Of a stretch of DNA of 64,000 nt, positions 1 to 64,000 are shown one piece after another. The translations under genes and the position numbers were made by a program. Under the pieces are notes generated by a model. The model did not search any database. It was not told the DNA's origin and was given only the letters and a program-made list of their open reading frames with translations. Source of the stretch: a virus. The stretch spans positions 32,001 through 96,000 of IMG/VR virus record IMGVR_UViG_3300025237_000002; one strand, given 5' to 3'. Numbering within the stretch: the first letter of the stretch is position 1; every line of letters starts with the position of its first letter.

Positions 1-2
1 GA

Positions 3-269
3 TTTGTACATTTATTTACTTGGAGTCAATTTGTAACATTTTTAATTGGTCTTGGATGGGTAGTTTTAGGTATTGGTGGATTGGCACTTATTATAGCCTT
101 AGTTATATGGATTAATGAAAAGTACGCTTGCAACTCTTTCATAAGTAGAATTGTATTCTGGAAACACATCGGTGATTTCTTTAAAGTAATAGGAAATGGG
201 TTTTTAATTGTGTTTGATATGATTAAAAATGTATATAAGCAAAATTGTCCAATAATTCATTGGGGTTAA
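3..269 (+). CDS. membrane protein, 5'-truncated by window edge
   Basis: Frame open from base 3; hydrophobic stretch FVTFLIGLGWVVLGIGGLALIIALVIW. Confidence 0.6.
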   Translation, partial: FVHLFTWSQFVTFLIGLGWVVLGIGGLALIIALVIWINEKYACNSFISRIVFWKHIGDFFKVIGNGFLIVFDMIKNVYKQNCPIIHWG

Positions 270-270
270 G

Positions 271-1074
271 ATGATAAAGCAATTCAGAGACGAATACGCT
301 TGGTTAAGTAATATGACCCCTTGTATAATGACATACAAGGGTATTGAATATGCTACAAGTGAACATGCATACATGTCGGCAAAGTCTGATGATATGGAAT
401 GGAAATCAAGATGTGCTGACAAACAAGTACCAGCAAAGGTAATAAAACGAGAAAGTAAAGATATCATTCTAATAGATAATTGGGAACTCTTTAAGTTCTT
501 CGTAATGAGTGAGGTGATAGATATTAAATTTTCACTAGAACCCTTTAGAAGTCAATTGTTAGCTACTGGCGATGTTGGTATTGAAGAAGGTAATACCTGG
601 AATGATTTATTCTGGGGTGTTGACAATTACACTCGTAAAGGTCATAACCATTTAGGGAATATTCTAATGGAGAAAAGAGACCTATTAAACTGTGAAGAAT
701 CAAATAAAAAAACAAATATGGATATTAAAGATAAAATAGATTTTACAAAATATATGGAGTTGTCAAAACAACTAGATATTAGAGTTGGTATCATAAATGA
801 TGCTGAAAAAATACCTAAGAGTTTCGGACTTAAATTAACGGTTCAATTCGCATGTGGTGATGATAATCATGTTACCAAGACAGCGTTCACTAACTTAGGT
901 AAGACACACGAACCTGAAGACCTAATTGGTCTTCAATGTCCATTCATTGTTAACCTTGAACCAAGTGTTATCAAGGGTGTTACCAGTGAGGTAATGATTA
1001 TGGTTGGTGAAGAAATTGGTGGTGGGTTACAAGTTAATCCAAGTAATTATGTATCTGGAGCAAAATTAATGTAA
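271..1074 (+). CDS. NADAR (YbiA-like) domain fused to CsaA/Trbp111-like tRNA-binding OB domain
   Basis: N-half SEHAYMSAK, KF..LLATGD..IEEGNTWNDLFWG, G.NHLGNILM (NADAR); C-half LDIRVG.I..AEKIP..LKLTV, VNLEP..IKGVTSEVMI (tRNA_bind); possible internal ATG at 718. Confidence 0.85.
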   Translation: MIKQFRDEYAWLSNMTPCIMTYKGIEYATSEHAYMSAKSDDMEWKSRCADKQVPAKVIKRESKDIILIDNWELFKFFVMSEVIDIKFSLEPFRSQLLATGDVGIEEGNTWNDLFWGVDNYTRKGHNHLGNILMEKRDLLNCEESNKKTNMDIKDKIDFTKYMELSKQLDIRVGIINDAEKIPKSFGLKLTVQFACGDDNHVTKTAFTNLGKTHEPEDLIGLQCPFIVNLEPSVIKGVTSEVMIMVGEEIGGGLQVNPSNYVSGAKLM

Positions 1075-1322
1075 TGTTAGAAGAAATTTTAGAAACATAT
1101 GAAGATGAAGAATTATTGATTGCCGATGGTTTTGATGATGCGGTTATTGGTATAGCAACGGACTTCACAGAACCAAGACTAATCTATTCAGTAAACAAAT
1201 GTATTGAAATCTTAATGAGTGATGGTACAACTAGTTATGAAGATGCTATGGACTATTTCACGTTCAATACATCTGGTGCTTGGGTTGGAGATAAAACACC
1301 AATTTGGTGTTGGGATATTTAA
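1074..1322 (+). CDS. conserved phage hypothetical protein
   Basis: ADGFDDAVIG...YF.FN..GAWVG..TPI; overlaps upstream stop. Confidence 0.75.
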   Translation: MLEEILETYEDEELLIADGFDDAVIGIATDFTEPRLIYSVNKCIEILMSDGTTSYEDAMDYFTFNTSGAWVGDKTPIWCWDI

Positions 1323-1333
1323 AATAAAGTAAT

Positions 1334-1732
1334 ATGAAAATTTGGATAACATTTAATACTGTATGGAGTTTACAATCTGGTGGGTTGGAGCGGTGTCGGG
1401 TATGGTGGCAAAAACCACAATACGTTTTTATTGATAGAGAGTTCGACTACGATTCACTACCATTTGGTAGCCCTGGTGCGGCAGACCAAACGCAAGGATT
1501 AACTAGGTTGGGTTGGAGATGTTCACAAACCAATGGTAATGAGACAGGTAGTGTAAGTTTAGGTAAGATTTTCGATTATAAGGGTGATATTTGTGAATTG
1601 GTATGGGATAAGCTATGTGAATTCTTTCAAAGCACCGACCTAAGACAATGGGATAAACAAGAAGAAGAATTACAACTAAACTCTAAAGATTTCTTATTAG
1701 AATTAGATGTTGATTTCACTTTAAGTAAATAA
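1334..1732 (+). CDS. hypothetical protein
   Basis: 132 aa ORF in operon, A-rich leader. Confidence 0.7.
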   Translation: MKIWITFNTVWSLQSGGLERCRVWWQKPQYVFIDREFDYDSLPFGSPGAADQTQGLTRLGWRCSQTNGNETGSVSLGKIFDYKGDICELVWDKLCEFFQSTDLRQWDKQEEELQLNSKDFLLELDVDFTLSK

Positions 1733-1788
1733 ACCTTGTTTTTATCAATTATTATGTGTATATTTGTAGTATCTTAAAAAAGAATATT

Positions 1789-2400
1789 ATGATAATACAA
1801 TTAGTAGATAGAAATGAAGGTATGGTTGATGCTTGGACAAGTGAATTTTTTGATTGTAAAGATGTTATCATCTATCACGATGATTTCTTCGCTCCACAAA
1901 CAGACTGCATCGTATCACCAGCAAATTCATTCGGATTTATGGATGGTGGTTTAGATGGTGTAATTACCAAACACTTAGGACCTAACATTCAATTTAATGT
2001 TCAATCTAGAATTGCGAAAACAACAATGAAAGAATTGTTGGTCGGTGAAGCGATGTTAGTTGAAACTGGGAATGATGAGATTCCATGGTGCATTTCAGCA
2101 CCAACAATGAGACTACCAGCAACGAAACTAACGAATACACCAAATGTTTATTTAGCCGCTAAAGCAATTTTTGGTGTATTAAAAAATCTAGAAAATACGT
2201 TTCAAACCATGATTAAAACTGTTACAATTAGTGGATTAGGTACGGGAGTTGGACAAGTACCTTTTGAAATTTGTGCTCAACAAATGAAGTTGGCATATGA
2301 TGAAGTATGGTTAGGTAAAGGTACGTCACCAAAAACTTGGTATGAAGCGTTTGATACACAACAATTACTATACAGTGATATAAATAAAGCAAGAAAATAA
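1789..2400 (+). CDS. macrodomain protein (ADP-ribose / Appr-1-p processing)
   Basis: IVSPANSFGFMDGGLD, ISAPTM, GLGTGVG; start moved to ATG 1789 downstream of promoter at 1759. Confidence 0.9.
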   Translation: MIIQLVDRNEGMVDAWTSEFFDCKDVIIYHDDFFAPQTDCIVSPANSFGFMDGGLDGVITKHLGPNIQFNVQSRIAKTTMKELLVGEAMLVETGNDEIPWCISAPTMRLPATKLTNTPNVYLAAKAIFGVLKNLENTFQTMIKTVTISGLGTGVGQVPFEICAQQMKLAYDEVWLGKGTSPKTWYEAFDTQQLLYSDINKARK

Positions 2401-2402
2401 TA

Positions 2403-2684
2403 ATGAACCCACAAGAAATTATAGAAAACGATAGAATGTTAAGTGCCATATTAAAAGGTTTAACCGATATGTGGCATTTCCAAGAAGAATTCCTAGCTCT
2501 GATAGTGTTTATCACTAGAGACTTTGATATAGCAAATAATACTGTTGAATACTTTGCTGATGAAGATATAGGTTTAGAAGAAGCATTGTTCCAATCAATG
2601 GATTTAGATGATTTTAAATCTATTTGTTTAAACAGTGAATACTTAGATAACGACAAATGTAAAGAATTAGTAGATGAGTGTTAA
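2403..2684 (+). CDS. hypothetical protein
   Basis: 93 aa acidic ORF, tightly packed. Confidence 0.65.
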   Translation: MNPQEIIENDRMLSAILKGLTDMWHFQEEFLALIVFITRDFDIANNTVEYFADEDIGLEEALFQSMDLDDFKSICLNSEYLDNDKCKELVDEC

Positions 2685-3213
2685 GAATAACAGTAGATTT
2701 TTGAGTTTGGTTTTGAGACATAAACCTGAAACCATCGGTCTTAAATTAGATAAGAACGGTTGGGTTGATGTTGATGTGTTGTTAACTCAATTAAAAGAAC
2801 ATGACCGTGAAATGACGATGTTAGAATTAACTGAGGTTGTCACCACCAATGATAAGAAGCGTTTCGAGTTTAACGATGAAATGACCATGATTAGAGCGGC
2901 ACAAGGACATAGCGTGAAGGTTGATTTACAACTGAAAACAAAACGTCCACCAATGGAGTTATTTCATGGTACAGTGCCTAGATTCCTACCTGACATTAGG
3001 AAAGGTGGTCTAAAGAAAATGAAACGTCATGCGGTACATCTAAGTGACGATATCAAGACTGCTGAAAAAGTTGGCTCACGTAGAGGTAAAGAAATTATAT
3101 TAACTATTGAAACAGGTGCTATGTATGCGGATGGATTTAAATTCACCCAATCAAAGAACGGTGTTTGGTTAGTAGACAATGTACCAAGTAAGTACATCAA
3201 AATCAAAGAGTAA
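2674..3213 (+). CDS. kptA: RNA 2'-phosphotransferase (Tpt1/KptA)
   Basis: LSLVLRHKPE, NDKKRF, IRAAQGHS, HGT, RHAVHLS, NGVWL. Confidence 0.95.
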   Translation: MSVKNNSRFLSLVLRHKPETIGLKLDKNGWVDVDVLLTQLKEHDREMTMLELTEVVTTNDKKRFEFNDEMTMIRAAQGHSVKVDLQLKTKRPPMELFHGTVPRFLPDIRKGGLKKMKRHAVHLSDDIKTAEKVGSRRGKEIILTIETGAMYADGFKFTQSKNGVWLVDNVPSKYIKIKE

Positions 3214-3372
3214 TGAGTTTTAAACAACAACTCATAAACTTAGAAAAAGAATACCCTATTAAAAATAGGGAATATTGGGTTAAATATGGTAAATTGCAAG
3301 AAGAATTAACAACAAGGCTTAAGGAAATTGACCCAACAATATTCCCAGACAAATTATTTTAAATTAAATAGA

Positions 3373-3663
3373 ATGAAAAATAATAAATTAGATTTTGTTA
3401 ACGCACAAGAAATGATGGAACAAAATCCAAATACTTTTGAGGCACCAACATTAGATGAATTAAATAATATTCAACTTAATGATTTTGTAAAAGTGAGTAT
3501 TGGTGGTGAAAGATTTTGGGTATGTGTTGGAAAACTTATAACAGATGAAATAATTGAAGGAGTTGTTAATAATGATTTACTTTGTACAGATGTTCATGGG
3601 ATTGAATGTGATGACAAAATCATATTCAATAAGTCCAACATTTTTTCAATTTATGAAGAATAA
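3373..3663 (+). CDS. hypothetical protein, DUF2314-like
   Basis: VKV..GERFWV.V.....GVVNND pattern. Confidence 0.55.
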   Translation: MKNNKLDFVNAQEMMEQNPNTFEAPTLDELNNIQLNDFVKVSIGGERFWVCVGKLITDEIIEGVVNNDLLCTDVHGIECDDKIIFNKSNIFSIYEE

Positions 3664-3678
3664 CAAACAGATAAATAA

Positions 3679-4461
3679 ATGAAAAAAGATGATTTAGGGG
3701 ATAGAATGAAAGGTTATGAAGCCGTTACTAAGTACAAGTTGCTTAGAAGAGGTTATACTATGATTAGAATTGATGGTAAGGCTTTTCACACCTATACAAA
3801 AGGTCTTATACGTCCATTTGATATGGGGTTGGTTGAAGATATGGATGCTACTGCTAAGTATCTTTGTAAAGAGATTCAAGGTGCTGTATGTGCATTCGTT
3901 CAATCTGATGAGATTAGTATTTTGTTATGTGATTTTGAAAATAGAAATACAAGCGCATGGTATGATAATTCATTACAAAAAATGTGTAGTGTTTCAGCAT
4001 CATTGGCAACAGCTAAATTTAATCAATTAAGAACTTCAAGAGTTATAAGTGCTGGAAAAATACTAACTGAATTTGATAATATTGTATTAGCTATATTTGA
4101 TTCAAGAGTTTACCAATTACCAGCAAAGTATGAGGTTGAAAACTATATGATTTGGAGGCAACAAGATACTGTTAAGAATAGTATTTCTAGTGTTGCACAA
4201 TCAATGTTTTCACACAAAGAATTGAATGGTAAGAATGGAAACCAGAAGCAAGAAATGATGTTTCAAAAAGATGGTACGAATTGGGATGGTTTTGACCCTA
4301 AGTTAAAGAGGGGTAGAATGATTACAAAAGAGATATATGAGAAGGAACCTGACGTTATTAGAACTAGGTATGTGAGTAACGCACCACCAACATTTACACA
4401 AGATAAGGATTATTTAAATGAATTAATCCCAGATAGAGAAATTAGTAGATTATTAGTATGA
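3679..4461 (+). CDS. tRNA(His) guanylyltransferase Thg1-like (3'-5' polymerase)
   Basis: RIDGKAFHTYT, QSDEISI, FDSR, WRQQD..KNSI. Confidence 0.93.
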   Translation: MKKDDLGDRMKGYEAVTKYKLLRRGYTMIRIDGKAFHTYTKGLIRPFDMGLVEDMDATAKYLCKEIQGAVCAFVQSDEISILLCDFENRNTSAWYDNSLQKMCSVSASLATAKFNQLRTSRVISAGKILTEFDNIVLAIFDSRVYQLPAKYEVENYMIWRQQDTVKNSISSVAQSMFSHKELNGKNGNQKQEMMFQKDGTNWDGFDPKLKRGRMITKEIYEKEPDVIRTRYVSNAPPTFTQDKDYLNELIPDREISRLLV

Positions 4462-5243
4462 GAACATTAGTTATAGGTGATATTCATGGAGCTGGCTTAG
4501 CACTTAAACAAGTGTTAGAGCGTTGCGAATTCGACTATGAAAAGGATTTATTGATAACCATTGGTGATATTGTTGATGGTTGGGAAGATTCATTTATGTG
4601 CGTTGAAGAATTACTTAAGATACCAAATAGAATTGATATTATAGGTAATCACGATAATTGGTTTAGGTCATTTATTGACTCAGGAGTTCACGATACGAAT
4701 TGGGGTAACGGTGGTTTATCTACCGCAAAGTCTTACGCAAAGGCTGCTGGTATTGAGTTGTTAGTTCAAAAGCAAACAAATGAATACTTTGAACCAAGTG
4801 ATAAGTTTACTTTGAATTTGAATTCTGGTGATATTCCTGATTCTCATAAGAGTTTCTTTAGAGGTCAACACAAGTACTATAAGGATAATGATAACAATCT
4901 ATTCATCCATGGTGGTTTTGCTCGTAGTTACCCATTAAGAGAGCAAATGGATTATACTTTTATGTGGGATAGACATTTAATCACTCAAGCAATGTCAGCT
5001 AAATCAACTGGTACAAAATTAACATTTGTTGAAGAGTTCAATCAAATATATTTAGGTCATACCGCAACATTAAATTGGAAGACCGATAAACCAATTTATG
5101 CTGATAAGATTTGGAATGTAGATACTGGTGCTGGTGGTGGTGGTAAATTGACGATAATGGATATTGATACCAATAAATATTGGCAATCAGATAACGTACC
5201 TAGTCTGTATCCAGACGATGAACATAATTTAAGAAATAAATAA
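4458..5243 (+). CDS. calcineurin-like metallophosphoesterase (Ser/Thr phosphatase family)
   Basis: GDIHG, GDIVD, GNHD, HGG, GHT, DTGAG. Confidence 0.9.
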   Translation: MRTLVIGDIHGAGLALKQVLERCEFDYEKDLLITIGDIVDGWEDSFMCVEELLKIPNRIDIIGNHDNWFRSFIDSGVHDTNWGNGGLSTAKSYAKAAGIELLVQKQTNEYFEPSDKFTLNLNSGDIPDSHKSFFRGQHKYYKDNDNNLFIHGGFARSYPLREQMDYTFMWDRHLITQAMSAKSTGTKLTFVEEFNQIYLGHTATLNWKTDKPIYADKIWNVDTGAGGGGKLTIMDIDTNKYWQSDNVPSLYPDDEHNLRNK

Positions 5244-5251
5244 AAAACAAT

Positions 5252-6343
5252 ATGAGTAAAGAAAAAGAATTCCTTAAGGATTATATTAAAACCCCATCAC
5301 CGAGTGGGTATGAAATGCAATTAGGTGGACAAAAGGTGTGGATTGATTATGTATCACAATATGCTAATAGGGTCGAGGTTGATAACTATGGAAATGCTTA
5401 TGCTTATTACGGAAGTAGAATTGTTGAAGATGGTGTTGTTACTAAAAAAAGAAAACCCCACACCGTATTGCTAGACGCACATGCTGACGAAATTGGATTT
5501 TTTGTATTTGATATTACGTCTAAAGGGTTCCTTAAAATCGGTTGTCTAGGTGGAAGTGATATTACAATAGCACCATCATCTAGAGTGAATATATGGACTA
5601 AAAACGGTCCAGTTAAAGGTGTTTTTGGACACCCAGCTATTCATGTACATGGACGTAAATTTGAGGCTAAAAAAGAAGATATGTTTGTTGATATCGGAGT
5701 GTCATCTAAGAAAAAAGTGAGTAAATTAGGTATTGTAGTTGGTGACCCAATCACAATGGTTGACGGTTATATGGAATTAGGTGATTATCACTGTGGTAGA
5801 GCGTTAGATGACAAAATAGGTGGTTATATAACTTCTCAAGTATTACGAAGTTTAAGTGAGAATGAGATAGAATTGTCTTTTGAATTGGTTATCGTTAATG
5901 CAGTTCAAGAAGAAGTTGGATTATATGGTGCTAAAATGGCAGCGCAAAGGGTTAAACCTGACGTTGCAATCGCAATTGATGTTACGCATGACACAACAAG
6001 TCCATGTTATAACCCAAATAAACAAGGTTCTTTAACTGCTGGTAATGGTATTGTTATAATGACAGCACCATCATTACATAAAAAAGTTGTGGAATTATTG
6101 GTTGATACAGCGATTGAGAATAAAATTAAGTATCAAAGAATCGCAAGTGGTGGTTCATCAGGTACAAATGCAGACGCTTATGCATATCCACATGGAATCC
6201 CAACAGCGTTGCTTAAAATGGCAATGAGATATATGCATACAACTGTAGAGACAGTTCATAAAAAAGATGTTAAATCTGCTATTGAATTGCTATATAAGGT
6301 GTTACAAACACCAGAAATAACTGAATCATTTAAGTATGATTAG
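5252..6343 (+). CDS. M42 family aminopeptidase
   Basis: PSPSGYE, DAHADEIG, LDDKIG, QEEVGL, DVTH, RYMHT. Confidence 0.92.
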   Translation: MSKEKEFLKDYIKTPSPSGYEMQLGGQKVWIDYVSQYANRVEVDNYGNAYAYYGSRIVEDGVVTKKRKPHTVLLDAHADEIGFFVFDITSKGFLKIGCLGGSDITIAPSSRVNIWTKNGPVKGVFGHPAIHVHGRKFEAKKEDMFVDIGVSSKKKVSKLGIVVGDPITMVDGYMELGDYHCGRALDDKIGGYITSQVLRSLSENEIELSFELVIVNAVQEEVGLYGAKMAAQRVKPDVAIAIDVTHDTTSPCYNPNKQGSLTAGNGIVIMTAPSLHKKVVELLVDTAIENKIKYQRIASGGSSGTNADAYAYPHGIPTALLKMAMRYMHTTVETVHKKDVKSAIELLYKVLQTPEITESFKYD

Positions 6344-6390
6344 TTAAATTACCGTCTGTAAGTGGGACCTTAGACACCCACAAAATTATT

Positions 6391-6972
6391 ATGAATAACA
6401 AAGAAATAATTAAAGAAGAATTAAGAAAAAAATTATTATTAGAGAAAAAAGGAGATTCACATAGCTACGGGTGTGTGATGTTATTTTTTGATATTGGAAA
6501 AGGTAACTGGAAAAAGATTCAATCATTGATTGATGATGATGACATTTACACTGAGGAAGGTGACCAAAGTTATGGGAGAGAGAATGAACCTCACGTAACC
6601 ATTTTATATGGTTTACATGATGATATTGAAGACTCTACAATTGAAGCTTTGATTGATGAAATTAAACCGACTAAATTGACGCTTAAGAAAATCTCATTAT
6701 TTGAGAACGATAAGTTTGATGTGGTTAAATTTGATGTAATTGGAGTGAGTGAAGGTAGATTAGGTAAAATGAATGCTAAGTTCGCTGAATTACCTCATAC
6801 AACTGACTTCCCAGACTATCACCCACATGCAACTATTGCATATGTTAAAGCTGGAACAGGTAAGAAATACATTCAAACCCTATCAAGCGAAGACGCAATT
6901 ACTGTTGAATGTAATGACGTGGTATATAGCAAAGCTGATGATACTAAAAACAAATATAAATTGAAGAAATGA
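6391..6972 (+). CDS. 2H phosphoesterase, Acb1/T4 gp57B-like
   Basis: YGCVML, EPHVTILYG and YHPHATIAY (two HxT motifs). Confidence 0.85.
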   Translation: MNNKEIIKEELRKKLLLEKKGDSHSYGCVMLFFDIGKGNWKKIQSLIDDDDIYTEEGDQSYGRENEPHVTILYGLHDDIEDSTIEALIDEIKPTKLTLKKISLFENDKFDVVKFDVIGVSEGRLGKMNAKFAELPHTTDFPDYHPHATIAYVKAGTGKKYIQTLSSEDAITVECNDVVYSKADDTKNKYKLKK

Positions 6973-7151
6973 GAGGAAACAAGAGAGTAAGCTATGGTTC
7001 AAATAGGGATGAATATGTGATAATTGAATCATTATCAGATGAAATAAGATTTGCGCAATGTATGAAATTATACAAATCGTTTGGTACCATTGACAAGTTG
7101 GAGGACTCATTAAAGAAAAAGACGTTAAATAAGATAAAACAAACTTTCTAA
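6969..7151 (+). CDS. hypothetical protein
   Basis: ATGA overlap with upstream gene. Confidence 0.55.
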   Translation: MRGNKRVSYGSNRDEYVIIESLSDEIRFAQCMKLYKSFGTIDKLEDSLKKKTLNKIKQTF

Positions 7152-7504
7152 TGAGACTAGACTATAAGAAGTTAAATAAAGAATTCCCTAAAGCAACTAT
7201 TTTGTTAGGGGCTTTGATTAATACACCAAATAAGTTAATAAAATTCTTTGACTCAAATGGTGTTAGGGTTTATTTAGGTTACGGAGCCAGTGGTGGAACT
7301 AGTGTTGAAGTTTATCGTAAGAGAACTTCTAAGGAGTTTAAAAAACTAAATCCAAATTCTAACTTAGACGTGAACTGGCAAATGACCAGAGTTGGAATCA
7401 TTAATAGCTTTAGAACTAGAGATGAAGCCTATAAAGTTGGGTTTGAGGAAGCATTCAAACAATTAGAATATTTAATAAATAATAAAGATGAAAACACAAA
7501 TTAA
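7151..7504 (+). CDS. hypothetical protein
   Basis: 117 aa, translationally coupled. Confidence 0.65.
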   Translation: MRLDYKKLNKEFPKATILLGALINTPNKLIKFFDSNGVRVYLGYGASGGTSVEVYRKRTSKEFKKLNPNSNLDVNWQMTRVGIINSFRTRDEAYKVGFEEAFKQLEYLINNKDENTN

Positions 7505-7892
7505 AAACGACATGGTACAAGCCATGAAAGATAAGAATGTTGTCGCTAGAGACATTCTTAGAGTGCTTATGGGTGAAATCCAAAGGGACGAAAATACCAT
7601 TAAAGGTGGTAAAGTTGAAGTAACTGATGAAGCCATTCAAAAGATGGTTAAGAAGTTAATTGAAAGTGTTAAAGAATCTGGTGATAATGGTGAAATTGAA
7701 TTGTTAGAAGGGTATTTACCTCAACAATTAACAAACGATGAGATGATAGGTCACGCTAGAGTGTTCATCGAATCAAATAATCTTAGCTCTCCAAAAGAAA
7801 TGGGACGAGTTATGGGCTACTTTAGTCAAGCATTTGCGGGAACGTATGATGGTAAGGCTTTAAGTGGTATTGTTAAAAATTTATTGACATGA
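7488..7892 (+). CDS. GatB/YqeY domain protein
   Basis: IKNDMVQAMKDK, E...LEGYLPQQL, KEMGRVMG, DGKALS..VK. Confidence 0.9.
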   Translation: MKTQIKNDMVQAMKDKNVVARDILRVLMGEIQRDENTIKGGKVEVTDEAIQKMVKKLIESVKESGDNGEIELLEGYLPQQLTNDEMIGHARVFIESNNLSSPKEMGRVMGYFSQAFAGTYDGKALSGIVKNLLT

Positions 7893-8302
7893 TAGAACTA
7901 TTAATAGTAATGTACATTATATTTGGTCATTTTATTGCTGATTTTGTTATGCAATCTCGTGAAATGGCTGTCAATAAAAGCTCTAGCACCTATTGGTTGA
8001 CTAGACATATCTTAGCATACGGTAAAACGATGCTCTTTATTGGTTTTATCTTTGTGTTAGTTATGTTCATATTTGGCACAAATTTATTTCATTTAATACC
8101 ATTGATAATAGGATATGTTTTATTGAATATGGGGTTACATTGGGTGACTGATTATTTTACTAGTAAAGAAACTACTAGATTATACTTAAAAGAAAGTAAA
8201 AAAATAGAACCTAATTATCATAATTTTTTTGTTATGATAGGGTTTGACCAATTAATTCATCTGCTCTGTTTAATAGGGACATACGGGTTATTTTATATAT
8301 AA
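7889..8302 (+). CDS. DUF3307-like membrane protein
   Basis: HFIADFVMQ, HWVTD, GFDQLIH; hydrophobic. Confidence 0.8.
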   Translation: MIELLIVMYIIFGHFIADFVMQSREMAVNKSSSTYWLTRHILAYGKTMLFIGFIFVLVMFIFGTNLFHLIPLIIGYVLLNMGLHWVTDYFTSKETTRLYLKESKKIEPNYHNFFVMIGFDQLIHLLCLIGTYGLFYI

Positions 8303-8449
8303 ATATGCAAGTCGTAAACTGAAAAAGGGTTAACAGTAGGTCTTGATACAACCCAGTAACCTTGCGGGGCACATATCCCCAATACACCAAGCCTTTAATA
8401 TGTGTGGTAGGTGAGAAAGCTGTTAGGTATCAGGCTTGTATATTTTTTT
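8303..8449 (+). ncRNA. candidate structured RNA (multibranch, kissing loop/pseudoknot)
   Basis: 8303-8313 pairs with 8433-8443; 8331-8337 with 8419-8425; loop CACATAT complementary to ATATGTG; followed by T-run. Confidence 0.5.
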
Positions 8450-8458
8450 ATAAAAATA

Positions 8459-8490
8459 TTAGGTTATATCAATTATATTAAGTATCTTTG
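8459..8490 (+). promoter_or_regulatory. Bacteroidetes-type sigma70 promoter
   Basis: TTAG-N20-TATCTTTG upstream of the operon containing NadM-Nudix. Confidence 0.75.
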
Positions 8491-8518
8491 CATAGTAATA
8501 ATCAAAAAATAGAAAATT

Positions 8519-8881
8519 ATGTTTTTAGAAATCACTTTTATAATATTCCTTATTATCGGCATCTTTTTAATTGCTACATCTGATTATGAATCACTTGGTG
8601 GATGGGTTTTAATAAGTATTTCGGTATTTGTCGTATTTTTTAATACGATTGAACTTTCAACATCTGAGTATGATTATGAAGTTTTAGTTGCAGAACGAGA
8701 TTCTTATCAATTATCACTAGATGGATTGAGGGCAATAGGTCAAGATTTTGAGACCTTAGCTATAGGTCAGGACATCGTTGATTTTAATAAACTTATCGCA
8801 GTTGAGAAGGTTCAAAATAAATCATGGTTTTATGATATATATATTGACGATAGAATTGACTCTTTACAACCTATAAAATAA
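8519..8881 (+). CDS. membrane protein
   Basis: two N-terminal hydrophobic segments. Confidence 0.7.
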   Translation: MFLEITFIIFLIIGIFLIATSDYESLGGWVLISISVFVVFFNTIELSTSEYDYEVLVAERDSYQLSLDGLRAIGQDFETLAIGQDIVDFNKLIAVEKVQNKSWFYDIYIDDRIDSLQPIK

Positions 8882-8999
8882 TGGGAAAAGAAGCCAACAA
8901 CTCAGAGTGCTATTATGCAAAACATCTAAAGAGAATTATATCTGTTATTGAAAACAAAGATTTATTCAAAAATATTAATCAATTTAATCACGAGTAATT

Positions 9000-10034
9000 A
9001 TGGTGGAAATACAAAAAATGATTGACCCAAAAGATTATGAAATCGGAGTTGCAGTAGCTAGATTTCAAGGGAAGAGATTACACGAAGGACATAAACAAAT
9101 GCTTGACCTTATAACTAGTAATCATAATAAAGTGATTATCTTCTTAGGGGTACCTAAAATTAGTAATACGAGAAGAAATCCATTGGACTTTGCAACTCGT
9201 AGGTTAATGATTCAAAAATTATACCCTAATGTGGTAATCCTACCACAACATGACCAACGTTCTGATGAAGTTTGGTCAAGAGCATTAGACGCTCAAATAT
9301 CAACGCCATTCGGAGATGGAAAAGCTTTACTATACGGTAGTAGAGATTCATTCATACCACATTACGAAGGTAAACATACCACAACAATATTAACTGATAT
9401 TCCAAACGTAAGTGGAACTGAACTAAGAGATAAGGTAGCAAGTGAAATTCTTCCTAACTCTAGTTTTAGAGCGGGTGTTATATATGCAAATTATGCACGT
9501 AGACCAGTCACTTATTCAACCGTTGACGTAGCAATACATAACGACAAGGGTCAATTCTTATTGGCTAAAAAACCACACGAGAAGCATTGGCGATTCGTTG
9601 GTGGGTTTGTAGATAGAGAAGATGAGAGTGATGAACAAGCCGTTATTAGAGAGGCTTCGGAAGAAACCAATGGTTGTCACATAGGTAATATAAGATACAT
9701 ATTATCACAAAAAGTTGATGATTGGAGATATCGAAGAGAAGCAGATGGTATTATGACACGTTTATTCCTTACATCATATGTTTTTGGTAATCCTAAAGCA
9801 ACTGATGACCTTGCAAATGGTGGTGATTTGCAATGGCACGATATATCTTACTTCACAGAAGCTAGACGTATTGAAAATGAAATTATGCCTGAACACCAAA
9901 GTTTGATGACTCAATTAATTGAGAAAATCTATACTGATAAAATGGTTCCTAACTTGGGTAGATTCCACGTACCATTTATAGAGGAACGTGACCCTGATGC
10001 TGTAGTAGAAAACACCGAATTTATACCTAAATAA
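9000..10034 (+). CDS. nadM: bifunctional NMN adenylyltransferase / ADP-ribose pyrophosphatase (NadM-Nudix)
   Basis: ARFQ..LHEGH, RNPL, SGTELR; Nudix box GGFVD..DESDEQAVIREASEET. Confidence 0.92.
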   Translation: MVEIQKMIDPKDYEIGVAVARFQGKRLHEGHKQMLDLITSNHNKVIIFLGVPKISNTRRNPLDFATRRLMIQKLYPNVVILPQHDQRSDEVWSRALDAQISTPFGDGKALLYGSRDSFIPHYEGKHTTTILTDIPNVSGTELRDKVASEILPNSSFRAGVIYANYARRPVTYSTVDVAIHNDKGQFLLAKKPHEKHWRFVGGFVDREDESDEQAVIREASEETNGCHIGNIRYILSQKVDDWRYRREADGIMTRLFLTSYVFGNPKATDDLANGGDLQWHDISYFTEARRIENEIMPEHQSLMTQLIEKIYTDKMVPNLGRFHVPFIEERDPDAVVENTEFIPK

Positions 10035-10035
10035 T

Positions 10036-10887
10036 ATGAAAAATAAGGACACGTTTTTTAATGCTAGAGCGGCAATAGGTTTTATCTTACACAAGATATC
10101 AGATTTCAATTACGAACCAATTAAAGATTATCTTGATAATCTTGATGCCGATGTTGAAGCTGTTAAACTTCGTTTTGGTTTAGGTTTTACACATAAAAAG
10201 GTATATCTTGATTTGTTAGAAATTTATTATAAAGATAGGTGGAATGGACATTTAACCTTATATACATTACTTCACGAGATAGGACATACCCTACGTATTA
10301 AAGAAAATGAAGACCTTTTAAATATATTAGAAACTGATGATTTTGAGGTTTATTTTAATAATGTATTGATTGAAGAAGCGGCTGCACATGAATATGCGGT
10401 TAACCAATTCAAATTACTAACTGGAGTTGAACTTAACGAAGGGCTTGAAGCCTCAATGCCCGATATTAATAGTGACTCATTTAGAGAGGTGATGATGCAA
10501 GTATTTAATAAAAAACAAAACTTTGATTCTTTTGCTGAATTTGGTGAAAGTTTAATCGACAGAGATTTTGTTTTTAAAACTAAAGACCTTTCATGGAATC
10601 AGTATCCTGATGAAGAAAGACATATTAGAGCTTGTATTGCGGGGTCTTACTACAATCCATTTAATATACCTAAAGATAGTGATATGGTTATGTTTAACGC
10701 ATCTACTTTTGAAGGGACTAGGTTTGATGAAAGTACTATGGATGATTATAATGAAAAAGATGTGATGATAATGAACCCATTTAATTCAAAATATATATCA
10801 AAAGTTTCATATGAAAATGGTAAAGTGGTTGAGGCTTTTAGGGTAGAAGATAACGAATGGGTATCAGTTGATTTAAACACATTATAA
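10036..10887 (+). CDS. hypothetical protein with HExxH zincin-like motif
   Basis: TLLHEIGH followed by EE..A. Confidence 0.6.
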   Translation: MKNKDTFFNARAAIGFILHKISDFNYEPIKDYLDNLDADVEAVKLRFGLGFTHKKVYLDLLEIYYKDRWNGHLTLYTLLHEIGHTLRIKENEDLLNILETDDFEVYFNNVLIEEAAAHEYAVNQFKLLTGVELNEGLEASMPDINSDSFREVMMQVFNKKQNFDSFAEFGESLIDRDFVFKTKDLSWNQYPDEERHIRACIAGSYYNPFNIPKDSDMVMFNASTFEGTRFDESTMDDYNEKDVMIMNPFNSKYISKVSYENGKVVEAFRVEDNEWVSVDLNTL

Positions 10888-10888
10888 T

Positions 10889-11095
10889 ATGGCATTAACT
10901 TGGGAACAAATACAAGGTAAATTAAAAGCCTTTGATAAAAAGGATATAATAATATATGATGATAACCATGATGATGGTAATCAATTTATAAGTGTAGCAC
11001 ATAAGAAGGTAATTCAATTTAAAATTAGAAGACCTTTTATGAATAAATTAAAGCGTTCTGGCTACAAAATAGAAAGACGTGAAATAGAAAAATAA
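10889..11095 (+). CDS. hypothetical protein
   Basis: 68 aa ORF in operon. Confidence 0.6.
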   Translation: MALTWEQIQGKLKAFDKKDIIIYDDNHDDGNQFISVAHKKVIQFKIRRPFMNKLKRSGYKIERREIEK

Positions 11096-11098
11096 ACA

Positions 11099-11464
11099 AT
11101 GGATTTTGACAACAATATTAAAATATTAGATAAATTATTTACAAGGGTATTTGCAAACAAAAAAAGTAAGTGGAATGAATTTAGAAAATTTCATAAATTC
11201 GTCATTGATAACCTCAGTGTTGAATTATGTGATAATTTAGGTTCAATGAGTAATATCTGTAAAGTACATAATACATATTCATTGCAATTTACAGCGAAAG
11301 ATTATCTTTGGTGGGGAATGCAAAACTATAAAAAATTGAATTTATATTCAATTGATAAATTTAAAAAGGACGTGTATAATAAAATCACTCAAATGGTGGA
11401 TGATTTAAATAACGAAGATGTGACAATGGAAGTTGCTGAAGAATTATTAAAAAAACTGAGGTAA
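11099..11464 (+). CDS. hypothetical protein
   Basis: 121 aa ORF in operon. Confidence 0.65.
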   Translation: MDFDNNIKILDKLFTRVFANKKSKWNEFRKFHKFVIDNLSVELCDNLGSMSNICKVHNTYSLQFTAKDYLWWGMQNYKKLNLYSIDKFKKDVYNKITQMVDDLNNEDVTMEVAEELLKKLR

Positions 11465-11506
11465 TTAAAATAAAAAGTTGTATCTTTGCATTAACAAACA
11501 AATACT

Positions 11507-11803
11507 ATGAAATTACCTTATTACTCAAAAGAAGAAAAGAAGAATATATTGGAAGGTATGGGTTATACAGTCGAAACCATTAAAACGTTTCGTAGTGAGA
11601 ACGCATATCATAATAGAGTTGAATACACTGACACCACATCAACAGTAGCTTATAAGCCTACTACAATTAACATAGATGACTTTAAAGATAAAGAAATTTA
11701 TAAGGTGGAACAAAAAATTGGACTTAAAAATGTTTTTGAAGGGCTAGGTGAACTAGCTATGAAAACACTAATAACTAGACAAATTATTAACAATAACGTA
11801 TAA
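11507..11803 (+). CDS. hypothetical protein
   Basis: follows promoter TATCTTTG at 11481. Confidence 0.65.
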   Translation: MKLPYYSKEEKKNILEGMGYTVETIKTFRSENAYHNRVEYTDTTSTVAYKPTTINIDDFKDKEIYKVEQKIGLKNVFEGLGELAMKTLITRQIINNNV

Positions 11804-11807
11804 CATA

Positions 11808-13475
11808 ATGGAGAAAGAAAGAGGAATCACAATTAGTTCTGTAAATGAAGTGGTATTACCACAAAGAAAAGTCTTTGACACACCAAGACTATTACAAGCT
11901 GATGCTTACACTGTAGGTTCAGATGGTTTTCAATCTGTGAAAGCTAAAGAGAAATCAACTTATTATATTGTCTTCCGTAGACAACTATCAACAGTAAACC
12001 CAACCTTATATAATAAGGGTGACGATAGAATGATATTTGAAGGTCTAGGAACTTATTTAGAAAAATTATTCTACAAACCAGTTACTCACGAAGAAATTGA
12101 TACCGCTAAAGAATTCTTGAAAACGTTCAAAGCGACTTCATTAGGATTAGCTGAGTATGCTTTTCCTGAAGCTATGTGGCGTAGAGTAGTAGACGAATTC
12201 AATGGTAGACCACCAATCAAAATTAAGGCAATGCCTAACGGTTCTGTGGTTTATCCTAACGAACCAATCATACAAATAGAATCAATGGTTAACGGTATGG
12301 GTGAACTAGCCGCTTGGTTTGAGTCAACACTTCTTAAAGTGTGGGCACCTTCTGAACGTGTTACCCAAAACGAACATTGGTTATCTAAGTTGAAAAATAT
12401 GCTTAGAAAGGTTTATGGTACTACCATGAGCGAAGAAGATATTCACTTCAAAGCATCTCTTATGCTAACAGATTTCGGTGATAGAGCTGGAATGACAAAC
12501 GAAGAAAGTGAAGTATTAGGTATGGCTCACTTGTATACATTTCCAGGAACTGATAACTGCCAAGGAGCATATCAAGCATGGGAAAATGCGGGAAGAGTTC
12601 CAATCGGAAGTTCAGTTAATGCACTAGCACATAGAAATATACAAGCGTATGACGTAGAGAATGACTGTTATGAAGCGATTTATGATTTCTGTCAAAACGG
12701 AGAATTCATTTCAATGGTTTCTGACTGTTACGATTTCTACACTGCGAATGAAAAATACATACTACCTCTTGCTAAAAGAAGTATTGCGGAAGGTAACAAT
12801 AAGGTAGTTGTTTCAAGACCTGATTCAGGTAATGCGAAAGAACAAGTACTTTGGTTATGTAGATTAGCTGTAAGAAATGGTTTATACACAACTCAAGTTA
12901 TCGATGGTGTTGAATGGAAATTCGCCACATCACTTAGATTTATTGAAGGTGATGGAATGACGTGGGCTGATATGTGGGAAATCATTGAAGCTTTATTAGA
13001 AGCTGGATTTGCACCTGACGCTTGGGGATTATTCGGAGTAGGTGGTGGATTAAGAAACCCACTTAAACGTGATAACACTTCAGCAAAATATGCTTTATGT
13101 GCAAAAGGAGATGACAACGAAGGAGTTGTTAAATTCTCAGATACCCTAGGAAAGACAACACTTCCAGGACCTTTTAAAATCCTAAGAACACCTTGGGCTT
13201 TAGAAAATAAGGAAACAATCGTATTTGAACATGAAGATGGTGACGATGCAATGGTGGTTTACTTCGATGGTAGTAACATTTGGAAACCATTTGGAGTAGG
13301 ACAAGATGATAACTTCTTGGTCACTAGAGACAGAATAAGAACACAATGGGATTCAATGCCATTGAACCTTACAACTGCTACAAATCATAATTATCCAGCT
13401 TCAGAGGCTATTCTAAATGAGCGTAGAAGATTACTTAAAATTCATGCTCCTAAGAAACAAGCTAAAAACTATTAA
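11808..13475 (+). CDS. nadV: nicotinamide phosphoribosyltransferase (NAMPT/NadV family)
   Basis: ADAY, FESTLL, DFGDR, VSDCYD, RPDSG, IEGDG, FGVGGGL, RDN..AKY. Confidence 0.88.
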   Translation: MEKERGITISSVNEVVLPQRKVFDTPRLLQADAYTVGSDGFQSVKAKEKSTYYIVFRRQLSTVNPTLYNKGDDRMIFEGLGTYLEKLFYKPVTHEEIDTAKEFLKTFKATSLGLAEYAFPEAMWRRVVDEFNGRPPIKIKAMPNGSVVYPNEPIIQIESMVNGMGELAAWFESTLLKVWAPSERVTQNEHWLSKLKNMLRKVYGTTMSEEDIHFKASLMLTDFGDRAGMTNEESEVLGMAHLYTFPGTDNCQGAYQAWENAGRVPIGSSVNALAHRNIQAYDVENDCYEAIYDFCQNGEFISMVSDCYDFYTANEKYILPLAKRSIAEGNNKVVVSRPDSGNAKEQVLWLCRLAVRNGLYTTQVIDGVEWKFATSLRFIEGDGMTWADMWEIIEALLEAGFAPDAWGLFGVGGGLRNPLKRDNTSAKYALCAKGDDNEGVVKFSDTLGKTTLPGPFKILRTPWALENKETIVFEHEDGDDAMVVYFDGSNIWKPFGVGQDDNFLVTRDRIRTQWDSMPLNLTTATNHNYPASEAILNERRRLLKIHAPKKQAKNY

Positions 13476-13476
13476 G

Positions 13477-13797
13477 ATGGAACATAACGAAATTATTAAA
13501 ATCATTAACAGAAAAGTTAATTGGGAATCAAAAGAGTTAGTTAAACTAATTAAATCAGAATCAGAAAATCAAATTAAAATCAGTTTTTGTCATATTGGTG
13601 GTTATGAACTTTTAAAAGATGGGACAAAAACCGAAATCTGTACGTCATTAGAACAGGTTCAAGGTATGTTATATAATTCAGATATTGAATTTGATGAAAG
13701 TATTAAAGACCCATATATATTGGCTGATAAATATGGTGATGAATGGGGTGAAGGATATAATGATGGTGGTGGTAGTGGATGGATTGAGTGGGAATAA
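13477..13797 (+). CDS. hypothetical protein
   Basis: ATG 13477 just after NAMPT stop. Confidence 0.6.
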   Translation: MEHNEIIKIINRKVNWESKELVKLIKSESENQIKISFCHIGGYELLKDGTKTEICTSLEQVQGMLYNSDIEFDESIKDPYILADKYGDEWGEGYNDGGGSGWIEWE

Positions 13798-14003
13798 TGA
13801 ATTGGATTAAGTTTATAGAAGATGATTCCAGTACATATCCCGAAGAAGGTGTTGATGTGTTAGTAAGTGATGGTAAACGTCATGACGTTGCTTGGTATAT
13901 AATGAGTGGTGACTATAAATGGCTTAAAGATGACGTACTAAACGATGATGTAAATGATTTTAAAGATTTCATTATCACTAAGTGGTCATATATAAATGAA
14001 TAA
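13797..14003 (+). CDS. DUF551-like phage protein
   Basis: MNWIK....P..GVDVLV...W. Confidence 0.55.
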   Translation: MNWIKFIEDDSSTYPEEGVDVLVSDGKRHDVAWYIMSGDYKWLKDDVLNDDVNDFKDFIITKWSYINE

Positions 14004-14005
14004 TT

Positions 14006-14584
14006 ATGGAAGAAATAATACTGATATTAGAAACGAGTAAAGGATTCACAAAAATGAATACCACTATGAATAAAGTATGTGGTATTTTAAATACTATTGG
14101 CGACCTTAAGAATTGGCAAGTTATTAATCGTTACTCCAACACCAAGCATGACCTTATCAAGACAATTGATAGAGAATATATGCACATGAGAAAGAAAGGT
14201 TGGGATAGAATATTTTTATTCTTTGATTTACATGGAACTGTAATCAAACCTAATTATGAAGAGGGTAATGTGGAATTGAACTATTATCCCTATGCTAAGG
14301 AAACTCTTCAATTATTAACTGGTAGAGCTGACCTAGATTTAAACATCTATACTTGCTCACATCAACATGAAATAGTTGAGTATCAAAGACTTTTTAAATT
14401 GGATGGTATTCACTTCAAGTATGTGAATGAGAATCCTGATGTACAAAGTAATGGATATGGTAATTACGACATTAAACCTTATATGAATGTAATGTTTGAA
14501 GATAAGGCTGGGTTCTTCGGTGAAACCGATTGGGAACCAATATACAATCATTTTAAAGGTATATATGGAGAAAATAGTTTATGA
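14006..14584 (+). CDS. HAD-superfamily hydrolase-like protein
   Basis: FFDLHGTV, YTCS, VNENP, KPY...FEDKAG. Confidence 0.75.
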   Translation: MEEIILILETSKGFTKMNTTMNKVCGILNTIGDLKNWQVINRYSNTKHDLIKTIDREYMHMRKKGWDRIFLFFDLHGTVIKPNYEEGNVELNYYPYAKETLQLLTGRADLDLNIYTCSHQHEIVEYQRLFKLDGIHFKYVNENPDVQSNGYGNYDIKPYMNVMFEDKAGFFGETDWEPIYNHFKGIYGENSL

Positions 14585-14924
14585 TATTAATGAGGTGTTA
14601 GAGGAATACGAATGTGATTGGAGGTCAGTTTTAGAATTGAAAAACCCAACATTATTTTTCCATGAATACCCAACTAAAGATACTGATTGGGATGATGTCT
14701 ATCGAGATATGTCAGGTTGGAATGGTGCTTACGTTGGTTCAGTTTATCTTAAACTTGGTATTAAGAGAATGGATGGATGGATGTGTAAAGAGATTATGAA
14801 AGGTGAAGAAGAATCCAAGTATACAAAAGAACAAATGGAATATATGATAAAGTATAACCCACATGTTCACCCAATAATAAAAACTAATTTACTTGAAAAC
14901 TTACAAACAATTTGGAATATATGA
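14565..14924 (+). CDS. hypothetical protein
   Basis: ATG 14565 overlapping upstream gene end. Confidence 0.6.
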   Translation: MEKIVYDINEVLEEYECDWRSVLELKNPTLFFHEYPTKDTDWDDVYRDMSGWNGAYVGSVYLKLGIKRMDGWMCKEIMKGEEESKYTKEQMEYMIKYNPHVHPIIKTNLLENLQTIWNI

Positions 14925-15065
14925 ATGAAATTAAAGGTGGTGACGGTGTTTTAATAGTGGAACATTCTGGTTATTTTAAGGTATATGATTATGGTGATGA
15001 CTTATATATATTTTTAGGTCCAGATAAACAGAGTTTAAGAGATTTTACAATAAAAGAAATATATA

Positions 15066-15260
15066 ATGAGTAAAACAGCTAGAATTGAATTAGAAAATAT
15101 TAAATGTTCTGATGGTTGGACTGGATTAGCCAACGATTTAGGGTATTCAAACGAAGATGCTAGAGACATTTTCGAATACGGGGAATATGGACATATTACC
15201 ATTGAAGTTGATGAGAATTTAAATATCATTGGCGGTAAAATACATCCATTTAAAAAATGA
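15066..15260 (+). CDS. hypothetical protein
   Basis: 64 aa ORF. Confidence 0.6.
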   Translation: MSKTARIELENIKCSDGWTGLANDLGYSNEDARDIFEYGEYGHITIEVDENLNIIGGKIHPFKK

Positions 15261-15613
15261 GTGATATAGTACATTATAGAGGTATTCTATATGAGGTTCA
15301 CCCTCAAAACAACGAGACCATTCAAGAAACGGCTGAGAGATTATTCAATGAGGGAGGTCATAAAGTAAGTGATTATTCCAAAGAATTTTATAGGGGTGAT
15401 TGGGTAAGAACACTATGCGCATATGCAGAAAATTACTTCCTATTCAATTATAAACTATATATAATAAAAAAAGAGGAACTAGACCCAAATGATGATATTA
15501 TCAGTGCTTCATTCAACGAAGATGGTTCTATTGATTTTGAACTTAAATACTATAATGGCGGTGCTAGTATGCAAGAAGCATTAGAATCTGCCATGAAAAA
15601 ATTAAATCTATGA
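15257..15613 (+). CDS. hypothetical protein
   Basis: YYNGG motif; coupled to neighbours. Confidence 0.65.
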   Translation: MSDIVHYRGILYEVHPQNNETIQETAERLFNEGGHKVSDYSKEFYRGDWVRTLCAYAENYFLFNYKLYIIKKEELDPNDDIISASFNEDGSIDFELKYYNGGASMQEALESAMKKLNL

Positions 15614-16554
15614 AAAAATTCGAAGCCGTTAAAGCAATTCAAAGTACTGATGAGAACGTAATGAAATTCGTTTTCACAACCAAAAACGCTGTTGCTGAAG
15701 CAGTGTTGTATAAATACCCGACCTATGAAAAAAGAACGGTAATCTGTTGCTCAACCCAAAGTGGTTGTCCAGTAGGTTGTCGATTTTGTGGTACAGGTGA
15801 CTTCTTTGTTAGGTCATTGAAAGCCGATGAAATTGTTTATCAAGTTGACCATTGTTTAGAGAGTCAAAGTGTTGATGCTAGTAAGATTCAGAATTTCCAA
15901 ATTATGGTTATGTCAATGGGTGAACCAATGCTTAACTATAAGGAGTTAGAGAAAGCTTTTCGTATTTTAAATGAAAAGTATCCACAAGCTAAATTATTAA
16001 TCAGTACAGTAGGTCCAAAGGTGAATTACGAACCTCTTATGGCTCTTGCTGAAGAAATAGATACCATTGGATTACAATTTTCTGTACATGAAAGCACCGA
16101 TGAAAAAAGAGATGCTTTAATCCCATTCAAGAGTAAACTTACCCTTGAAGAAATATCAATGGTTGGTGAAGTGTTTTTAGCTCGTACAGGTCGTAAACCA
16201 TTTTATAATTACTGCGCTCATGATGACAATTCGTCAGATGAAGATGCTGATAGAATTACCGAATTGTTTAACCCTGATGTTTTTGAGGCGACCATTTCAG
16301 TAATTTGTGAAAAAGATGAAAGTGTTTCGGCATCAAATATAAGGCAACAAACCCTAGCCAATGACTTCAACCAAAAACTAACCGATAGAGGGTTCTCAAC
16401 AAGAACATTTGACCCAGCTGGTCAAGATGATATTGGTGGTGGTTGTGGGCAATTATGGTTTGTTCAAGATTGGATGAAAAAGAATCCAGAATATGCGAGA
16501 AAATCAGTAGGATTTGGATTGGAAGATATTCATGCACCACAAGAACTAGAATAA
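15610..16554 (+). CDS. RlmN/Cfr-family radical SAM RNA methyltransferase-like protein
   Basis: CCSTQSGCPVGCRFC (CxxxCxxC), MSMGEP, LQFSVH, DIGGGCGQL. Confidence 0.88.
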   Translation: MKKFEAVKAIQSTDENVMKFVFTTKNAVAEAVLYKYPTYEKRTVICCSTQSGCPVGCRFCGTGDFFVRSLKADEIVYQVDHCLESQSVDASKIQNFQIMVMSMGEPMLNYKELEKAFRILNEKYPQAKLLISTVGPKVNYEPLMALAEEIDTIGLQFSVHESTDEKRDALIPFKSKLTLEEISMVGEVFLARTGRKPFYNYCAHDDNSSDEDADRITELFNPDVFEATISVICEKDESVSASNIRQQTLANDFNQKLTDRGFSTRTFDPAGQDDIGGGCGQLWFVQDWMKKNPEYARKSVGFGLEDIHAPQELE

Positions 16555-16559
16555 ATCTT

Positions 16560-17093
16560 ATGTTAGATAAATTAAAACAAATAGAGAGTAAAGAATTACG
16601 TGACCTTTTATTGGACTCTGATAACTGGAATACGTTAGATGTGGACTATACACCACCTCGTGTTGAGAGATTATGGATGCAATATGACGATGAACATCGA
16701 TTATTGATACATAAGATTCATCCATGTACCAAAGAGGAAGCGTTATTTCACCCACACCCTTGGAAATCAGCGGTTCACGTACTACCAGTTGGTGGTGGAT
16801 ATGGACATAGTGTTGGTGTTATGAATATGTTTGGTGATAAACATATTCATTGTGAAATGGAGGTTCATGGTGAGATGTATTACGAGATGTTAAAACAGGT
16901 TACTTGTCATTCAGTTAGACCAATAGGTTTTCCAGTTTATACAGTAATGTTGATAGGTAAACCAATCTGGAAATGCAATGAGGAAACGTTTCAATATACC
17001 CTAAAAGTTAAGCCAACTGATTTGAAACCTTTAAACGATAAAGCTAAAAAAGAGCTTTTAGAAGTGGTAAGCAAACACTTTCAATTTAGATAA
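16560..17093 (+). CDS. cupin-like protein
   Basis: LFHPHPW...HSVRP; start at ATG 16560. Confidence 0.55.
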   Translation: MLDKLKQIESKELRDLLLDSDNWNTLDVDYTPPRVERLWMQYDDEHRLLIHKIHPCTKEEALFHPHPWKSAVHVLPVGGGYGHSVGVMNMFGDKHIHCEMEVHGEMYYEMLKQVTCHSVRPIGFPVYTVMLIGKPIWKCNEETFQYTLKVKPTDLKPLNDKAKKELLEVVSKHFQFR

Positions 17094-17101
17094 AATAAGA
17101 T

Positions 17102-17458
17102 ATGAAAAAATTTATAGTAGTAATTAAACAACATGGTGAAGGTTGTGGCTATATGATAGCTTGCGGTCAAAAGACAGTTGAAATAGAGGCTAAGGATATC
17201 GAACAAGCTGGTCAGAGATTCATTTCAATGATGAGATGTTTTGAGGATGATGACGTATCTTGGACTAAAGATTATGGTGGTTATTATGATGAAAATTCAT
17301 TAGAAAGTGCTGTTATACATGAGGTTATTGATACTAAAAAAATTGACACTGCTGGTGTTTATGCAGCGTTAGTAACTGAGGAATGTAAAGCATTAGTTGC
17401 TGAACAAAATAAGGCTGAAAAGGTAGAGTATGAACGTTTAAAAAAGAAATTTGGATGA
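17102..17458 (+). CDS. hypothetical protein
   Basis: 118 aa, GEGCGY.IACG motif. Confidence 0.65.
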   Translation: MKKFIVVIKQHGEGCGYMIACGQKTVEIEAKDIEQAGQRFISMMRCFEDDDVSWTKDYGGYYDENSLESAVIHEVIDTKKIDTAGVYAALVTEECKALVAEQNKAEKVEYERLKKKFG

Positions 17459-17838
17459 AAAATATATTTAAGAATAACTTTGGATTAACTAAGTCTAAAT
17501 TTAAAGGAAGTGGTAAAAGTACTATCTCAATAAATGGTAAATCCTATGTTGGAAATAACGTTACCGTTGCTGGTAATAAGGTCTACATCGATGGTAAATT
17601 ATCGGACGGTGAAGAGTCTAAAGAAATCACTATTATTGTTGATGGAAACATAGATAAATTAGATGTTGACGTAGCTAATCAAATTAGAGTTAATGGTGAT
17701 GTTAAATCACTTAAAACAACTTCAGGTGATGTAGAGGTTTATGGTAATGTTGATGGAAACGTTAAAACTATGAGTGGTGACGTAGAATGCAAATCGATTG
17801 CTGGTGACGTAGAAACAATGAGTGGAGATATAAATTAA
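17455..17838 (+). CDS. beta-solenoid repeat protein (DUF4097-like)
   Basis: repeated T[TM]SGDV units. Confidence 0.7.
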   Translation: MKNIFKNNFGLTKSKFKGSGKSTISINGKSYVGNNVTVAGNKVYIDGKLSDGEESKEITIIVDGNIDKLDVDVANQIRVNGDVKSLKTTSGDVEVYGNVDGNVKTMSGDVECKSIAGDVETMSGDIN

Positions 17839-17843
17839 AGAAA

Positions 17844-18533
17844 ATGAAAATAGCCGTATTTACTGGAGCTGGAATCAGCCAAGAAAGTGGGATAGCCACT
17901 TATAGAGACCATGAAGATGGTATGTGGTATGAGTATCATACTGAGGAAGTTGCAAGCGCAGAAGCTTGGAAGAATACACCTGAAAAGGTATTAGAATTTC
18001 ATAATGTTATGCGTGGAAAGTGTCGTAATGTAGAAGCTAATATAGCCCACGAAGCTCTAGCTAAACTTGAAGAGAAACACGAGGTTACGATTGTAACCCA
18101 AAACGTTGATGACTTACACGAGAAAGGTGGTTCAACCAACGTATTACATATTCATGGTGAGATAATGAAAGGTAGAGATAGCTTTGATAAAATATTAGAC
18201 CTTGAAGGTGATTTGAATATAGGTGACAAAGATGAATATGGTGAACAAATCCGACCACATACCGTTTTATTCGGTGAAGAACCATTTCATTGGTTTGAGG
18301 CTTTGAATGCAATCAACGATGCTGACGTATTTTTGATTATAGGAACATCATTCTCAATAGGTTACACAATGTTCATATTAGGTGCTTGTAAGTCTGATTG
18401 TAAAGTGATTTACATTGACCCTAAACCAGATTTAGGTATTCACCATGCTGGTAGTGATGATGTTGAGTTGATATATGCTAAGGCGACTAAAGGAGTGCCA
18501 GCAACAGTAGATAAATTAATGAAAAATACTTAA
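17844..18533 (+). CDS. cobB: Sir2/CobB-family NAD-dependent deacylase
   Basis: FTGAGISQESGIATYR, TQNVDDLHE, HIHG, RPH.VLFGE, IGTS. Confidence 0.92.
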   Translation: MKIAVFTGAGISQESGIATYRDHEDGMWYEYHTEEVASAEAWKNTPEKVLEFHNVMRGKCRNVEANIAHEALAKLEEKHEVTIVTQNVDDLHEKGGSTNVLHIHGEIMKGRDSFDKILDLEGDLNIGDKDEYGEQIRPHTVLFGEEPFHWFEALNAINDADVFLIIGTSFSIGYTMFILGACKSDCKVIYIDPKPDLGIHHAGSDDVELIYAKATKGVPATVDKLMKNT

Positions 18534-18576
18534 CGATTCGTTAGGTTATATCAATTATGTTTAGTATCTTTGTCGT

Positions 18577-19446
18577 ATGAAACACATCGTAAGAATTGCT
18601 CCGTCACCGACTGGACAATTACATATAGGAACATTAAGGACTGCGTATTTTAATTGGTTGATAGCCAATCAAAATCCCGACAGCACATTCATTGTGCGAA
18701 TCGATGACACAGATTTATCTCGTTCTCAAGATGACCTCATTCAACCAATATTTGATTCCTTAACCAGTTATGGTTTAAAATGGGATTTAACATTCAGACA
18801 ATCAAGTAGATTTAGTCGATACCAAGATTTGGCACAAGACTTAATCAACAGTGGTAAAGCTATTAGAAGTGATGGTGCCGTTATGTTAAATAATGTACAC
18901 GCATATAGTTTAGATGCTGATGATGCAGATTTAAAATGGACTGATACCATCACAGGACCTAAAACTAAGATATCACCAGATTTGGGTTTCTTAATAAGAA
19001 ACCAAGTGATTATCAAAAGTGATGGTTCGCCAACATATAATTTCGCAAGTGCGGTTGATGATATGGATTATGGTGTAACTTGGATTGTTAGAGGTACTGA
19101 CCATATAGTTAATACCTATAAGCAAGTAATCTTCTTTAACTTATTTGGAAAGCCATTACCATTATTTACACACGTAGGTTTGGTTTGTCATCCATCAGGA
19201 AAGAAGGTATCAAAGAGAGATAGTGATTCAATGGATTTATCACAATACATCCCTGATGCATTATTAAACTACGTATTACGACTTGGATGGTCACCAAGTC
19301 AAGACGACAAAACTAATAATATAATTCCAATGGACAAAGCAATTAACTTGTTTTTATCTGGTGGTAAAATGAGAGCACCTAACAGTAAATTAGATTTAAC
19401 TAAATTACAATGGTACAATAAAAAATACACAAATGGCAATAATTAA
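18577..19446 (+). CDS. glutamyl-tRNA synthetase catalytic domain only (GluQ-RS-like)
   Basis: RIAPSPTGQLHIG, RIDDTD, PTYNFASAVDD, RGTDH, KVSKR; 289 aa, no anticodon-binding domain. Confidence 0.88.
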   Translation: MKHIVRIAPSPTGQLHIGTLRTAYFNWLIANQNPDSTFIVRIDDTDLSRSQDDLIQPIFDSLTSYGLKWDLTFRQSSRFSRYQDLAQDLINSGKAIRSDGAVMLNNVHAYSLDADDADLKWTDTITGPKTKISPDLGFLIRNQVIIKSDGSPTYNFASAVDDMDYGVTWIVRGTDHIVNTYKQVIFFNLFGKPLPLFTHVGLVCHPSGKKVSKRDSDSMDLSQYIPDALLNYVLRLGWSPSQDDKTNNIIPMDKAINLFLSGGKMRAPNSKLDLTKLQWYNKKYTNGNN

Positions 19447-19792
19447 ATTTAACCTTGAAGCTAAACATCTAATCTTACTAAAGTTTTTAGATTGGGAACT
19501 CATCAAAGATGATAATAATAAACTAAGTACAGTAATTGAAGAAGGGGCAACAACACCATTTGGTGGAATTAGCTTGGTTGAAGATATTGGTGTTATGATT
19601 TTTGGTAAACCAGAGGGTGACTTTGACCCAATTAATGAATATGGAACTCAATACTCTGACGAACAAGAGCGTGAGATTGGAAGGTTATTTTCAGAATTAC
19701 CGATGGCATTGGAGATAGTTTTATTTCTTCAGACATTTGAAGTTGGGGTTTACAAAAGAAAGTGGAACCTTAAAAATTGGAAAAAGATATGA
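19433..19792 (+). CDS. hypothetical protein
   Basis: 119 aa, coupled. Confidence 0.65.
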   Translation: MAIIKFNLEAKHLILLKFLDWELIKDDNNKLSTVIEEGATTPFGGISLVEDIGVMIFGKPEGDFDPINEYGTQYSDEQEREIGRLFSELPMALEIVLFLQTFEVGVYKRKWNLKNWKKI

Positions 19793-19995
19793 AAATAAAT
19801 AATTGTATGAATTGTGGAACAGAGCAACAACTAGTAGATGTTGACGAGTTTTATTGTGAAAGATGTGGGGCTAATAATCGAGCTGATGGGTGGTGTGAAC
19901 AACCTGACCCACAAGAGTCTGAAAGACAACAAGATTTTTATGATAATGGACACGATTATAGAGACAAACAAGATTTTGAAAGAGGTAGAAATTAA
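19789..19995 (+). CDS. small zinc-ribbon protein
   Basis: CxxC...CxxC. Confidence 0.6.
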   Translation: MKINNCMNCGTEQQLVDVDEFYCERCGANNRADGWCEQPDPQESERQQDFYDNGHDYRDKQDFERGRN

Positions 19996-20010
19996 TTTTA
20001 AATAAGATAT

Positions 20011-20973
20011 ATGAAAATAGATTCAGTAATTATTAATTTGAACCAAAGCGATAGTCTTATCAATAAAGTCTATGAACGATTAGCTGCAATGAGACATAAA
20101 GTACCAATGGGTAAAGCCAACATTCAGGTATTTTCTGATGGTGAAACTTGCGTTGATTTCTCAACACCAGTTCGTGGTAAAAGAGTTTTCTTAGTGACAT
20201 CACCTAATTCACCTTTAAAACGTGAACAATTGAATTTTGCAATTGATGCTGCTAGAAGAGCAAGTGCGGTTGAAATAATTCCTATCTTACCATATTTTCC
20301 ATATGCTAGACAAGATAAACGTGACCAACGTAGAGGACCAATAGGTGCTAGGGTTTACGCTGATTCATTACAAGATGTTGGCGCAACGTCAATCATCACA
20401 TTTGATTTACATTCAGACCAAATAGAAGGTTTCTTCAAAATACCTGTAATTCATTTAAGAGGTAAGTATTTGTTCTGTGAATTTATACACGAAATTAGCG
20501 ATGTTAACACCGTTTTATGTTCACCCGATGCTGGTGGGTTAAAACGTGTTAAAAAGATTAGAGACCGTATATATGAGAAGTATGATAACAAAATGTCATT
20601 CGTTTCAATAGACAAAACTAGAACACAAGCCAATAAGACTGATAGTGTTGAAATATTAGGTGAGGTTAAAGGTAAAAATGTTATCATGATTGATGATATG
20701 TGTGATACTGGTGGTACTTTGATTAAGGGTGCTGAGGCTTTGATAAACGCTGGGGCAACTTCAGTAAAAGTACTAGTAACTCACGCAATATTAAGTGGTG
20801 ACGCAAGTCTTAACTTGGGTGCATCAATAATAGAACAATTTATATGTTCAGATTCACTTACCCATAGGGGTGTAGGTTCTGATATGGACGGAAAAATGAA
20901 AGTAATATCAACTGCAACTGACTTAGCAAATGCTATTGTTAGTATCAATGTTGATGGAAGTATAAACCGATAA
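20011..20973 (+). CDS. prs: ribose-phosphate pyrophosphokinase (Prs family; could be ADPR-PP synthetase)
   Basis: FSDGE, PYFPYARQDKR, DLH, SPDAGG, DDMCDTGGT, TH. Confidence 0.92.
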   Translation: MKIDSVIINLNQSDSLINKVYERLAAMRHKVPMGKANIQVFSDGETCVDFSTPVRGKRVFLVTSPNSPLKREQLNFAIDAARRASAVEIIPILPYFPYARQDKRDQRRGPIGARVYADSLQDVGATSIITFDLHSDQIEGFFKIPVIHLRGKYLFCEFIHEISDVNTVLCSPDAGGLKRVKKIRDRIYEKYDNKMSFVSIDKTRTQANKTDSVEILGEVKGKNVIMIDDMCDTGGTLIKGAEALINAGATSVKVLVTHAILSGDASLNLGASIIEQFICSDSLTHRGVGSDMDGKMKVISTATDLANAIVSINVDGSINR

Positions 20974-20976
20974 AAT

Positions 20977-21168
20977 ATGATGTGGAAAATACCAAAAATG
21001 TGGAGGTGGAGAATAAATAAAATTTGGACAGATTTTTGGTATAATTATCATCCAGACCCAAATCCAAAATATGGTGGAAGAAGCCGTAGTTATTATACTT
21101 TTAGAGAATCAAGACTTGCATTAGTGATAGCAATAATAACAATGGTAATAATAATATTTACACTATGA
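20977..21168 (+). CDS. small membrane protein
   Basis: C-terminal hydrophobic helix. Confidence 0.5.
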   Translation: MMWKIPKMWRWRINKIWTDFWYNYHPDPNPKYGGRSRSYYTFRESRLALVIAIITMVIIIFTL

Positions 21169-21377
21169 AAACATTTAATTTAAGAATTTTATTCCCATCA
21201 TCGAATAAGTATAAAACTGGTAAGTCATACACTGAGAGCATTTATGCTACGAATGTGCGTTATCATGACACACATTTAGAATTTTGGGATAACGAATCAC
21301 AATGTGTAATAGCTTCATACCCATCACAATATACTATTATAGAAAGTATTGAAGATGATGATATGGACACAAATTAA
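21165..21377 (+). CDS. hypothetical protein
   Basis: 70 aa, coupled. Confidence 0.6.
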   Translation: MKTFNLRILFPSSNKYKTGKSYTESIYATNVRYHDTHLEFWDNESQCVIASYPSQYTIIESIEDDDMDTN

Positions 21378-21382
21378 ACGAT

Positions 21383-21619
21383 ATGGAAGTACATGAATTG
21401 ATTGCAAAATTACAAAAATGTGACCCTCACGCAACGGTCATAAGAACATCATCTAATTTTGAATTGAATGGTGCTAGTGTTAAAGCTAGTGGTGTTCATG
21501 AAAGTAAAACTGGTGAGAAGCGTCAAACGAATTGTCGTGATGCTTTTGATGGTACAGAATACACTACCGAAACTTGGAGTACCTTTGGTGGCGAAGAATC
21601 GATAATTTCAATAAGTTAA
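21383..21619 (+). CDS. hypothetical protein
   Basis: M.V.ELI.KLQ..DP.A.V phage-type start. Confidence 0.65.
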   Translation: MEVHELIAKLQKCDPHATVIRTSSNFELNGASVKASGVHESKTGEKRQTNCRDAFDGTEYTTETWSTFGGEESIISIS

Positions 21620-21640
21620 CAGTAAAATTAGTACAAACAA

Positions 21641-22642
21641 ATGAGTAGGAGAAATAAATTAATACAAGAATTAGAATTCTCTATTAGAAAAGCTAGGGGT
21701 AACCCACATCTTTCAAAGCTGCAATTAGATATGATTGATGTATCTGAAAAAGTATTAAACAATTATAAAGGAATTGAAGCTATTGAAGCTGAACTTGTGC
21801 AGAAAAAAATGGCTAAAAAATTTGGAGTACAGAAAACAAACAAACAAATGAATAATTTAATAGGTGTTAGTGGTAAAATAAAGGATGGAAAAGACCTTGT
21901 AGGAGAAATGCTTCTATATATAGGTGATAATGTTGGTGAGCCAACATACGAAGGGTTTGAACTGTATGTTAATTTGGACCCAAGATATACAATTAAGAAG
22001 TGTGCGGATAAACTTAAAGATGCCATATGTGTGATATTAGGATGCACAAGAGCACAGCTTGAAGATAGAGATTATAAGGAAAAGGAATTGAGTGAAGAAT
22101 GGTGGTGCTACCAATTAGGTGATGGTACGCTACTACCAAGAGGGTACTACCCCAATAAACCCGATAATGATATGTGTGAAGAACGATATCTAGTTAAATT
22201 AACACCTAGAAAAATACTACAAATATTTGGTACTCAAGGTGGTAGAATGGTAGTTCATCCTAACATATGGGTCAACGCATTATTTGCTGATTATAATTCT
22301 TATTCGGCTAGAGGTAGTGAATATGAATTTGAGAAATCACATTGGATTATAACGGATATTAGGTTTCCAGAGAATGAAGGTAAAGCCGTATCAAGTAGAG
22401 GTGGTTTGCTGATTGGAATTAAGAGATTATTTAATTTAAGATTTCCAGAATATACAGAATTAAACGATGCGGAGGGTTATGATATCCCTGAAGAATTGGG
22501 GGTAGTTAATCCTGAGTTATATAAAAACTTAATGCATGAATCAGAAACTTCAATGGGTGACCATAGTTGGTGTGATGTAATTATTGAAAATAATGGAACT
22601 ATTGAAGAATTATTTAATAACGTTTTAAAAGCAGTACAATGA
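21641..22642 (+). CDS. deoxynucleoside monophosphate kinase (T4 gp1-like) with N-terminal extension
   Basis: IGVSGKIKDGKD, ADKLK, TPRKILQIFGT, IITDIRFPENE, HESE, IENNGT; internal ATG 21848. Confidence 0.85.
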   Translation: MSRRNKLIQELEFSIRKARGNPHLSKLQLDMIDVSEKVLNNYKGIEAIEAELVQKKMAKKFGVQKTNKQMNNLIGVSGKIKDGKDLVGEMLLYIGDNVGEPTYEGFELYVNLDPRYTIKKCADKLKDAICVILGCTRAQLEDRDYKEKELSEEWWCYQLGDGTLLPRGYYPNKPDNDMCEERYLVKLTPRKILQIFGTQGGRMVVHPNIWVNALFADYNSYSARGSEYEFEKSHWIITDIRFPENEGKAVSSRGGLLIGIKRLFNLRFPEYTELNDAEGYDIPEELGVVNPELYKNLMHESETSMGDHSWCDVIIENNGTIEELFNNVLKAVQ

Positions 22643-22854
22643 TAGACATGAAACCATTTCCATATGTATTACCTTTAGATAAACATACTGACTTTGAAAA
22701 ATATATTATTTTAGAACAAATTAAAGTTTTAGAGCCATTAGGTTTTACTGAATTAGAAATGTTAGATGGATTTAGTGGATTATCAGATGTTTATACGTTT
22801 GAACAATTAAAAGAACTTTGTAAAGATTGGAATAAATGGGAAAAAGAATTATAG
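22639..22854 (+). CDS. hypothetical protein
   Basis: 71 aa, coupled. Confidence 0.6.
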   Translation: MIDMKPFPYVLPLDKHTDFEKYIILEQIKVLEPLGFTELEMLDGFSGLSDVYTFEQLKELCKDWNKWEKEL

Positions 22855-24081
22855 TAATAGGTGGTGGGACATTTGAACCCATCAGGAATCATTTAAGTTT
22901 ATGCGCACCAGCATTTGGTGTTACAGCTAGACATATACATAAACGTTTAGAGGGTGCTGAATTACACTTGACTAAGATGTGTGATTGGCGTTCACCGTTG
23001 GTGACCAATGATGACGTTGAAGAGTTTATTGATGAATTAATTGAAGATAAAACCGTTGGATGAATTAATTGAAGATAAAACCGTTGGAACTATCGTAATG
23101 AATGTAGCTTTATGTGATTTTAAAGCGTTACCGATTGATGAGAATGAGAATGGGTGGCATGGTAAACGTTTAAAGACATCTGAGGGTGATTTAACGATTA
23201 CTTTAACCCCAACTGATAAAATCATAAGTAAGATTAGAAAGGCACGCCCTGACATCTTCCTTGTAGGTTTTAAGACAACAACCAATGAAACGTCAAACGA
23301 CCAATTTCTTATTGCGTTGAAGATGATGAAGTCATCCAAATGTAACTTGGTGTTGGCAAATGATACGGTTACTAGAAACAATATGATTATCACTCCAGAA
23401 GAAACTATCTATGGTGAAACTGTTCTTAGATATTCAGTAATTGAAGAGTTGTGTGAGATGATTGAAATGAGGCAGAGTCTTACGTATCATAGAGGTGAGT
23501 TTATTGTAGGTAAAGATATTCCATTTGAAAATGCACCTGAAAACTTTAAAGAGGTTATGGGATTTTTACTTGATAATGGTGGTTATATAGAGAATAATGG
23601 CAATGGGTTCACACCAGGTCATTTTTGCTATAGAAGTGATGTATTTGAATCCAATGATTTTATATCTTCACAAAGACTTGTCAATCATAATGATGTGAGA
23701 GAAAATGGGATGACCTATGTAACAACTGCTGGAATGTGTAAATCTTTCACGTATTTAGGAAGTAAAAAAGCTTCAGTTGGTGCTAGAAGTCAAGCGTTAT
23801 TACTTAGTGAGAATCCAGAGTATGACTTTATTGTACACACTCACAACCCATTAAAGAAAGATAGTTTAATCCCTATAACACCACAGAAACCATTTCAATG
23901 CGGTTCTATAGAATGTGGTGTAAACACATTGAATCATTTAGGTGATTTCAACGATAGAAATATCAAAGCTGTGTTCCTAGAAAAGCATGGTATTAATATG
24001 TTGTTTAAGAAAACAACAAAATCTGAGGACGTAATAGAATTCCTCAAAAATAATATAGAATTAGGAGTGAAAATACGGTAA
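22836..24081 (+). pseudogene. CoaB/DFP-like ligase domain fused to class II aldolase-like domain, split by a 28-bp duplication
   Basis: GGGTFEPIR, ALCDF, LVGFK, LVLAND (CoaB); IVHTHNP...HG (aldolase II); removing one repeat copy gives a single 405-aa ORF. Confidence 0.75.
23031..23088 (+). repeat. exact 28-bp tandem duplication causing frameshift
   Basis: GATGAATTAATTGAAGATAAAACCGTTG x2 plus GA. Confidence 0.95.
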
Positions 24082-24239
24082 CATGAGTGAGTTTACAAGA
24101 GAAGAATATCAGAATCATTATGATAATATTACAGATGAAATTAAAGCATTAAATAAGAAAAAAAAAGTGTGGGTTGACCACGTTGAATCTAAAGGTTTTG
24201 ATTTAATAAAAGGTGAATTTGTGAAGCAAAAAAAGTGAT

Positions 24240-24512
24240 ATGGATAAAATAGAAACAGATTTTTATAAGAAATATGTGGGTAATTACGCTAAGAGATTTT
24301 ACACTCCATTTAAAGAAGAAAACATATTAAAAATAGTTGGATTTAAAATGGATAAAGGTGAAGCATTTATTGAAGTTGAGCAAGAAGGAAATAAATGGTT
24401 CTGGGATATGGACGATAGTGTTATCATAACAAATGAGCCATTAGAAGAAGATATCGACAGGGTTGCAAATGTCAAACATTTGCAATATAATGGTTGGAAT
24501 CCATTTCAATAA
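24240..24512 (+). CDS. hypothetical protein
   Basis: 90 aa ORF. Confidence 0.65.
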   Translation: MDKIETDFYKKYVGNYAKRFYTPFKEENILKIVGFKMDKGEAFIEVEQEGNKWFWDMDDSVIITNEPLEEDIDRVANVKHLQYNGWNPFQ

Positions 24513-24558
24513 AAATGATAAAAACCTTGATTTTAATGGTCTTTTACTAGATTTTTTG

Positions 24559-24573
24559 ATATTTATAGTATAG
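24559..24573 (+). promoter_or_regulatory. putative phage-specific promoter motif ATATTTATAGTATAG
   Basis: identical 15-mer at 26930; both intergenic, 25-30 bp before an ATG. Confidence 0.5.
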
Positions 24574-24603
24574 GGAATTAACAACAAAAACAGTTTTAAA
24601 TAT

Positions 24604-24873
24604 ATGAAATTATTAGTCATTATGGATAGCGATGGGCACTTCAAAGTCGCACATCCAACCGATAGGAAAGCAACAGTTAAATTATTACAAGACATCAGCG
24701 ATGGTGATTACTATCACGATATCGTTGGTAGCTATGATGATATCGAATATGTTGATATGTGTTGTAAAGATTGGAACGATTTCATAAGTGAATTCATTCA
24801 AAGAGGTACGTTAGAATATGTTGAAATATCTGATACTGTACCAGTTGGATGTAAATGTGAAAAAACATCATAA
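24604..24873 (+). CDS. hypothetical protein
   Basis: 89 aa, own upstream motif. Confidence 0.65.
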   Translation: MKLLVIMDSDGHFKVAHPTDRKATVKLLQDISDGDYYHDIVGSYDDIEYVDMCCKDWNDFISEFIQRGTLEYVEISDTVPVGCKCEKTS

Positions 24874-24944
24874 TAAATTAGATTTAACCAAAAAATAATC
24901 GTAAATTTACATTTACTTTAACAAAAAAAATACTATATTAAGAT

Positions 24945-25487
24945 ATGAATAAAAATGAAATTACAAAAGTTTCTGTCTTCGACTTTGACGGAACTTTAAT
25001 AGATACTACAATGCCTGAAATTGGTAAAGAGATGTGGAAAAAAGCCACTGGCGAAGACTTCCCTCACAAAGGGTGGTGGTCTAAGCGAGAGTCTTTAGAT
25101 ATTAACATTTATCCTAACAATGTCTTTGATGATATCCTAGCAGAATTCAACAAAGCCAAAGGTAATGCAAATACGTTTGTTGCCTTATGTACAGGTAGAA
25201 TTACACCATTAACAAATCAAGTAAAAGCCATCTTAGATAAACATAATTTGGTATTTGATGATGTTGTATTGACTGGTGATAAAAGGTTTAACAATGGTGC
25301 TAGTGATACATTAACATTTAAAATAAATTATTTATCATCTTTGCAAGACCAATTCCCTAATTTAGAGATGATTGAGTTCTTTGATGATAGAGACCATCAC
25401 CAAGCGACATTCCAACAATGGGGTAAGTTGCAACCAATACCAGTACATATTCATCACGTTCAACGTGATAGTGATAGCAGTCATTAA
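24945..25487 (+). CDS. HAD phosphatase (Swiss-Army-Knife RNA-repair-like HAD)
   Basis: VFDFDGTL, WW, LCTGR, K, FFDDR. Confidence 0.8.
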   Translation: MNKNEITKVSVFDFDGTLIDTTMPEIGKEMWKKATGEDFPHKGWWSKRESLDINIYPNNVFDDILAEFNKAKGNANTFVALCTGRITPLTNQVKAILDKHNLVFDDVVLTGDKRFNNGASDTLTFKINYLSSLQDQFPNLEMIEFFDDRDHHQATFQQWGKLQPIPVHIHHVQRDSDSSH

Positions 25488-25549
25488 TCAGTACGTAAGT
25501 ACACCATTAATCAGTACGTAAGTACACCATTAATCAGTGCGTTAGCACA
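25482..25549 (+). repeat. three 23-bp tandem units, each with a 4-bp hairpin, upstream of the sigma gene
   Basis: CATTAATCAGTACGTAAGTACAC x2 plus CATTAATCAGTGCGTTAGCACA. Confidence 0.9.
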
Positions 25550-25576
25550 TCCCCAAATCAAAGAAAAAATAAACAA

Positions 25577-26434
25577 ATGAAACAATTTAAAATTCAATCG
25601 ACTATTACTAGTCGAGGTACCAATGCATTAAAAGCTTATTTTAATGATATCAAGCAAATCAAAATACTAACATCAGAAGAAGAATACGAAATTGCTTACC
25701 TAGCTCATGAAGGTGATGAAAAAGCTAGGCAAGACCTTGTAAGACATAACCTACGTTTCGTAGTATCTGTTGCAAAACAATACGAAACATCAACCCTAAA
25801 ACTTGAGGATTTAATCAATGAAGGTAATGTTGGTTTAGTGATTGCATCAACGAAATTCGACCCTTCAAGAGGTTTTAAGTTTCTATCATACGCTGTATGG
25901 TGGATTAGACGTTATATCTTAGCTTACATATCTGATAACGGTAAAACTATCAGAATTCCTAACAACAAAATCAACATCATTACTAAACTTAAAAGTAAGT
26001 ATGTTGCGTTAGAACAAAGGTTACAACGTGAACCAAGCTATAACGAACTTGTAGAGTACGTTAGCCCTGATTTTAACGAAGATGAAGTACATTACTTTTT
26101 TATGTCAAGAGATAATTACACCTCATCATTAGATGCACAAGTTGGACATGATGACTTTGGTAGCAATACTTTAGCTGATACAATTGAAGATAATACTGTA
26201 ATTAAGACTTCACACTATGTAGACGAACTAGATAGTGAATATAGAAAAAATACGATGCTAAACCTATTGGATAAAGACATTGAAAGAGAAGTTATTAGGT
26301 TAGCGTTTGGTTTAGATGGTCAATCACCATTACCATTAAAAACCATTGCGTTCTTATTAGGAGTTACTAGTGAGAGAGTTAGACAAGTTAAAGAAATATC
26401 TTTAAGACAATTAAAAATAAAACTAAGTAATTAG
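25577..26434 (+). CDS. RNA polymerase sigma70 factor (RpoD/RpoS-like, lacking region 1.1)
   Basis: LVRHNLRFVVSVAKQY, DLINEGNVGL, KFDPSRGFKFLSYAVWWIR, ERVRQ. Confidence 0.95.
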   Translation: MKQFKIQSTITSRGTNALKAYFNDIKQIKILTSEEEYEIAYLAHEGDEKARQDLVRHNLRFVVSVAKQYETSTLKLEDLINEGNVGLVIASTKFDPSRGFKFLSYAVWWIRRYILAYISDNGKTIRIPNNKINIITKLKSKYVALEQRLQREPSYNELVEYVSPDFNEDEVHYFFMSRDNYTSSLDAQVGHDDFGSNTLADTIEDNTVIKTSHYVDELDSEYRKNTMLNLLDKDIEREVIRLAFGLDGQSPLPLKTIAFLLGVTSERVRQVKEISLRQLKIKLSN

Positions 26435-26469
26435 TATATCTCAATAAATTTTATTATCTTTGTCCCTAT

Positions 26470-26901
26470 ATGAAAGAACTACTTAAATATAGGGACAATT
26501 CTTATTTTAACGATACTGACTACTTCTTAGCGGATAGTGGGCTTAGCTCGTTTTACCTAACTACTTTAGAATTATATAAAAGTAATTGGTATCCTAAAGA
26601 ACATATGGCTTTTAGTGGTGGAACTCTATACCCTAATGGTTATTGGTATCCGTCAAATCGATGGTATAATAACGGTTGTACCCAAGTTAATATGGCAACC
26701 ACAAGAACGTTAAATTGTAATGAACTTCTTGGAAGAGAGGTTGAATATAAGGGTACTGGAATAAAAGGTACTATCACTAAATTCTTATTACATAACATGG
26801 GTGTTAATTGGTATCAAGGTCAAGGCGACCTTAAGCGGAAGTTTGGTATGCCTACTTTCTGGAATGAACCAAAGTATTTAGAATTAACACAAAATTTCTG
26901 A
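26470..26901 (+). CDS. hypothetical protein
   Basis: follows promoter at 26455. Confidence 0.65.
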   Translation: MKELLKYRDNSYFNDTDYFLADSGLSSFYLTTLELYKSNWYPKEHMAFSGGTLYPNGYWYPSNRWYNNGCTQVNMATTRTLNCNELLGREVEYKGTGIKGTITKFLLHNMGVNWYQGQGDLKRKFGMPTFWNEPKYLELTQNF

Positions 26902-26929
26902 TTTTATAAGCTTTTTCTCGCTTTTTTTC

Positions 26930-26944
26930 ATATTTATAGTATAG
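26930..26944 (+). promoter_or_regulatory. putative phage-specific promoter motif ATATTTATAGTATAG
   Basis: identical to 24559-24573. Confidence 0.5.
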
Positions 26945-26969
26945 ACTCAATGAGTTAAAAGTTATAAAA

Positions 26970-27356
26970 ATGAAAAAAAACGAGATAAAGAAAGTATTAC
27001 GAGAAAATACAATAGGTCTGGAAGAAAAATCAGCACCTAATAGACATATTAACCACGCCATTAGCACTAAAACTAATGACGATGCTCAATCAGATAATGA
27101 ATATGAGAAAATAGTTAAGTTATTAGATAATGACTTGATTAACCACGCTGCAATTGGGCGTAGAATGAAAGGTGATGAATGGGGAGGTAATAGTGAAGCT
27201 ACTAATAGGTCCAAATTCAGAAAGAAAGTTAAGAGAATGCAAAATGATGAAGGTGGTACATACCACTTTGATGAAGATGAATTATCACAAGTCCAAAAGA
27301 TTCTGATGAACTTTTCTTCAACCATAAGTCATTCAATAGGTAGAGAAGGGAAATAA
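26970..27356 (+). CDS. hypothetical protein
   Basis: 128 aa; N-terminal IKKVLRE leader. Confidence 0.7.
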   Translation: MKKNEIKKVLRENTIGLEEKSAPNRHINHAISTKTNDDAQSDNEYEKIVKLLDNDLINHAAIGRRMKGDEWGGNSEATNRSKFRKKVKRMQNDEGGTYHFDEDELSQVQKILMNFSSTISHSIGREGK

Positions 27357-27722
27357 TTGGATAAACGTTTGAATACCCAAGACATTAAAAGTCTAATCGA
27401 TAATATCCATAAGACTTTTGACCAACTGAAAAAACTTAGACTCCAAGCTAAAAATGAACTATCCCAAATTGATAAAGAACTGTCAAATCATTATCATAAT
27501 ATAGAGGGAACTAGTATAGAATATATGACCGACTCGCATTTAATGGTCATGAAACTAAAAGATATCTTATACCAGCGAAGAGAAGCTAAGATTAACCATA
27601 CGTTGTTAGAATCATTCGTATCTGCGCTAGAAAGACCCATGGACAAAACCAAGAAGCGGTCTACAGAAATCGTCAATAAACATGACGAGATTATTAAAGA
27701 AATAATAAAAAGAGCCAAATAG
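27357..27722 (+). CDS. coiled-coil hypothetical protein
   Basis: TTG start; DKELS..YH.IE...L..RR..K. Confidence 0.65.
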   Translation: MDKRLNTQDIKSLIDNIHKTFDQLKKLRLQAKNELSQIDKELSNHYHNIEGTSIEYMTDSHLMVMKLKDILYQRREAKINHTLLESFVSALERPMDKTKKRSTEIVNKHDEIIKEIIKRAK

Positions 27723-27781
27723 AAGAAATTTTATTTGGTTTTTTCGTTTTTAATACGTATCTTTGTGAAAACTAAAATATT

Positions 27782-28027
27782 ATGACAGAACAAGCATTTG
27801 GTGCAATGGGAATTATTTTTACAATAGCAATGGGAATTATACTACTTGTTGGATTTATAGCCGATACAGGAAAACCCAACACTTGGGAAAATTTATACAC
27901 TTCTTATTTAGGTGGTAGAAACCAGACGTTGAAGATTAAACTTCAAATGATGGAGGAAGAAACCAAACAAATGGAGGAAGAAACCAAACAAATGGCTCTA
28001 ACCATAGGTGATTCGATAGGAGATTAA
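27782..28027 (+). CDS. membrane-anchored protein containing an in-frame 21-bp duplication
   Basis: N-terminal TM; MEEETKQ x2. Confidence 0.6.
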   Translation: MTEQAFGAMGIIFTIAMGIILLVGFIADTGKPNTWENLYTSYLGGRNQTLKIKLQMMEEETKQMEEETKQMALTIGDSIGD

Positions 28028-28105
28028 AAATAAACCAGGTTTTATTAGGTTTGTATGTTTATTATCCTTATATTTGTACCATAATAACAATAAAACATTA
28101 AAATT

Positions 28106-28600
28106 ATGAAAACTGATTCTTTAGAATTTAACACAATCAAAACGATTAAAGTTATCCAAAAGGATGGTATGCTTCAAAAAGTATACAATGCTAAAACAGA
28201 TAACTTTAACTTTACGAAATTATTAAGTGAAGCTGAAGCCAATACGTTAGCTGATGAAACAATTAAAACACTTAACGACATTTATGTATCAATCATATTG
28301 ATTGACGATGCTCAATTCGATGTGTATGAGAAAATAAATGGAACTCGAACTACACCTAGACGATATGGTAAAAACCAAATCAAGGTTGATGTTGAAGCAC
28401 AAGGTGGTATACCAACATCAGCACAAGAGTCAATGTTGTTATTAGGTGATTTAAAAGCTATGACATCGACTTTACTTAACAGAGGTGTATCTGATAGATA
28501 TAAAGGAACTGTGAACTTCTCAGATGCTGACCACCGTAAAATCAAATCAGCTATTAGAGAGTTGAAAAAGAGTTTGTTACCAGTACTTAAATCTAAATAA
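28106..28600 (+). CDS. hypothetical protein
   Basis: follows promoter at 28069. Confidence 0.7.
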   Translation: MKTDSLEFNTIKTIKVIQKDGMLQKVYNAKTDNFNFTKLLSEAEANTLADETIKTLNDIYVSIILIDDAQFDVYEKINGTRTTPRRYGKNQIKVDVEAQGGIPTSAQESMLLLGDLKAMTSTLLNRGVSDRYKGTVNFSDADHRKIKSAIRELKKSLLPVLKSK

Positions 28601-28601
28601 G

Positions 28602-28820
28602 ATGAAAGCAATTTTAAATAAAGTTAAAGATAACCAAGAAAGTAATAAGAACTCCTTATTACTAATGAGAAGGCATAATAGAATATTAATCCCTTCAATA
28701 TTTAACATAACGTTTTATTCATGTTTTATATATCAAGAATTATATATTCTTAAATATATTTGGATAGCTAACGATAATATTAAAATATTAGATAATTTAA
28801 TTAATAGTTTAAATAAATAA
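28602..28820 (+). CDS. hypothetical protein
   Basis: 72 aa, very AT-rich. Confidence 0.4.
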   Translation: MKAILNKVKDNQESNKNSLLLMRRHNRILIPSIFNITFYSCFIYQELYILKYIWIANDNIKILDNLINSLNK

Positions 28821-28992
28821 TTATGAAATATAAATTCACTTCAATGTTCTTCGGTCTAACAGTATTTTTTGGGTTAGGAGTAATTGATAAAATAGTTGCA
28901 CAAACTATTTGGGATGGTTTTGATGTTGTTTTTACAATATTTTTTTCTATCTTTAGTGCAATTACTTTCTATAATTATAAAAACGCTAGATA

Positions 28993-29685
28993 ATGATAAC
29001 AACTAACTTAAGGGATAGAGCATATAATGCACTTAATCTAAGACAATATTCAGAATTGAATGTAGTTGATGAATTAGGACCTCTTAACTTAGTTGTACCA
29101 TCGGAAAGACAATATGTCTTAAGAATACTAATCAAACGTACATTTGGTGAATTCCAAATCCCAACAGAATTAGAATGGGTTAGACCATTTATAAATACAA
29201 CTAAAGCTCACCAAGACAGAATAGGGGTTAAGCAACCATTTGTATATCTTACGGTAAGAAACGGTCTTGTGGAGTCTGTAACCGATGATGAGTGGCACGT
29301 AGATGGTTTTTCACAAACCATTACTCACTTACCCGAACAAAATTACCTATGGACTGATGTACTACCAACTGAATATATTGAGAAAACATTTAATTTTCCT
29401 GATAACTTCGATAGTGCTAAACATAACGTTCATGACTTCTTCCAACGTAGAATAACAACGGATGAAGTGCTAACTATGAAAGCCAAAAACGTATATGGTT
29501 TTGACCCATATGTTATTCATCGAAGACCTAAAATTAGTGCTGGAACTCAAAGATGTTTCTTAAGAGTATCTTACACACCAATTGAGATTGAAGACATTAA
29601 TAATACCTTCAATGACTTATTACCAACAGCTTATGTAAGAGATGGTGTGAAAGCATTTAGAGATAAATTAGTAAGTTATGATTAG
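28993..29685 (+). CDS. 2OG-Fe(II) oxygenase-like protein
   Basis: WHVDG (HxD) ... IHRRP ... RCFLRVS. Confidence 0.6.
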   Translation: MITTNLRDRAYNALNLRQYSELNVVDELGPLNLVVPSERQYVLRILIKRTFGEFQIPTELEWVRPFINTTKAHQDRIGVKQPFVYLTVRNGLVESVTDDEWHVDGFSQTITHLPEQNYLWTDVLPTEYIEKTFNFPDNFDSAKHNVHDFFQRRITTDEVLTMKAKNVYGFDPYVIHRRPKISAGTQRCFLRVSYTPIEIEDINNTFNDLLPTAYVRDGVKAFRDKLVSYD

Positions 29686-29892
29686 ATATAAATTAATGAG
29701 ATTGTGGTTTAAAATTAGATACCACAAAATATTTAGAAGCAAAGAAGAAAAGCTGCGAAGGAAGCAAAATGCTCTAGCACTTTACAACGAAATTATGAGT
29801 GAAAAATTTAGTGATAAAAAATAGATACGAATTTATTTGCATATGTCGATAAAATTTCGTATATTTACATATAAGAGTTAAATACTAATATT

Positions 29893-30255
29893 ATGCCAAC
29901 ACAAGGAGAAAGACAAAATTACCAATGGAGACCGAATGATAATTCGTCTACCACAAGGTTAAGATATGACTTGGAAGCTGAACATTGGTTAACCTCAATA
30001 AAATCAACATCTTCAAGAAGAGGTTCAGGTGGAAGTGGAAGTTTTGCGTTTTTATTCACGTTCTTCGCTTTAGCCTTCAATCTTTTGAACATACTCGTTC
30101 TTGGAATAACAATGTTATTCAAGTGGATGTTCGGACTTAACAAAAAGACTTCAAGGGTTGTTACCCATGAAGGTGTACGTGAAAGAATGTTAACACCTGA
30201 AGAGGTTGACGAAATAAATAGAACCCAAACACCAACAAGTATATATGAGAATTAA
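29893..30255 (+). CDS. membrane protein
   Basis: central hydrophobic segment. Confidence 0.6.
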   Translation: MPTQGERQNYQWRPNDNSSTTRLRYDLEAEHWLTSIKSTSSRRGSGGSGSFAFLFTFFALAFNLLNILVLGITMLFKWMFGLNKKTSRVVTHEGVRERMLTPEEVDEINRTQTPTSIYEN

Positions 30256-30574
30256 AGGAACTTTATTTGATGAGTTAGGAAACTCATATCTAGCCGATAA
30301 TGTTGATATATATGTTGGTGAAATGAAAGATAGATTATTGGTTGTAACCTATATGAACACAATCCATTTTCATGAAATTGAACTAGATACTATGAAAACT
30401 CTAGTCAAAGAAGGTGTGATTGATACAATTGATGAAGATTACAATCCTAGTCTAACTCTAAGCGCAATAGATTCAATGAGGGAAGAAATCATTGAACGAT
30501 TCGATGAAGATTACCATGAGCATGTGATAGAACAACTTAAAAAGAAAATTTTAAAAGCTAAAAAAAATGGATAA
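30245..30574 (+). CDS. hypothetical protein
   Basis: 109 aa. Confidence 0.65.
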   Translation: MRIKGTLFDELGNSYLADNVDIYVGEMKDRLLVVTYMNTIHFHEIELDTMKTLVKEGVIDTIDEDYNPSLTLSAIDSMREEIIERFDEDYHEHVIEQLKKKILKAKKNG

Positions 30575-30749
30575 CGATTGGGGAGATAATACTGGAAAAA
30601 GAGTAGAGATTGATGGTGTAAGTCATTTATTAATACCCGAACAATCAACGGTTGTTAGCAAAGAAGGTGAATTTACGATGTATGATGACACACAAGGTCA
30701 TTGTGCGCTATGTGGACGTATAACTTGTAAACAAACATGTTTTAAATAA
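30567..30749 (+). CDS. small Cys-rich protein
   Basis: C-terminal CxxC.xxC.xxC. Confidence 0.55.
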   Translation: MDNDWGDNTGKRVEIDGVSHLLIPEQSTVVSKEGEFTMYDDTQGHCALCGRITCKQTCFK

Positions 30750-30915
30750 TGGATGCATTTCTACACTTATTAGGGTTATGTGGTGACACTCACTCACATT
30801 TCGACCTTATCGACTTACTCATCATCTTAGGTGGTGGTGGAGCTGGATTAGTTACAATTAAATTATACTACAGAACCGTGATATACATGGTTAAAGATTA
30901 CATTAAAAAAATATT

Positions 30916-31683
30916 ATGAATAAAATATACGGGGAAAATAGTGACAACGGACCTGAAGGTTCAACAGCAATAGGAAATGAAGTGGGTGCTGATAACATAG
31001 AAGATAAGTTTGTAAATGAAGTGTGTAACTTGGTTACAGAGATACTTGAAATTGGTTGGAAAGATAGAACTGTTTTTAAAGCAGTCCTAAAGAAAGCAAT
31101 TGGTAAAGATATTGATTCTAGTAATCGAGAAGATGGACTATTACAACAACATGGTGCCTATGTCTTAGATAAAGCGTCTAAACGAATTATTGATGAGTTA
31201 GAATTGGTTGACGTAAAGGTTAACCATGAGTATGCCGCACACGCTAAATTTGCTGATATAGTAAAAGCAATTAAAGCTAAGCTTGACGAACCATCGTTAA
31301 AAGTTGAAGAGCTTGATACTGAGGAATTTGCGGAGAAATTATTAGAGAAATATGGTCCAGAGTCTATATTTCAATTAGCTAAGTTGTTAATTAAAATTGC
31401 GAATGACGATGTTAATTTAGCTATTTCACAATCAATCTCAAGCCCAATGGCTGTTGATTATAGAGATGATAAAGTTAGGCAGAAAGAAGATGTAAAAAAG
31501 AAGAAATCGGATATTAAACCACCTAATATCATGCATTTGGTAGCTACTTATAAAGCTAGAATCTTAACTCTACAAAATAAAGATTTATCGAGTATTTCAG
31601 AATACAACGGAATAAAGATTGAAATTAATACTCTTCAAGGTGTGGTTGATAACCTATCCAGTTGGATTGTTTATAATTATTAA
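30916..31683 (+). CDS. hypothetical protein
   Basis: 255 aa ORF. Confidence 0.75.
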   Translation: MNKIYGENSDNGPEGSTAIGNEVGADNIEDKFVNEVCNLVTEILEIGWKDRTVFKAVLKKAIGKDIDSSNREDGLLQQHGAYVLDKASKRIIDELELVDVKVNHEYAAHAKFADIVKAIKAKLDEPSLKVEELDTEEFAEKLLEKYGPESIFQLAKLLIKIANDDVNLAISQSISSPMAVDYRDDKVRQKEDVKKKKSDIKPPNIMHLVATYKARILTLQNKDLSSISEYNGIKIEINTLQGVVDNLSSWIVYNY

Positions 31684-31741
31684 ACAAAATTAGGTTTATA
31701 AGTTTATTATCATTATATTTGCATCATAAAAAATAACAATT

Positions 31742-32020
31742 ATGCACGTAACCTTACAAATACTACATAGCGAAGAATACTTCCAACAAATGGATAGAGA
31801 AATCGATTGGGATGAAACTAATGACCCCAAAAAAGTATCGCTTGCACAAGCTGACCTTATCTTTAAGATTCTTACTTGTGAAGCATCTATATTCCTATTA
31901 CGTAGAGCAACTGGTTCAGATGGTGGAAACGTAGATATTATGGTGGGAGTCAGAAGAGATTTTATCAAAGAATATGAGAAATCATATGAACCATATAACT
32001 ATTATAACGAAGTGGATTAA
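31742..32020 (+). CDS. hypothetical protein
   Basis: follows promoter at 31714. Confidence 0.65.
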   Translation: MHVTLQILHSEEYFQQMDREIDWDETNDPKKVSLAQADLIFKILTCEASIFLLRRATGSDGGNVDIMVGVRRDFIKEYEKSYEPYNYYNEVD

Positions 32021-32376
32021 TGAACATACCAAACACATTAGACGATGCTATAATTGAAGTTCTATTGGGACTTTCAAGTGAAAACATTGCGGATATTAAA
32101 ACCAATAAACTTGATTCAGTTTCAATGCATCATGTATTAGGTAGATGGCTTAGAAATAATTGGGGCTTATGGTCTGGCTCAAACCTTAGAACACACTTCT
32201 TTGATATGGGTGTTCATCATGCAGATGATATGACAGACATCATACTTAGTAATGTTGTATGTAAAATAAAAGGTGAACCATTCAACCTCCAAGTTAAATT
32301 AGATAGATTAAGATTATTTTGGGGTGACCAAGATATTGATGTCGATGCTGAAATAAAAAGATTAAGAAATGAATAA
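32020..32376 (+). CDS. DUF6794-like protein
   Basis: H..LGRWLRNNWGLW.GS.L...F...G.HHADDM. Confidence 0.65.
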   Translation: MNIPNTLDDAIIEVLLGLSSENIADIKTNKLDSVSMHHVLGRWLRNNWGLWSGSNLRTHFFDMGVHHADDMTDIILSNVVCKIKGEPFNLQVKLDRLRLFWGDQDIDVDAEIKRLRNE

Positions 32377-32833
32377 AACGATAAAAGATTTTACTGCATT
32401 GTTGATAGATAAAACCAGTTTGGCTATTATCATCAACGAATATGGAGCTGACAGACCTAACTCATACGTCCTATGGATGGGTAAAGAACCTCTTAACCTA
32501 GTGATAGGGATAGAAGAAATGGATAGTATTCTATTTAACGTATCCATGGGTGATGTAACGAAGATTGAAATCCTATCTGAGAGTATATATCAAATCTACA
32601 AGGCTAGACGTGAGCATGGTGACGATTGGAATTCAATGAGTGATGTGTTATATCAATTAACCGATAAGACCTATCATCAAGCTCAATTAGAGAAAATCCT
32701 CGTATTTGTAATGCCAAAAGACCTTAGAGACTCATCCTACACTTGGGGTATGACTGACACACCTTGGCGTGATAACCTACATGAATGGTGGGAAAGTAAT
32801 ATGATGAATGACGTAGAAAAAGAAACGCATTAA
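32369..32833 (+). CDS. hypothetical protein
   Basis: WG.TDT.WRD motif. Confidence 0.65.
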   Translation: MNKTIKDFTALLIDKTSLAIIINEYGADRPNSYVLWMGKEPLNLVIGIEEMDSILFNVSMGDVTKIEILSESIYQIYKARREHGDDWNSMSDVLYQLTDKTYHQAQLEKILVFVMPKDLRDSSYTWGMTDTPWRDNLHEWWESNMMNDVEKETH

Positions 32834-32891
32834 ATTAGGTAGAACCAATTAATTGTTTTATCTTTGTGGAACAATAAGTAAAAATCATAAC

Positions 32892-33179
32892 ATGGATAAC
32901 AACGGTAAAGTTCAAACTAATGAACATAAAGTAAATGTTTTAGTCTCAACAAGACATTCAAACAATAGACATTATTCCCATTTGAATAAAGAAATTGAAG
33001 TAATAAAAACCCTATCAGATAATGATATCATTAAATTGTGGGAGGCTAGAAATGTTGATGACAAATTAGAATTGGCTAAGAATTGGATTAAAAGAGAAGA
33101 TGGGTACGCTGTTTCTAATTGTGTAGATGATACATTAAATATCACTTATGGTAGTATTGTTAACTATAAAAATCGATAA
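32892..33179 (+). CDS. hypothetical protein
   Basis: start moved downstream of promoter at 32859. Confidence 0.6.
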   Translation: MDNNGKVQTNEHKVNVLVSTRHSNNRHYSHLNKEIEVIKTLSDNDIIKLWEARNVDDKLELAKNWIKREDGYAVSNCVDDTLNITYGSIVNYKNR

Positions 33180-33182
33180 GAT

Positions 33183-33581
33183 ATGGAAACTAAATTATCA
33201 TACGATGATTATCAAAAAGGAGCAATTAAATTGTTCAAGAAAATATTTGGTAATAAATTACTTAAACAAGCTAAGAATACTGAATTGAAATCTTTCGATT
33301 GGAAAGGTGTGGATTATAGTCATAATAGAATTTGTTCAACTTCTCTAACCATCAAACAAAGATATGCAAATGTCTATGAAGATGATGAAGCGTTAAGTAC
33401 CTTTATTAACTCTGTGTTCCTATATGGGTATAACCAAGCATGTGAGTATGAATTAGGTCCTCTTCAAGAGGAACGTGACACGTATAGACGTTGGGTTGAT
33501 GAAAGTAGAGAACGTTCACTTAGACTTAAAAATAAAATAGTTGAACTTGAAAAACAATTACATGAAAAAGAAACTAACTGA
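33183..33581 (+). CDS. hypothetical protein
   Basis: 132 aa. Confidence 0.65.
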   Translation: METKLSYDDYQKGAIKLFKKIFGNKLLKQAKNTELKSFDWKGVDYSHNRICSTSLTIKQRYANVYEDDEALSTFINSVFLYGYNQACEYELGPLQEERDTYRRWVDESRERSLRLKNKIVELEKQLHEKETN

Positions 33582-33900
33582 GAACCAAAGAGAATTTATG
33601 ATAACCAATTTCTTTCAAAATGAGAAATATGCTGGGGCGAAAGGAATCGCTGAAAAACTGTTAGATAAAGGTCATTGCATCGTAGCTGGTAAAGATTGTA
33701 TTTGGCATGGTGGTATAGGAAATTTCATAAAGACAAGTGAAGCTGAGGACGCTATCGATTGTCTTCTATATGAGTTTGATTTAGATATATTTAAATCATC
33801 AGGCTACTACAAAGAAACTCATAAGTTTATCCTCAAGGACTTAGCTGAGAAAGTGGACGAATCAGTTAAACAATTTAACGAAATTAAAGAATTAGTATAA
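33562..33900 (+). CDS. hypothetical protein
   Basis: coupled ORF. Confidence 0.65.
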   Translation: MKKKLTENQREFMITNFFQNEKYAGAKGIAEKLLDKGHCIVAGKDCIWHGGIGNFIKTSEAEDAIDCLLYEFDLDIFKSSGYYKETHKFILKDLAEKVDESVKQFNEIKELV

Positions 33901-34097
33901 TGGCAATATTTAAAATTAAAGAGACGGAATTAGTAATGATGGCAAACATCTACGAGGTTGAAGCTGATACAAAAGAAGAAGCTGAAGAGAAGTATATCAA
34001 TGAATTGGCTGGTAGATTAGAACTTCTAAATACTTTTCCTACATGTGAGTTAGAAGAAACCATAACAGCTTATATTGAAGGAGAAGATGGAAATTAA
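33900..34097 (+). CDS. hypothetical protein
   Basis: VEADTKEEA motif typical of small phage proteins. Confidence 0.6.
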   Translation: MAIFKIKETELVMMANIYEVEADTKEEAEEKYINELAGRLELLNTFPTCELEETITAYIEGEDGN

Positions 34098-34380
34098 AAA
34101 CGACATCGCTGAAGATATTAAAGCGTATATTAAAGCAAAAAAAGTTTGTTACGGAATAGGTTCTGATGCTTATAACGTATTAAGACATCTGGAAACTACT
34201 ATTCCAGATAAGATTCAAGGGACTTTAACCGTACCTGATATCAGAAACAAGTTAAGCCCTATCACACACTTAATCAGTATGATTGAGCGTGGTGATACAG
34301 ACTACGTACACGAAGCAATTCCACAAGCTAAGATTAGTGTGAACTACTTAGCACAAAGAAAAGTATATGAAAAACGTTAA
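34087..34380 (+). CDS. hypothetical protein
   Basis: coupled ORF. Confidence 0.6.
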   Translation: MEIKNDIAEDIKAYIKAKKVCYGIGSDAYNVLRHLETTIPDKIQGTLTVPDIRNKLSPITHLISMIERGDTDYVHEAIPQAKISVNYLAQRKVYEKR

Positions 34381-35017
34381 AATACCATACAGATTTGGTA
34401 AATCATTCAAGTTCCAAGCACCTGATGATTTCACACTAGAAATCAGTGTAACCAACGACCCTAGAAGTGCTGGTACAGCATACTATTACACCTTTGATAT
34501 GTTTATTGATAGTGTACTAATTGATTCATTACCTGAACCTGTAAAAGGTAGGGAATGGGACCATTATATGGACCTTCCATATGACCAAAGCATACCTGAA
34601 GAGTTTATAAATGCTCTTCTAAAAGTTGGTTATATAGTTGATAATCAATTCTTTGAAAATGGGGCTGCCCAATTTAGTAAATACCACAAACTTTATGTGA
34701 CCAAAGCTGATAATCAAACTAAAATAATGTTAAATAACATTAAGAAAGTTGAGCCACAAGATAAGAAATGGAAGTTAAAGTTCAACAGATTTCTTAATAT
34801 GAATGAAACAAGATTGATTGTCGAAATGCGAGGGCATTGTGTTGGTGGTAGTTATACACATGATTGGGAAGTAACACCAAGCTACATTAGTCGATTACAA
34901 GAAGTAACATGTAGAAAGGTTGAGTTTCTATCACGTAAAAATGGTGGAATTAGTTCGGATATCTATAGATTCGCAATACATCTTGATAGTAAAACACTTA
35001 AATCCCCAAAACTTTAG
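34367..35017 (+). CDS. hypothetical protein
   Basis: 216 aa. Confidence 0.7.
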   Translation: MKNVKIPYRFGKSFKFQAPDDFTLEISVTNDPRSAGTAYYYTFDMFIDSVLIDSLPEPVKGREWDHYMDLPYDQSIPEEFINALLKVGYIVDNQFFENGAAQFSKYHKLYVTKADNQTKIMLNNIKKVEPQDKKWKLKFNRFLNMNETRLIVEMRGHCVGGSYTHDWEVTPSYISRLQEVTCRKVEFLSRKNGGISSDIYRFAIHLDSKTLKSPKL

Positions 35018-35082
35018 ATAGTATAATTTGGTAGTGTCAATTATATGTTGTATATTTGTAGAATATTAAAACAATATATGTT

Positions 35083-35328
35083 ATGAGAACAATATACTAC
35101 GGAAATACCCACGAAACAAGTGCAAAGTACAGACCCATCGCCATGTATTCATACACATTTAATAAAATATTAAACTCTTGTGAAGGGCATTATGGTTGTG
35201 GTGGTGTCAATAAAGACTCTTACTACGTAAATGTCAATGATTGGGAAAAGGTTATTAAAATAGTCAATAAATCAATCGTTGATGGTCATAGTGTATTCAC
35301 TTTAAGAACAACTAAAATAAAACTATAA
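35083..35328 (+). CDS. hypothetical protein
   Basis: follows promoter at 35051. Confidence 0.6.
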   Translation: MRTIYYGNTHETSAKYRPIAMYSYTFNKILNSCEGHYGCGGVNKDSYYVNVNDWEKVIKIVNKSIVDGHSVFTLRTTKIKL

Positions 35329-35329
35329 C

Positions 35330-35695
35330 ATGAAATATATCCTATTATTACTTACGATTATGTTGATGAATTCTTGTATAGAACCTTATAAGTCACCATA
35401 CCCTAGATATACACTAAAGACTCAAACATTCATTCCAGACTCTTTAAAACTTCAATACCGTACTTGGGTTACCGAAACGGTAAGAGCCGCTTCAGAAAAT
35501 ATGACTGGTGGTGATTATGAAGATGCTGATGAAACGATACTTCAATCGGAGGAAACCGCTAAACGATTGTTTGGTGTTGATGTTGTTGGACTTGAACTAG
35601 AAATTAACGATGACTATTGGGATGATATTGATTTATTGCCTAATCAGTTAACTAGAAAAGAACATAGAATATTAGATAGCTTACGGATACGATAA
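35330..35695 (+). CDS. putative lipoprotein
   Basis: MKYILLLLTIMLMNSC lipobox-like signal. Confidence 0.65.
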   Translation: MKYILLLLTIMLMNSCIEPYKSPYPRYTLKTQTFIPDSLKLQYRTWVTETVRAASENMTGGDYEDADETILQSEETAKRLFGVDVVGLELEINDDYWDDIDLLPNQLTRKEHRILDSLRIR

Positions 35696-35706
35696 AATTT
35701 AAACTG

Positions 35707-36381
35707 ATGACATTAAAAGACCTAAAATTACATTATAGAGTTTATAAGAATGATAAACAATATCATTTAAGTACACTAGAGGTTCAAACCACTGGTAGAG
35801 ACGTATATAAGTATATTTGTAGCGTCACTAAAGATGGTGGGTATTTCAGACTTGGAGATAAAATACCAACTAGTAAAATTGAAGTTCTCTTGGAGCAAAT
35901 TCAAGAGTATTTAAACATAATTGATTACGATAGTTCTTACTACAACCCTAATTATCGAGAAGGATTTGCACAAGACCTTTTCGTTTACGATAAATTAAGA
36001 GAGTATGGGTATAGACGTGAACATATGCGTGATTGCTTCACACCAACAAGAGAAAGTATTTACGGGCTAACTGTTAGTTCAGTTCAAATTTGGTATAATA
36101 TTAACGAAGAAAATAAAGTGGTTGAATTATCCCTAGCGGGTGCTAATGATAATGGATGGATTACAACTAAATCATCCTTTGATTTTAAGGATATTCACAA
36201 GACCATTGATAACCTATTAAAACCACTCCTACTTACTGAGGGAATTAAAGATATTCAACTATCTGATAAGATGTTAATGGGTGATGTAGAATTATCAATC
36301 AATAAACTTAAAGGTCTTAATATCACAACCTCTAAACTAGAATTAAAAGAAAAATTAATAGAAATGGCAAATGCCTTATAA
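35707..36381 (+). CDS. hypothetical protein
   Basis: 224 aa. Confidence 0.7.
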   Translation: MTLKDLKLHYRVYKNDKQYHLSTLEVQTTGRDVYKYICSVTKDGGYFRLGDKIPTSKIEVLLEQIQEYLNIIDYDSSYYNPNYREGFAQDLFVYDKLREYGYRREHMRDCFTPTRESIYGLTVSSVQIWYNINEENKVVELSLAGANDNGWITTKSSFDFKDIHKTIDNLLKPLLLTEGIKDIQLSDKMLMGDVELSINKLKGLNITTSKLELKEKLIEMANAL

Positions 36382-36889
36382 TATGAAAATAACAAAAGAA
36401 AAAATAGAGGTATATAAAATTCGTGGTCTTAAGGGTGGTGCATGGGCAGACATTACATTAGATAGAGGTGAGTCAAGTGGTAGATTACAAATAGCTTCCG
36501 ACTATGGCAATTGGTCATACTATTGGGGTTCTTGTGGGGAATCATTTAATAAATTTTTATGTAGTTTAGATATTCATTATACAGCTGGTAAATTCGGTGA
36601 ATCAGATTGGTTTGACCACAATGCAACTATCTCTAATCTAGTGAATAGAATTGATGAATATAGTGAAGATTATCCAGACCTTAAATCAGTTTTATTGGAA
36701 GAATTAGATAATCTTAAAAGTGCATACGATAAAGATGAATTCACTCACTCCATGTGGAATTGTGATAACATTTTGCATATGGAAGGACATCAACCAGATT
36801 TAATAAAAGATATTACTCCAAGTTTCAATCAATTTTGGGATAAAATATGGTTAGGTTTTGTAGAACACTTAAAAAAAGAAGATGAATAA
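36371..36889 (+). CDS. hypothetical phage protein
   Basis: G.L.I.SDYGNWSYYW motif. Confidence 0.7.
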   Translation: MPYNMKITKEKIEVYKIRGLKGGAWADITLDRGESSGRLQIASDYGNWSYYWGSCGESFNKFLCSLDIHYTAGKFGESDWFDHNATISNLVNRIDEYSEDYPDLKSVLLEELDNLKSAYDKDEFTHSMWNCDNILHMEGHQPDLIKDITPSFNQFWDKIWLGFVEHLKKEDE

Positions 36890-37319
36890 ATATAATGGTT
36901 CAACGTTAGAAGCAACACACTCATTTGTCGTAATGCCAAAGGATTGTAACTTCAATAATAACACAAATAACAACGATAAGAATGACATTCTGTTCGGTGG
37001 TACGTTAATGTATAATATTGATTACTCTGGAGCTAAAATAGCTAGAAGAGCAACCTATGGTGTTGATTGTGATATGATTGTCACAGCATCAATGGATAGA
37101 CTTAATTTTGAGAAACCAGCGTTTTTAGGTGATATTATCTCTATGATGGCAACTATCAAATCATTAGGTACAAGTTCAATCAGTATTAGAGTTAAGGTTA
37201 CAAGAGAAAGCCCAATTGGTGAGATGGAACAAATTTGTTCAGCCAATATGACCTTTGTCTCAATGAAACAAGGTAAACCAACACCACATAACTTAAGTTT
37301 TAACAATTTAATTAGGTAA
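36882..37319 (+). CDS. acyl-CoA thioesterase (hotdog fold)
   Basis: VMPKDCN, LFGG.LM..ID, VTASMD.LNF.KP...GD, G.SSI, TFVS. Confidence 0.88.
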   Translation: MNKYNGSTLEATHSFVVMPKDCNFNNNTNNNDKNDILFGGTLMYNIDYSGAKIARRATYGVDCDMIVTASMDRLNFEKPAFLGDIISMMATIKSLGTSSISIRVKVTRESPIGEMEQICSANMTFVSMKQGKPTPHNLSFNNLIR

Positions 37320-37330
37320 AATATAAGACT

Positions 37331-37756
37331 ATGGGTAAAAAAGAAATACTAACTAATAAATTAGAAAAAGGAAAATATATAAGCCCCGTTTTATCTGGTA
37401 ACATTAAAAATTATTTAATAGATATAGATGGTACTATCACTGAAGATGTGCCAAACGAGGACCCAAAACGTATGTCTACATGTAAACCATTTCCAGATGC
37501 GTTGGTAACATTAAATAAATGGTATGATGAAGGTCATATGATATGTTTTTTTACCTCTCGTACTGAAGAACATCGTGAAGTAACTGAAACTTGGTTAAAA
37601 AAACATGGTTTTAAATACCATACACTACTACTTGGTAAACCACGGGGTGGAAACTATCATTGGGTAGATAATCATTTGGTTAAAGCCACAAGATATAATG
37701 GTAAGTTTACAGATATGATTGAGAAAGAAGTAGTGATTGAAGTGTTTAAAGATTAA
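37331..37756 (+). CDS. HAD-family phosphatase
   Basis: LIDIDGTI, FFTSR, T..WL..HGFKYH.LL.GKPRGG. Confidence 0.85.
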   Translation: MGKKEILTNKLEKGKYISPVLSGNIKNYLIDIDGTITEDVPNEDPKRMSTCKPFPDALVTLNKWYDEGHMICFFTSRTEEHREVTETWLKKHGFKYHTLLLGKPRGGNYHWVDNHLVKATRYNGKFTDMIEKEVVIEVFKD

Positions 37757-37820
37757 TATAAATTTGGTTATTCCATTTTAATGTTGTATATTTGTATAAA
37801 ATAAATAAATCACGAAAATT

Positions 37821-38192
37821 ATGAAAACATTTTTAACTATATTATCATTCATCTTGATATTTACTGGATGTTATTTTTTAATAGGTTTATCTGTAGATAA
37901 ATCAGAGATTAGGACTAAAAAAACAGAAACACTAGATGTTATGTCACTTAGGGTTGATGATGAATCAGAGTATCATTTAACAGCTTTATCTAGTATGTCT
38001 GGACAAGTAGAATCTTGGCACGACTTACGTAGCAATGTGTTAGATATAAGTTTTTGTGATTGTTCAGAACCCAAAGCATATATTGAAGTGAATAGTAGTA
38101 ATAAAGGTACTTTTACTAGAAATACTGTAGGTAGAGATTCATTTATTATAAAACTACCACGTAACTTTAAAATCAACTACTTTGACGATTAA
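37821..38192 (+). CDS. membrane-anchored/secreted protein
   Basis: N-terminal hydrophobic signal. Confidence 0.65.
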   Translation: MKTFLTILSFILIFTGCYFLIGLSVDKSEIRTKKTETLDVMSLRVDDESEYHLTALSSMSGQVESWHDLRSNVLDISFCDCSEPKAYIEVNSSNKGTFTRNTVGRDSFIIKLPRNFKINYFDD

Positions 38193-38226
38193 CTTATATT
38201 ATAAATTAAAACTAAAATAAAACTAA

Positions 38227-38847
38227 ATGAAAAAATTAACAACATTAATTATGATACTTTTTGTATCATTGACAACATTATCACAAAGTGCTTCAGTTTT
38301 TGATGAAGTACTAGACACAAGCAAAGACCTTATCGGGCTATCCAATTTAGCCGATATTGACTCAATTAAAGACCTTTTTGTTCACTATACCAAAGAAGTG
38401 GTAGAAGGTTCTAAAGATGTGGTTTCTACTAGTATAACCATAGTAGAAGACGCAGTTACTATGTTAGTAAAAGAAAGTACTATCATTGTAAGACAATTCA
38501 TAATCTTTACATCGATTAGCTTTGCAATCCCAATTCTATTTGGGCTATTCTTACTATGGGTCGGATTTAGTAAAGTATCAAAATATTTCATTACACCAAA
38601 AGATATTGCAATATTAAGTAATAAAATTAGAGATGAAGAAGAGATAGAGTATAAGAAAGGTAAAGCTTATATCCTATATATGAATAATTATTTTAGAAAT
38701 AAATTAACTCTAATAGGATTTAAAACCACACAATTATCAATATACGCACTTGCAACCTTGTTAATTGTGGAAAATATAATGCCATTTATTAAAGTAACAT
38801 TCTTTAGTAAATTGTACCTAGTTGAATTATTAACTCAATACATATAA
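38227..38847 (+). CDS. membrane protein
   Basis: signal peptide plus TM segments. Confidence 0.7.
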   Translation: MKKLTTLIMILFVSLTTLSQSASVFDEVLDTSKDLIGLSNLADIDSIKDLFVHYTKEVVEGSKDVVSTSITIVEDAVTMLVKESTIIVRQFIIFTSISFAIPILFGLFLLWVGFSKVSKYFITPKDIAILSNKIRDEEEIEYKKGKAYILYMNNYFRNKLTLIGFKTTQLSIYALATLLIVENIMPFIKVTFFSKLYLVELLTQYI

Positions 38848-38851
38848 GATA

Positions 38852-39679
38852 ATGTCAAAAACATCAAAAATATTATACCAACACAAGAATAATGTATTAG
38901 GTAAAAAATCACAAACAGCTGGAGTGTCTAACAAAAAAGAGTTATTACTTCTTGGTGCGCCAAAAGAAACTGATATAGTATTTGAAAGTCTAAATATTAG
39001 AAGTCAAAGTGATTTTGCTAAAGAGCAAATGAAAGATACTATCGAAATTGATACCGTTTCTAAATTCTATAATGGTGCTGAAACTTTCAAAGGCACACAC
39101 CTTAAAGCAATTTGCAATAAATATTTCCTCGCAGTGGTATCAATCGATTCCTTCAAAGGGATATTTCCAGATGTTGCCGCTAAAGCAATTCTAGACTTCA
39201 CAAAAAAAAATGATTCTACTATTATGTCAACTAGTAGATTGTACATCATGGCACATAGGAAGTGGTTTAGAGCCTCTATGAGTGATAAACGAATAAATGA
39301 ACCTTTCATTATCTTTTATAAAGAAAATCATAATAATGAAAGAGCTAATGGTATGGCTATATTAAGTTATAGTAATGTCACACAAATTTATTCATCAGGT
39401 AATGACTTCTCTAACTTTAATAAAATTACCAAGTATTTTACATTAGAGAAATTTTCAAGTAAATCCGATGCACCACTTGGTATTGCAAATTATTCATTAC
39501 TATTAGTATATTCAATACTAATGTGCGTATCTATATATCACGCATCATTTGGTAGTATTCTAGCGACCAATATAATATTATTGGGTGCTGCAACAATATT
39601 TAATTGGAATTCCAAATATAAGAAACATTGGAATTCAATTCCTAAAGATAGAGACACGTTTTATGAAATATCTGAATAA
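38852..39679 (+). CDS. membrane protein
   Basis: two C-terminal TM helices. Confidence 0.7.
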   Translation: MSKTSKILYQHKNNVLGKKSQTAGVSNKKELLLLGAPKETDIVFESLNIRSQSDFAKEQMKDTIEIDTVSKFYNGAETFKGTHLKAICNKYFLAVVSIDSFKGIFPDVAAKAILDFTKKNDSTIMSTSRLYIMAHRKWFRASMSDKRINEPFIIFYKENHNNERANGMAILSYSNVTQIYSSGNDFSNFNKITKYFTLEKFSSKSDAPLGIANYSLLLVYSILMCVSIYHASFGSILATNIILLGAATIFNWNSKYKKHWNSIPKDRDTFYEISE

Positions 39680-39680
39680 T

Positions 39681-39953
39681 ATGAAAACACTCATCATAAT
39701 AGTTATATCATTAACAATTTTATTACCTTGGTATCTATTACCAAATGAACCTTACTATAAAATTGTAGATACTAAAGAATATATATCGTTTGAAAGAGCT
39801 TACTCTATTCTTGTACAACCCATAACTGATGATAATGATTATTATTATACAGAATCAAGAACTTATGAGAAAACAAGAGGTTATTTTCCTTTTGTATATA
39901 CAAAAAAACAAATATCAAAAACGCCAAGATTATATTGGCATAGTACACGATAA
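39681..39953 (+). CDS. membrane-anchored protein
   Basis: MKTLIIIVISLTILL start at 39681. Confidence 0.6.
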   Translation: MKTLIIIVISLTILLPWYLLPNEPYYKIVDTKEYISFERAYSILVQPITDDNDYYYTESRTYEKTRGYFPFVYTKKQISKTPRLYWHSTR

Positions 39954-39955
39954 AA

Positions 39956-40144
39956 ATGAGTGATAAAACAAAAGCATATGGTGCGCTAATACTTGGTTTA
40001 ATTGGGTTCTTCACTCTAGGTGGGTATACAATTACGACTACTAAGTTTGATGGGACAATTGAACTTCATAGATGGGCATTAACTGGTTTCTTTGCGGTGA
40101 TGTTTATTGGCGTAGCTATTGAGAAATTTAGAAAAGGTGTATGA
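39956..40144 (+). CDS. small two-TM protein
   Basis: two hydrophobic helices. Confidence 0.6.
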   Translation: MSDKTKAYGALILGLIGFFTLGGYTITTTKFDGTIELHRWALTGFFAVMFIGVAIEKFRKGV

Positions 40145-40677
40145 TATTAGAAAAGGTCTTATGTATTGTAGGTGAAGCTAATAGAACTGGAGTTATGCCT
40201 GAAGGTAAAACTAGAGAATTTATTGCACTTCATAATCACCCACATAATGATAAGGAGAATGGACAGTCTAGGTCACATTATCATGGTGATTCAAGATTCG
40301 ATGTACCCCAACCTCATATCCCTAAAGATTGGCATATGAGAAGGTCTGGTGGTGCAAGGATAGTCATTAATAAAGATGGTTCCTTTGTCGATTTTGGTGG
40401 ATACTATAAGATGTACCTTGAAGAAATAGAGTTATACCGTAATGATGAACCTCAGATGAGTAAAACTACACTTGACCTAATCACTAATTCTAAATTAAAG
40501 CATAAGTGCATTCATAAAGGTAAATGCCCACATAGAGGTTTTGACCTATCAAATGAAATACCAGTGGATGGTATTATTACATGTCCTCTACATAGCTTAC
40601 AGTTTGATGCTGAAACGGGTGTATTAATAACTGACATGTCACTAGTTAAACCATATAATCCAAATCCTTGGGGTTAA
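40141..40677 (+). CDS. Rieske [2Fe-2S]-like domain protein
   Basis: CPHRG...ITCPLHSLQFD; His-rich N-terminal part. Confidence 0.75.
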   Translation: MILEKVLCIVGEANRTGVMPEGKTREFIALHNHPHNDKENGQSRSHYHGDSRFDVPQPHIPKDWHMRRSGGARIVINKDGSFVDFGGYYKMYLEEIELYRNDEPQMSKTTLDLITNSKLKHKCIHKGKCPHRGFDLSNEIPVDGIITCPLHSLQFDAETGVLITDMSLVKPYNPNPWG

Positions 40678-40687
40678 ATATAATAAA

Positions 40688-40960
40688 ATGAATAAAAAAG
40701 ACCTATATGCAAATACAAAGATGTTCTTGTTCGCAAGATACCTGGCAACTTGCTATGCTGATGAACATATGAATGCTAATGGTAAGTCACAACACGATAT
40801 GGAATATGACCCCGCAGAGGGAATGTCCGTACTAAACCTTGAAGATGGCTATTGGTACATGGAACAACTGAAGCATTTCAATGACGTAGTTTACCCAAAC
40901 TACATCAAAGGTGGTGGAGTTAAAGAAGCATCCGAATTTATAACTAAGAATCATGGCTAA
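40688..40960 (+). CDS. hypothetical protein
   Basis: 90 aa. Confidence 0.65.
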   Translation: MNKKDLYANTKMFLFARYLATCYADEHMNANGKSQHDMEYDPAEGMSVLNLEDGYWYMEQLKHFNDVVYPNYIKGGGVKEASEFITKNHG

Positions 40961-41186
40961 AGATAGATATAAAATTTATAGAAGCACTACCAAGTATGGT
41001 AGCTTAAATGAAGCACGCAATAACGTTGGTATTGATGAAGTGAATAATGCTATTGAAATGCACATGGAAAAAGATTGGTACAAACACTATGTAGAAATTC
41101 TTAAACTAATCGGTAAGCGATGGCTTAAAATTATCATAATCCATGATGGTGTATTTATTAAAACTAAAAACTATCCAAATGAGTAA
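40953..41186 (+). CDS. hypothetical protein
   Basis: 77 aa, coupled. Confidence 0.55.
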   Translation: MAKDRYKIYRSTTKYGSLNEARNNVGIDEVNNAIEMHMEKDWYKHYVEILKLIGKRWLKIIIIHDGVFIKTKNYPNE

Positions 41187-41655
41187 ATTCCTAATAAAAT
41201 TAATATGGTTCATAGTACTAACTATGGCTGTCATAGTATCATTCAATCTTCAATATAAGGATGGATATAAAGTTAGAGATTTGATAATATTTGCTAGAGT
41301 ATTTTCCACTATATTACTTTTTATCTGGACTGTTGGAATGGGTGAAACTCTAAAAGAGATTGTCACTTTACGATACAAATTAATTGAAAATGGTTGGGAT
41401 TATGAAGTTAAATACCTAATAATAGGTTGGTTTTTTATTCCATCTTGGAAGCCAATCAATGAAAAGTATCATAGCTACACATCTCAAAATATGTTTGGTG
41501 CTGAGACTCATGGTGGTTACTCAACCGATGTCACATATAAGAGCAAAGGTAAGGCTTTAAAAGCAATTGAAGAACATAAATTAGAAATAAAAAAAGCTAG
41601 GGTAAAGTGGTTTAAAAAACCTGAACCTAAAAAAAGAAAAATAACATATCTATAA
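41179..41655 (+). CDS. membrane protein
   Basis: two N-terminal TM helices. Confidence 0.65.
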   Translation: MSKFLIKLIWFIVLTMAVIVSFNLQYKDGYKVRDLIIFARVFSTILLFIWTVGMGETLKEIVTLRYKLIENGWDYEVKYLIIGWFFIPSWKPINEKYHSYTSQNMFGAETHGGYSTDVTYKSKGKALKAIEEHKLEIKKARVKWFKKPEPKKRKITYL

Positions 41656-41658
41656 ACT

Positions 41659-41952
41659 ATGACGCTAACTGAAGAAGTATTGAAAACTAAATTAGGAACT
41701 GAAATACCTATGACGACAAGGGGAATCCTATATCTATGTGAGTATAAGTATGGTACACCTGAACTTATTATACACGATGAGAGATTGTATGATTCAGCTT
41801 ATGAGGCACTTGAAGCATACGCTAACATACCGAATCCTGAATCCCAATTGGTAACAGGTAATACATTCAATGAGCTAATCACCGACCTTATCCAGTTACA
41901 TGAAGATGTGGAAAACGAGAAATGGTTGATTGAATTAGCCGAATATCTATAA
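41659..41952 (+). CDS. hypothetical protein
   Basis: 97 aa. Confidence 0.65.
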   Translation: MTLTEEVLKTKLGTEIPMTTRGILYLCEYKYGTPELIIHDERLYDSAYEALEAYANIPNPESQLVTGNTFNELITDLIQLHEDVENEKWLIELAEYL

Positions 41953-42006
41953 TATATTTGGTAATGTGAAATATTAGTCATATATTTGTAATCTAAATAA
42001 GATAAT

Positions 42007-42363
42007 ATGAAAACAGAAGAAGAAATGGAAGATGAAAAAGTAGTAATGTTACCTATACTTCAGACAATGAAAAAACACCTACTACATTTAATTGAAGAAG
42101 GTGTACCACACGACTCTCATTATGGTTTATGTAATGTAAGTATGGATTGTTTTAATGACCTTGAAAACCACAAAAAAAATACTATATTTAAAGCGTATTT
42201 ATACGAGGTTAATAAACGAAAACGTATCTTCTGGAATAATAATGGTGAGAAAGGTAGACGTATAAAAGGTGGTTACAATTTTTTTGGTTTCCATTGGAAC
42301 CCTAGTGACACCAAATCAAGACTTAAATGGCTTGATAAACAAATCGCAATCGAATCAAAATGA
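42007..42363 (+). CDS. hypothetical protein (paralog of 49880-50218)
   Basis: YGLC...W.P....R..WL.K.I.IES. Confidence 0.65.
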   Translation: MKTEEEMEDEKVVMLPILQTMKKHLLHLIEEGVPHDSHYGLCNVSMDCFNDLENHKKNTIFKAYLYEVNKRKRIFWNNNGEKGRRIKGGYNFFGFHWNPSDTKSRLKWLDKQIAIESK

Positions 42364-42531
42364 ATCAACTATGAAACCAATACACACAATTCTAATGCTA
42401 ATTTCGTTGATACTAATGAGCGTAGCTTTTTTTACCAAAACAGAAACTCTATTGTATTTGGCGTTAGCCATAGCATACGCAGACTCATTTATTTGGTTTC
42501 TTGAAACTAAAGATAATTAATAAGAGATAAT

Positions 42532-42858
42532 ATGGAAATACTTAAAAGACTTTTAAAGTTCGGAACCAAGTTATTAGCAGTAACTGCTTTGGCACTTGGA
42601 ATCCTAATAATAGGACCATTCGTATACGTAGGAACAATAATATTCTATGCAGTCCAAATCGTATGGGCTAAGATTGATTGGCAAACTTGTAAGTATTGTA
42701 ACGAAAAGAAAGAGATGTTCTTTTACACTCACGAAACACATATCCGAGACTCTGGTGATTATATCGAAGGAACTGAACAAATCTGTACGACATGTGCAAT
42801 ACCATACTTCGATAATGGAGGTAAAAAAGAATCCAATGACGATACAACAACTAAATAA
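42532..42858 (+). CDS. membrane protein with zinc ribbon
   Basis: TM followed by CxxC...CxxC. Confidence 0.6.
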   Translation: MEILKRLLKFGTKLLAVTALALGILIIGPFVYVGTIIFYAVQIVWAKIDWQTCKYCNEKKEMFFYTHETHIRDSGDYIEGTEQICTTCAIPYFDNGGKKESNDDTTTK

Positions 42859-43078
42859 CAGTTTAGACTTACTAGACGAGATTCTAATCAACGATGACCC
42901 AATATTATTTAGGTTTGATGATTATGATACCGTAATGGGAGTGCTTTTAGATGTAAAGATAGATGACTATGATTTGGAACTATTAAGCCCTGAGAATAAG
43001 GTAATGTTAGTCCACATACATATTGGTAAAGAGTCTAGAGAAAGGACCGCACGTAATAGAATGTTAAGAAGATACTAA
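42836..43078 (+). CDS. hypothetical protein
   Basis: ATG 42836, coupled. Confidence 0.55.
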   Translation: MTIQQLNNSLDLLDEILINDDPILFRFDDYDTVMGVLLDVKIDDYDLELLSPENKVMLVHIHIGKESRERTARNRMLRRY

Positions 43079-43359
43079 TGAGGTTTTTAAAGATAGATAG
43101 CTTACCGAAAGTATCCAAGATGTGGGTCGATAGAGACCACATGATGTTACACGCTTGTTTTCAATTACTACAAGATTGTATGGAGAATGAACACGTTGAT
43201 ACTCATTGTAACTATGAAGCACATAAAGACTTCGTAGATGAGGTTAGATTCTTATATAAATGGTGGATTGAACGTAAGCACAATCTTACTGACAATGATA
43301 AAGAAGATGATGAAATGCTTGATAGATTGATGAAGATTAGACGAATGTTATGGACTTAA
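43078..43359 (+). CDS. hypothetical phage protein
   Basis: W.DRD..MLHACF..L, LYKWW, L.RL.KIR..LWT. Confidence 0.7.
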   Translation: MRFLKIDSLPKVSKMWVDRDHMMLHACFQLLQDCMENEHVDTHCNYEAHKDFVDEVRFLYKWWIERKHNLTDNDKEDDEMLDRLMKIRRMLWT

Positions 43360-43496
43360 AAATTAAATCACATATGAAACTAATTAAATTTTATTTGGGG
43401 TATATATTTTATACCCTCGTTGGTTATGGTTTAATTATGTAGAATAATTTGGTAGTGTCAAATATATGACGTATATTTGTAATCTAAATAAAACAT

Positions 43497-45125
43497 ATGG
43501 AAACTCAGACTTTAAATTTTTGGACAAACGGTGAATGCCTAACGAATCTATATAGAGATTTTATTCGTGAAGGTAGCTTCTCGGTTGTCGTTGAAGAATT
43601 TGCCAGACAAGATATACCAAAAGAAGAAATCAGAAAATTCTTCTTACAAGAAACTAAATTCGAAGGTGACACTAGAGAAGGTGACCATGATTTAGGTATC
43701 GTTCCAGACAAAGGTCTTTCCCATGATGATTTATTTGAATGGTTTAAAACATCTATCAGAACCCTATGTTCTAACGAAGAAGAGTTTGATAGAGATGATG
43801 TGCTTTGTGCGCTTGAAAAACCTTTTCTACTTCTAGTAGATGATAAGGTTGCAAAGAATCTAAAGTATTTCTTCTCATTATTCCCTAGAGAAGAAATCAG
43901 AAAGACTTTCAATAGAGACTTCGCAATGGAATCTATGAAAGTTGTTGATAAAATAGATGGTCCATATTTCAATGGAATTATTTTACAAGATGGTACGATT
44001 ATAGAAGTCGGACCACAAGAACATAGACATTACTACCCAATACTAACTAAGTATGGTTTAGCCAACGATAGAGGTTGGGGATTTGACTGTACTATGACAA
44101 TCAAAATTACTGATGGTCAACTAAATGGTTCTGGGTCAAATCATATACTTAATTGGGGAATGTTTCACGAGGAAGCTGACATCACACCCGTACAAGCTGA
44201 AACCTTAATAAATAACCTAGAGCATTTATCTGAATATGGTCACTATAGCGACCCTTTAATTAATAACCTCATCGAATATATCGAAGTTGAAGCTAATTGT
44301 GGTGCTAAGTATGGGAAATTGAAATTCCTAGAAAAGTCTCACCCTGAAATTAAATTACCTAAGTTTAGTAAAACGGAAATCGAAGGAGTTACAAATTGTA
44401 TCAGAACTTCACCAAAGGATTCAATCTCAGGTCTATTGAATAGTAAATTTGATTTAAATGAAAATTCAATCGATGAAATAAAAGCTGACTTTGAAAAATA
44501 TAAAGATGTTTCTAAAGGAAATGTATTACATTTTTTCTACCAAGAATACATAGAAGGTGTAAACGGTGTTTGTAATTTCTTCGATAGTAAATTTAACTAC
44601 TCTTGCTCAACAAATAGAGGTGACGTTGTGTTAGGTAAGAAAGGTAATCATAAATTATCTAAATCAGAAGGAACTTACTTGAATGACTTGTCTGTAAAGA
44701 TAAGTGATGAACTTGAAAAGAATGTACAACTAGAATTTGTTATCACCGATTCAGGTGAAATATATATAGTACAACTTAAAATCATGGGTGATGCTAAAAG
44801 AGAGAATTATAGAGGGATGCAATTGATAATTAAAGAGGAAATTATCACAACTGGAAAGTCCTTTTACGGTACTAACGCATTCGGTCTTAAACGTGAGGAT
44901 GTTCTAATTATTGATAGTGATTGTGAAAGCAAAGACCTAATCGGTAAGAAAGCCCTTATAGTGAGAGATGATGTACAATTCTCACACGCTCTAGCACTAA
45001 GCTACTCAATGGCAATTCCAAGTATCTACGCAGTAGGTGACGTTGAAATTCCTGATGTGTTCTCAATCGATACATATGAAGAAGTGGGTTATATCTTAAA
45101 CAGAACTAAACAACAGAAAGTATGA
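43497..45125 (+). CDS. PEP-utilising enzyme-like protein (ATP-grasp plus phosphohistidine swivel domain)
   Basis: YQEYIEG..GV, QLEFVI...GEIYIVQ.K, FSHALALS..MAIPS. Confidence 0.65.
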   Translation: METQTLNFWTNGECLTNLYRDFIREGSFSVVVEEFARQDIPKEEIRKFFLQETKFEGDTREGDHDLGIVPDKGLSHDDLFEWFKTSIRTLCSNEEEFDRDDVLCALEKPFLLLVDDKVAKNLKYFFSLFPREEIRKTFNRDFAMESMKVVDKIDGPYFNGIILQDGTIIEVGPQEHRHYYPILTKYGLANDRGWGFDCTMTIKITDGQLNGSGSNHILNWGMFHEEADITPVQAETLINNLEHLSEYGHYSDPLINNLIEYIEVEANCGAKYGKLKFLEKSHPEIKLPKFSKTEIEGVTNCIRTSPKDSISGLLNSKFDLNENSIDEIKADFEKYKDVSKGNVLHFFYQEYIEGVNGVCNFFDSKFNYSCSTNRGDVVLGKKGNHKLSKSEGTYLNDLSVKISDELEKNVQLEFVITDSGEIYIVQLKIMGDAKRENYRGMQLIIKEEIITTGKSFYGTNAFGLKREDVLIIDSDCESKDLIGKKALIVRDDVQFSHALALSYSMAIPSIYAVGDVEIPDVFSIDTYEEVGYILNRTKQQKV

Positions 45126-45340
45126 ACATAGAAAAATTAAATAGAGGTAACCAAATTATAACTGAAATAGCTTATCTAAAGGGATTAATAAAATCACCTA
45201 TTACATTTACAAGCACATCAAATGGTGGGGCTACTACAATTATAATTTCTGATAATGTTAATAGACAATTTGGACCAAAAATAGTGAGCGTTTTGGTAGC
45301 AGAAGTAAAAGCTCTTGAAGAAGAATTTAATTCATTATAA
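45122..45340 (+). CDS. hypothetical protein
   Basis: 72 aa, ends LEEEFNSL. Confidence 0.6.
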   Translation: MNIEKLNRGNQIITEIAYLKGLIKSPITFTSTSNGGATTIIISDNVNRQFGPKIVSVLVAEVKALEEEFNSL

Positions 45341-45341
45341 C

Positions 45342-45731
45342 ATGAAAGTAACACTAGGAACATTTAAAGGAACTAAGGGCACACCATTTGTCGCATTGAT
45401 TATAGATAACTACGCAGTAGCTATGAAATCAATTACGGATATCGTAGGTCATTCAATAATTGCAATGACATTACACCCACATGGATTGTATGATAATGAT
45501 AGACCCATTGTTGATATCAATACAGGTAAAGAGGTTTATGCTAGACTACTTAAAAGGCTCCAGAAAAAGGGGGAAACTGTTATGAATTATGATGGTGGGA
45601 ATTGTAGTTTAGATTTATATACATGGGAAGAGGTTAGCCGAGTGACATGTGAATACCCATATGAAACTAACTTAAGAGATTTATTAATAAAAGAAAATAA
45701 ACAATATGAAATATCCGAAATTTATAATTGA
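45342..45731 (+). CDS. hypothetical protein
   Basis: ATG 45342. Confidence 0.65.
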   Translation: MKVTLGTFKGTKGTPFVALIIDNYAVAMKSITDIVGHSIIAMTLHPHGLYDNDRPIVDINTGKEVYARLLKRLQKKGETVMNYDGGNCSLDLYTWEEVSRVTCEYPYETNLRDLLIKENKQYEISEIYN

Positions 45732-46008
45732 AGGGACAAGTCTAGTAATAGGCAAAGCAGAATTACACGTAGATATGTCAAACGTTAAAGAAGACGTAGT
45801 ATCTGGTGGTTGGTATAATATTGATACCGAAAAGAAAGAATTACACCTATTTGGTAAGTCTTACGACTTTGGAAGGTTCACACCTGAACAAGTCCTAGAA
45901 TGTACCACTGTCGGCACTCGACATAATACTGATAACCTAAGTGATTATAAAATATTATATAGTCGTGAAGTTTATGATGGGGATGTGAAGGAAATTAAAG
46001 CTGAGTAA
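45706..46008 (+). CDS. hypothetical protein, Janus/PHPT1-like motif
   Basis: H.D...VSGGW..D...K.LHLFGKSYDFGR. Confidence 0.5.
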   Translation: MKYPKFIIEGTSLVIGKAELHVDMSNVKEDVVSGGWYNIDTEKKELHLFGKSYDFGRFTPEQVLECTTVGTRHNTDNLSDYKILYSREVYDGDVKEIKAE

Positions 46009-46062
46009 ATTAGGTTGTCTCAAATAAAAGTAGTATCTTTGTAAGAACATTAAAGCTATTAT

Positions 46063-46269
46063 ATGATAAGTTGGAAAGAATTATTTAAATTATGTGTGTT
46101 TGTTGAAGGACTGAACCTATTAGTATGCCTTGGTTTTTGCTTATATGAATATCTAACAGGTGGAGATGCGATAACATTTACCACATTCCTTCAAACATCA
46201 GCAGTTGTAATAGGCTCAACAATATTAGCAGTACTAATCACACCACTAGCAAATTGGTGGTTTAAATAA
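46063..46269 (+). CDS. small two-TM protein
   Basis: hydrophobic; promoter at 46034. Confidence 0.6.
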   Translation: MISWKELFKLCVFVEGLNLLVCLGFCLYEYLTGGDAITFTTFLQTSAVVIGSTILAVLITPLANWWFK

Positions 46270-46278
46270 CTAAGAATT

Positions 46279-46713
46279 ATGATGAAATATATTCTACTTT
46301 TACTCGTAGTAATTACAAGTCTTACGTCTTGTAATAACATAATCACAAGAACAACTGAAGAATTTCCACTTAGACAATTAGTCCAAAATGAAGAAACTTC
46401 ACCACACACATCAGCTAGTTACTTCCTATTCATGGGTGGTTATCACTCGTCAACTTCAACTCAAAATAAGTTGAAGGTATTTGCTAGTGTTGATGGTATG
46501 TATCAATTCATCAACATGAATTTGGAGAACGTAAGAATTAAGATAGTAGATTCTACACTTACACCATCTATACAAGCAGTATATAGGTCTAGATTTGACG
46601 ACCTAACGAATGAAAGAATCTTAAATGGTGGTACTTGGGTTAGTTACTATATTATAAACGTACCTGAGAAGTACCTACCAAAGAGATTAATACCAATTGA
46701 TATTACAAATTAA
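46279..46713 (+). CDS. putative lipoprotein
   Basis: LLLLVVITSLTSC lipobox. Confidence 0.7.
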   Translation: MMKYILLLLVVITSLTSCNNIITRTTEEFPLRQLVQNEETSPHTSASYFLFMGGYHSSTSTQNKLKVFASVDGMYQFINMNLENVRIKIVDSTLTPSIQAVYRSRFDDLTNERILNGGTWVSYYIINVPEKYLPKRLIPIDITN

Positions 46714-46728
46714 CCTAAAACAAAAATT

Positions 46729-46911
46729 ATGATATTACTAATTACATTTTTATCCTTTAAATGGATAATTCTAGGAGCGATTATTATGGGTTACATTATG
46801 TGGGCTAGAAAAATTGAGAAGAAATCAAGTGGTTGGTTCTCTCAAGTGGACCAATTTAAACCATTCGTTATTTTCTTACTAACCATCATTGGATGGCTAA
46901 TCATATTTTAA
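46729..46911 (+). CDS. small membrane protein
   Basis: two hydrophobic segments. Confidence 0.55.
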   Translation: MILLITFLSFKWIILGAIIMGYIMWARKIEKKSSGWFSQVDQFKPFVIFLLTIIGWLIIF

Positions 46912-46912
46912 T

Positions 46913-47119
46913 ATGCTACCAAGAAAAGAAATGTTGAAACAAATAAATCGTTTCTACGATATGATTGATGAAATCAATAAAGCCGTTGCACTAGAAGGTA
47001 AAGATGCACCAGCTCACTTATTCATGGATTACTTTCAATTGACAGCCAAAACTGGCACGCAATTACAATATGCAATTGGTCATCTAAAAGATGATTTAGA
47101 TAATTTAGAATCAGAATAA
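46913..47119 (+). CDS. hypothetical protein
   Basis: 68 aa. Confidence 0.6.
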   Translation: MLPRKEMLKQINRFYDMIDEINKAVALEGKDAPAHLFMDYFQLTAKTGTQLQYAIGHLKDDLDNLESE

Positions 47120-47459
47120 TGACAGATATAAAATTAGATGATAAATCTATGGATAAGATAATCCTTACGGCTATACAAATAGCCACTGGGTTAAATTATG
47201 GGTCTAAACAATCTGAAAGATATCTAATACAAACTAAAGCAAGATGCTTTCGTGAACAGAGTAATGAACCAACAATACAAATCTCATGATAATAATATTT
47301 TTAATAGTATTTTACGTAATATTTTCTTACCTAGTGTTACTTGGTATTAAATTCGGTGATATGAACCTTCCTTTGTGGAATATAGCAATAGCACCAATAG
47401 CTCTACCAATATTATTAGGTAAATGGTTAGCTATAAACTTCGACAAATAATGAAAGGTA

Positions 47460-47969
47460 ATGAATAAAACACCCAAAGAAGAAGCAACAGAAATGATTGC
47501 CGTATTTAGACAAAGATGTAAATTCTTAGGAGATAATCATTTTGAAACACATTATGTCCTCAATGAACAGCAAGCCATAAATTGTGCAATCCTATGTGTG
47601 GATAGAATATTGAAAACTGACCCGCAAATCATTACCTATGAGGGAAATAAATATGACCCAACGCAATACGAAAAACACGCTAAAGGTAATACAATATATT
47701 GGATTGAAGTGAAACGTGAACTTGAAAGTAGACTCGAAGATAAAGACACGTCACCAAGTATTACAGATTGGATATTAGGTTTAGAAACATGGACCGAAGT
47801 TCCAGAATGTGAAATTGATTTTAAAAAATTAAAACCTACTGATATTTCAAATTCTCTTCATATATTTGAAGAAAAATATAAAATTGATGGTGATGAGTAT
47901 AGATTATTATACCCAATTAGTAACCCTAATGCAAGTCCAAGAATTGAAATTTTAAATAAGACAAAATGA
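47460..47969 (+). CDS. hypothetical phage protein
   Basis: TPKEEA...AINCAILCVD.I...YW.EVK.EL. Confidence 0.7.
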   Translation: MNKTPKEEATEMIAVFRQRCKFLGDNHFETHYVLNEQQAINCAILCVDRILKTDPQIITYEGNKYDPTQYEKHAKGNTIYWIEVKRELESRLEDKDTSPSITDWILGLETWTEVPECEIDFKKLKPTDISNSLHIFEEKYKIDGDEYRLLYPISNPNASPRIEILNKTK

Positions 47970-48226
47970 AACCAACATACTCAGACATATTACTAGATGT
48001 AATAGCAGATTATGCAGAAGAAAATATTAAGTTCAGTCCAAGAAGTTTTGATAAAGTTCAAATCTTAGAAGTTACCTTTAGAGCTATGGAAATAGCTAGA
48101 AATGGTAATGTATCAGAACAGAGCAAAGGTATGTATAAAAGAAAATATCTCAAAGAATTGAAACAAAAAAGGCGCAACAAAGTAATTCAAGAAATTAAAG
48201 ATAAAATCGCTAAACATGAACATTAA
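47966..48226 (+). CDS. hypothetical protein
   Basis: 86 aa, coupled. Confidence 0.6.
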   Translation: MKPTYSDILLDVIADYAEENIKFSPRSFDKVQILEVTFRAMEIARNGNVSEQSKGMYKRKYLKELKQKRRNKVIQEIKDKIAKHEH

Positions 48227-48294
48227 AATACTAAGCCAAAATATTGCCAATAACCCACAAGACTTCAATGCTGAAAGACTAGAAGAACTATTCA

Positions 48295-48756
48295 ATGAAT
48301 ATGCTCAACAATGTCAAAAACAAGTGGAAATGGACTGTCAAAACATCTAATATGATTAAAGATAATAAATTCGAACTACCAAAAATAAGAAAGTTATTCT
48401 ACTACTTCTTCCCATTTAAAGGAAAAGAGGTGAGACTTAAATTTAAACCAGCTTGGTACGGTGGTGGATATATGGAACTGAAGTATTCAGTCAATGGTGG
48501 TAAATGGTATAATATCCTTGAAGTTGTTGAAGATTTAAGCATGTCTGGTGGATGGTATTGGTTTAGACATGCGAAAACTTGGTCAACCGAATATGGCGCA
48601 CTTAAACTATCTGACATGTATGAGAGATATGGCACGCAAGGACAACTTCTTAAAATGATTGACGATGTGTACGATGAGCAGAAAAAGAAAAATAAAGTCA
48701 TTGATGATGCTAAAAGAAAACATAATAAGAATATAAATGATACGCTAAACTCATGA
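48295..48756 (+). CDS. hypothetical protein
   Basis: 153 aa; start uncertain. Confidence 0.6.
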   Translation: MNMLNNVKNKWKWTVKTSNMIKDNKFELPKIRKLFYYFFPFKGKEVRLKFKPAWYGGGYMELKYSVNGGKWYNILEVVEDLSMSGGWYWFRHAKTWSTEYGALKLSDMYERYGTQGQLLKMIDDVYDEQKKKNKVIDDAKRKHNKNINDTLNS

Positions 48757-49058
48757 ATATTGTAGATGAAGACATGGCTCACCATGAAAAACTAAGGTTG
48801 ATGAAAGGTCCTGAAAATATAAAAGCTGGATTCTATTACGCACCATATATCCCAGTAACAGAAGCTATCATGGTAAATGGTGAGTACACTTGGCATAGAA
48901 ACAAATGGAAGAACTTCTTCCTGAAGGTAAAATACTTCTTTAAAAAACCACAATACCTTAAACATTTGGAAAAATCTAGGTATGAAATTAAAAAAGTTAA
49001 TCCTAAATTCTATGGCACTTTAAAAATAAATGAAGAAACATTAGATGAAACGAAATAA
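48753..49058 (+). CDS. hypothetical protein with AGFYYAPYIP motif
   Basis: motif resembles the C-terminal segment of T4-like major capsid proteins. Confidence 0.6.
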   Translation: MNIVDEDMAHHEKLRLMKGPENIKAGFYYAPYIPVTEAIMVNGEYTWHRNKWKNFFLKVKYFFKKPQYLKHLEKSRYEIKKVNPKFYGTLKINEETLDETK

Positions 49059-49094
49059 TTGTTGTATCTTTGTAATCTAAATAAGTTAAGCACT

Positions 49095-49289
49095 ATGAGT
49101 TTCATTCACAGAATATTTTTAAAAAAAAGAATTACAAAAAGAATTATTCTTTTACAAGGTAAACTAGGTTATTATGCGGGTAGAGGTATAATGAATACTG
49201 GGATTAGGTCAAGTAACACAGAAGAATATGACTTAAAAGCTAGAACATGTAGAGAAAAGATAGATAGTTTACAAGAATTAATAAATTAA
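49095..49289 (+). CDS. hypothetical protein
   Basis: start downstream of promoter at 49065. Confidence 0.55.
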   Translation: MSFIHRIFLKKRITKRIILLQGKLGYYAGRGIMNTGIRSSNTEEYDLKARTCREKIDSLQELIN

Positions 49290-49503
49290 TACCATGAAAC
49301 AAACATTATTTAATTGTACAAGTGAAATAGGTATTGAATGGCATCGAAAAGAACCTGTGGGATATTATTTCGGTGATGATGGTTTATTATACAAAGAACG
49401 GGTCATCACTAGAGAGAATTACCCGTTCCCTTGGGGAGTTGGGTATAGAAAACATTTTAACAGTTGAACATTAGAATAATAATTACTATTAAATAAATAA
49501 AAC

Positions 49504-49872
49504 ATGAAAAAATTATATTACTTAATTATATTGATACTATTAGTATCTTGTGGTAACTCTGAAACTGAAGATATAGAAGTTAATACTATACAAAATGAAC
49601 ACTCAGATATATGTACCCATGTATCAAAACTGAAGATTGGTGATTATCAGTTGGATGAAGATGGAAACCTAGTAATTTCAAATAGAATTAAAATTCATCC
49701 AGCAAAAGTATCTGATGGTAATGTAAGATATAGTTTTATATATGATAATGAACCAACAAAGATTTTTACATATCATACTGCCCATAAATCAATAGATAAA
49801 ATGGTAGATTTTTTATGTCACGAATTTAATGAAAACTATAAAGGTAATATTAAACCGTTTATATATAAATAA
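49504..49872 (+). CDS. putative lipoprotein
   Basis: LIILILLVSC lipobox. Confidence 0.7.
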   Translation: MKKLYYLIILILLVSCGNSETEDIEVNTIQNEHSDICTHVSKLKIGDYQLDEDGNLVISNRIKIHPAKVSDGNVRYSFIYDNEPTKIFTYHTAHKSIDKMVDFLCHEFNENYKGNIKPFIYK

Positions 49873-49879
49873 TTTCACT

Positions 49880-50218
49880 ATGAATAAAAATATGGAACAA
49901 CAAATATTAGTGCAGAATTTGAAAACTCTTAAAGAAGATTTTCTTGAGAAAATTAAAAAAGTGAATGAAGATAAACATCGTCATTCTTTTAAACATATAT
50001 ATAGCTTATGTATTACAAGTAACTTTGAAGGGTGGTTTCTGGACTATCTTAAAGAAACTCACCTTAATAAAAAAGTATTCTACGATGTATCCAATATTTC
50101 TGTTAACAAAGTATTCAAAACTAAAGATGCTATATATTATTGGCACCCATTTAATTCAGAACCAAGAATTAATTGGTTGAATAAAAGAATTGAAATAGAA
50201 TCATCTAAACTTAAATAA
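49880..50218 (+). CDS. hypothetical protein (paralog of 42007-42363)
   Basis: YSLC...WHP....R..WL.K.I.IES. Confidence 0.65.
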   Translation: MNKNMEQQILVQNLKTLKEDFLEKIKKVNEDKHRHSFKHIYSLCITSNFEGWFLDYLKETHLNKKVFYDVSNISVNKVFKTKDAIYYWHPFNSEPRINWLNKRIEIESSKLK

Positions 50219-50219
50219 T

Positions 50220-50417
50220 ATGAACGATATTCTAGACCGAATTTTTAATAGATGGACAAAATGGGAAGTTCATGAAAGTGATAAAGAATTTATGAAATCA
50301 CGAGTGAATCATGCCACAGGATTCGAAAGCACCCCACACAGTGTTATCTGCGATGTGATGAAGAGAACCAATAAGTATACAGGAATGATTCAATACAAAA
50401 CAATAGAGAAACAATGA
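50220..50417 (+). CDS. hypothetical protein
   Basis: 65 aa. Confidence 0.6.
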   Translation: MNDILDRIFNRWTKWEVHESDKEFMKSRVNHATGFESTPHSVICDVMKRTNKYTGMIQYKTIEKQ

Positions 50418-50698
50418 TACCTAAAGTAACATTCATCAATAGCAAAATCCTAAAGGATAGAAAACCTAGGGTAGATATCATTAGATGTGAACAACTAATA
50501 ATGTTGTTCAATCAAAAAATAGAAGATGGTGATACATCTAAAAACGTCTTTCACCTTAATACTGTAACAGACAACGCACCACTATTAAATGATGATGAAT
50601 TTAACGTATGTTATCTGATGAGCAAACAAGAAGGTTGGAAACTATCTAAACAAGGCGATAATTACCAATCAATATCATATAAACTAGAAGTAGACTAA
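50414..50698 (+). CDS. hypothetical protein
   Basis: 94 aa, coupled. Confidence 0.6.
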   Translation: MIPKVTFINSKILKDRKPRVDIIRCEQLIMLFNQKIEDGDTSKNVFHLNTVTDNAPLLNDDEFNVCYLMSKQEGWKLSKQGDNYQSISYKLEVD

Positions 50699-50760
50699 TT
50701 GCTACCCCAGTAACAATTAATGGCTAATTAACCGATTAATTGCTATCAGGGTGACAATAT
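50696..50760. promoter_or_regulatory. pair of related imperfect palindromes (operator-like)
   Basis: TAATTGCTAC-CCCA-GTAACAATTA and TAATTGCTAT-CAGG-GTGACAATAT, 41 bp apart. Confidence 0.5.
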
Positions 50761-50782
50761 CACAACTCTAAAACAATACAAT

Positions 50783-51223
50783 ATGAAAACAAGAAAAGGA
50801 ACAGGTAAAATATTCTATAGAGTAGAATATCAAGGTAGACTATCTGAATATAAAATCATTGAATTCAAAAACGATAAACCAGTATACAAAATTACACAAC
50901 TAACGGATATTAGAAATGACGTATATAAACTTATCCCTGAAGAAAATAGAAACTCAATTGGAACATCTAATTTTGGATTAGAACTAATAATAGAAGATAA
51001 AGGTTTCTTTAAATCAATCGATGATGCCAAAAAGAAATCCCTTGAACGTTTCAATAAAGAAGTTAACCCAAATGGAATGTATAAAGTAGCAAGATACTTT
51101 GATGATGTATGGGAAGCTTACGAATCAAAAGAATTATCCAAAACGGATGCAAAGTCTCTAGCAAGAGAATTAAACCAAAAACCAAGACATTACGTAAGCT
51201 ATGGAATAATACCAGTATCCTAA
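50783..51223 (+). CDS. hypothetical protein
   Basis: 146 aa. Confidence 0.7.
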   Translation: MKTRKGTGKIFYRVEYQGRLSEYKIIEFKNDKPVYKITQLTDIRNDVYKLIPEENRNSIGTSNFGLELIIEDKGFFKSIDDAKKKSLERFNKEVNPNGMYKVARYFDDVWEAYESKELSKTDAKSLARELNQKPRHYVSYGIIPVS

Positions 51224-51234
51224 AAACAATAGCA

Positions 51235-51612
51235 ATGATGACACAAGAAATGAAAGATAGTATAGACTCAGAGAAGAGTGAAATAAAGAACTTCCTTAAT
51301 AAACTAAAGCAAGGAGATTGTACTGATGGTAAAAAGATTATACCTGAAGTATATTGCGTAAATAAGAAGGAAAATGGTGAACCTGACTTAGATGTGTTGG
51401 GAGCTGGTGATATGTGGCTATATTACATATCTATCTCATTCCATTACAATAAGTATTTCTATTCAATGTTCTTAAACCGTAGTAAATATGACGATAGGAT
51501 GCGTGTACTTTACTCTAATACTTGCGGAAACCCAAAAGATTGTAAAAGAATGCTAGAGGAAGTAGGTGGATTCGCAAATGTAGAATTAGACCCAAGAGGA
51601 CATCCAGAATAA
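51235..51612 (+). CDS. hypothetical protein
   Basis: ATG 51235 after A-rich leader. Confidence 0.65.
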   Translation: MMTQEMKDSIDSEKSEIKNFLNKLKQGDCTDGKKIIPEVYCVNKKENGEPDLDVLGAGDMWLYYISISFHYNKYFYSMFLNRSKYDDRMRVLYSNTCGNPKDCKRMLEEVGGFANVELDPRGHPE

Positions 51613-51630
51613 CACCATAAAACAAAAACT

Positions 51631-51948
51631 ATGATAACAGAACAACAATATTCAACCGCAAAACAAATAGTACAACAATATAAAGAACAACAGTTTCAAC
51701 CTATAGGACAATTCGAAATAATAAAAGGAATTGTACACTGCAAATGTGGGAAGAAAGCAGTAGACCTTAGAAATAATGGAGTGTACCTATGTAGAGGTAT
51801 AACTGTACCACATGGTTGTACATATAAAAAACCCATTGAAAAAATAATAGAACATCCATGTATATGTGATGAAATACGTAACGCTAATAAAGACCCTAAT
51901 ACAATAGCTACTGGATTCTGTATGAAACATAAAACCTCTTGGCTATAA
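51631..51948 (+). CDS. Cys/His-rich putative zinc-binding protein
   Basis: CKCG, LC, HGC, CIC, C..H. Confidence 0.65.
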   Translation: MITEQQYSTAKQIVQQYKEQQFQPIGQFEIIKGIVHCKCGKKAVDLRNNGVYLCRGITVPHGCTYKKPIEKIIEHPCICDEIRNANKDPNTIATGFCMKHKTSWL

Positions 51949-52083
51949 TAGAAGTATATAAAAAAATCTAACACATAAAAATTATATAAGGAAGTTGTCT
52001 TTTATTAGAACAGATAACTAAGAATATCTAGTAGCATTAATTCATTCTTAGGTTAGTGCCAATTTCCTTATTACATAACACAG

Positions 52084-52363
52084 ACACAATTGTGTACCCG
52101 AAAAAATTATATATATAAATCCATACACACATCACCCTTACATACACTTTTGTGTTGACCAAAAATCAATCCTTATATACACACCTATTAGAGCACCTAC
52201 GTACACTTTTGTGTTGGGGGAACTAAGAGGGAGTGATAAACCACTAGAAGGGAGATATGTGCGTCTGAGAGGTACTTTAATATACCCCTTTCTGTTATCA
52301 TACGACACGTTTCGGTTATTTCGATGTTACCACCTTTTACCACTTTTTACCACTAAAACCCAC
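52084..52363. repeat. phased palindromes and 10-bp-period repeats (origin/terminus-like)
   Basis: ACAC-N4-GTGT at 52084, 52144, 52203; TTACCAC at 52327, 52337, 52347. Confidence 0.7.
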
Positions 52364-52746
52364 AATTTGGTGTAGGCGGTCATTGGCGAAATATCCTACA
52401 TCTTAAATGCAGAGCGACCTGTAAATAAAATTATTAATATTTTACAAATATTTTTGGGAATGCTCATGGCAAGCCCAGTGCCCCTTACGGGCATAATTGG
52501 AGGGTTATATAAGGCACATTTAAAAAAAGAGCATGACGGTGTGCGCAGCGGTAGATGCCATGGTCCATAAAATATATTTCGATTTGTTGTAAGAAAAATC
52601 CTCACCTCTATATGTAGGGTTTGAGCAGTTCTCATCCATTCCACCTGTAAGGTATTTCTTACAAAGTAGATGCAACAAGTCATCCCAAGAACAATTACGT
52701 TTTTGGGTTGGAGGGTGTGTTCGAGTATGTCCCCGAATCTGTTTCA

Positions 52747-52754
52747 CAAAGATA
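52747..52754 (-). promoter_or_regulatory. Bacteroidetes -7 promoter element pointing into the non-coding hub
   Basis: CAAAGATA on + strand = TATCTTTG on - strand. Confidence 0.65.
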
Positions 52755-52921
52755 CAACAAATAAGTCGTATAAAAAAATAAATAACGTTAGGATATTAAA
52801 AATAATTGTTGTATCTTTATAACGTCATCGTTGGTAGTTGGAGTCAAAAATTTGAGTATAGGGTTCTGCGGAGTCTACTCTTCTAACTTGTTAGGTCAGC
52901 CCTTACCATCTTGGTACACTA

Positions 52922-52953
52922 CAAAGATAAGGAATATAATTGGTTCTACCTAA
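52922..52953 (-). promoter_or_regulatory. Bacteroidetes-type promoter, leftward
   Basis: minus strand TTAGGTAGAACCAA...TATCTTTG. Confidence 0.75.
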
Positions 52954-53063
52954 TTAAATCACATTTATTTTTAAATTAGATAAATTAAAAGTGCTAACTA
53001 TAGTATGTTGTGGGCACGGCTATGATATACTATCTTTGCAGCTAACAATTAAAACTATCTATT

Positions 53064-53264
53064 ATGAATTACTATTATGAAATACACGTAACAGGCAAGA
53101 ATGGATTTTCTACAGCAGTCATTGCTGATATGCCAATGGAAGATGATGATATCATACTTAAGGCATATGAGGATGACATCCTACATGATGATGATTGCCA
53201 TTATATTGATTATATTCAGGAGCTGTCATTTGAGGATTGGAATACACACTTTAATAATATGTAA
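53064..53264 (+). CDS. small acidic hypothetical protein
   Basis: follows promoter at 53031. Confidence 0.6.
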   Translation: MNYYYEIHVTGKNGFSTAVIADMPMEDDDIILKAYEDDILHDDDCHYIDYIQELSFEDWNTHFNNM

Positions 53265-53501
53265 GAATTTTCTTGCGTATGTTATATATAATGATTATCT
53301 TTGCATTTCACTTAATAACTACATATGTTATATACAGATAAAGCAAAGATAATTAAGCAAGAGGCATTACTTCTTTTAAAAAAAGTTGGTAGTAATAAGA
53401 AGATTGGTAAGAAGGAGATGACTTGGTTCTTTAAGAAGGTTACTGACTATAAGGACACTGATGATAATATGTGGGTAACACATAAAATAGATTAGTATAA
53501 A

Positions 53502-53533
53502 TTAGGTTATGTCGAATATAAGTTGTATCTTTG
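53502..53533 (+). promoter_or_regulatory. Bacteroidetes-type promoter driving the candidate ncRNA
   Basis: TTAGG-N19-TATCTTTG. Confidence 0.75.
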
Positions 53534-53537
53534 TATT

Positions 53538-53985
53538 CAACAATTACAGTAAGATGAAGTAGGTCGATTACTTTTAAAACTAACGTAGACACCTTCCCTC
53601 AGATTATGGAAAACTGATGAGCAGCTTAAGCCAAGCAATTGGATAAGGACTAACATAGATAACAAAATAATAGGATATGGTTGAGATGAGTACTTTACAA
53701 TAACGAATACTATTATTTTAATTAACCTTAAAACTTAGAACTTATGAAATAAGCTAAAAGTACATTTTTAAAAAACTATTGATAACCTTTTAAAACTATG
53801 CGGTATGTTAGCACGGGCACCACCCATTGGGTGAAACTTAAATAAGATAAATTAAAAGAAGAATGATACTGAAGGGTTAAAGACCTTCGTGCTCTCTAGT
53901 AAGGAGCCATCCGCAAGATGAAGACCAGCAGTCGGTATTATTTGAGATGTAAAAGCCCATTGATTAATTTCAATGGGCTTTTTTT
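53538..53985 (+). ncRNA. candidate ~450-nt structured non-coding RNA
   Basis: bounded by promoter and intrinsic terminator, no ORF of 60 aa or more, at least 8 hand-found helices including a 4-way junction and possible pseudoknot. Confidence 0.6.
53951..53985. terminator. bidirectional intrinsic terminator
   Basis: AAAA-GCCCATTGA-loop-TCAATGGGC-TTTTTTT between convergent units. Confidence 0.9.
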
Positions 53986-53988
53986 ATG

Positions 53989-54363
53989 TTATAATGATTT
54001 CTTAATTAATTTATCAATTTTCTTTAATATTTTATCATCCCATTCTTCCATGGTATCATCGTGCGGTTCTTGTCCAGTTTGCGACTCGAATTCCTGAAGC
54101 ATATATTCTTTATGCTTATCCATTTCACCGTTGATAGTTGTCCACATATCACCCCATCCAGCCTCTAAGAACTGTTCAGCCCAGTCTGGTATGTTAGAAT
54201 TGAATAATTCCTTCTTTACCTTATCAATCTTAGCTAGTTTATCCAGTAGCCCTTCATTGGTAATTCCAAAACATTCATTACATACAAGTTCTTTTCCAGT
54301 TTGCCCGTCCCAAGTTCTGTAATCTTTGACTTGAGCCTCGTTTTCACAATAGTAACATTTCAT
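53989..54363 (-). CDS. hypothetical protein with N-terminal zinc ribbon
   Basis: CxxC...CxxC; own minus-strand promoter at 54391-54398. Confidence 0.75.
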   Translation of the reverse strand: MKCYYCENEAQVKDYRTWDGQTGKELVCNECFGITNEGLLDKLAKIDKVKKELFNSNIPDWAEQFLEAGWGDMWTTINGEMDKHKEYMLQEFESQTGQEPHDDTMEEWDDKILKKIDKLIKKSL

Positions 54364-54545
54364 ATTATATGGTTTTAATTAAACATACTGCAAATATACA
54401 ACTAATAATTCAATCTCACAAATAAAATATCTTGCTTAAGGTGCGTGAATAGCGGCTTAAGCAGAGGTTAGCTGCTAGAGCGTGAAGATAAATTTGCCAG
54501 GTCCAAAATAAAGTTGTATCTTTGAGGTATAAATAAATAAACAAT

Positions 54546-54821
54546 ATGAAAACGATACCTAATAATTTTGGAGTGAAAATTACCTCAGCAGATTTTGCTA
54601 GTAGTGATTATGGTAATATTAATGATTGTTCATTAGCAAAAGCAATAAAAAGAAAATTCCCTAATCATAGTGTGAATTGTGGAGCTTCTACTGTTAATAT
54701 AGGTGATATTGAATTTGATATAGTTGATGTTAATAATCAAATATGTATTAGAACTCAATCAAATTTACCAGTTAAGGGGTTTAATGTTAGATTAAACAAA
54801 TCAGAATTTCAATGGAATTAA
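54546..54821 (+). CDS. hypothetical protein
   Basis: promoter at 54517. Confidence 0.65.
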   Translation: MKTIPNNFGVKITSADFASSDYGNINDCSLAKAIKRKFPNHSVNCGASTVNIGDIEFDIVDVNNQICIRTQSNLPVKGFNVRLNKSEFQWN

Positions 54822-54837
54822 TCTTAAATTAGATAAA

Positions 54838-55047
54838 ATGAAAACTAAAACCGTACAAGTACAAATCACTAAGACTTATTACAAATCTACTACAGCTGAA
54901 GTAGAAGTACCTGAACATTTAACGGATGATGAACTTCATACGTATATTGAACAGCAAGAGGCTAAGGATTCAGAATTATCTGATAGGTTGGCTGATGCAT
55001 CTCTAAATGAGGATTTAGATGGAATAGAAATAGAAGTCTTATTTTAA
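54838..55047 (+). CDS. hypothetical protein
   Basis: repeat leader ATCTTAAATTAGATAAAATG. Confidence 0.65.
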   Translation: MKTKTVQVQITKTYYKSTTAEVEVPEHLTDDELHTYIEQQEAKDSELSDRLADASLNEDLDGIEIEVLF

Positions 55048-55132
55048 ATAAAACAAAATGAAAGAACTTTTATTTGGTAGAACCAGATATTAGTTGTATA
55101 TTTGCAGTATGTTTAATTAAAACCACAATCAC

Positions 55133-55675
55133 ATGAGTGCAACAGTTTACGATATTCCAGAAAAATTTAAAAAGACACTTCCTAATATCTTCGATGACAA
55201 TGACTTTGAGCAGTATGAAAAGCTTGAGAAGGAATGGATTGGACGACTATCAAATTACATTAGAGATAATTATGGTTCAGGTCAATACGTAGGACGAACA
55301 ATTCGTTTTCCTGTGGCTGATGGCGAAGGTATCTATATGGTAATGAGAACGTCACCAGTACAATTAATTCACTTACCTTTGATGGATGGTTACCAAAGTG
55401 AGTTTGCACATTTAATGACAGCTAAAGAGGTTAAGAAAAGAATAGATGCTTCCGATAGAATGACAGCTTACTTAAATTCTTGGAAATCTCAAACGGTTGG
55501 TGATGTTAATAAGGTAATTGAAGCTCACGGGATTAAATCTGATGAACCTAGAGAGGGTTATCAATTAGTTGAGTGGTTAAACGTTAAATACCTATTACCA
55601 ACTTACGAATCAAAGCACGGTTATGACCACGGAATTTATAAATATTTATGTAACTTGAAGTTACGTACAGTTTAA
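55133..55675 (+). CDS. hypothetical phage protein
   Basis: FPVADG...Y.V.....LIHLP..DGY; promoter at 55097. Confidence 0.75.
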   Translation: MSATVYDIPEKFKKTLPNIFDDNDFEQYEKLEKEWIGRLSNYIRDNYGSGQYVGRTIRFPVADGEGIYMVMRTSPVQLIHLPLMDGYQSEFAHLMTAKEVKKRIDASDRMTAYLNSWKSQTVGDVNKVIEAHGIKSDEPREGYQLVEWLNVKYLLPTYESKHGYDHGIYKYLCNLKLRTV

Positions 55676-55693
55676 TTTAGATAAAACAAGATT

Positions 55694-55993
55694 ATGAAAC
55701 CAATCACATATAAGTACAAGAATTTCGATATTACAATTTATGATTTCCAAGGTGATAATCATATAAACGTCACTTGCAGTTTAGAGGGTAAGTCTTTCAA
55801 TAGAGCTTATGAAGTTAAACAGGAAGTTGAATCTATTGTTATAGACGAGGAATATGTTTACCTGAATGACGGTGACGAGAATCAATTTGTAATCAAATTT
55901 GAAGGTGAGTCTTGTTTGATTATTGACACCTTTGATAATAGAGGTGAGCATCTTGAAGTGATTGGATGTCATGACTTTTATGATGACGTTTAA
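55694..55993 (+). CDS. hypothetical protein
   Basis: 99 aa acidic. Confidence 0.65.
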   Translation: MKPITYKYKNFDITIYDFQGDNHINVTCSLEGKSFNRAYEVKQEVESIVIDEEYVYLNDGDENQFVIKFEGESCLIIDTFDNRGEHLEVIGCHDFYDDV

Positions 55994-56047
55994 ATTAGGT
56001 AGAACCAAATAAAAGTTGTATCTTTGATGTAAGCAAAACAAATCATT

Positions 56048-56290
56048 ATGAAAAGACACGCAAAGAAAGCATTTACTGAATTAAAGAACTTAGGCTGTCC
56101 TGTAAAGGAGTGGCACGATGATTCCAGAGGTCATTTCTGGATTGATGCAGAAGAGCCTGAAGCTAACGAATGGTTAGATTACTGGAATGATGACTTCAGT
56201 GGTTCTGAGAAATTAGTTGAGATTCTGGAGAAAAATGATTTATATTTTGAGTGGGAAAACTCAGCTATCGCAAATGTTTATGACAATTAA
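56048..56290 (+). CDS. hypothetical protein
   Basis: promoter at 56019; L.FEW.N motif. Confidence 0.7.
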   Translation: MKRHAKKAFTELKNLGCPVKEWHDDSRGHFWIDAEEPEANEWLDYWNDDFSGSEKLVEILEKNDLYFEWENSAIANVYDN

Positions 56291-56303
56291 AACAATCACA
56301 ACT

Positions 56304-56483
56304 ATGAGTAAATTAACAGCAGAAAAAACAGAATGGTCTACGGACGAATTAACTGAGGACTTTAAAGTAATTGGGTTTGGACATGGCTATTGTGCTGTGG
56401 AGCGAAAATCAGATGGACAGAAAGGTTCTTTTGATTTTGGTGGAAGACCACGTAAGTATTTTAATTTTGTAAAAAGCAATTAG
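56304..56483 (+). CDS. hypothetical phage protein
   Basis: W.T.EL..DF.VIGF.....V.RKSDG.KGS..F...PR.YF. Confidence 0.65.
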   Translation: MSKLTAEKTEWSTDELTEDFKVIGFGHGYCAVERKSDGQKGSFDFGGRPRKYFNFVKSN

Positions 56484-56504
56484 ATTTAACTAAAACAAGA
56501 TATT

Positions 56505-56819
56505 ATGAATAGTCCAATAGCAAGTGTAGGTGAAGTAAATTTACAGACTGGTGAATTTGAATACGGTGATATATATGATTTTTGGGGTGAAGATACTACC
56601 TATGAAGTATATCGCACTAAAACTAATGAATACCGTGTAGTATCCACAGCGGGATTAGAACCAATAGTACCAATAGGGGAAACTGGTAAATTTCAAGAAG
56701 ACCAAACTGGTGAGTATTTATTTACTGGTGAATGTATTTTTGTTGCATCTGGAAATGATGGATTAAAACAAATTCAAAAAGAATATGGTACTCTAATTCA
56801 AATGGGGTGTTATAAATAA
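56505..56819 (+). CDS. hypothetical protein
   Basis: 104 aa. Confidence 0.65.
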   Translation: MNSPIASVGEVNLQTGEFEYGDIYDFWGEDTTYEVYRTKTNEYRVVSTAGLEPIVPIGETGKFQEDQTGEYLFTGECIFVASGNDGLKQIQKEYGTLIQMGCYK

Positions 56820-56849
56820 GATAGATTAAGTTTAACTAAAAACCAACCA

Positions 56850-57296
56850 ATGCCAGAAGATATAGCCAAATTAGAAAAAGAATTAGCTTGGTATAAAGCA
56901 TATGCCGACCACATTCAATCAACAAATCCTAGAGAGCATAATTGCGCTTGTGAAGTTGCTGATGATATAACAGATGATACAGAATATCCTTATTCTGAGG
57001 GAGATGATTATTGGACACTTCAAGAACCCGCTGAACTAGAATATGAAGACAATTCTGGATTTTTCCAGAATGGGATTGTGGCTATTCAGAGCTGTTGGGA
57101 TGACCAAAGCAAAGACTTTCACAGAGAGGACAGCGAAAGATTATATTTCAATTCCTTAGAAGAGGTACTAAAGCATTCGAGTTATAGGTATGAGTTTATC
57201 AAAGTTGAATGTTTTGATAGTGCCTATGAAGACATTGATGATGGTGACTATTTTGTTGCTGTTGAAGAAACAGGTAAATTTCAAAAATCATATTAA
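56850..57296 (+). CDS. acidic hypothetical protein
   Basis: 148 aa; repeat leader. Confidence 0.7.
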   Translation: MPEDIAKLEKELAWYKAYADHIQSTNPREHNCACEVADDITDDTEYPYSEGDDYWTLQEPAELEYEDNSGFFQNGIVAIQSCWDDQSKDFHREDSERLYFNSLEEVLKHSSYRYEFIKVECFDSAYEDIDDGDYFVAVEETGKFQKSY

Positions 57297-57297
57297 G

Positions 57298-57528
57298 ATG
57301 GCAAAAATAATATATAAGAGAGTATTCCAGATGGGATTTGATATTGCTGAAGGTGATGTGCCTGATGGTGAAAGTGAGTCGTTATTTAACGCAATAACCA
57401 ATTTAATTGATAATTTCTATGATATTAACGGCAAGCGAGTTGAATTCATGTCGGTTGGTTGTGATAACTCAGAAGACATGAGTCATGCTTATGGTGAAAG
57501 AGAAATGGCTGAAATAAATAAGAATTAA
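57298..57528 (+). CDS. hypothetical protein
   Basis: ATG 57298. Confidence 0.6.
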   Translation: MAKIIYKRVFQMGFDIAEGDVPDGESESLFNAITNLIDNFYDINGKRVEFMSVGCDNSEDMSHAYGEREMAEINKN

Positions 57529-57555
57529 TCCAATAATTAGTTGTATCTTTGTATT

Positions 57556-57747
57556 ATGGAAGAACCAGTAGATTTATTCGAGCAATACGAAACGTTACCA
57601 CAAGAGGTACAAGACATCTTATTAGAATTTGGTGATACTTGTGGTTATATAGAATGTGATGAATTATTACAAAAATTGAAACCTTTAGGTTATACCTTTG
57701 AGTATGGATTATCAGGTGAGCCTTATGATTTAACTAAGATAAATTAA
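57556..57747 (+). CDS. hypothetical protein (probably leaderless mRNA)
   Basis: DLFE.YE.LP...GYTFEYGL..EPY; ATG 4 nt after TATCTTTG. Confidence 0.65.
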   Translation: MEEPVDLFEQYETLPQEVQDILLEFGDTCGYIECDELLQKLKPLGYTFEYGLSGEPYDLTKIN

Positions 57748-57778
57748 GATTACAAGTTTAACTAAAAACCAAACCACA

Positions 57779-58237
57779 ATGATTTACGTATTAAGAGCCG
57801 TTAATGGCATAAGTATAAATGGAAAGGAATTCTTATTGGACGACAAAGGTCAACCATTAGAATTTAATGATACACGCCAAGCTAAGGACTTCCTTAGAGA
57901 TAATGGTGTTGATTTAACAGACGATGAGATGGAAGATAGTTTCCACTTTGAGGATAAAGAACTTCACAAGATACCAGTAAAAAATATCATATTCGTGTTT
58001 ACAGTACAAGATGGTGATTCGCAAAGAACTGAATACCAGACAGAAGAGGTGGACGCTAAATTGACGGATGAAGAGATTGATGCAAGAGGTGATGAACTTA
58101 ATAGGATGAACTTTCCAAGTGAGGAATTATCCAAGGGGTTTTTCTGGGACTCTTCATGGGAGACAGCGGGATGCTATTCTAGGTTTGTAGAGTTACCAGA
58201 TACAGAGTCTTTCAAGATAATCCAGGGAATTATCTAA
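57779..58237 (+). CDS. hypothetical protein
   Basis: NGISING.EFLLD motif. Confidence 0.7.
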   Translation: MIYVLRAVNGISINGKEFLLDDKGQPLEFNDTRQAKDFLRDNGVDLTDDEMEDSFHFEDKELHKIPVKNIIFVFTVQDGDSQRTEYQTEEVDAKLTDEEIDARGDELNRMNFPSEELSKGFFWDSSWETAGCYSRFVELPDTESFKIIQGII

Positions 58238-58297
58238 AAATGTTTGGTAGTCTCGAAGATAACTCTTATCTTTGCAGAGAACAAAACAATCATACGA

Positions 58298-59188
58298 ATG
58301 AAATACAAAATTCCAAAAAACTTATTATCAACTCAAAACAGCAAAACTGTAAAGGGTGAAAAGTTTGGGTACACTACGTACATTATGTACTTAGCACCAC
58401 ACAAACAAAACTCTAAAGGGGTTAACCTTTGTGCCAAGGCTACAAAGGGCTGTGCCGAAGCTTGTTTATTTAAGTCAGGAGCTGCAAGGTTCGACCAAGT
58501 ACAACAAGGTAAAATTAATAAGACCGAATATTTCTTAGCAAACCGTAGACTTTTTATGTCACAATTGGCAAATGAAATTAAAGGTATTGAACATAAGCAT
58601 TCAATCGTTGAAGGTGAGAAGGTTTTATCATTCAACAAATCAGTATTGCGATATAAGAACTTTGCAATCCGTTTGAACGGTACAAGTGATTTTCCTTTTG
58701 AGAATTTAAGAATTTTCAAACGTACTGCGACTGGTGAAATTTGGACGTATAAAAAGCCAAGTAAGAACTTGTTAAACATCTTCGAATTGTTTCCTGAAAT
58801 TCAGTTTTACGATTACACGAAATTAGACAAGAGATTTAGCAAAATTCAATCTCGTAACTATCACTTAACATTTTCAAGAAGTGAAGATAACCAAGTTGAA
58901 AGTGTAGACTTATTAAATAGAGGTTACAATGTAGCTGTAGTATTTGGTATTAAAGATGAAAGCGACTTACCTAATGAATATTTAGGGTTTCCAGTAGTAA
59001 ATGGAGATGAAAGCGATTTACGTTTCTTAGATGAAGGTAATGTAATTGTAGGGCTTAAATATAAGCTTATGACTGGTAAAGGAACAGCGGGGCAAAATGC
59101 AATTATGTTAAGAGACAATCCGTTTATAGTTGGGGCTGCAGATTTTGACAAACCTAAAAAAGAATTGGTTAAAAGTTTGGTAGAGTAG
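58298..59188 (+). CDS. GP88-like phage protein (radical-SAM-like Cys motif)
   Basis: LAP, NLC..AT.GC...CL..SG, RLNGTSD, FYDYTK, YHLTFS, NGDESDLRFLD. Confidence 0.75.
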   Translation: MKYKIPKNLLSTQNSKTVKGEKFGYTTYIMYLAPHKQNSKGVNLCAKATKGCAEACLFKSGAARFDQVQQGKINKTEYFLANRRLFMSQLANEIKGIEHKHSIVEGEKVLSFNKSVLRYKNFAIRLNGTSDFPFENLRIFKRTATGEIWTYKKPSKNLLNIFELFPEIQFYDYTKLDKRFSKIQSRNYHLTFSRSEDNQVESVDLLNRGYNVAVVFGIKDESDLPNEYLGFPVVNGDESDLRFLDEGNVIVGLKYKLMTGKGTAGQNAIMLRDNPFIVGAADFDKPKKELVKSLVE

Positions 59189-59276
59189 AATAAAAGTATT
59201 ATCTTTGTATCGGTGAAAGCATTAAGTTAGTAACCGATTTAACTAAAATTAAACCACACATCTTAAATTAGATAAA

Positions 59277-59660
59277 ATGAAATTTACATACACAAACTCA
59301 ACAAATACAATCTGGACCTCCTTTGACTGTGGTGAGGTTGAAGCGAATAACCATCACGAAGCTTTAATTAAAGCTGAAGCTGAACTACAGGTGAAATTAG
59401 ATATCGTCAACGCTGCACTAGCTGCTAATCCAGAAACAAGAGGGGTGACCATTGAGATGAACATGGATAACATAGAAGTTACCCCAGTGAAGAGTTTCAA
59501 TCACGTAATGAATTTCAATTTCACAGTTGAATCGGATTCTGAAGACGCACCTAACACGAATGAAATTCGAAATGGTCTCACCAAGGGTATTGATGCCCTG
59601 AAGAATGACCCTATCGAGCTTTTAGAACGGACCGTAATTACGGATACAGTCGAAAGTTAA
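59277..59660 (+). CDS. hypothetical protein
   Basis: promoter at 59200 and repeat leader. Confidence 0.7.
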   Translation: MKFTYTNSTNTIWTSFDCGEVEANNHHEALIKAEAELQVKLDIVNAALAANPETRGVTIEMNMDNIEVTPVKSFNHVMNFNFTVESDSEDAPNTNEIRNGLTKGIDALKNDPIELLERTVITDTVES

Positions 59661-59668
59661 CAATATTA

Positions 59669-59742
59669 GGACCTATGGTATGAGGGTGCCATGGGTCCAG
59701 CGGTATAAGCAGCTGGTCGAAGCTTGAAAACTACAGACCGTT
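59669..59742 (+). ncRNA. candidate structured 3' RNA element
   Basis: 12-bp stem 59669-59680/59687-59698; AGCGGT/ACCGTT stem; precedes terminator. Confidence 0.4.
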
Positions 59743-59754
59743 TTAGTTAAACAT

Positions 59755-59788
59755 GTGGTCTGGGGTGGTTCCCAGACCACTTTTTTTT
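59755..59788 (+). terminator. intrinsic terminator
   Basis: GTGGTCTGGG-GTGGTT-CCCAGACCAC-T8. Confidence 0.92.
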
Positions 59789-59843
59789 GTTTATATTTGG
59801 TGGTTACAAATAAAAGTTGTATCTTTGTATTAAATAAAACACA

Positions 59844-60095
59844 ATGACAGTTAATCACAATGAATACCGTTTATTTGAATATAATAATAACCCATCACAT
59901 GGTGATAAATATATCTTAGGAGATGTAGTTATTACTGAAGAAAATGGTGAAGAACAAATTGGGGTTATCATTCAATGTCACGGTAAAGATGAGTATCGAA
60001 CCGACCAATTTGGTAATACTTGTGCTGACTTAATTCGTTTGGCAACGGATAAGGAGATTCACAAAATAAAACCAGAATTATTTAAAACTAGATAA
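59844..60095 (+). CDS. hypothetical protein
   Basis: promoter at 59820. Confidence 0.65.
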   Translation: MTVNHNEYRLFEYNNNPSHGDKYILGDVVITEENGEEQIGVIIQCHGKDEYRTDQFGNTCADLIRLATDKEIHKIKPELFKTR

Positions 60096-60096
60096 T

Positions 60097-60315
60097 ATGA
60101 ATATTATAGACGAACTAATCACTATTGGTAACTGGGCTAAAAGCTGTAAGACCAAAGAGCAGTTAATGTTAGTTAAAAGATTTCTAGATAAGAAAGCTAC
60201 ATCACCTCACACTAAATTCCCAAAACACTTAGCAGTTAAGGTACATTATAATTTAGGTATTGTTGATGGCATTATTTTAACTTTATCTAAAACAAGATTT
60301 GGTGAATCCAAATAA
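60097..60315 (+). CDS. hypothetical protein
   Basis: 72 aa. Confidence 0.6.
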   Translation: MNIIDELITIGNWAKSCKTKEQLMLVKRFLDKKATSPHTKFPKHLAVKVHYNLGIVDGIILTLSKTRFGESK

Positions 60316-60357
60316 AAGTTGTATCTTTGCAATATGTTTAATTAAAACCAAACCACA

Positions 60358-60573
60358 ATGGCACAAGGACAAAAACAATACTTAGTAAAATGGGAGATTG
60401 ACATAACAGCAAGCTCACCACAAGAGGCTGCAAAGCAAGCCCTTGAAATCCAACGAGATAAAAATTCAGAAGCTCTAATGTTTGATGTACTCGAACAGGC
60501 TACTAATTCAGAGACGGCTGTTAGCTTACTGGGTGAATTTCATAAAGAGAACGGGCTTATTGAATTACCTTAA
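60358..60573 (+). CDS. hypothetical phage protein
   Basis: Y.V.WEIDI.A.SP.EAA..A..IQRD..S.A..F.V. Confidence 0.7.
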   Translation: MAQGQKQYLVKWEIDITASSPQEAAKQALEIQRDKNSEALMFDVLEQATNSETAVSLLGEFHKENGLIELP

Positions 60574-60651
60574 GTTTATCTAAAACAAGATTTGGTAGAT
60601 TAAAATAAAAGTTGTATATTTGAATATGTTTAATTAAAACCACAAACCACA

Positions 60652-60861
60652 ATGTCAACAAGAATTGATAAAATGTTAGACCTTATTTGTTTTAATCACG
60701 AAAAGGATGCAGTAGTAGAAAGTGCTAAGTTATTAATGAAACTCGATAATATAGAGGATAAAACACAAATGCTTGACCATGTATTGGGAGATGATGAATA
60801 CCCAATTGAGCAATTCGAATATACATTTACAGTTCAGGACTTTTTAACTTATATCACTTAA
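60652..60861 (+). CDS. hypothetical protein
   Basis: promoter at 60615. Confidence 0.65.
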   Translation: MSTRIDKMLDLICFNHEKDAVVESAKLLMKLDNIEDKTQMLDHVLGDDEYPIEQFEYTFTVQDFLTYIT

Positions 60862-60862
60862 T

Positions 60863-61081
60863 ATGAAAGAGCTACAACTAGAGGTGAGGTTATCAATGCA
60901 TGGTGAGTATGAAAATACCCTAACTGTTTGCATTGAGATTCCAAAAGATACAGCTGACGAAAATGAGATGGCTGTTATGATGAAGGAGCTTAATGTCGAG
61001 ATGGCAGATATGTATGACGATTATGAAGAGTGGGAAGATGGTAACATCTCTTGGACTCTTGAAAATTGGGAAGAACTTTAA
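60863..61081 (+). CDS. acidic hypothetical protein
   Basis: 72 aa. Confidence 0.6.
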   Translation: MKELQLEVRLSMHGEYENTLTVCIEIPKDTADENEMAVMMKELNVEMADMYDDYEEWEDGNISWTLENWEEL

Positions 61082-61110
61082 AATTGAATATTAACTTTAA
61101 ATTATATAAA

Positions 61111-61725
61111 ATGAAAAACTTTTTAATGATTGCAGTATTATTATTTACAACAGCTATGATGGCTGAGGTCAAACTACCAGAAATTCGTGAAGTGTTAAAA
61201 CACGTTGAAACAAACTACAATCCTGATGTGATTGGAGACAATGGAACTTCATTTGGGATACTTCAAATTAGACAGATTGCCATTGATGACGTGAATCAGA
61301 AATGCGGTACTAGTTATTCACATGAAGATGCCTTCGATGTCACTTGTTCTGAGGAAATATTCGATTTATATGTTACAATCTGGAGTGATAAGCTGGAGAT
61401 TAGACATGGACGGGAGGCAACAGTTGAAGATATTGTTAGAATCTGGAATGGCGGCCCGAGAGGTTATCAGAAGAATTCAACTAAACATTATTATAATAAA
61501 TTCATTAATTATTCGTATCTTTGTAATATGGCAACTAAATCTGATAATCGAAAATGCTTCGTTGGAGGCAAACTAGGAATCGTTACTAAACGTTATACCC
61601 ACACGGTGGATGTCTTCCTATTCAAATCTAAACGCACAATGTATGGCGTTCATAAGAAATATGTGAAGATGCTTCCAGTTGATTTACCTCTAGTAACGAA
61701 TCAATTCACCATTCAGTTTGGGTAA
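61111..61725 (+). CDS. secreted lysozyme-like protein (destabilase/lytic transglycosylase-like) with C-terminal extension
   Basis: signal MKNFLMIAVLLFTTAMMA; VET...GD.G.SFG.LQI; IWNGGP.G. Confidence 0.75.
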   Translation: MKNFLMIAVLLFTTAMMAEVKLPEIREVLKHVETNYNPDVIGDNGTSFGILQIRQIAIDDVNQKCGTSYSHEDAFDVTCSEEIFDLYVTIWSDKLEIRHGREATVEDIVRIWNGGPRGYQKNSTKHYYNKFINYSYLCNMATKSDNRKCFVGGKLGIVTKRYTHTVDVFLFKSKRTMYGVHKKYVKMLPVDLPLVTNQFTIQFG

Positions 61726-61918
61726 TTATAAGCGAGATACTGTCATCTATAAATTCAAGCACGAGATTCTATTGAACCGTGAGTTGAAAGAGTTCCAACG
61801 AATTCTCTTATGGAGGGCTTATCTCTTGACATTACTTAGTATTAAGAAGCTTACAAAACACCAAGCCAACACTTGGAAATATCCAAAGGAATTAACTAAC
61901 TTAAATAAGACAAAATAA
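61718..61918 (+). CDS. hypothetical protein
   Basis: 66 aa, TTG start overlapping upstream gene. Confidence 0.5.
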   Translation: MGNYKRDTVIYKFKHEILLNRELKEFQRILLWRAYLLTLLSIKKLTKHQANTWKYPKELTNLNKTK

Positions 61919-61921
61919 TAT

Positions 61922-62128
61922 ATGGCTCACAAACCACACACATCAGCAGAAATCAATCAGAATCATATCGAGAGAACTCTCAAGAAATTAGAGAAGGGTC
62001 AAATAACAGTTCAGGAATGTAACTTGAATAAAAGATTTGACCGACTCAAGAAAGATAGTGAACCTTGGTACGATGAGTTGTATGGAAAGTATGTGGCAAT
62101 TGTTCGAAAGAAGTCAATGGCATACTAA
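61922..62128 (+). CDS. hypothetical protein
   Basis: 68 aa, ends before terminator. Confidence 0.65.
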   Translation: MAHKPHTSAEINQNHIERTLKKLEKGQITVQECNLNKRFDRLKKDSEPWYDELYGKYVAIVRKKSMAY

Positions 62129-62148
62129 GTTAGGAAAACATAAGATAT

Positions 62149-62181
62149 AAAAAAAGCCTCTAAATTATTAGAGGCTTTTTT
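62149..62181. terminator. bidirectional intrinsic terminator
   Basis: A7-GCCTCTAA-ATTA-TTAGAGGC-T6 between convergent genes. Confidence 0.9.
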
Positions 62182-62200
62182 CGTACACAATTGTGTTTGG

Positions 62201-62707
62201 CTAGAACTTATAACCCGCTAGGTTAGTGTTTAAAACCTTACCACCTTCCCGAACAATCTTGTCCAATGAGGTTTGAAGTTTCAATTGACCTTGAGGTAAT
62301 TTCTTCATCTTAGCAATTGACATATTCCAACTAAGAATACGTTTCTTACCATCAGACGCTTGAAAGTAAATTCCTTTGTTGGAGTTCTTGGTAGTGTCTT
62401 TCTTTTCCAACCACACTTGAAATAACTCATCTACCTGAACCTCTAAGTCAGACTCAATAATAAAAGGTTCTCCATTTGAACCTTTGGTTAAACCCGTGTT
62501 GATACTTGGTAATGATTTAGCATAAGCTTCAGCTTCAGCTAATTGACTTCTCATTCCCTCATGAGGCATAATATGAGTGCAACCACCATGACCATCATTT
62601 TTTGCATAACCCATTTTCTTGCCGTTGAAATAAACATCAGCAGTAAATGCATTGGTCTCTTCAGACATTTGTTCTGAAAAGTAAACTTTCTTCAATTGTA
62701 ATTTCAT
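62201..62707 (-). CDS. hypothetical phage protein
   Basis: SEETNAF.A...NDGHGG; promoter at 62736-62743 (-). Confidence 0.75.
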   Translation of the reverse strand: MKLQLKKVYFSEQMSEETNAFTADVYFNGKKMGYAKNDGHGGCTHIMPHEGMRSQLAEAEAYAKSLPSINTGLTKGSNGEPFIIESDLEVQVDELFQVWLEKKDTTKNSNKGIYFQASDGKKRILSWNMSIAKMKKLPQGQLKLQTSLDKIVREGGKVLNTNLAGYKF

Positions 62708-62768
62708 ATAAAGTTATTTTAGATTAAACATAATGCAAATATACAACTTATATTTGATTCTACCAAAT

Positions 62769-62801
62769 AAAAAAAGCCACCTGAATTAACAGGTAGCTTT
62801 T
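62769..62801 (-). terminator. intrinsic terminator
   Basis: minus strand GCTACCTG-TTAATT-CAGGTGGC-T7. Confidence 0.85.
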
Positions 62802-62906
62802 AATCGCAATGCTCGTATTTTTGAAGTGCATACATTCACTAACGGTACACTTTTAATCGCAATGCTCGTATTTTTGAAGTGCATACATTCACTAACGGTA
62901 CACTTT
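62797..62906. repeat. exact 53-bp tandem duplication
   Basis: CTTTTAATCGCAATGCTCGTATTTTTGAAGTGCATACATTCACTAACGGTACA x2. Confidence 0.95.
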
Positions 62907-63129
62907 ATATTGGTAGCCTTGTTTATCCCTTCTATCCACAGTCTACTATTCTAACTATCGAGGTCTTTCACTCTGTCAAACAGGTTAGTGTATAACTGCT
63001 CAGTGGTTCTGGAATTGCTTAGTCCGTCTTCTCAGATTTTACAACGGATACTACAGCGTAAAGATACTACATTATATCCAGATAAACAAGTTTGAATGGA
63101 TTTACTTTTGCCATCTTGTTTTGTTTAAA

Positions 63130-63711
63130 TTAAGTTATCTCCGTACACTTTTGTGTTAGGGCTTGGTCGATAACGCTTTTAGCTTCAGCTATCATATCTT
63201 CTTGCCCATCGTCCCCATAATATCCCCAGCAACTATCAATATCTTCACCGTCTTTGGTTATGTTATATCCATACACCTCACCACAAAGGTAAGAGTCATA
63301 TAGTTTCACATTGCTAATCAAATCTTCTAGAATAGTCTTTCCAGCCGCTTTTTCATAACCCTTAACGGATTTATATCCCCATTCTTTAAGGCACGCTTTA
63401 TTGACAAATACGAAGCCAATTTGCCCACTATCCCAACGACAAGAATATCCAATAGTATTAATAGTAATACCACTATGGTCGTACATATAAACTGGTAAGA
63501 CTGCAAGTGCTTTATACTTTTTAATAAGAGCTTCTTTGAATTCATCCCAACTGTTATAGTCATCGGCAGATAAGTCAGTATCGTTTTGCAAAGAGTATCT
63601 ACTATGTGATAAAGCGTATAATGCGTTACCGTCATATTCTGCAATAGGGTTTTCAGGATTTAAGTCCTGTTCGATTTTAATCTCGTAACCTTTGTAATTG
63701 ATTGTATCCAT
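63130..63711 (-). CDS. conserved phage hypothetical protein
   Basis: YMYDHSG, WDSGQIG, GEVYGY, DSCWGYYG; promoter at 63732-63739 (-). Confidence 0.8.
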   Translation of the reverse strand: MDTINYKGYEIKIEQDLNPENPIAEYDGNALYALSHSRYSLQNDTDLSADDYNSWDEFKEALIKKYKALAVLPVYMYDHSGITINTIGYSCRWDSGQIGFVFVNKACLKEWGYKSVKGYEKAAGKTILEDLISNVKLYDSYLCGEVYGYNITKDGEDIDSCWGYYGDDGQEDMIAEAKSVIDQALTQKCTEIT

Positions 63712-63763
63712 GATTTGATTTGTTTGTTTGACAAAGATAGTGTTAATAATTCAAACTACCAAA

Positions 63764-63955
63764 TTAATTGCTATAAATTGCAAATATCATTGGTTGTATC
63801 TTCTTACCATAATCGGTATACATTATACCATAATGATACAAAAATCCGTCAATTTCAAAACTATCTACCTCATTATCTCCTAAATGACCGTCAAAAAGCC
63901 ATTTTAAAGCCGTTTTCTCGTCATTTGCACCATAACCGATAGTATCTTGTACCAA
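63764..63955 (-). CDS. hypothetical protein, start uncertain near window edge
   Basis: 63 aa ORF co-oriented with neighbour. Confidence 0.45.
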   Translation of the reverse strand: MVQDTIGYGANDEKTALKWLFDGHLGDNEVDSFEIDGFLYHYGIMYTDYGKKIQPMIFAIYSN

Positions 63956-64000
63956 TTCCTTAAAAGCTACCTCAGATTTAAGTGCATGAAGCTCTTCTCT

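What the first reader, a model, noticed from the sequence alone, without database searches (positions are those of the whole stretch)
1789..10034. Tpt1 - 2H phosphoesterase - macrodomain - Nudix: a eukaryote-like Appr>p disposal chain
Seen: macrodomain (1789), Tpt1/KptA (2674), 2H phosphoesterase (6391) and Nudix (9000) within 8.3 kb. Established: in yeast tRNA splicing Tpt1 consumes NAD+ and releases ADP-ribose-1'',2''-cyclic phosphate, a 2H CPDase opens it, and a macrodomain dephosphorylates it to ADPR. Inference: the phage may couple RNA 2'-phosphate repair to by-product recycling and feed the ADPR into the adjacent NAD+ loop, giving an integrated RNA-repair/NAD-economy system. Alternatively Tpt1 ADP-ribosylates nucleic-acid ends while the macrodomain and NADAR erase such marks.
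Basis: partly seen in the sequence, partly recalled or inferred. Interest (0 to 1): 0.7.

Follow-up and report, generated by a model that had tools for sequence, protein, structure and literature searches.

The report
Phage NAD-linked RNA-repair gene island
A giant marine phage carries an enzyme that spends NAD+ to strip 2'-phosphates from RNA next to enzymes that could clear its by-product and rebuild NAD+; this idea is already published for giant phages, and only part of the proposed chain holds up here.

Summary
All four genes are real and intact. They are a Macro2-type macrodomain (1789-2400), Tpt1 (2674-3213), a 2H phosphoesterase (6391-6972) and an NMNAT-Nudix fusion (9000-10034). They lie in a co-directional island of about 22 kb that also holds ARH, NADAR-tRNA_bind, a Thg1-like enzyme, a lambda-phosphatase-like metallophosphoesterase (MPE), YqeY, NAMPT, SIR2 and Prs.

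The "Tpt1, 2H, macro, Nudix" disposal chain is a published prediction for jumbo phages (Iyer et al. 2021, 2022). This scan has also met Tpt1-plus-macro clusters in Klebsiella jumbo phages.

My tests support it only in part.
- **Tpt1-macro link holds.** The macro's closest solved relative is the yeast Appr-1''-phosphatase YMR087W. Macro-Tpt1 proximity recurs in this clade, in Klebsiella/Serratia jumbo phages and in Bacteroidota chromosomes.
- **2H link does not hold.** This 2H family travels with YqeY and the NAD-salvage genes. Tpt1 is in only 6 of 49 records that carry it. It was detected in 0 of 80 bacterial Tpt1 neighbourhoods. Its only solved relatives by sequence are Acb1.
- **MPE is the steady partner of Tpt1.**
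- **The island is bacterial in style, not eukaryote-like.** It mirrors a Bacteroidota chromosomal Tpt1 neighbourhood (ARH, macro, NADAR, MPE, NAMPT, Prs, SIR2).

Verdict: a new member of a known, predicted kind, with nothing shown biochemically.

The parts
271..1074 (+). NADAR domain fused to a Trbp111/MetRS-C-type tRNA-binding OB fold
   Evidence: Pfam NADAR 1.7e-14 and tRNA_bind 9.6e-8. The nearest solved chains are YbiA 2b3w for residues 6-143 and Trbp111, CsaA and MetRS C-terminal domains for residues 153-257. The fusion is found in only 3 of 115 homologue clusters.
1789..2400 (+). Macro2-type (YMR087W-like) macrodomain, candidate ADP-ribose-1''-phosphate phosphatase
   Evidence: Pfam Macro_2 scores 33.4 bits against a cut-off of 27. 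A family profile gives yeast 1njr as the best PDB match, E 8.5e-17 over nearly the whole length. N46 is invariant and G53, G54 and D56 are at least 90% conserved in 46 sequences.
2403..2684 (+). Acidic 93-aa protein of unknown function between macro and Tpt1, overlapping Tpt1 by 11 bases
   Evidence: No Pfam or PHROG family and no usable Atlas hit. It is present in all 6 viral loci that hold both macro and Tpt1.
2674..3213 (+). Tpt1/KptA NAD+-dependent RNA 2'-phosphotransferase
   Evidence: Pfam 8.3e-51. NCBIfam equivalog score is over its cut-off. R15, H16, R63 and R118 are invariant in 32 sequences. They sit one position before the essential R16, H17, R64 and R119 of Runella Tpt1 (abstract seen).
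3679..4461 (+). Thg1-like 3'-5' nucleotidyltransferase (tRNA 5'-end repair type)
   Evidence: Pfam Thg1 3.1e-27 and PHROG tRNA-His guanylyltransferase 9.3e-84.
4458..5243 (+). Lambda-phosphatase/ApaH-like metallophosphoesterase (MPE), the steadiest partner of Tpt1
   Evidence: Pfam Metallophos 1.2e-9 and PHROG NinI-like phosphatase 4.1e-40. The nearest solved chains are lambda phosphatase 1g5b and Ap4A hydrolases. It lies downstream of Tpt1 on the same strand in 31 of 80 bacterial loci.
5252..6343 (+). M42 aminopeptidase, interposed and given no role in the pathway
   Evidence: Pfam Peptidase_M42 2.6e-70. Among the Tpt1-centred viral loci it is shared only with L053.
6391..6972 (+). 2H phosphoesterase with two HxT motifs; substrate undecided between an RNA 2',3'-cyclic end, Appr>p and cyclic oligonucleotides
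   Evidence: Pfam PF13563 is over its cut-off, while Acb1 (23.9 bits, cut-off 27) and LigT_PEase are below theirs. TIGR02258 scores 24.3 bits against 65.7. The family profile hits only Acb1 chains in the PDB, best E 1.6e-4.
7488..7892 (+). YqeY/GatB-tail-like protein, the commonest neighbour of this 2H family
   Evidence: Pfam YqeY 7.7e-22. It lies within 10 kb of the 2H in 37 of 80 loci, always on the same strand.
9000..10034 (+). NMN adenylyltransferase fused to a Nudix hydrolase (NadM-Nudix type)
   Evidence: Pfam NUDIX 6.2e-12 on residues 174-282. NCBIfam bifunctional NMNAT/Nudix models hit both halves, all below their cut-offs.
11808..13475 (+). Nicotinamide phosphoribosyltransferase (NAMPT/NadV)
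   Evidence: Pfam NAPRTase 1.6e-13 and NAMPT_N 1.3e-6.
17844..18533 (+). SIR2-family NAD+-dependent deacylase
   Evidence: Pfam SIR2 1.2e-35. NCBIfam deacylase models reach 2.9e-47 but stay below their cut-offs.
20011..20973 (+). Ribose-phosphate pyrophosphokinase (Prs), which would supply PRPP to NAMPT
   Evidence: Pfam Pribosyltran_N 1.7e-29, Pribosyltran 1.1e-14 and Pribosyl_synth 3.5e-14.

Best explanation
The four genes belong to a co-directional island of about 22 kb in a jumbo T4-type phage of marine Bacteroidota. The island joins RNA and tRNA end repair to NAD+ and ADP-ribose housekeeping.

Inferred mechanism:
1. Tpt1 uses NAD+ to remove 2'-phosphates from RNA. The most likely substrate is tRNA cut by host nucleases and healed through a 2',3'-cyclic phosphate.
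2. [quoted passage not shown]
3. The cyclic phosphate is opened by the lambda-phosphatase-like MPE that travels with Tpt1, by the 2H enzyme, or by both.
4. The Macro2-type macrodomain takes off the 1''-phosphate to give ADP-ribose.
5. The Nudix half of NMNAT-Nudix splits ADP-ribose into AMP and ribose-5-phosphate.
6. Prs, NAMPT and the NMNAT half rebuild NAD+ from ribose-5-phosphate and nicotinamide.

The Thg1-like enzyme, YqeY and the tRNA-binding NADAR point to tRNA as the macromolecular client.

What is shown: the gene identities, the intact motifs and the neighbourhood statistics. What is inferred: every substrate and every step. The island is the viral counterpart of a chromosomal Tpt1 neighbourhood in Bacteroidota, not a copy of the yeast pathway. 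The 2H enzyme is the weakest link of the chain.
For: - Gene identities and motifs.
- The macro's closest solved relative is YMR087W (1njr, E 8.5e-17). The Macro-2 clade is described as Appr-1''-p phosphatases without de-MARylating activity (PMC6397177, Introduction passage).
- Macro lies near Tpt1 in three lineages. First, this phage clade: 6 of 63 Tpt1-centred loci. Second, Klebsiella/Serratia jumbo phages, about 2 kb apart in 5 records listed in both; the Macro_2 hit there is 23.1 bits, below the cut-off. Third, Bacteroidota chromosomes, where a macro cluster lies within 4 kb of Tpt1 in 29 of 80 loci.
- MPE lies downstream of Tpt1 on the same strand in 31 of 80 bacterial loci, with a gap of 300 bases or less in 10. 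In the 2H-centred viral loci, 6 of 7 Tpt1-positive loci hold MPE. The single MPE-positive locus without Tpt1 is a contig cut just upstream.
- Eight island components have counterparts around bacterial Tpt1. ARH is in 31 of 80 (cluster) and 11 of 80 by tblastn with the phage ARH. MPE is in 31, macro 29, NAMPT 28, Prs 27, NADAR 25 and SIR2 8.
- The complete relative G002 (360 kb) carries an Rnl1-family ligase, two PF09414 ligases and an HD-Pnk elsewhere in its genome.
- The same scheme is predicted for jumbo phages by Iyer et al. 2021 and 2022 (passages).
Against: - No enzyme activity is known for any of these proteins.
- No RNA ligase family (PF09511, PF09414, PF01139) was found in the window's own 110.5-kb contig, which is only 31% complete.
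- Most Tpt1-bearing viral records lack a Pfam Macro hit: 37 of 50 overall, and 11 of 17 among those at least 90% complete. Most also lack a PF13563 2H hit: 38 of 50, and 10 of 17. The complete clade member G001 has Tpt1, MPE and 2H but no Macro hit. In G002 the macro lies 24 kb from Tpt1.
- The Macro2 family has Tpt1 within 10 kb in only 6 of 72 viral loci.
- The 2H family is mostly Tpt1-free (6 of 49 records).
- Outside the clade, Tpt1 in cultured phages sits among hypothetical genes.
- All genes of the region are co-directional, and no promoters or terminators stand out above shuffled sequence. Operon limits are therefore unknown, and shared ancestry of a syntenic block explains part of the linkage.
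- The Tpt1 tree does not show a host origin for the phage gene.
Confidence: 0.45

Rival explanations
1. The island is a toolbox of separate counter-defence enzymes that share only NAD+ and ADP-ribose chemistry, not one pathway. The 2H enzyme would be an Acb1-like degrader of cyclic-oligonucleotide immune signals. The macro would be an Adpp-like ADPR-1''-phosphate phosphatase answering RES-type NAD+ phosphorolysis. NAMPT, NMNAT and Prs would be NARP2-type NAD+ resynthesis against NADase defences. ARH and NADAR would reverse ADP-ribosylation by host toxins. Tpt1 would act on RNA on its own.
For: - The 2H profile hits only Acb1 chains in the PDB (9q2g 1.6e-4, 9q2y 2.7e-3, 7t26 0.36).
- By my count of the listing, 94 of the 120 listed homologues carry a precomputed Acb1 Pfam hit.
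- The 2H family occurs in 123 GenBank phage records, 107 of them Microbacterium phages of about 41 kb. The organism tallies of that set and of the 98 Tpt1-bearing records share only 'uncultured'; three names were not shown.
- A phage macro, Adpp, has been shown to dephosphorylate ADPR-1P made by aRES (preprint 10.64898/2026.01.28.702374, sections 7 and 9 read).
- NARP2 is an established counter to NAD+ depletion (abstract starts).
- The Macro2 family's only recurrent neighbour outside the clade is NADAR, in 13 of 72 loci, 7 of them outside the clade.
Against: - Acb1 membership fails the Pfam cut-off (23.9 against 27). The LigT model scores the same (24.3 bits), so sequence does not decide the 2H's substrate.
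- Adpp is reported as Poa1p-like, whereas this macro is YMR087W-like.
- A mere toolbox does not explain why macro, MPE, NADAR, ARH, NAMPT and Prs surround Tpt1 on the same strand in Bacteroidota chromosomes.
- It also does not explain why MPE is gained and lost together with Tpt1 in phages.
Confidence: 0.27
2. Tpt1 acts as a writer and the macro as an eraser. The adjacent macro, and perhaps ARH, would remove the cap. The acidic 93-aa protein between them would regulate the pair.
For: - Macro, the 93-aa ORF and Tpt1 are packed tightly and are conserved together in 6 of 6 loci that hold both enzymes.
- Tpt1-family enzymes ADP-ribosylate 5'-phosphate ends, and several macrodomain and ARH hydrolases reverse this (Lu et al. 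2025, passages).
Against: - The Macro-2 clade is described as lacking de-MARylating activity.
- NADARs did not remove phosphate-linked ADP-ribose.
- This model gives no role to MPE, the steadiest partner of Tpt1.
- It does not explain the linkage to NAMPT and Prs.
Confidence: 0.08
3. The linkage carries no functional meaning. The genes are neighbours only because they lie in one inherited accessory block of a phage lineage in which all genes run the same way.
For: - The order 2H, YqeY, DUF3307, NMNAT-Nudix, NAMPT is a syntenic backbone in roughly 30 of 80 2H-centred loci. Tpt1, MPE, Thg1, macro and NADAR are added in only a narrow clade.
- Outside the clade, Tpt1 has no recurrent neighbour at BLAST level except YqeY and NADAR.
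- No transcription signals stand out above shuffled sequence.
Against: - The same partners recur around Tpt1 in a separate, well-supported Bacteroidota clade. MPE is 38-41% identical to the phage protein, NAMPT 25-28% and ARH 23-32%.
- Macro lies near Tpt1 in unrelated enterobacterial jumbo phages.
- Different macro types occupy the position next to Tpt1: MacroD-type in most bacterial loci and Macro2-type in the phages.
Confidence: 0.12

Closest known systems
KptA-based NAD+-dependent RNA repair predicted for jumbo phages (Iyer, Anantharaman, Krishnan, Burroughs, Aravind 2021, Viruses 13:63; Iyer et al. 2022, Viruses 14:1977)
   Same: KptA/Tpt1, 2H, Macro, NADAR and Nudix are proposed to clean RNA 2'-phosphates and then process ADPr>P and Appr1p, beside phage NAD+ salvage (passages seen).
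   Different: In this island the steady Tpt1 partner is a calcineurin-like MPE rather than the 2H. The NADAR is fused to a tRNA-binding domain, and a Thg1-like enzyme and YqeY are in the block. The host is a marine Bacteroidota. I saw no mention of Thg1, YqeY or a tRNA-binding fusion in the 2022 text. The supplements of both papers were not opened.
Yeast tRNA-splicing by-product route: Tpt1, Cpd1 (2H), Poa1 and YMR087W (macro)
   Same: There is a Tpt1 with its catalytic Arg-His-Arg-Arg set. The macro's closest solved relative is YMR087W.
   Different: No Trl1-type ligase is in the contig. The 2H is not Tpt1-linked across genomes. The neighbourhood is bacterial in origin and style. The role of Cpd1 is recalled from memory, not read here.
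NARP2 / KVP40-type phage NAD+ salvage (NAMPT plus NMNAT-Nudix)
   Same: NAMPT and an NMNAT-Nudix fusion are present, with a Prs nearby. NARP2 is described in the abstract starts seen.
   Different: Here the genes are embedded in a larger block with Tpt1, macro, NADAR, ARH and SIR2. The NCBIfam bifunctional models are matched only below their cut-offs.
NARP1-AP: the phage macro phosphatase Adpp that converts ADPR-1P from aRES into ADPR (Osterman et al. 2026 preprint)
   Same: A phage macrodomain acting as an ADPR-1''-phosphate phosphatase next to NAD+ reconstitution genes.
   Different: Adpp is Poa1p-like and sits in a NARP1 operon (Adps, Namat). This macro is YMR087W-like and sits beside Tpt1 and a NARP2-type set.
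Runella slithyformis Tpt1 repair cluster (Tpt1, HD-Pnk, ligase, MTase-HIT; Munir et al. 2018)
   Same: A Bacteroidota Tpt1 proven to be a 2'-phosphotransferase, with the same four essential residues. The relative G002 has an HD-Pnk and ligases.
   Different: In this phage the healing and sealing genes are not next to Tpt1. The Bacteroidota loci I sampled show an NAD/ADP-ribose neighbourhood instead.
Acb1 (anti-CBASS 2H phosphodiesterase of phages)
   Same: The same 2H fold family, and the only solved relatives found by sequence.
   Different: The match is below the Pfam Acb1 cut-off. This protein has about 60 extra N-terminal residues before the first HxT motif. Its gene neighbours are YqeY and NAD salvage genes.
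NrtR-prs-nadV clusters of Bacteroidota (Rodionov et al. 2008)
   Same: NrtR, Prs and NadV are clustered, for example in Cytophaga hutchinsonii (table seen). NrtR-type Nudix regulators, Prs-like genes and NAMPT lie in the Tpt1 neighbourhoods I found.
   Different: That paper's main text does not contain the word 'phosphotransferase' (0 occurrences). The Tpt1, MPE, ARH, macro, NADAR and DUF4291 extension comes from my loci. It may be described in de Souza & Aravind 2012, which I could not read.

Membership tests
Tpt1/KptA RNA 2'-phosphotransferase | Family model matched above its curated cut-off | tested here: met
   Pfam PF01885 scores 173 bits against a cut-off of 26. NCBIfam NF002014 scores 245.4 against 239.
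Tpt1/KptA RNA 2'-phosphotransferase | Essential Arg-His-Arg-Arg set | tested here: met
   R15, H16, R63 and R118 are invariant in 32 sequences. They are matched by position to Runella R16, H17, R64 and R119 (abstract). The mapping rests on position and motif, not on a direct alignment with the Runella protein.
Tpt1/KptA RNA 2'-phosphotransferase | NAD+-dependent removal of an RNA 2'-phosphate | not testable with these tools
   Needs an enzyme assay.
Macro2-type macrodomain (YMR087W, Pfam Macro_2) | Macro_2 model above its cut-off, and YMR087W as the closest solved relative | tested here: met
   Macro_2 scores 33.4 bits against 27. Profile A3 matches 1njr at E 8.5e-17 over profile positions 1-182; the next hit is TTHA0132 at 6.5e-13.
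Macro2-type macrodomain (YMR087W, Pfam Macro_2) | ADP-ribose-1''-phosphate phosphatase activity | not testable with these tools
   Only the family assignment is available.
2H phosphoesterase superfamily | Two His-x-Thr/Ser motifs and a family model above its cut-off | tested here: met
   The motifs are at residues 68-70 and 146-148 and are conserved in alignment A2. PF13563 scores 37.7 bits against 27.
Acb1 (anti-CBASS 2H) | Pfam PF23474 above its gathering score | tested here: not met
   It scores 23.9 bits against a cut-off of 27. The family profile does hit Acb1 chains, and only those, at 1.6e-4.
LigT/ThpR RNA 2',3'-cyclic phosphodiesterase | TIGR02258 or PF02834 above its cut-off | tested here: not met
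   TIGR02258 scores 24.3 against 65.7. PF02834 scores 20.2 against 23.3. No LigT chain was matched at E up to 1.
Yeast-type Appr>p disposal chain (Tpt1, 2H, macro) | The 2H enzyme is functionally tied to Tpt1, tested as co-occurrence across genomes | tested here: not met
   Tpt1 is in 6 of 49 records carrying this 2H family, and in 2 of 9 complete ones. My 2H model hit 0 of 80 bacterial Tpt1 neighbourhoods. Other 2H families were not searched there.
Yeast-type Appr>p disposal chain (Tpt1, 2H, macro) | A ligase that leaves a 2'-phosphate junction (Trl1-type) in the same genome | tested here: inconclusive
   No ligase family was found in the 31%-complete contig. The complete relative G002 has an Rnl1-family ligase. 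Whether that ligase needs or leaves a 2'-phosphate is unknown.
Jumbo-phage KptA RNA-repair / ADP-ribose module (Iyer et al.) | KptA together with 2H, Macro and/or NADAR, and Nudix, in a large phage genome | tested here: met
   The contig is 110.5 kb at 31% estimated completeness. Complete relatives are 340-360 kb.
NARP2-type NAD+ salvage | NAMPT plus NMN adenylyltransferase | tested here: met
   NAPRTase and NAMPT_N domains. NMNAT models hit residues 11-108 of the Nudix fusion, below their cut-offs. No activity was tested.

The most novel reading that the evidence does not exclude
Tpt1 and the lambda-phosphatase-like MPE form the real core pair of an uncharacterised NAD+-consuming RNA 2'-phosphate system shared by Bacteroidota and their giant phages. 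[quoted passage not shown] The macro finishes the job and NAMPT with Prs repays the NAD+. The phage has retargeted the set to tRNA: NADAR is fused to a tRNA-binding domain, and Thg1, YqeY and 2H lie beside a phage tRNA array and a phage RNase P RNA. That would let the phage both mend cut tRNAs and strip ADP-ribose from them. If true, it would give bacterial Tpt1 a physiological setting, which it has lacked since its discovery.
Probability: 0.2. Interest if true: 0.7.

Novelty: new member of a known kind. Interest (0 to 1): 0.4.

Why it matters
What bacterial and phage Tpt1 enzymes do has long been unclear, because their hosts have no known RNAs with internal 2'-phosphates (stated in Munir et al. 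2018).

This island and the matching Bacteroidota neighbourhood place Tpt1 among enzymes that remove ADP-ribose derivatives and rebuild NAD+. They also name a specific, untested partner, the lambda-phosphatase-like MPE.

That makes a clean reconstitution experiment possible. It would also help to separate three uses of phage macro and 2H enzymes that are now confused: clearing the RNA-repair by-product, countering NAD+ phosphorolysis, and destroying immune signals.

As a concept it is not new. Its value lies in a well-defined, testable gene set and in showing which link of the textbook chain does not hold.

Tried and rejected
- **Nucleotide search against GenBank phages.** Megablast of window 1-12000 found nothing, so relatives had to be found through proteins.
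- **tRNA genes.** None in the window.
- **First locus scan.** The single Tpt1 protein gave only 2 loci, neither sharing other genes. I replaced it with an alignment-based scan.
- **Promoter and terminator scan of 1-14600.** It found 70 promoter-like sites against 78 in shuffles and 4 terminator-like sites against 4.6, so it could not define operons.
- **Split-fusion check.** I asked whether the ORF next to NADAR in relatives is a split-off tRNA-binding domain. It is not: BLASTP E = 13.
- **MPE comparison.** I asked whether the MPE fused to tRNA_bind in P0463 is the same MPE as here. Only a weak motif-level match was found (E 0.024).
- **Unknown ORFs.** ORFs 1074-1322, 1334-1732, 2403-2684, 3328-3663, 6969-7151, 7151-7504, 8519-8881 and 10036-10887 gave no informative family. 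The two Atlas look-ups were also uninformative.
- **Contexts of Tpt1 and 2H in cultured phages.** Tpt1 in Erwinia Y3 and C. difficile phiCD211, and the 2H in Maribacter phage Colly_1, lie mostly among hypothetical genes. Near the 2H in Colly_1 an RNA-repair-type HAD domain and a SLOG protein are annotated. No partner such as Tpt1, macro or MPE was named.
- **Host origin of the phage Tpt1.** I considered recent capture from a host and rejected it as unshown. The quick tree puts the window in a phage-only clade of 9 (SH-aLRT 97). The cluster-bearing Bacteroidota fall in another clade of 38 (97). The backbone is unresolved.
- **DUF4291 in the own contig.** No match, but the control rang nowhere, so the result says nothing.
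- **Earlier print of the bacterial Tpt1-MPE-NAMPT neighbourhood.** Searches found none, and Rodionov 2008 does not mention it. de Souza & Aravind 2012 is not held, and I asked for no supplementary files. I therefore make no claim that it is unpublished.

Full report
**What the window is.** The window is bases 32001-96000 of a single 110.5-kb IMG/VR virus contig. CheckV rates the contig 31% complete. GC content is about 33% and nearly every gene is on the + strand. Earlier notes of this scan describe the same contig as a marine T4-type giant phage of Bacteroidota. They place a tRNA array, a small RNase P RNA and a GOLLD RNA just upstream of my region. I did not re-test those notes.

- The macrodomain runs 1789-2400 within an ORF that opens at a GTG at 1756. 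Pfam Macro scores 1e-11 and Macro_2 scores 33.4 bits, over its cut-off of 27.
- Tpt1 runs 2674-3213. Pfam gives 8.3e-51, and it passes an NCBIfam equivalog cut-off.
- The 2H phosphoesterase runs 6391-6972. PF13563 is over its cut-off, and there are two HxT motifs.
- The Nudix gene runs 9000-10034. Its N-terminal half matches NMN adenylyltransferase models, so it is a NadM-Nudix-type fusion.

In Tpt1, R15, H16, R63 and R118 are invariant in 32 homologues. They sit one position before the four residues shown to be essential in Runella slithyformis Tpt1 (abstract).

The same co-directional block also holds:
- NADAR fused to a tRNA-binding OB fold (271-1074);
- a Thg1-like enzyme (3679-4461);
- a lambda-phosphatase/ApaH-like metallophosphoesterase, MPE (4458-5243);
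- an M42 peptidase, YqeY (7488-7892) and DUF3307;
- NAMPT (11808-13475), a radical-SAM protein, SIR2 (17844-18533), a truncated GluRS-like protein and Prs (20011-20973).

An ADP-ribosylglycohydrolase (ARH) lies at contig 30255-30911, about 1.1 kb before the window.

**The idea is already in print.** Iyer et al. [quoted passage not shown] Iyer et al. 2022 repeat this, add NADAR and Nudix, and note NADAR next to NadM and NadV in phages (passages). This scan has also followed up Tpt1-plus-macro clusters in Klebsiella jumbo phages. The concept is therefore not new. The question is how well this instance fits it.

**The macro step fits.** A profile of 46 family members has yeast YMR087W (1njr) as its best solved match, at E 8.5e-17 over almost the full length. 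This is ahead of the MacroD-type, PARP14 and DarG-type macros. A 2019 paper describes the Macro-2 clade as Appr-1''-p phosphatases without de-MARylating activity, with YMR087W as the only studied member (Introduction passage). Macro, a 93-aa acidic ORF and Tpt1 are packed with a 3-base gap and an 11-base overlap. This trio is kept in all 6 viral loci that hold both enzymes.

A Macro2-like gene also lies about 2 kb from Tpt1 in 5 Klebsiella/Serratia jumbo phage records that appear in both listings. I inspected one of them. There the Macro_2 hit is below the cut-off, and an HD-domain protein lies just upstream.

**The 2H step does not fit.**
- I scanned IMG/VR with an alignment of this 2H family and kept the best 80 of 387 loci. 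Within 10 kb of the 2H gene, my HMMs found YqeY in 37, NMNAT-Nudix in 21, DUF3307 in 19 and NAMPT in 16. Tpt1 was in only 7 and the macro in 5. The order 2H, YqeY, DUF3307, NMNAT-Nudix, NAMPT recurs on one strand.
- Searching whole records, Tpt1 was present in 6 of 49 that carry this 2H. Among records at least 90% complete it was 2 of 9.
- Conversely, PF13563 was found in 12 of 50 Tpt1-bearing viral records, and in 7 of 17 complete ones.
- In GenBank phages this 2H family is in 123 records, mostly 41-kb Microbacterium phages.
- By sequence the family sits between known groups. The Acb1 Pfam model scores 23.9 bits and the LigT TIGRFAM model 24.3 bits, both under their cut-offs. The family profile finds only Acb1 chains in the PDB, best E 1.6e-4.

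The 2H may still heal RNA cyclic ends or open Appr>p. It is not, however, a dedicated partner of Tpt1. The steady YqeY neighbour (a GatB-tail-like protein) hints at a tRNA client, but that is inference only.

**Macro is not obligatory for Tpt1 either.** A Pfam Macro hit was found in 13 of 50 Tpt1-bearing viral records, and in 6 of 17 complete ones. The complete clade member G001 has none. In G002 the macro lies 24 kb from Tpt1. Of 72 Macro2-centred viral loci, Tpt1 is within 10 kb in 6, all from this clade. The only other recurrent neighbour is NADAR, in 13 of 72, of which 7 are outside the clade.

**The closest parallel is bacterial.** I scanned one genome per prokaryote species with the Tpt1 alignment and kept the 80 best loci, mostly Bacteroidota. 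Within 10 kb of Tpt1, my phage-derived HMMs found:
- the MPE in 31 of 80;
- NAMPT in 28;
- NADAR in 25;
- a macro in 21;
- a Nudix in 18;
- no 2H, Thg1 or YqeY.

Clustering the ORFs within 4 kb, then scanning one representative of each cluster against Pfam, named further neighbours: an ARH (31 loci), a MacroD-type macro (29), DUF4291 (20), NrtR-type Nudix regulators (17) and a Prs-like protein (16). Four loci instead carry a Macro2-type macro that is 43-45% identical to the phage one. Prs was found by tblastn in 27 loci and SIR2 in 8. The phage ARH has homologues in 11.

The MPE is always downstream of Tpt1 on the same strand. The gap is 300 bases or less in 10 loci and 1000 or less in 22. At least three of MPE, macro, NADAR and NAMPT are present in 21 of 80 loci, and 39 of 80 have at least one of the five HMM families.

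Eight components of the phage island therefore have counterparts around chromosomal Tpt1.

In the phage data, MPE also tracks Tpt1. Of the 80 2H-centred loci, 7 have Tpt1 and 7 have MPE, with 6 in common. The odd MPE locus is a contig that ends just upstream.

**Limits of that parallel.**
- The 80 bacterial loci are the hits most similar to the phage family, not a random sample.
- In a quick tree, nearly all cluster-bearing loci fall in one Bacteroidota clade of 38 rows (SH-aLRT 97). They count as long conservation across several families, not as many independent events.
- The window's Tpt1 sits in a separate phage-only clade of 9 (97), and the backbone is unresolved. Neither capture from a host nor convergence is shown.
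- Identities between phage and bacterial partners are modest: Tpt1 59%, MPE 38-41%, NAMPT 25-28%, ARH 23-32%.
- I found no paper describing the Tpt1-MPE-NAMPT neighbourhood. Rodionov et al. 2008 list nrtR-prs-nadV in Cytophaga without Tpt1.
- The paper most likely to describe it, de Souza & Aravind 2012, is not held. From memory, its abstract links NADAR proteins to NAD-dependent RNA repair.

None of three RNA ligase families was found in the window's contig, but 69% of the genome is missing. The complete 360-kb relative G002 has a cluster about 50-60 kb from its Tpt1. That cluster holds an Rnl1-family ligase, two PF09414 ligases, an ATP-dependent DNA ligase, an HD-Pnk and another AAA_33 kinase. 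G001 has one PF09414 ligase. RtcB was found in none of 5 relatives. The clade can therefore seal RNA. Nothing shows that its ligases leave a 2'-phosphate.

**tRNA as the client.** The NADAR-tRNA_bind fusion occurs in 3 of 115 homologue clusters. A metagenomic protein, P0463, joins a 47%-identical tRNA_bind domain to a different metallophosphoesterase. This suggests that the OB fold is a movable tRNA-targeting module. Together with Thg1, YqeY and the upstream tRNA genes, it makes tRNA the likeliest macromolecular substrate. It is circumstantial evidence.

**Rival readings.** A 2026 preprint shows that a phage macro, Adpp, dephosphorylates ADPR-1''-phosphate made by RES-domain NAD+ phosphorolysis, next to NAD+ reconstitution genes. 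The macro here could serve that purpose instead of, or as well as, clearing the Tpt1 by-product. The 2H could be an Acb1-like signal degrader. Lu et al. 2025 report that macro and ARH hydrolases, but not NADARs, remove phosphate-linked ADP-ribose written by Tpt1-like enzymes. This keeps a writer-eraser reading alive for the macro only. None of these rivals explains the steady Tpt1-MPE-NAMPT linkage as well as a coupled NAD+-spending and NAD+-restoring pathway does.

**Verdict.** This is a new member of a predicted, untested kind of phage system. The useful corrections are that the MPE, not the 2H, is the conserved partner of Tpt1, and that the model to compare with is a Bacteroidota chromosomal neighbourhood rather than the yeast pathway.

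Noticed in passing
own contig 30255-30911 (about 1.1-1.7 kb before window position 1): An ADP-ribosylglycohydrolase gene (PF03747, 2.8e-22) lies just upstream of the NADAR gene. It extends the island beyond the window. It matches the ARH genes found next to Tpt1 in Bacteroidota chromosomes.
   Followed up: partly
L224-L303 (bacterial genome loci, Tpt1 at about 10001-10530 of each): Many Bacteroidota chromosomes keep Tpt1 in a same-strand neighbourhood with ARH, a MacroD-type macro, DUF4291, NADAR, a lambda-phosphatase-like MPE, NAMPT, Prs and an NrtR-type regulator. In several the genes Tpt1, MPE and NAMPT are nearly contiguous (for example L236, L244, L229, L300).
   Followed up: partly
window 6391-13475 and loci L143-L222: The order 2H, YqeY, DUF3307, NMNAT-Nudix, NAMPT is a recurring same-strand backbone in many uncultured phage contigs that lack Tpt1. 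The 2H-YqeY pairing (37 of 80 loci) has no explanation yet.
   Followed up: partly
protein P0463 (metagenomic, 388 aa) compared with window 271-1074: A tRNA-binding domain 47% identical to the one fused to NADAR here is fused in P0463 to a different metallophosphoesterase. The domain looks like a movable tRNA-targeting module.
   Followed up: partly
L068 (G002:C1:147000-165000): The complete 360-kb relative has a dense nucleic-acid repair cluster. It holds two PF09414 RNA ligases, an Rnl1-family ligase, an ATP-dependent DNA ligase, an HD-Pnk, a second AAA_33 kinase and two R2K ATP-grasp proteins.
   Followed up: partly
window 3214-3363: A 49-codon ORF starts at the ATG that overlaps the Tpt1 stop (TAATG). 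It contains a 7-bp perfect inverted repeat at 3254-3270. I did not check whether it is conserved in relatives.
   Followed up: no
window 10036-10887: This 283-aa ORF, right after NMNAT-Nudix, carries an HExxH motif (HEIGH) but matches no Pfam, PHROG or NCBIfam family. It had no homologue in any fetched locus.
   Followed up: partly
window 18577-19446: A 289-aa protein matches only the catalytic domain of class I Glu/Gln tRNA synthetases (5.9e-53). It has tblastn homologues in some relatives' loci around Tpt1 (7 of 63), the macro (6 of 72) and the 2H (5 of 80). It may be a GluQ-RS-like tRNA modifier.
   Followed up: no
L223 (Klebsiella phage LPKP23, PV112478.1 86687-105244): An unrelated enterobacterial jumbo phage has PnuC, an HD/PDE-like protein, Tpt1 and a Macro2-like gene on one strand within about 12 kb. 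No 2H was seen among the 10 ORFs scanned.
   Followed up: partly

What the first reader, a model, noticed from the sequence alone, without database searches (positions are those of the whole stretch)
53538..53985. Unannotated ~450-nt structured RNA with its own promoter and terminator
Seen: a canonical promoter (TTAGG-N19-TATCTTTG, 53502-53533) and a strong terminator (53951-53985) bracket a stretch with no ORF of 60 aa or more, in an otherwise wall-to-wall coding genome. Hand-found helices: AAGTAG/TTACTT (53557/53568); CTTA..CCAA-GCAA-TTGG..TAAG with a GNRA loop (53625-53647); a perfect 10-bp AAAATAATAG/CTATTATTTT (53664/53710), whose enclosed GTACTTT (53690) can pair with downstream AAAGTAC (53757) as a pseudoknot; TTAG..CTTAT/ATAAG..CTAA (53735-53757); CACCC/GGGTG (53821). 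A 3' four-way junction is closed by AATGATACTG/CGGTATTATT (53862/53933) and encloses AAGG/CCTT, GCTC/GAGC and CATC/GATG arms. An alternative pairing AGCACGGG/TTCGTGCT (53810/53886) suggests a switch. Established: phages carry large structured ncRNAs (e.g. GOLLD, ROOL). Inference: a new large phage RNA class, possibly a scaffold, protein sponge or tRNA/tmRNA-like decoy. I could not match it by eye to tmRNA, RNase P, 6S or SRP.
Basis: partly seen in the sequence, partly recalled or inferred. Interest (0 to 1): 0.85.

Follow-up and report, generated by a model that had tools for sequence, protein, structure and literature searches.

The report
Conserved modular non-coding RNA cassette
An uncultured giant marine phage of Bacteroidota carries a gene-sized unit with its own promoter and terminator that codes for no protein; its roughly 180-base core is kept better than the neighbouring genes in two related phages, so it is most likely a new RNA gene of unknown function, but not one large 450-base folded RNA.

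Summary
The unit is real. A copy of the phage's 55-copy promoter (53502-53533) and a strong terminator (53951-53989) bracket about 450 nt with no ORF, stops of all three kinds in all six frames, and no codon periodicity in substitutions. No Rfam family, tRNA or tmRNA matches.

I reached only two other versions, in a TARA scaffold (L017) and in IMG/VR records G001/G002. They show a modular transcript.
- **Module A (53556-53732):** present in all three. It is 92% and 62% identical, against 40-57% at third codon positions of flanking genes.
- **Module B (53861-43943 read as 53861-53943):** a multi-branch junction found only in the window and L017, with the same fold and compensatory changes.
- **Spacers:** lineage-specific.

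The 10-bp helix, the pseudoknot and the 'switch' are not conserved. Fold energies are no better than shuffles, and covariation for a rod-like module A is marginal with three sequences. No expression data could be obtained.

Verdict: a selected, stand-alone phage ncRNA family new to Rfam, function unknown, most likely acting in trans. The same stretch was also noted from an overlapping window of this genome, not on other DNA.

The parts
53502..53533 (+). Promoter: TTAGG, 19-nt spacer, -7 box TATCTTTG (Bacteroidota sigma-A type)
   Evidence: It is one of 55 copies of TT[AT]GG-N18-20-TAT[CA]TTTG in the 110-kb record. blastn also finds the repeats. The -7 box occupies -12 to -5 in Flavobacterium (PMC9723704), which puts the predicted start at about 53538.
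53538..53562 (+). mRNA-like leader and a two-codon mini-ORF (ATG AAG TAG at 53554-53562)
   Evidence: The leader resembles the shared cassette leader, with an ATG at the usual distance from the promoter. The ATG is kept in L017 but lost in the G002 version, so it is probably not essential.
53556..53732 (+). Module A: conserved non-coding core with invariant blocks GAAGTAGG, AAAACTAACG, AAACTGATGA, TAACATAGATAACA, GAGTACTT and TTAACCTTAAA
   Evidence: Present once each in G000, G001, G002 and L017. Identity is 0.92 to L017 and 0.62 to G002, against 0.40-0.57 at third codon positions of flanking genes. There is a 94-96% identity peak at 53550-53700. Substitutions show no 3-periodicity.
53620..53651 (+). 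Apical hairpin of module A, capped by a GNRA tetraloop (GCAA in the window, GTAA in G002)
   Evidence: The pairs 87:116, 92:112 and 100:105 of alignment A2 change on both sides and stay paired.
53558..53711 (+). Tentative rod-like fold of module A (36 pairs in eight short helices with conserved internal loops)
   Evidence: RNAalifold gives 9 compensatory pairs and 95% of cells paired. Against refolded column shuffles, the covariation term is matched in 1 of 200, but 9 or more compensatory pairs arise in 18 of 300. The structure conservation index (SCI) is 0.45. The support is marginal.
53733..53860 (+). Lineage-specific spacer, including the CACCC/GGGTG hairpin at about 53821-53833
   Evidence: No counterpart in L017 or G002. 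The local fold is no better than shuffles.
53861..53943 (+). Module B: multi-branch junction. An A/U-rich closing stem of 8-10 bp encloses three hairpins, plus a fourth 3-bp one in the window.
   Evidence: The same architecture is the MFE fold in the window and in L017 (z -1.85 and -2.35; the window MFE takes 24% of the ensemble). CATC/GATG becomes CTCC/GGAG, and a G-U becomes A-U in the closing stem. G-U pairs fix the + strand. It is absent from G001/G002 and has no paralog.
53951..53989 (.). Intrinsic terminator shared with the convergent 124-aa gene (53989-54363, minus strand)
   Evidence: 13-bp stem, 6-nt loop and T7 tail on the + strand. It is 88% identical in L017, where it still follows the RNA unit although two other genes now separate it from the 124-aa gene.

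Best explanation
This is a stand-alone non-coding RNA gene in the promoter-dense cassette region of an uncultured giant marine phage of Bacteroidota.

Host sigma-A RNA polymerase should start at about 53538 from a standard phage cassette promoter and stop at the terminator at 53951-53989. The transcript is modular:
- Module A (53556-53732) is a core of about 180 nt shared by all known versions.
- Module B (53861-53943) is an optional multi-branch junction.
- The spacers between them are lineage-specific.

Shown here: the unit is non-coding, the + strand is the functional strand, and module A is under purifying selection.

Inferred: module A forms a weakly paired rod capped by a GNRA hairpin. 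This rod displays invariant, mostly unpaired 8-14-nt blocks, and the RNA acts in trans by binding a host or phage factor through those blocks (scaffold or decoy). Module B would serve as an accessory 3' folding or stability element.
For: - **Promoter:** identical in type to 55 cassette promoters of this genome. The position of the -7 box follows PMC9723704.
- **Terminator:**
- **Not coding:** no ORF, stops in six frames, and substitutions spread 25/31/29 over the three codon phases.
- **Homologs:** present in L017 and G001/G002, in a rearranged gene neighbourhood, each with its own promoter and terminator.
- **Selection:** module A is 0.92 and 0.62 identical, against 0.40-0.57 at third codon positions and 0.73 or less overall in flanking genes. 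It is the sharpest identity peak in 1.5 kb.
- **Structure:** compensatory changes occur in the GNRA hairpin, and the covariation term exceeds 199 of 200 refolded shuffles. The junction fold is reproduced independently in two sequences.
- **No known family:**
Against: - Only three distinct sequences could be reached, so covariation is marginal: 9 or more compensatory pairs arise in 18 of 300 refolded shuffles.
- Module A folds no better than shuffled sequence (z +0.42 and +1.75), and the SCI is 0.45.
- There is no expression evidence.
- Related phages of the L015/L016 group lack the cassette after the 90-aa gene that precedes it in G002, so it is dispensable.
- The 92% identity to L017 could partly reflect recent exchange of the cassette rather than constraint.
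- The protein-binding mechanism is pure inference. No partner gene is conserved next to it.
Confidence: 0.6

Rival explanations
1. It is a base-pairing regulatory RNA. The invariant single-stranded blocks would be seeds that pair with host or phage mRNAs or with another RNA (sRNA or sponge).
For: The invariant 8-14-nt blocks sit in weakly structured sequence. One block contains CAT, which could cover a start codon. Another reader proposed an anti-leader sRNA elsewhere in this genome (unchecked).
Against: Complements of the blocks are not enriched on the + strand (most ORFs here are on +) of the phage genome: observed counts are about at or below the Markov expectation. The longest block is at control level in two Flavobacteriaceae genomes. 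blastn finds no extended antisense match in the record. The host is unknown, so host targets were barely tested.
Confidence: 0.15
2. It is a precursor cut into several small RNAs. Module B or the repeated TAACCTT..AAAAC motif would serve as processing or stability signals, as proposed for the tRNA-like elements behind this phage's GOLLD RNA.
For: The build is modular with interchangeable spacers. A TAACCTT(T)(T)AAAAC-like motif occurs at the end of module A, and again at 53783 in the window and at about 1716 in L017.
Against: Module B has no T-loop and no tRNA-model or ARAGORN hit. Its only similarity to the tRNA-mimic region is E = 0.74. No ends could be mapped.
Confidence: 0.1
3. It is a decayed protein cassette or a DNA-level element. 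The promoter and leader would survive from a former gene, and the transcript itself would have no function.
For: The 5' end looks like an ordinary cassette leader with an ATG followed by only two codons. The cassette is absent from some relatives. Thermodynamic signal is weak.
Against: Conservation is far above third-codon-position identity in three lineages and in a different neighbourhood. Promoter and terminator are retained in every copy. Compensatory changes occur in two helical elements.
Confidence: 0.1
4. It is an mRNA for one or more micro-peptides, or a cis-acting riboswitch or attenuator.
For: Mini-ORFs exist (ATG AAG TAG, and a 9-13-codon frame starting in CTGATGA). A junction directly before a terminator resembles an aptamer with an expression platform.
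Against: The mini-ORFs differ in start, length and sequence among the three versions, and substitutions show no codon periodicity. Reading TAG through does not open a frame. Nothing lies downstream to regulate: in the window the next gene is convergent, and in G002 the next gene has its own promoter. No riboswitch model matches.
Confidence: 0.05

Closest known systems
GOLLD and ROOL (large phage- or prophage-borne RNAs; GOLLD is Rfam RF02032)
   Same: Phage-borne and ORF-free.
   Different: No covariance-model match even at E <= 10. The shared core is only about 180 nt, predicted stability is ordinary, and the transcript is a chain of modules rather than one ornate fold.
6S RNA, including 6S-Flavo (RF01685, number recalled from memory)
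   Same: Size of roughly 180 nt. The tentative fold is an irregular rod with a 12 x 13-nt internal loop and conserved loop sequence. A role in redirecting host RNA polymerase would fit an RNA made from a host-type promoter.
   Different: No Rfam family of any kind reached E <= 10 on module A, the 6S families included. The rod is thermodynamically weak, its closing stem has only 7 pairs and does not use the RNA ends, and no product-RNA (pRNA) template can be recognised. This is resemblance of shape only.
tRNA and the tRNA-like mimics of this genome
   Same: Module B is a junction of helices closed by a long stem. One arm has a 5-bp stem and a 7-nt loop, and another reads GCTC...GAGC like a D-stem.
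   Different: There is no T-loop, no GG in any D-like loop and no CCA end. ARAGORN and the Rfam tRNA model find nothing. The nhmmer similarity to the mimic region is not significant (E = 0.74).
Small stable RNAs of lytic phages with unknown role (phage T4 RNA species C and D; from my own knowledge, not checked here)
   Same: Phage-encoded, non-coding, function unknown.
   Different: Those lie inside the tRNA operon and are released by processing. This unit has its own promoter and terminator among small-gene cassettes.
Prophage-encoded trans-acting sRNAs and sponges (DicF, AgvB/AsxR; from my own knowledge)
   Same: A stand-alone promoter-to-terminator RNA unit on a phage genome. Conserved unpaired blocks could be seeds.
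   Different: Those are 50-100 nt, depend on Hfq and have known targets. Bacteroidota lack Hfq, and no target enrichment was found here.

Membership tests
Any Rfam 15 family (GOLLD, ROOL, 6S, tmRNA, RNase P, SRP, tRNA, riboswitches, ribozymes) | Covariance-model score at or above the family's gathering threshold | tested here: not met
   There were 0 matches at gathering over the whole window. At E <= 10, only terminator-driven or trivial hits appeared. The best within the unit was Hammerhead_II at 13.5 bits against a threshold of 37.
tRNA / tRNA-like element (module B) | Cloverleaf with a T-loop (TTCRA-type 7-nt loop on a 5-bp stem), a D-loop with GG, and a 7-bp acceptor stem with discriminator and CCA | tested here: not met
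   ARAGORN found 0 genes in the window and there is no tRNA model hit. The third hairpin has a 4-bp stem with a 5-6-nt loop CGCAA, and 14-15 extra nt precede the closing stem.
tmRNA | tRNA-like domain formed by the two ends, plus a tag reading frame | tested here: not met
   ARAGORN's tmRNA search was negative and no Rfam tmRNA hit appeared. No conserved frame exists.
Hammerhead ribozyme | CUGAUGA and GAAA cores around three helices, with a UH cleavage site | tested here: not met
   CTGATGA is present and invariant. However, the strand after the apical hairpin reads TAACATAG in all three versions, not GAAA, and the model score is 13.5 bits against 37.
Bacteroidota sigma-A promoter | -7 box TAnnTTTG at -12 to -5, with an upstream TTTG-like -33 element | tested here: met
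   TATCTTTG lies at 53526-53533 with TTAGG 19 nt upstream. The same build occurs at 55 sites in the genome, mostly in front of real ORFs. The box definition comes from PMC9723704. Activity was not measured.
Intrinsic (Rho-independent) terminator | G+C-containing hairpin followed by a T-run | tested here: met
   13 pairs, 5 of them G-C, a 6-nt loop and seven T. It is conserved at 88% in L017.
Riboswitch / attenuator | Aptamer plus expression platform upstream of a regulated gene on the same strand | tested here: not met
   The next gene is convergent in the window. In G002 the next gene has its own promoter after the terminator. No aptamer model matches.
6S RNA | Rod of about 180 nt formed by the two ends, with a large central bubble that mimics an open promoter; binds the RNA polymerase holoenzyme | tested here: inconclusive
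   No 6S or 6S-Flavo model hit. A tentative rod with a 12 x 13-nt loop has marginal support. Binding cannot be tested with these tools.
Bacterial Y RNA (YrlA) with Ro/Rsr | Rsr-binding stem plus a tRNA-like domain; an Rsr (TROVE) gene, often with RtcB, nearby | tested here: not met
   No TROVE or RtcB gene in the held 110 kb, which is about 31% of the genome. No Y RNA model hit and no T-arm.

The most novel reading that the evidence does not exclude
Module A is the founding member of a new class of structured RNA in giant phages. Its conserved internal loops, on a GNRA-capped rod, would bind and redirect a central host machine early in infection. One candidate is sigma-A RNA polymerase, in the manner of 6S RNA; another is the SD-independent Bacteroidota ribosome, through its mRNA-like leader and start-stop mini-ORF.
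Probability: 0.2. Interest if true: 0.75.

Novelty: new variant of a known kind. Interest (0 to 1): 0.45.

Why it matters
Giant marine phages of Bacteroidota are uncultured and their promoter-dense cassette regions are almost entirely unannotated. In this one, a promoter-to-terminator unit with no coding capacity is kept better than the surrounding protein genes. Together with the GOLLD RNA, tRNA mimics and small RNA cassettes noted elsewhere in the same genome, it suggests that these phages invest heavily in RNA-level functions. A defined 180-nt core with invariant blocks is a tractable object for a covariance-model search of ocean viromes and metatranscriptomes, and for pull-down experiments. 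As it stands, though, it is one more orphan RNA motif, known from three sequences and with no function.

Tried and rejected

- No RNA holder was listed by the look-up of sequencing runs, so read laying was not used and expression is untested.

**Searches for more homologs**
- Single-protein scans of IMG/VR with three neighbouring proteins found nothing.
- Exact-pattern scans built from the invariant blocks returned only G001/G002 among about 100 stretches. The rest are chance, as shown by alignment, nhmmer and CM R2.
- The best CM extra hit (L015 8124-8219, 23 bits) lies inside an ORF.
- A blastn hit of the junction's first 40 nt in G001/G002 is an A-rich coding stretch.
- GenBank phages gave no DNA or protein match.

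**Readings considered and dropped**
- Recoding of stop codons: the record has a CUA-anticodon tRNA, but reading TAG through leaves TAA and TGA stops.
- A minus-strand hydrophobic ORF: it is 99 aa in L017, but its start and stop are not conserved, substitutions show no periodicity, and the T-rich strand explains its composition.
- Hammerhead, K-turn or box C/D reading of CTGATGA: the partner strand does not fit.
- SRP, RNase P and Y RNA: no model hits, and no TROVE or RtcB gene.
- A MITE-like inverted repeat (53518/53731): not kept in the relatives.
- Homology between the window's spacer and L017's extra 3' segment: the alignment score is below the shuffle mean.

Full report
**Setting.** The window is bases 32001-96000 of a 110.5-kb IMG/VR virus record that CheckV rates about 31% complete. 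Earlier notes of this scan describe it as a giant marine phage of Bacteroidota with a GOLLD RNA and tRNA arrays (not rechecked here, except that ARAGORN finds 20 tRNA genes upstream of the window). Most ORFs are short, lie on the + strand and form promoter-led cassettes.

**The observation.** The stretch 53496-53990 has no ORF above 42 aa. All six frames are closed by a mix of TAA, TAG and TGA, so no single stop-codon reassignment opens it.

The proposed promoter is real in the sense that matters. TT[AT]GG-N18-20-TAT[CA]TTTG occurs 55 times in the record, almost always 16-29 nt before the ATG of a substantial ORF, and the copy at 53502-53533 is a good one. In Flavobacterium the sigma-A -7 box TAnnTTTG lies at -12 to -5 (PMC9723704).

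The terminator (13-bp stem, 5 G-C pairs, T7) is the only strong one in 6 kb on this strand. It also ends the convergent 124-aa gene at 53989-54363.

The transcript begins like the cassette mRNAs, with a similar leader and an ATG at the usual place, but the frame stops after two codons (ATG AAG TAG).

**Known families.** Rfam 15 gives nothing at gathering thresholds for the whole window. At E <= 10 it gives only terminator look-alikes and trivial hits. ARAGORN finds no tRNA or tmRNA.

**Relatives.** The flanking 124-aa protein has 11 homologs at 44-73% identity. An alignment-based scan recovered nine loci instead.

Three distinct versions of the non-coding unit exist among what I could reach:
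- **The window.**
- **A TARA scaffold (L017).** Here 53252-53759, 53840-53917 and the terminator all match.
- **IMG/VR records G001/G002, and an identical metagenome contig.** Only 53522-53749 matches here. It lies 3.5 kb away from the 124-aa gene, in the opposite relative orientation, behind a different gene, and is followed after about 60 A/T-rich nt by its own terminator.

Each genome has one copy. Phages of the L015/L016 group lack it after the 90-aa gene that precedes it in G002. Four further pattern scans, GenBank phages and two covariance models added no more homologs.

**Architecture.**
- **Module A (53556-53732)** is shared by all three versions. It alternates invariant blocks of 8-14 nt with variable stretches.
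- **Module B (53861-53943)** is shared by the window and L017 only.
- **The window's 53733-53860** has no counterpart elsewhere. This stretch holds the CACCC/GGGTG hairpin, the 3' partner of the proposed pseudoknot and the 5' partner of the proposed switch.
- **L017** instead carries an unrelated 135 nt after module B.

The unit is therefore a chain of modules, not one 450-nt fold.

**Non-coding and under selection.** Substitutions between the window and G002 fall 25/31/29 over the three phases. Mini-ORFs and a hydrophobic minus-strand frame differ in start, stop and length among the versions.

Module A is 0.92 identical to L017 and 0.62 identical to G002. In the flanking genes the third codon position is 0.47-0.57 and 0.40-0.48 identical respectively, and overall nucleotide identity is 0.60-0.73 and 0.48-0.73. 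In a sliding comparison with L017, 53550-53700 stands out at 94-96% against 50-74% around it. This indicates purifying selection on the sequence itself. For L017, recent exchange of the cassette cannot be excluded.

**Structure.**
- **Energies.** Thermodynamics alone says little. The z-score is -1.71 for the whole unit with its terminator, +0.42 for module A in the window and +1.75 for it in G002.
- **Rod model.** RNAalifold proposes a rod of 36 pairs in eight short helices, capped by a GNRA loop. It has 9 compensatory pairs and 95% of cells paired. Because the structure was derived from the same three sequences, I refolded column-shuffled alignments as a control. The covariation term is matched in 1 of 200, but 9 or more compensatory pairs arise in 18 of 300, and the SCI is 0.45. 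The rod is a hypothesis with marginal support.
- **Apical hairpin.** The hairpin at 53620-53651 is its best part. It shows three double changes, and the loop changes from GCAA to GTAA.
The 10-bp helix at 53664/53710 is not kept. AAGTAG/TTACTT is conserved in sequence without covariation.
- **Module B.** Independent MFE folds of the window and L017 give the same junction (z -1.85 and -2.35). One arm changes from CATC/GATG to CTCC/GGAG, and a G-U becomes A-U in the closing stem.
- **Strand.** G-U pairs in both modules fix the + strand, and the reverse complement scores worse.

**What it is not.**
- Module B is not tRNA-like beyond being a junction: it has no T-loop and no model hit, and its similarity to the tRNA-mimic region is E = 0.74.
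- CTGATGA is not part of a hammerhead, because no GAAA strand follows.
- No TROVE or RtcB gene is present in the held part of the genome.
- It cannot be a riboswitch, since nothing lies downstream on the same strand to regulate.
- Complements of the invariant blocks are not enriched on the + strand (most ORFs here are on +) of the phage genome or in two Flavobacteriaceae genomes. An antisense role is therefore unsupported, although host targets were hardly tested.

**Most likely mechanism.**
- **Shown:** an independent + strand unit, non-coding, with a selected 180-nt core and a reproducible 3' junction.
- **Inferred:** the RNA is made from a host-type promoter and acts in trans. The invariant, mostly unpaired blocks, held on a weak GNRA-capped rod, look more like binding sites for a protein or ribonucleoprotein than like a compact ribozyme or aptamer.

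I rate 'functional stand-alone ncRNA' at about 0.6-0.8, and the scaffold or decoy mechanism within it at about 0.3. The rivals are a base-pairing sRNA, a processed precursor, a decayed cassette, and a peptide mRNA or cis-regulator.

**Novelty and verdict.** This is a new RNA family as far as Rfam 15 and my searches can tell. It is known from three phage lineages and belongs to a familiar kind, the orphan phage ncRNA genes.

**Limits.** I had three sequences, no expression data and no known host.

Noticed in passing
window 51950-53060 (especially 52300-52980): This ORF-poor stretch just upstream of the finding is also conserved in relatives. It is 74% identical over 465 nt in L017, with a 92% peak at 52550-52599. 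In G001/G002 it is 72% identical over 218 nt, and 83% over 52302-52366. No Rfam hit. Other readers flagged it as origin-like.
   Followed up: partly
window 52855-52953 (minus strand); L015 7500-7570: A promoter copy drives a short ORF-less unit containing GAAGAGTAGACTCC. The same core follows a promoter in the related phage L015, and at genome positions 96341 and 99197 (minus strand; 99197 reads GAAGAGTGG) just beyond the window's end. It looks like a small RNA cassette family shared across these phages.
   Followed up: partly
L019 2920-3050 (= G002:C1:8524-8654): A G+C-rich stretch of about 100 nt with long-range complementarity (GCGGCCA ... TGGCCGC) follows a gene's stop codon and ends in a strong terminator. 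It is a possible further structured RNA in the relative.
   Followed up: no
genome G000:C1 about 23790-23863 (8.2 kb before the window): ARAGORN calls a tRNA with anticodon CUA (labelled Pyl), that is, an amber-suppressor-type tRNA, within the phage tRNA array. Reading TAG through does not open a frame in the finding.
   Followed up: partly
whole record; window 52788, 59176 and others: The record holds 55 copies of the promoter TT[AT]GG-N18-20-TAT[CA]TTTG. Several are followed by no ORF or by a long structured leader (for example 59176, about 70 nt before the ATG at 59277). The cassettes share an A/C-rich leader ending in ATCA(C)ATG.
   Followed up: partly
window 53554-53562: The RNA keeps a start codon at the normal cassette distance, followed by Lys and a stop (ATG AAG TAG). 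It is identical in L017 and lost in G002. This may be a relic of a coding ancestor or a ribosome-loading site.
   Followed up: partly
window 53722-53740 and 53783-53798; L017 (reverse complement) 1577 and 1716: A TAACCTT(T)(T)AAAAC-like motif ends module A in all three versions. It recurs once more in the window and in L017 at non-homologous places, so it may act as punctuation or a processing signal.
   Followed up: no
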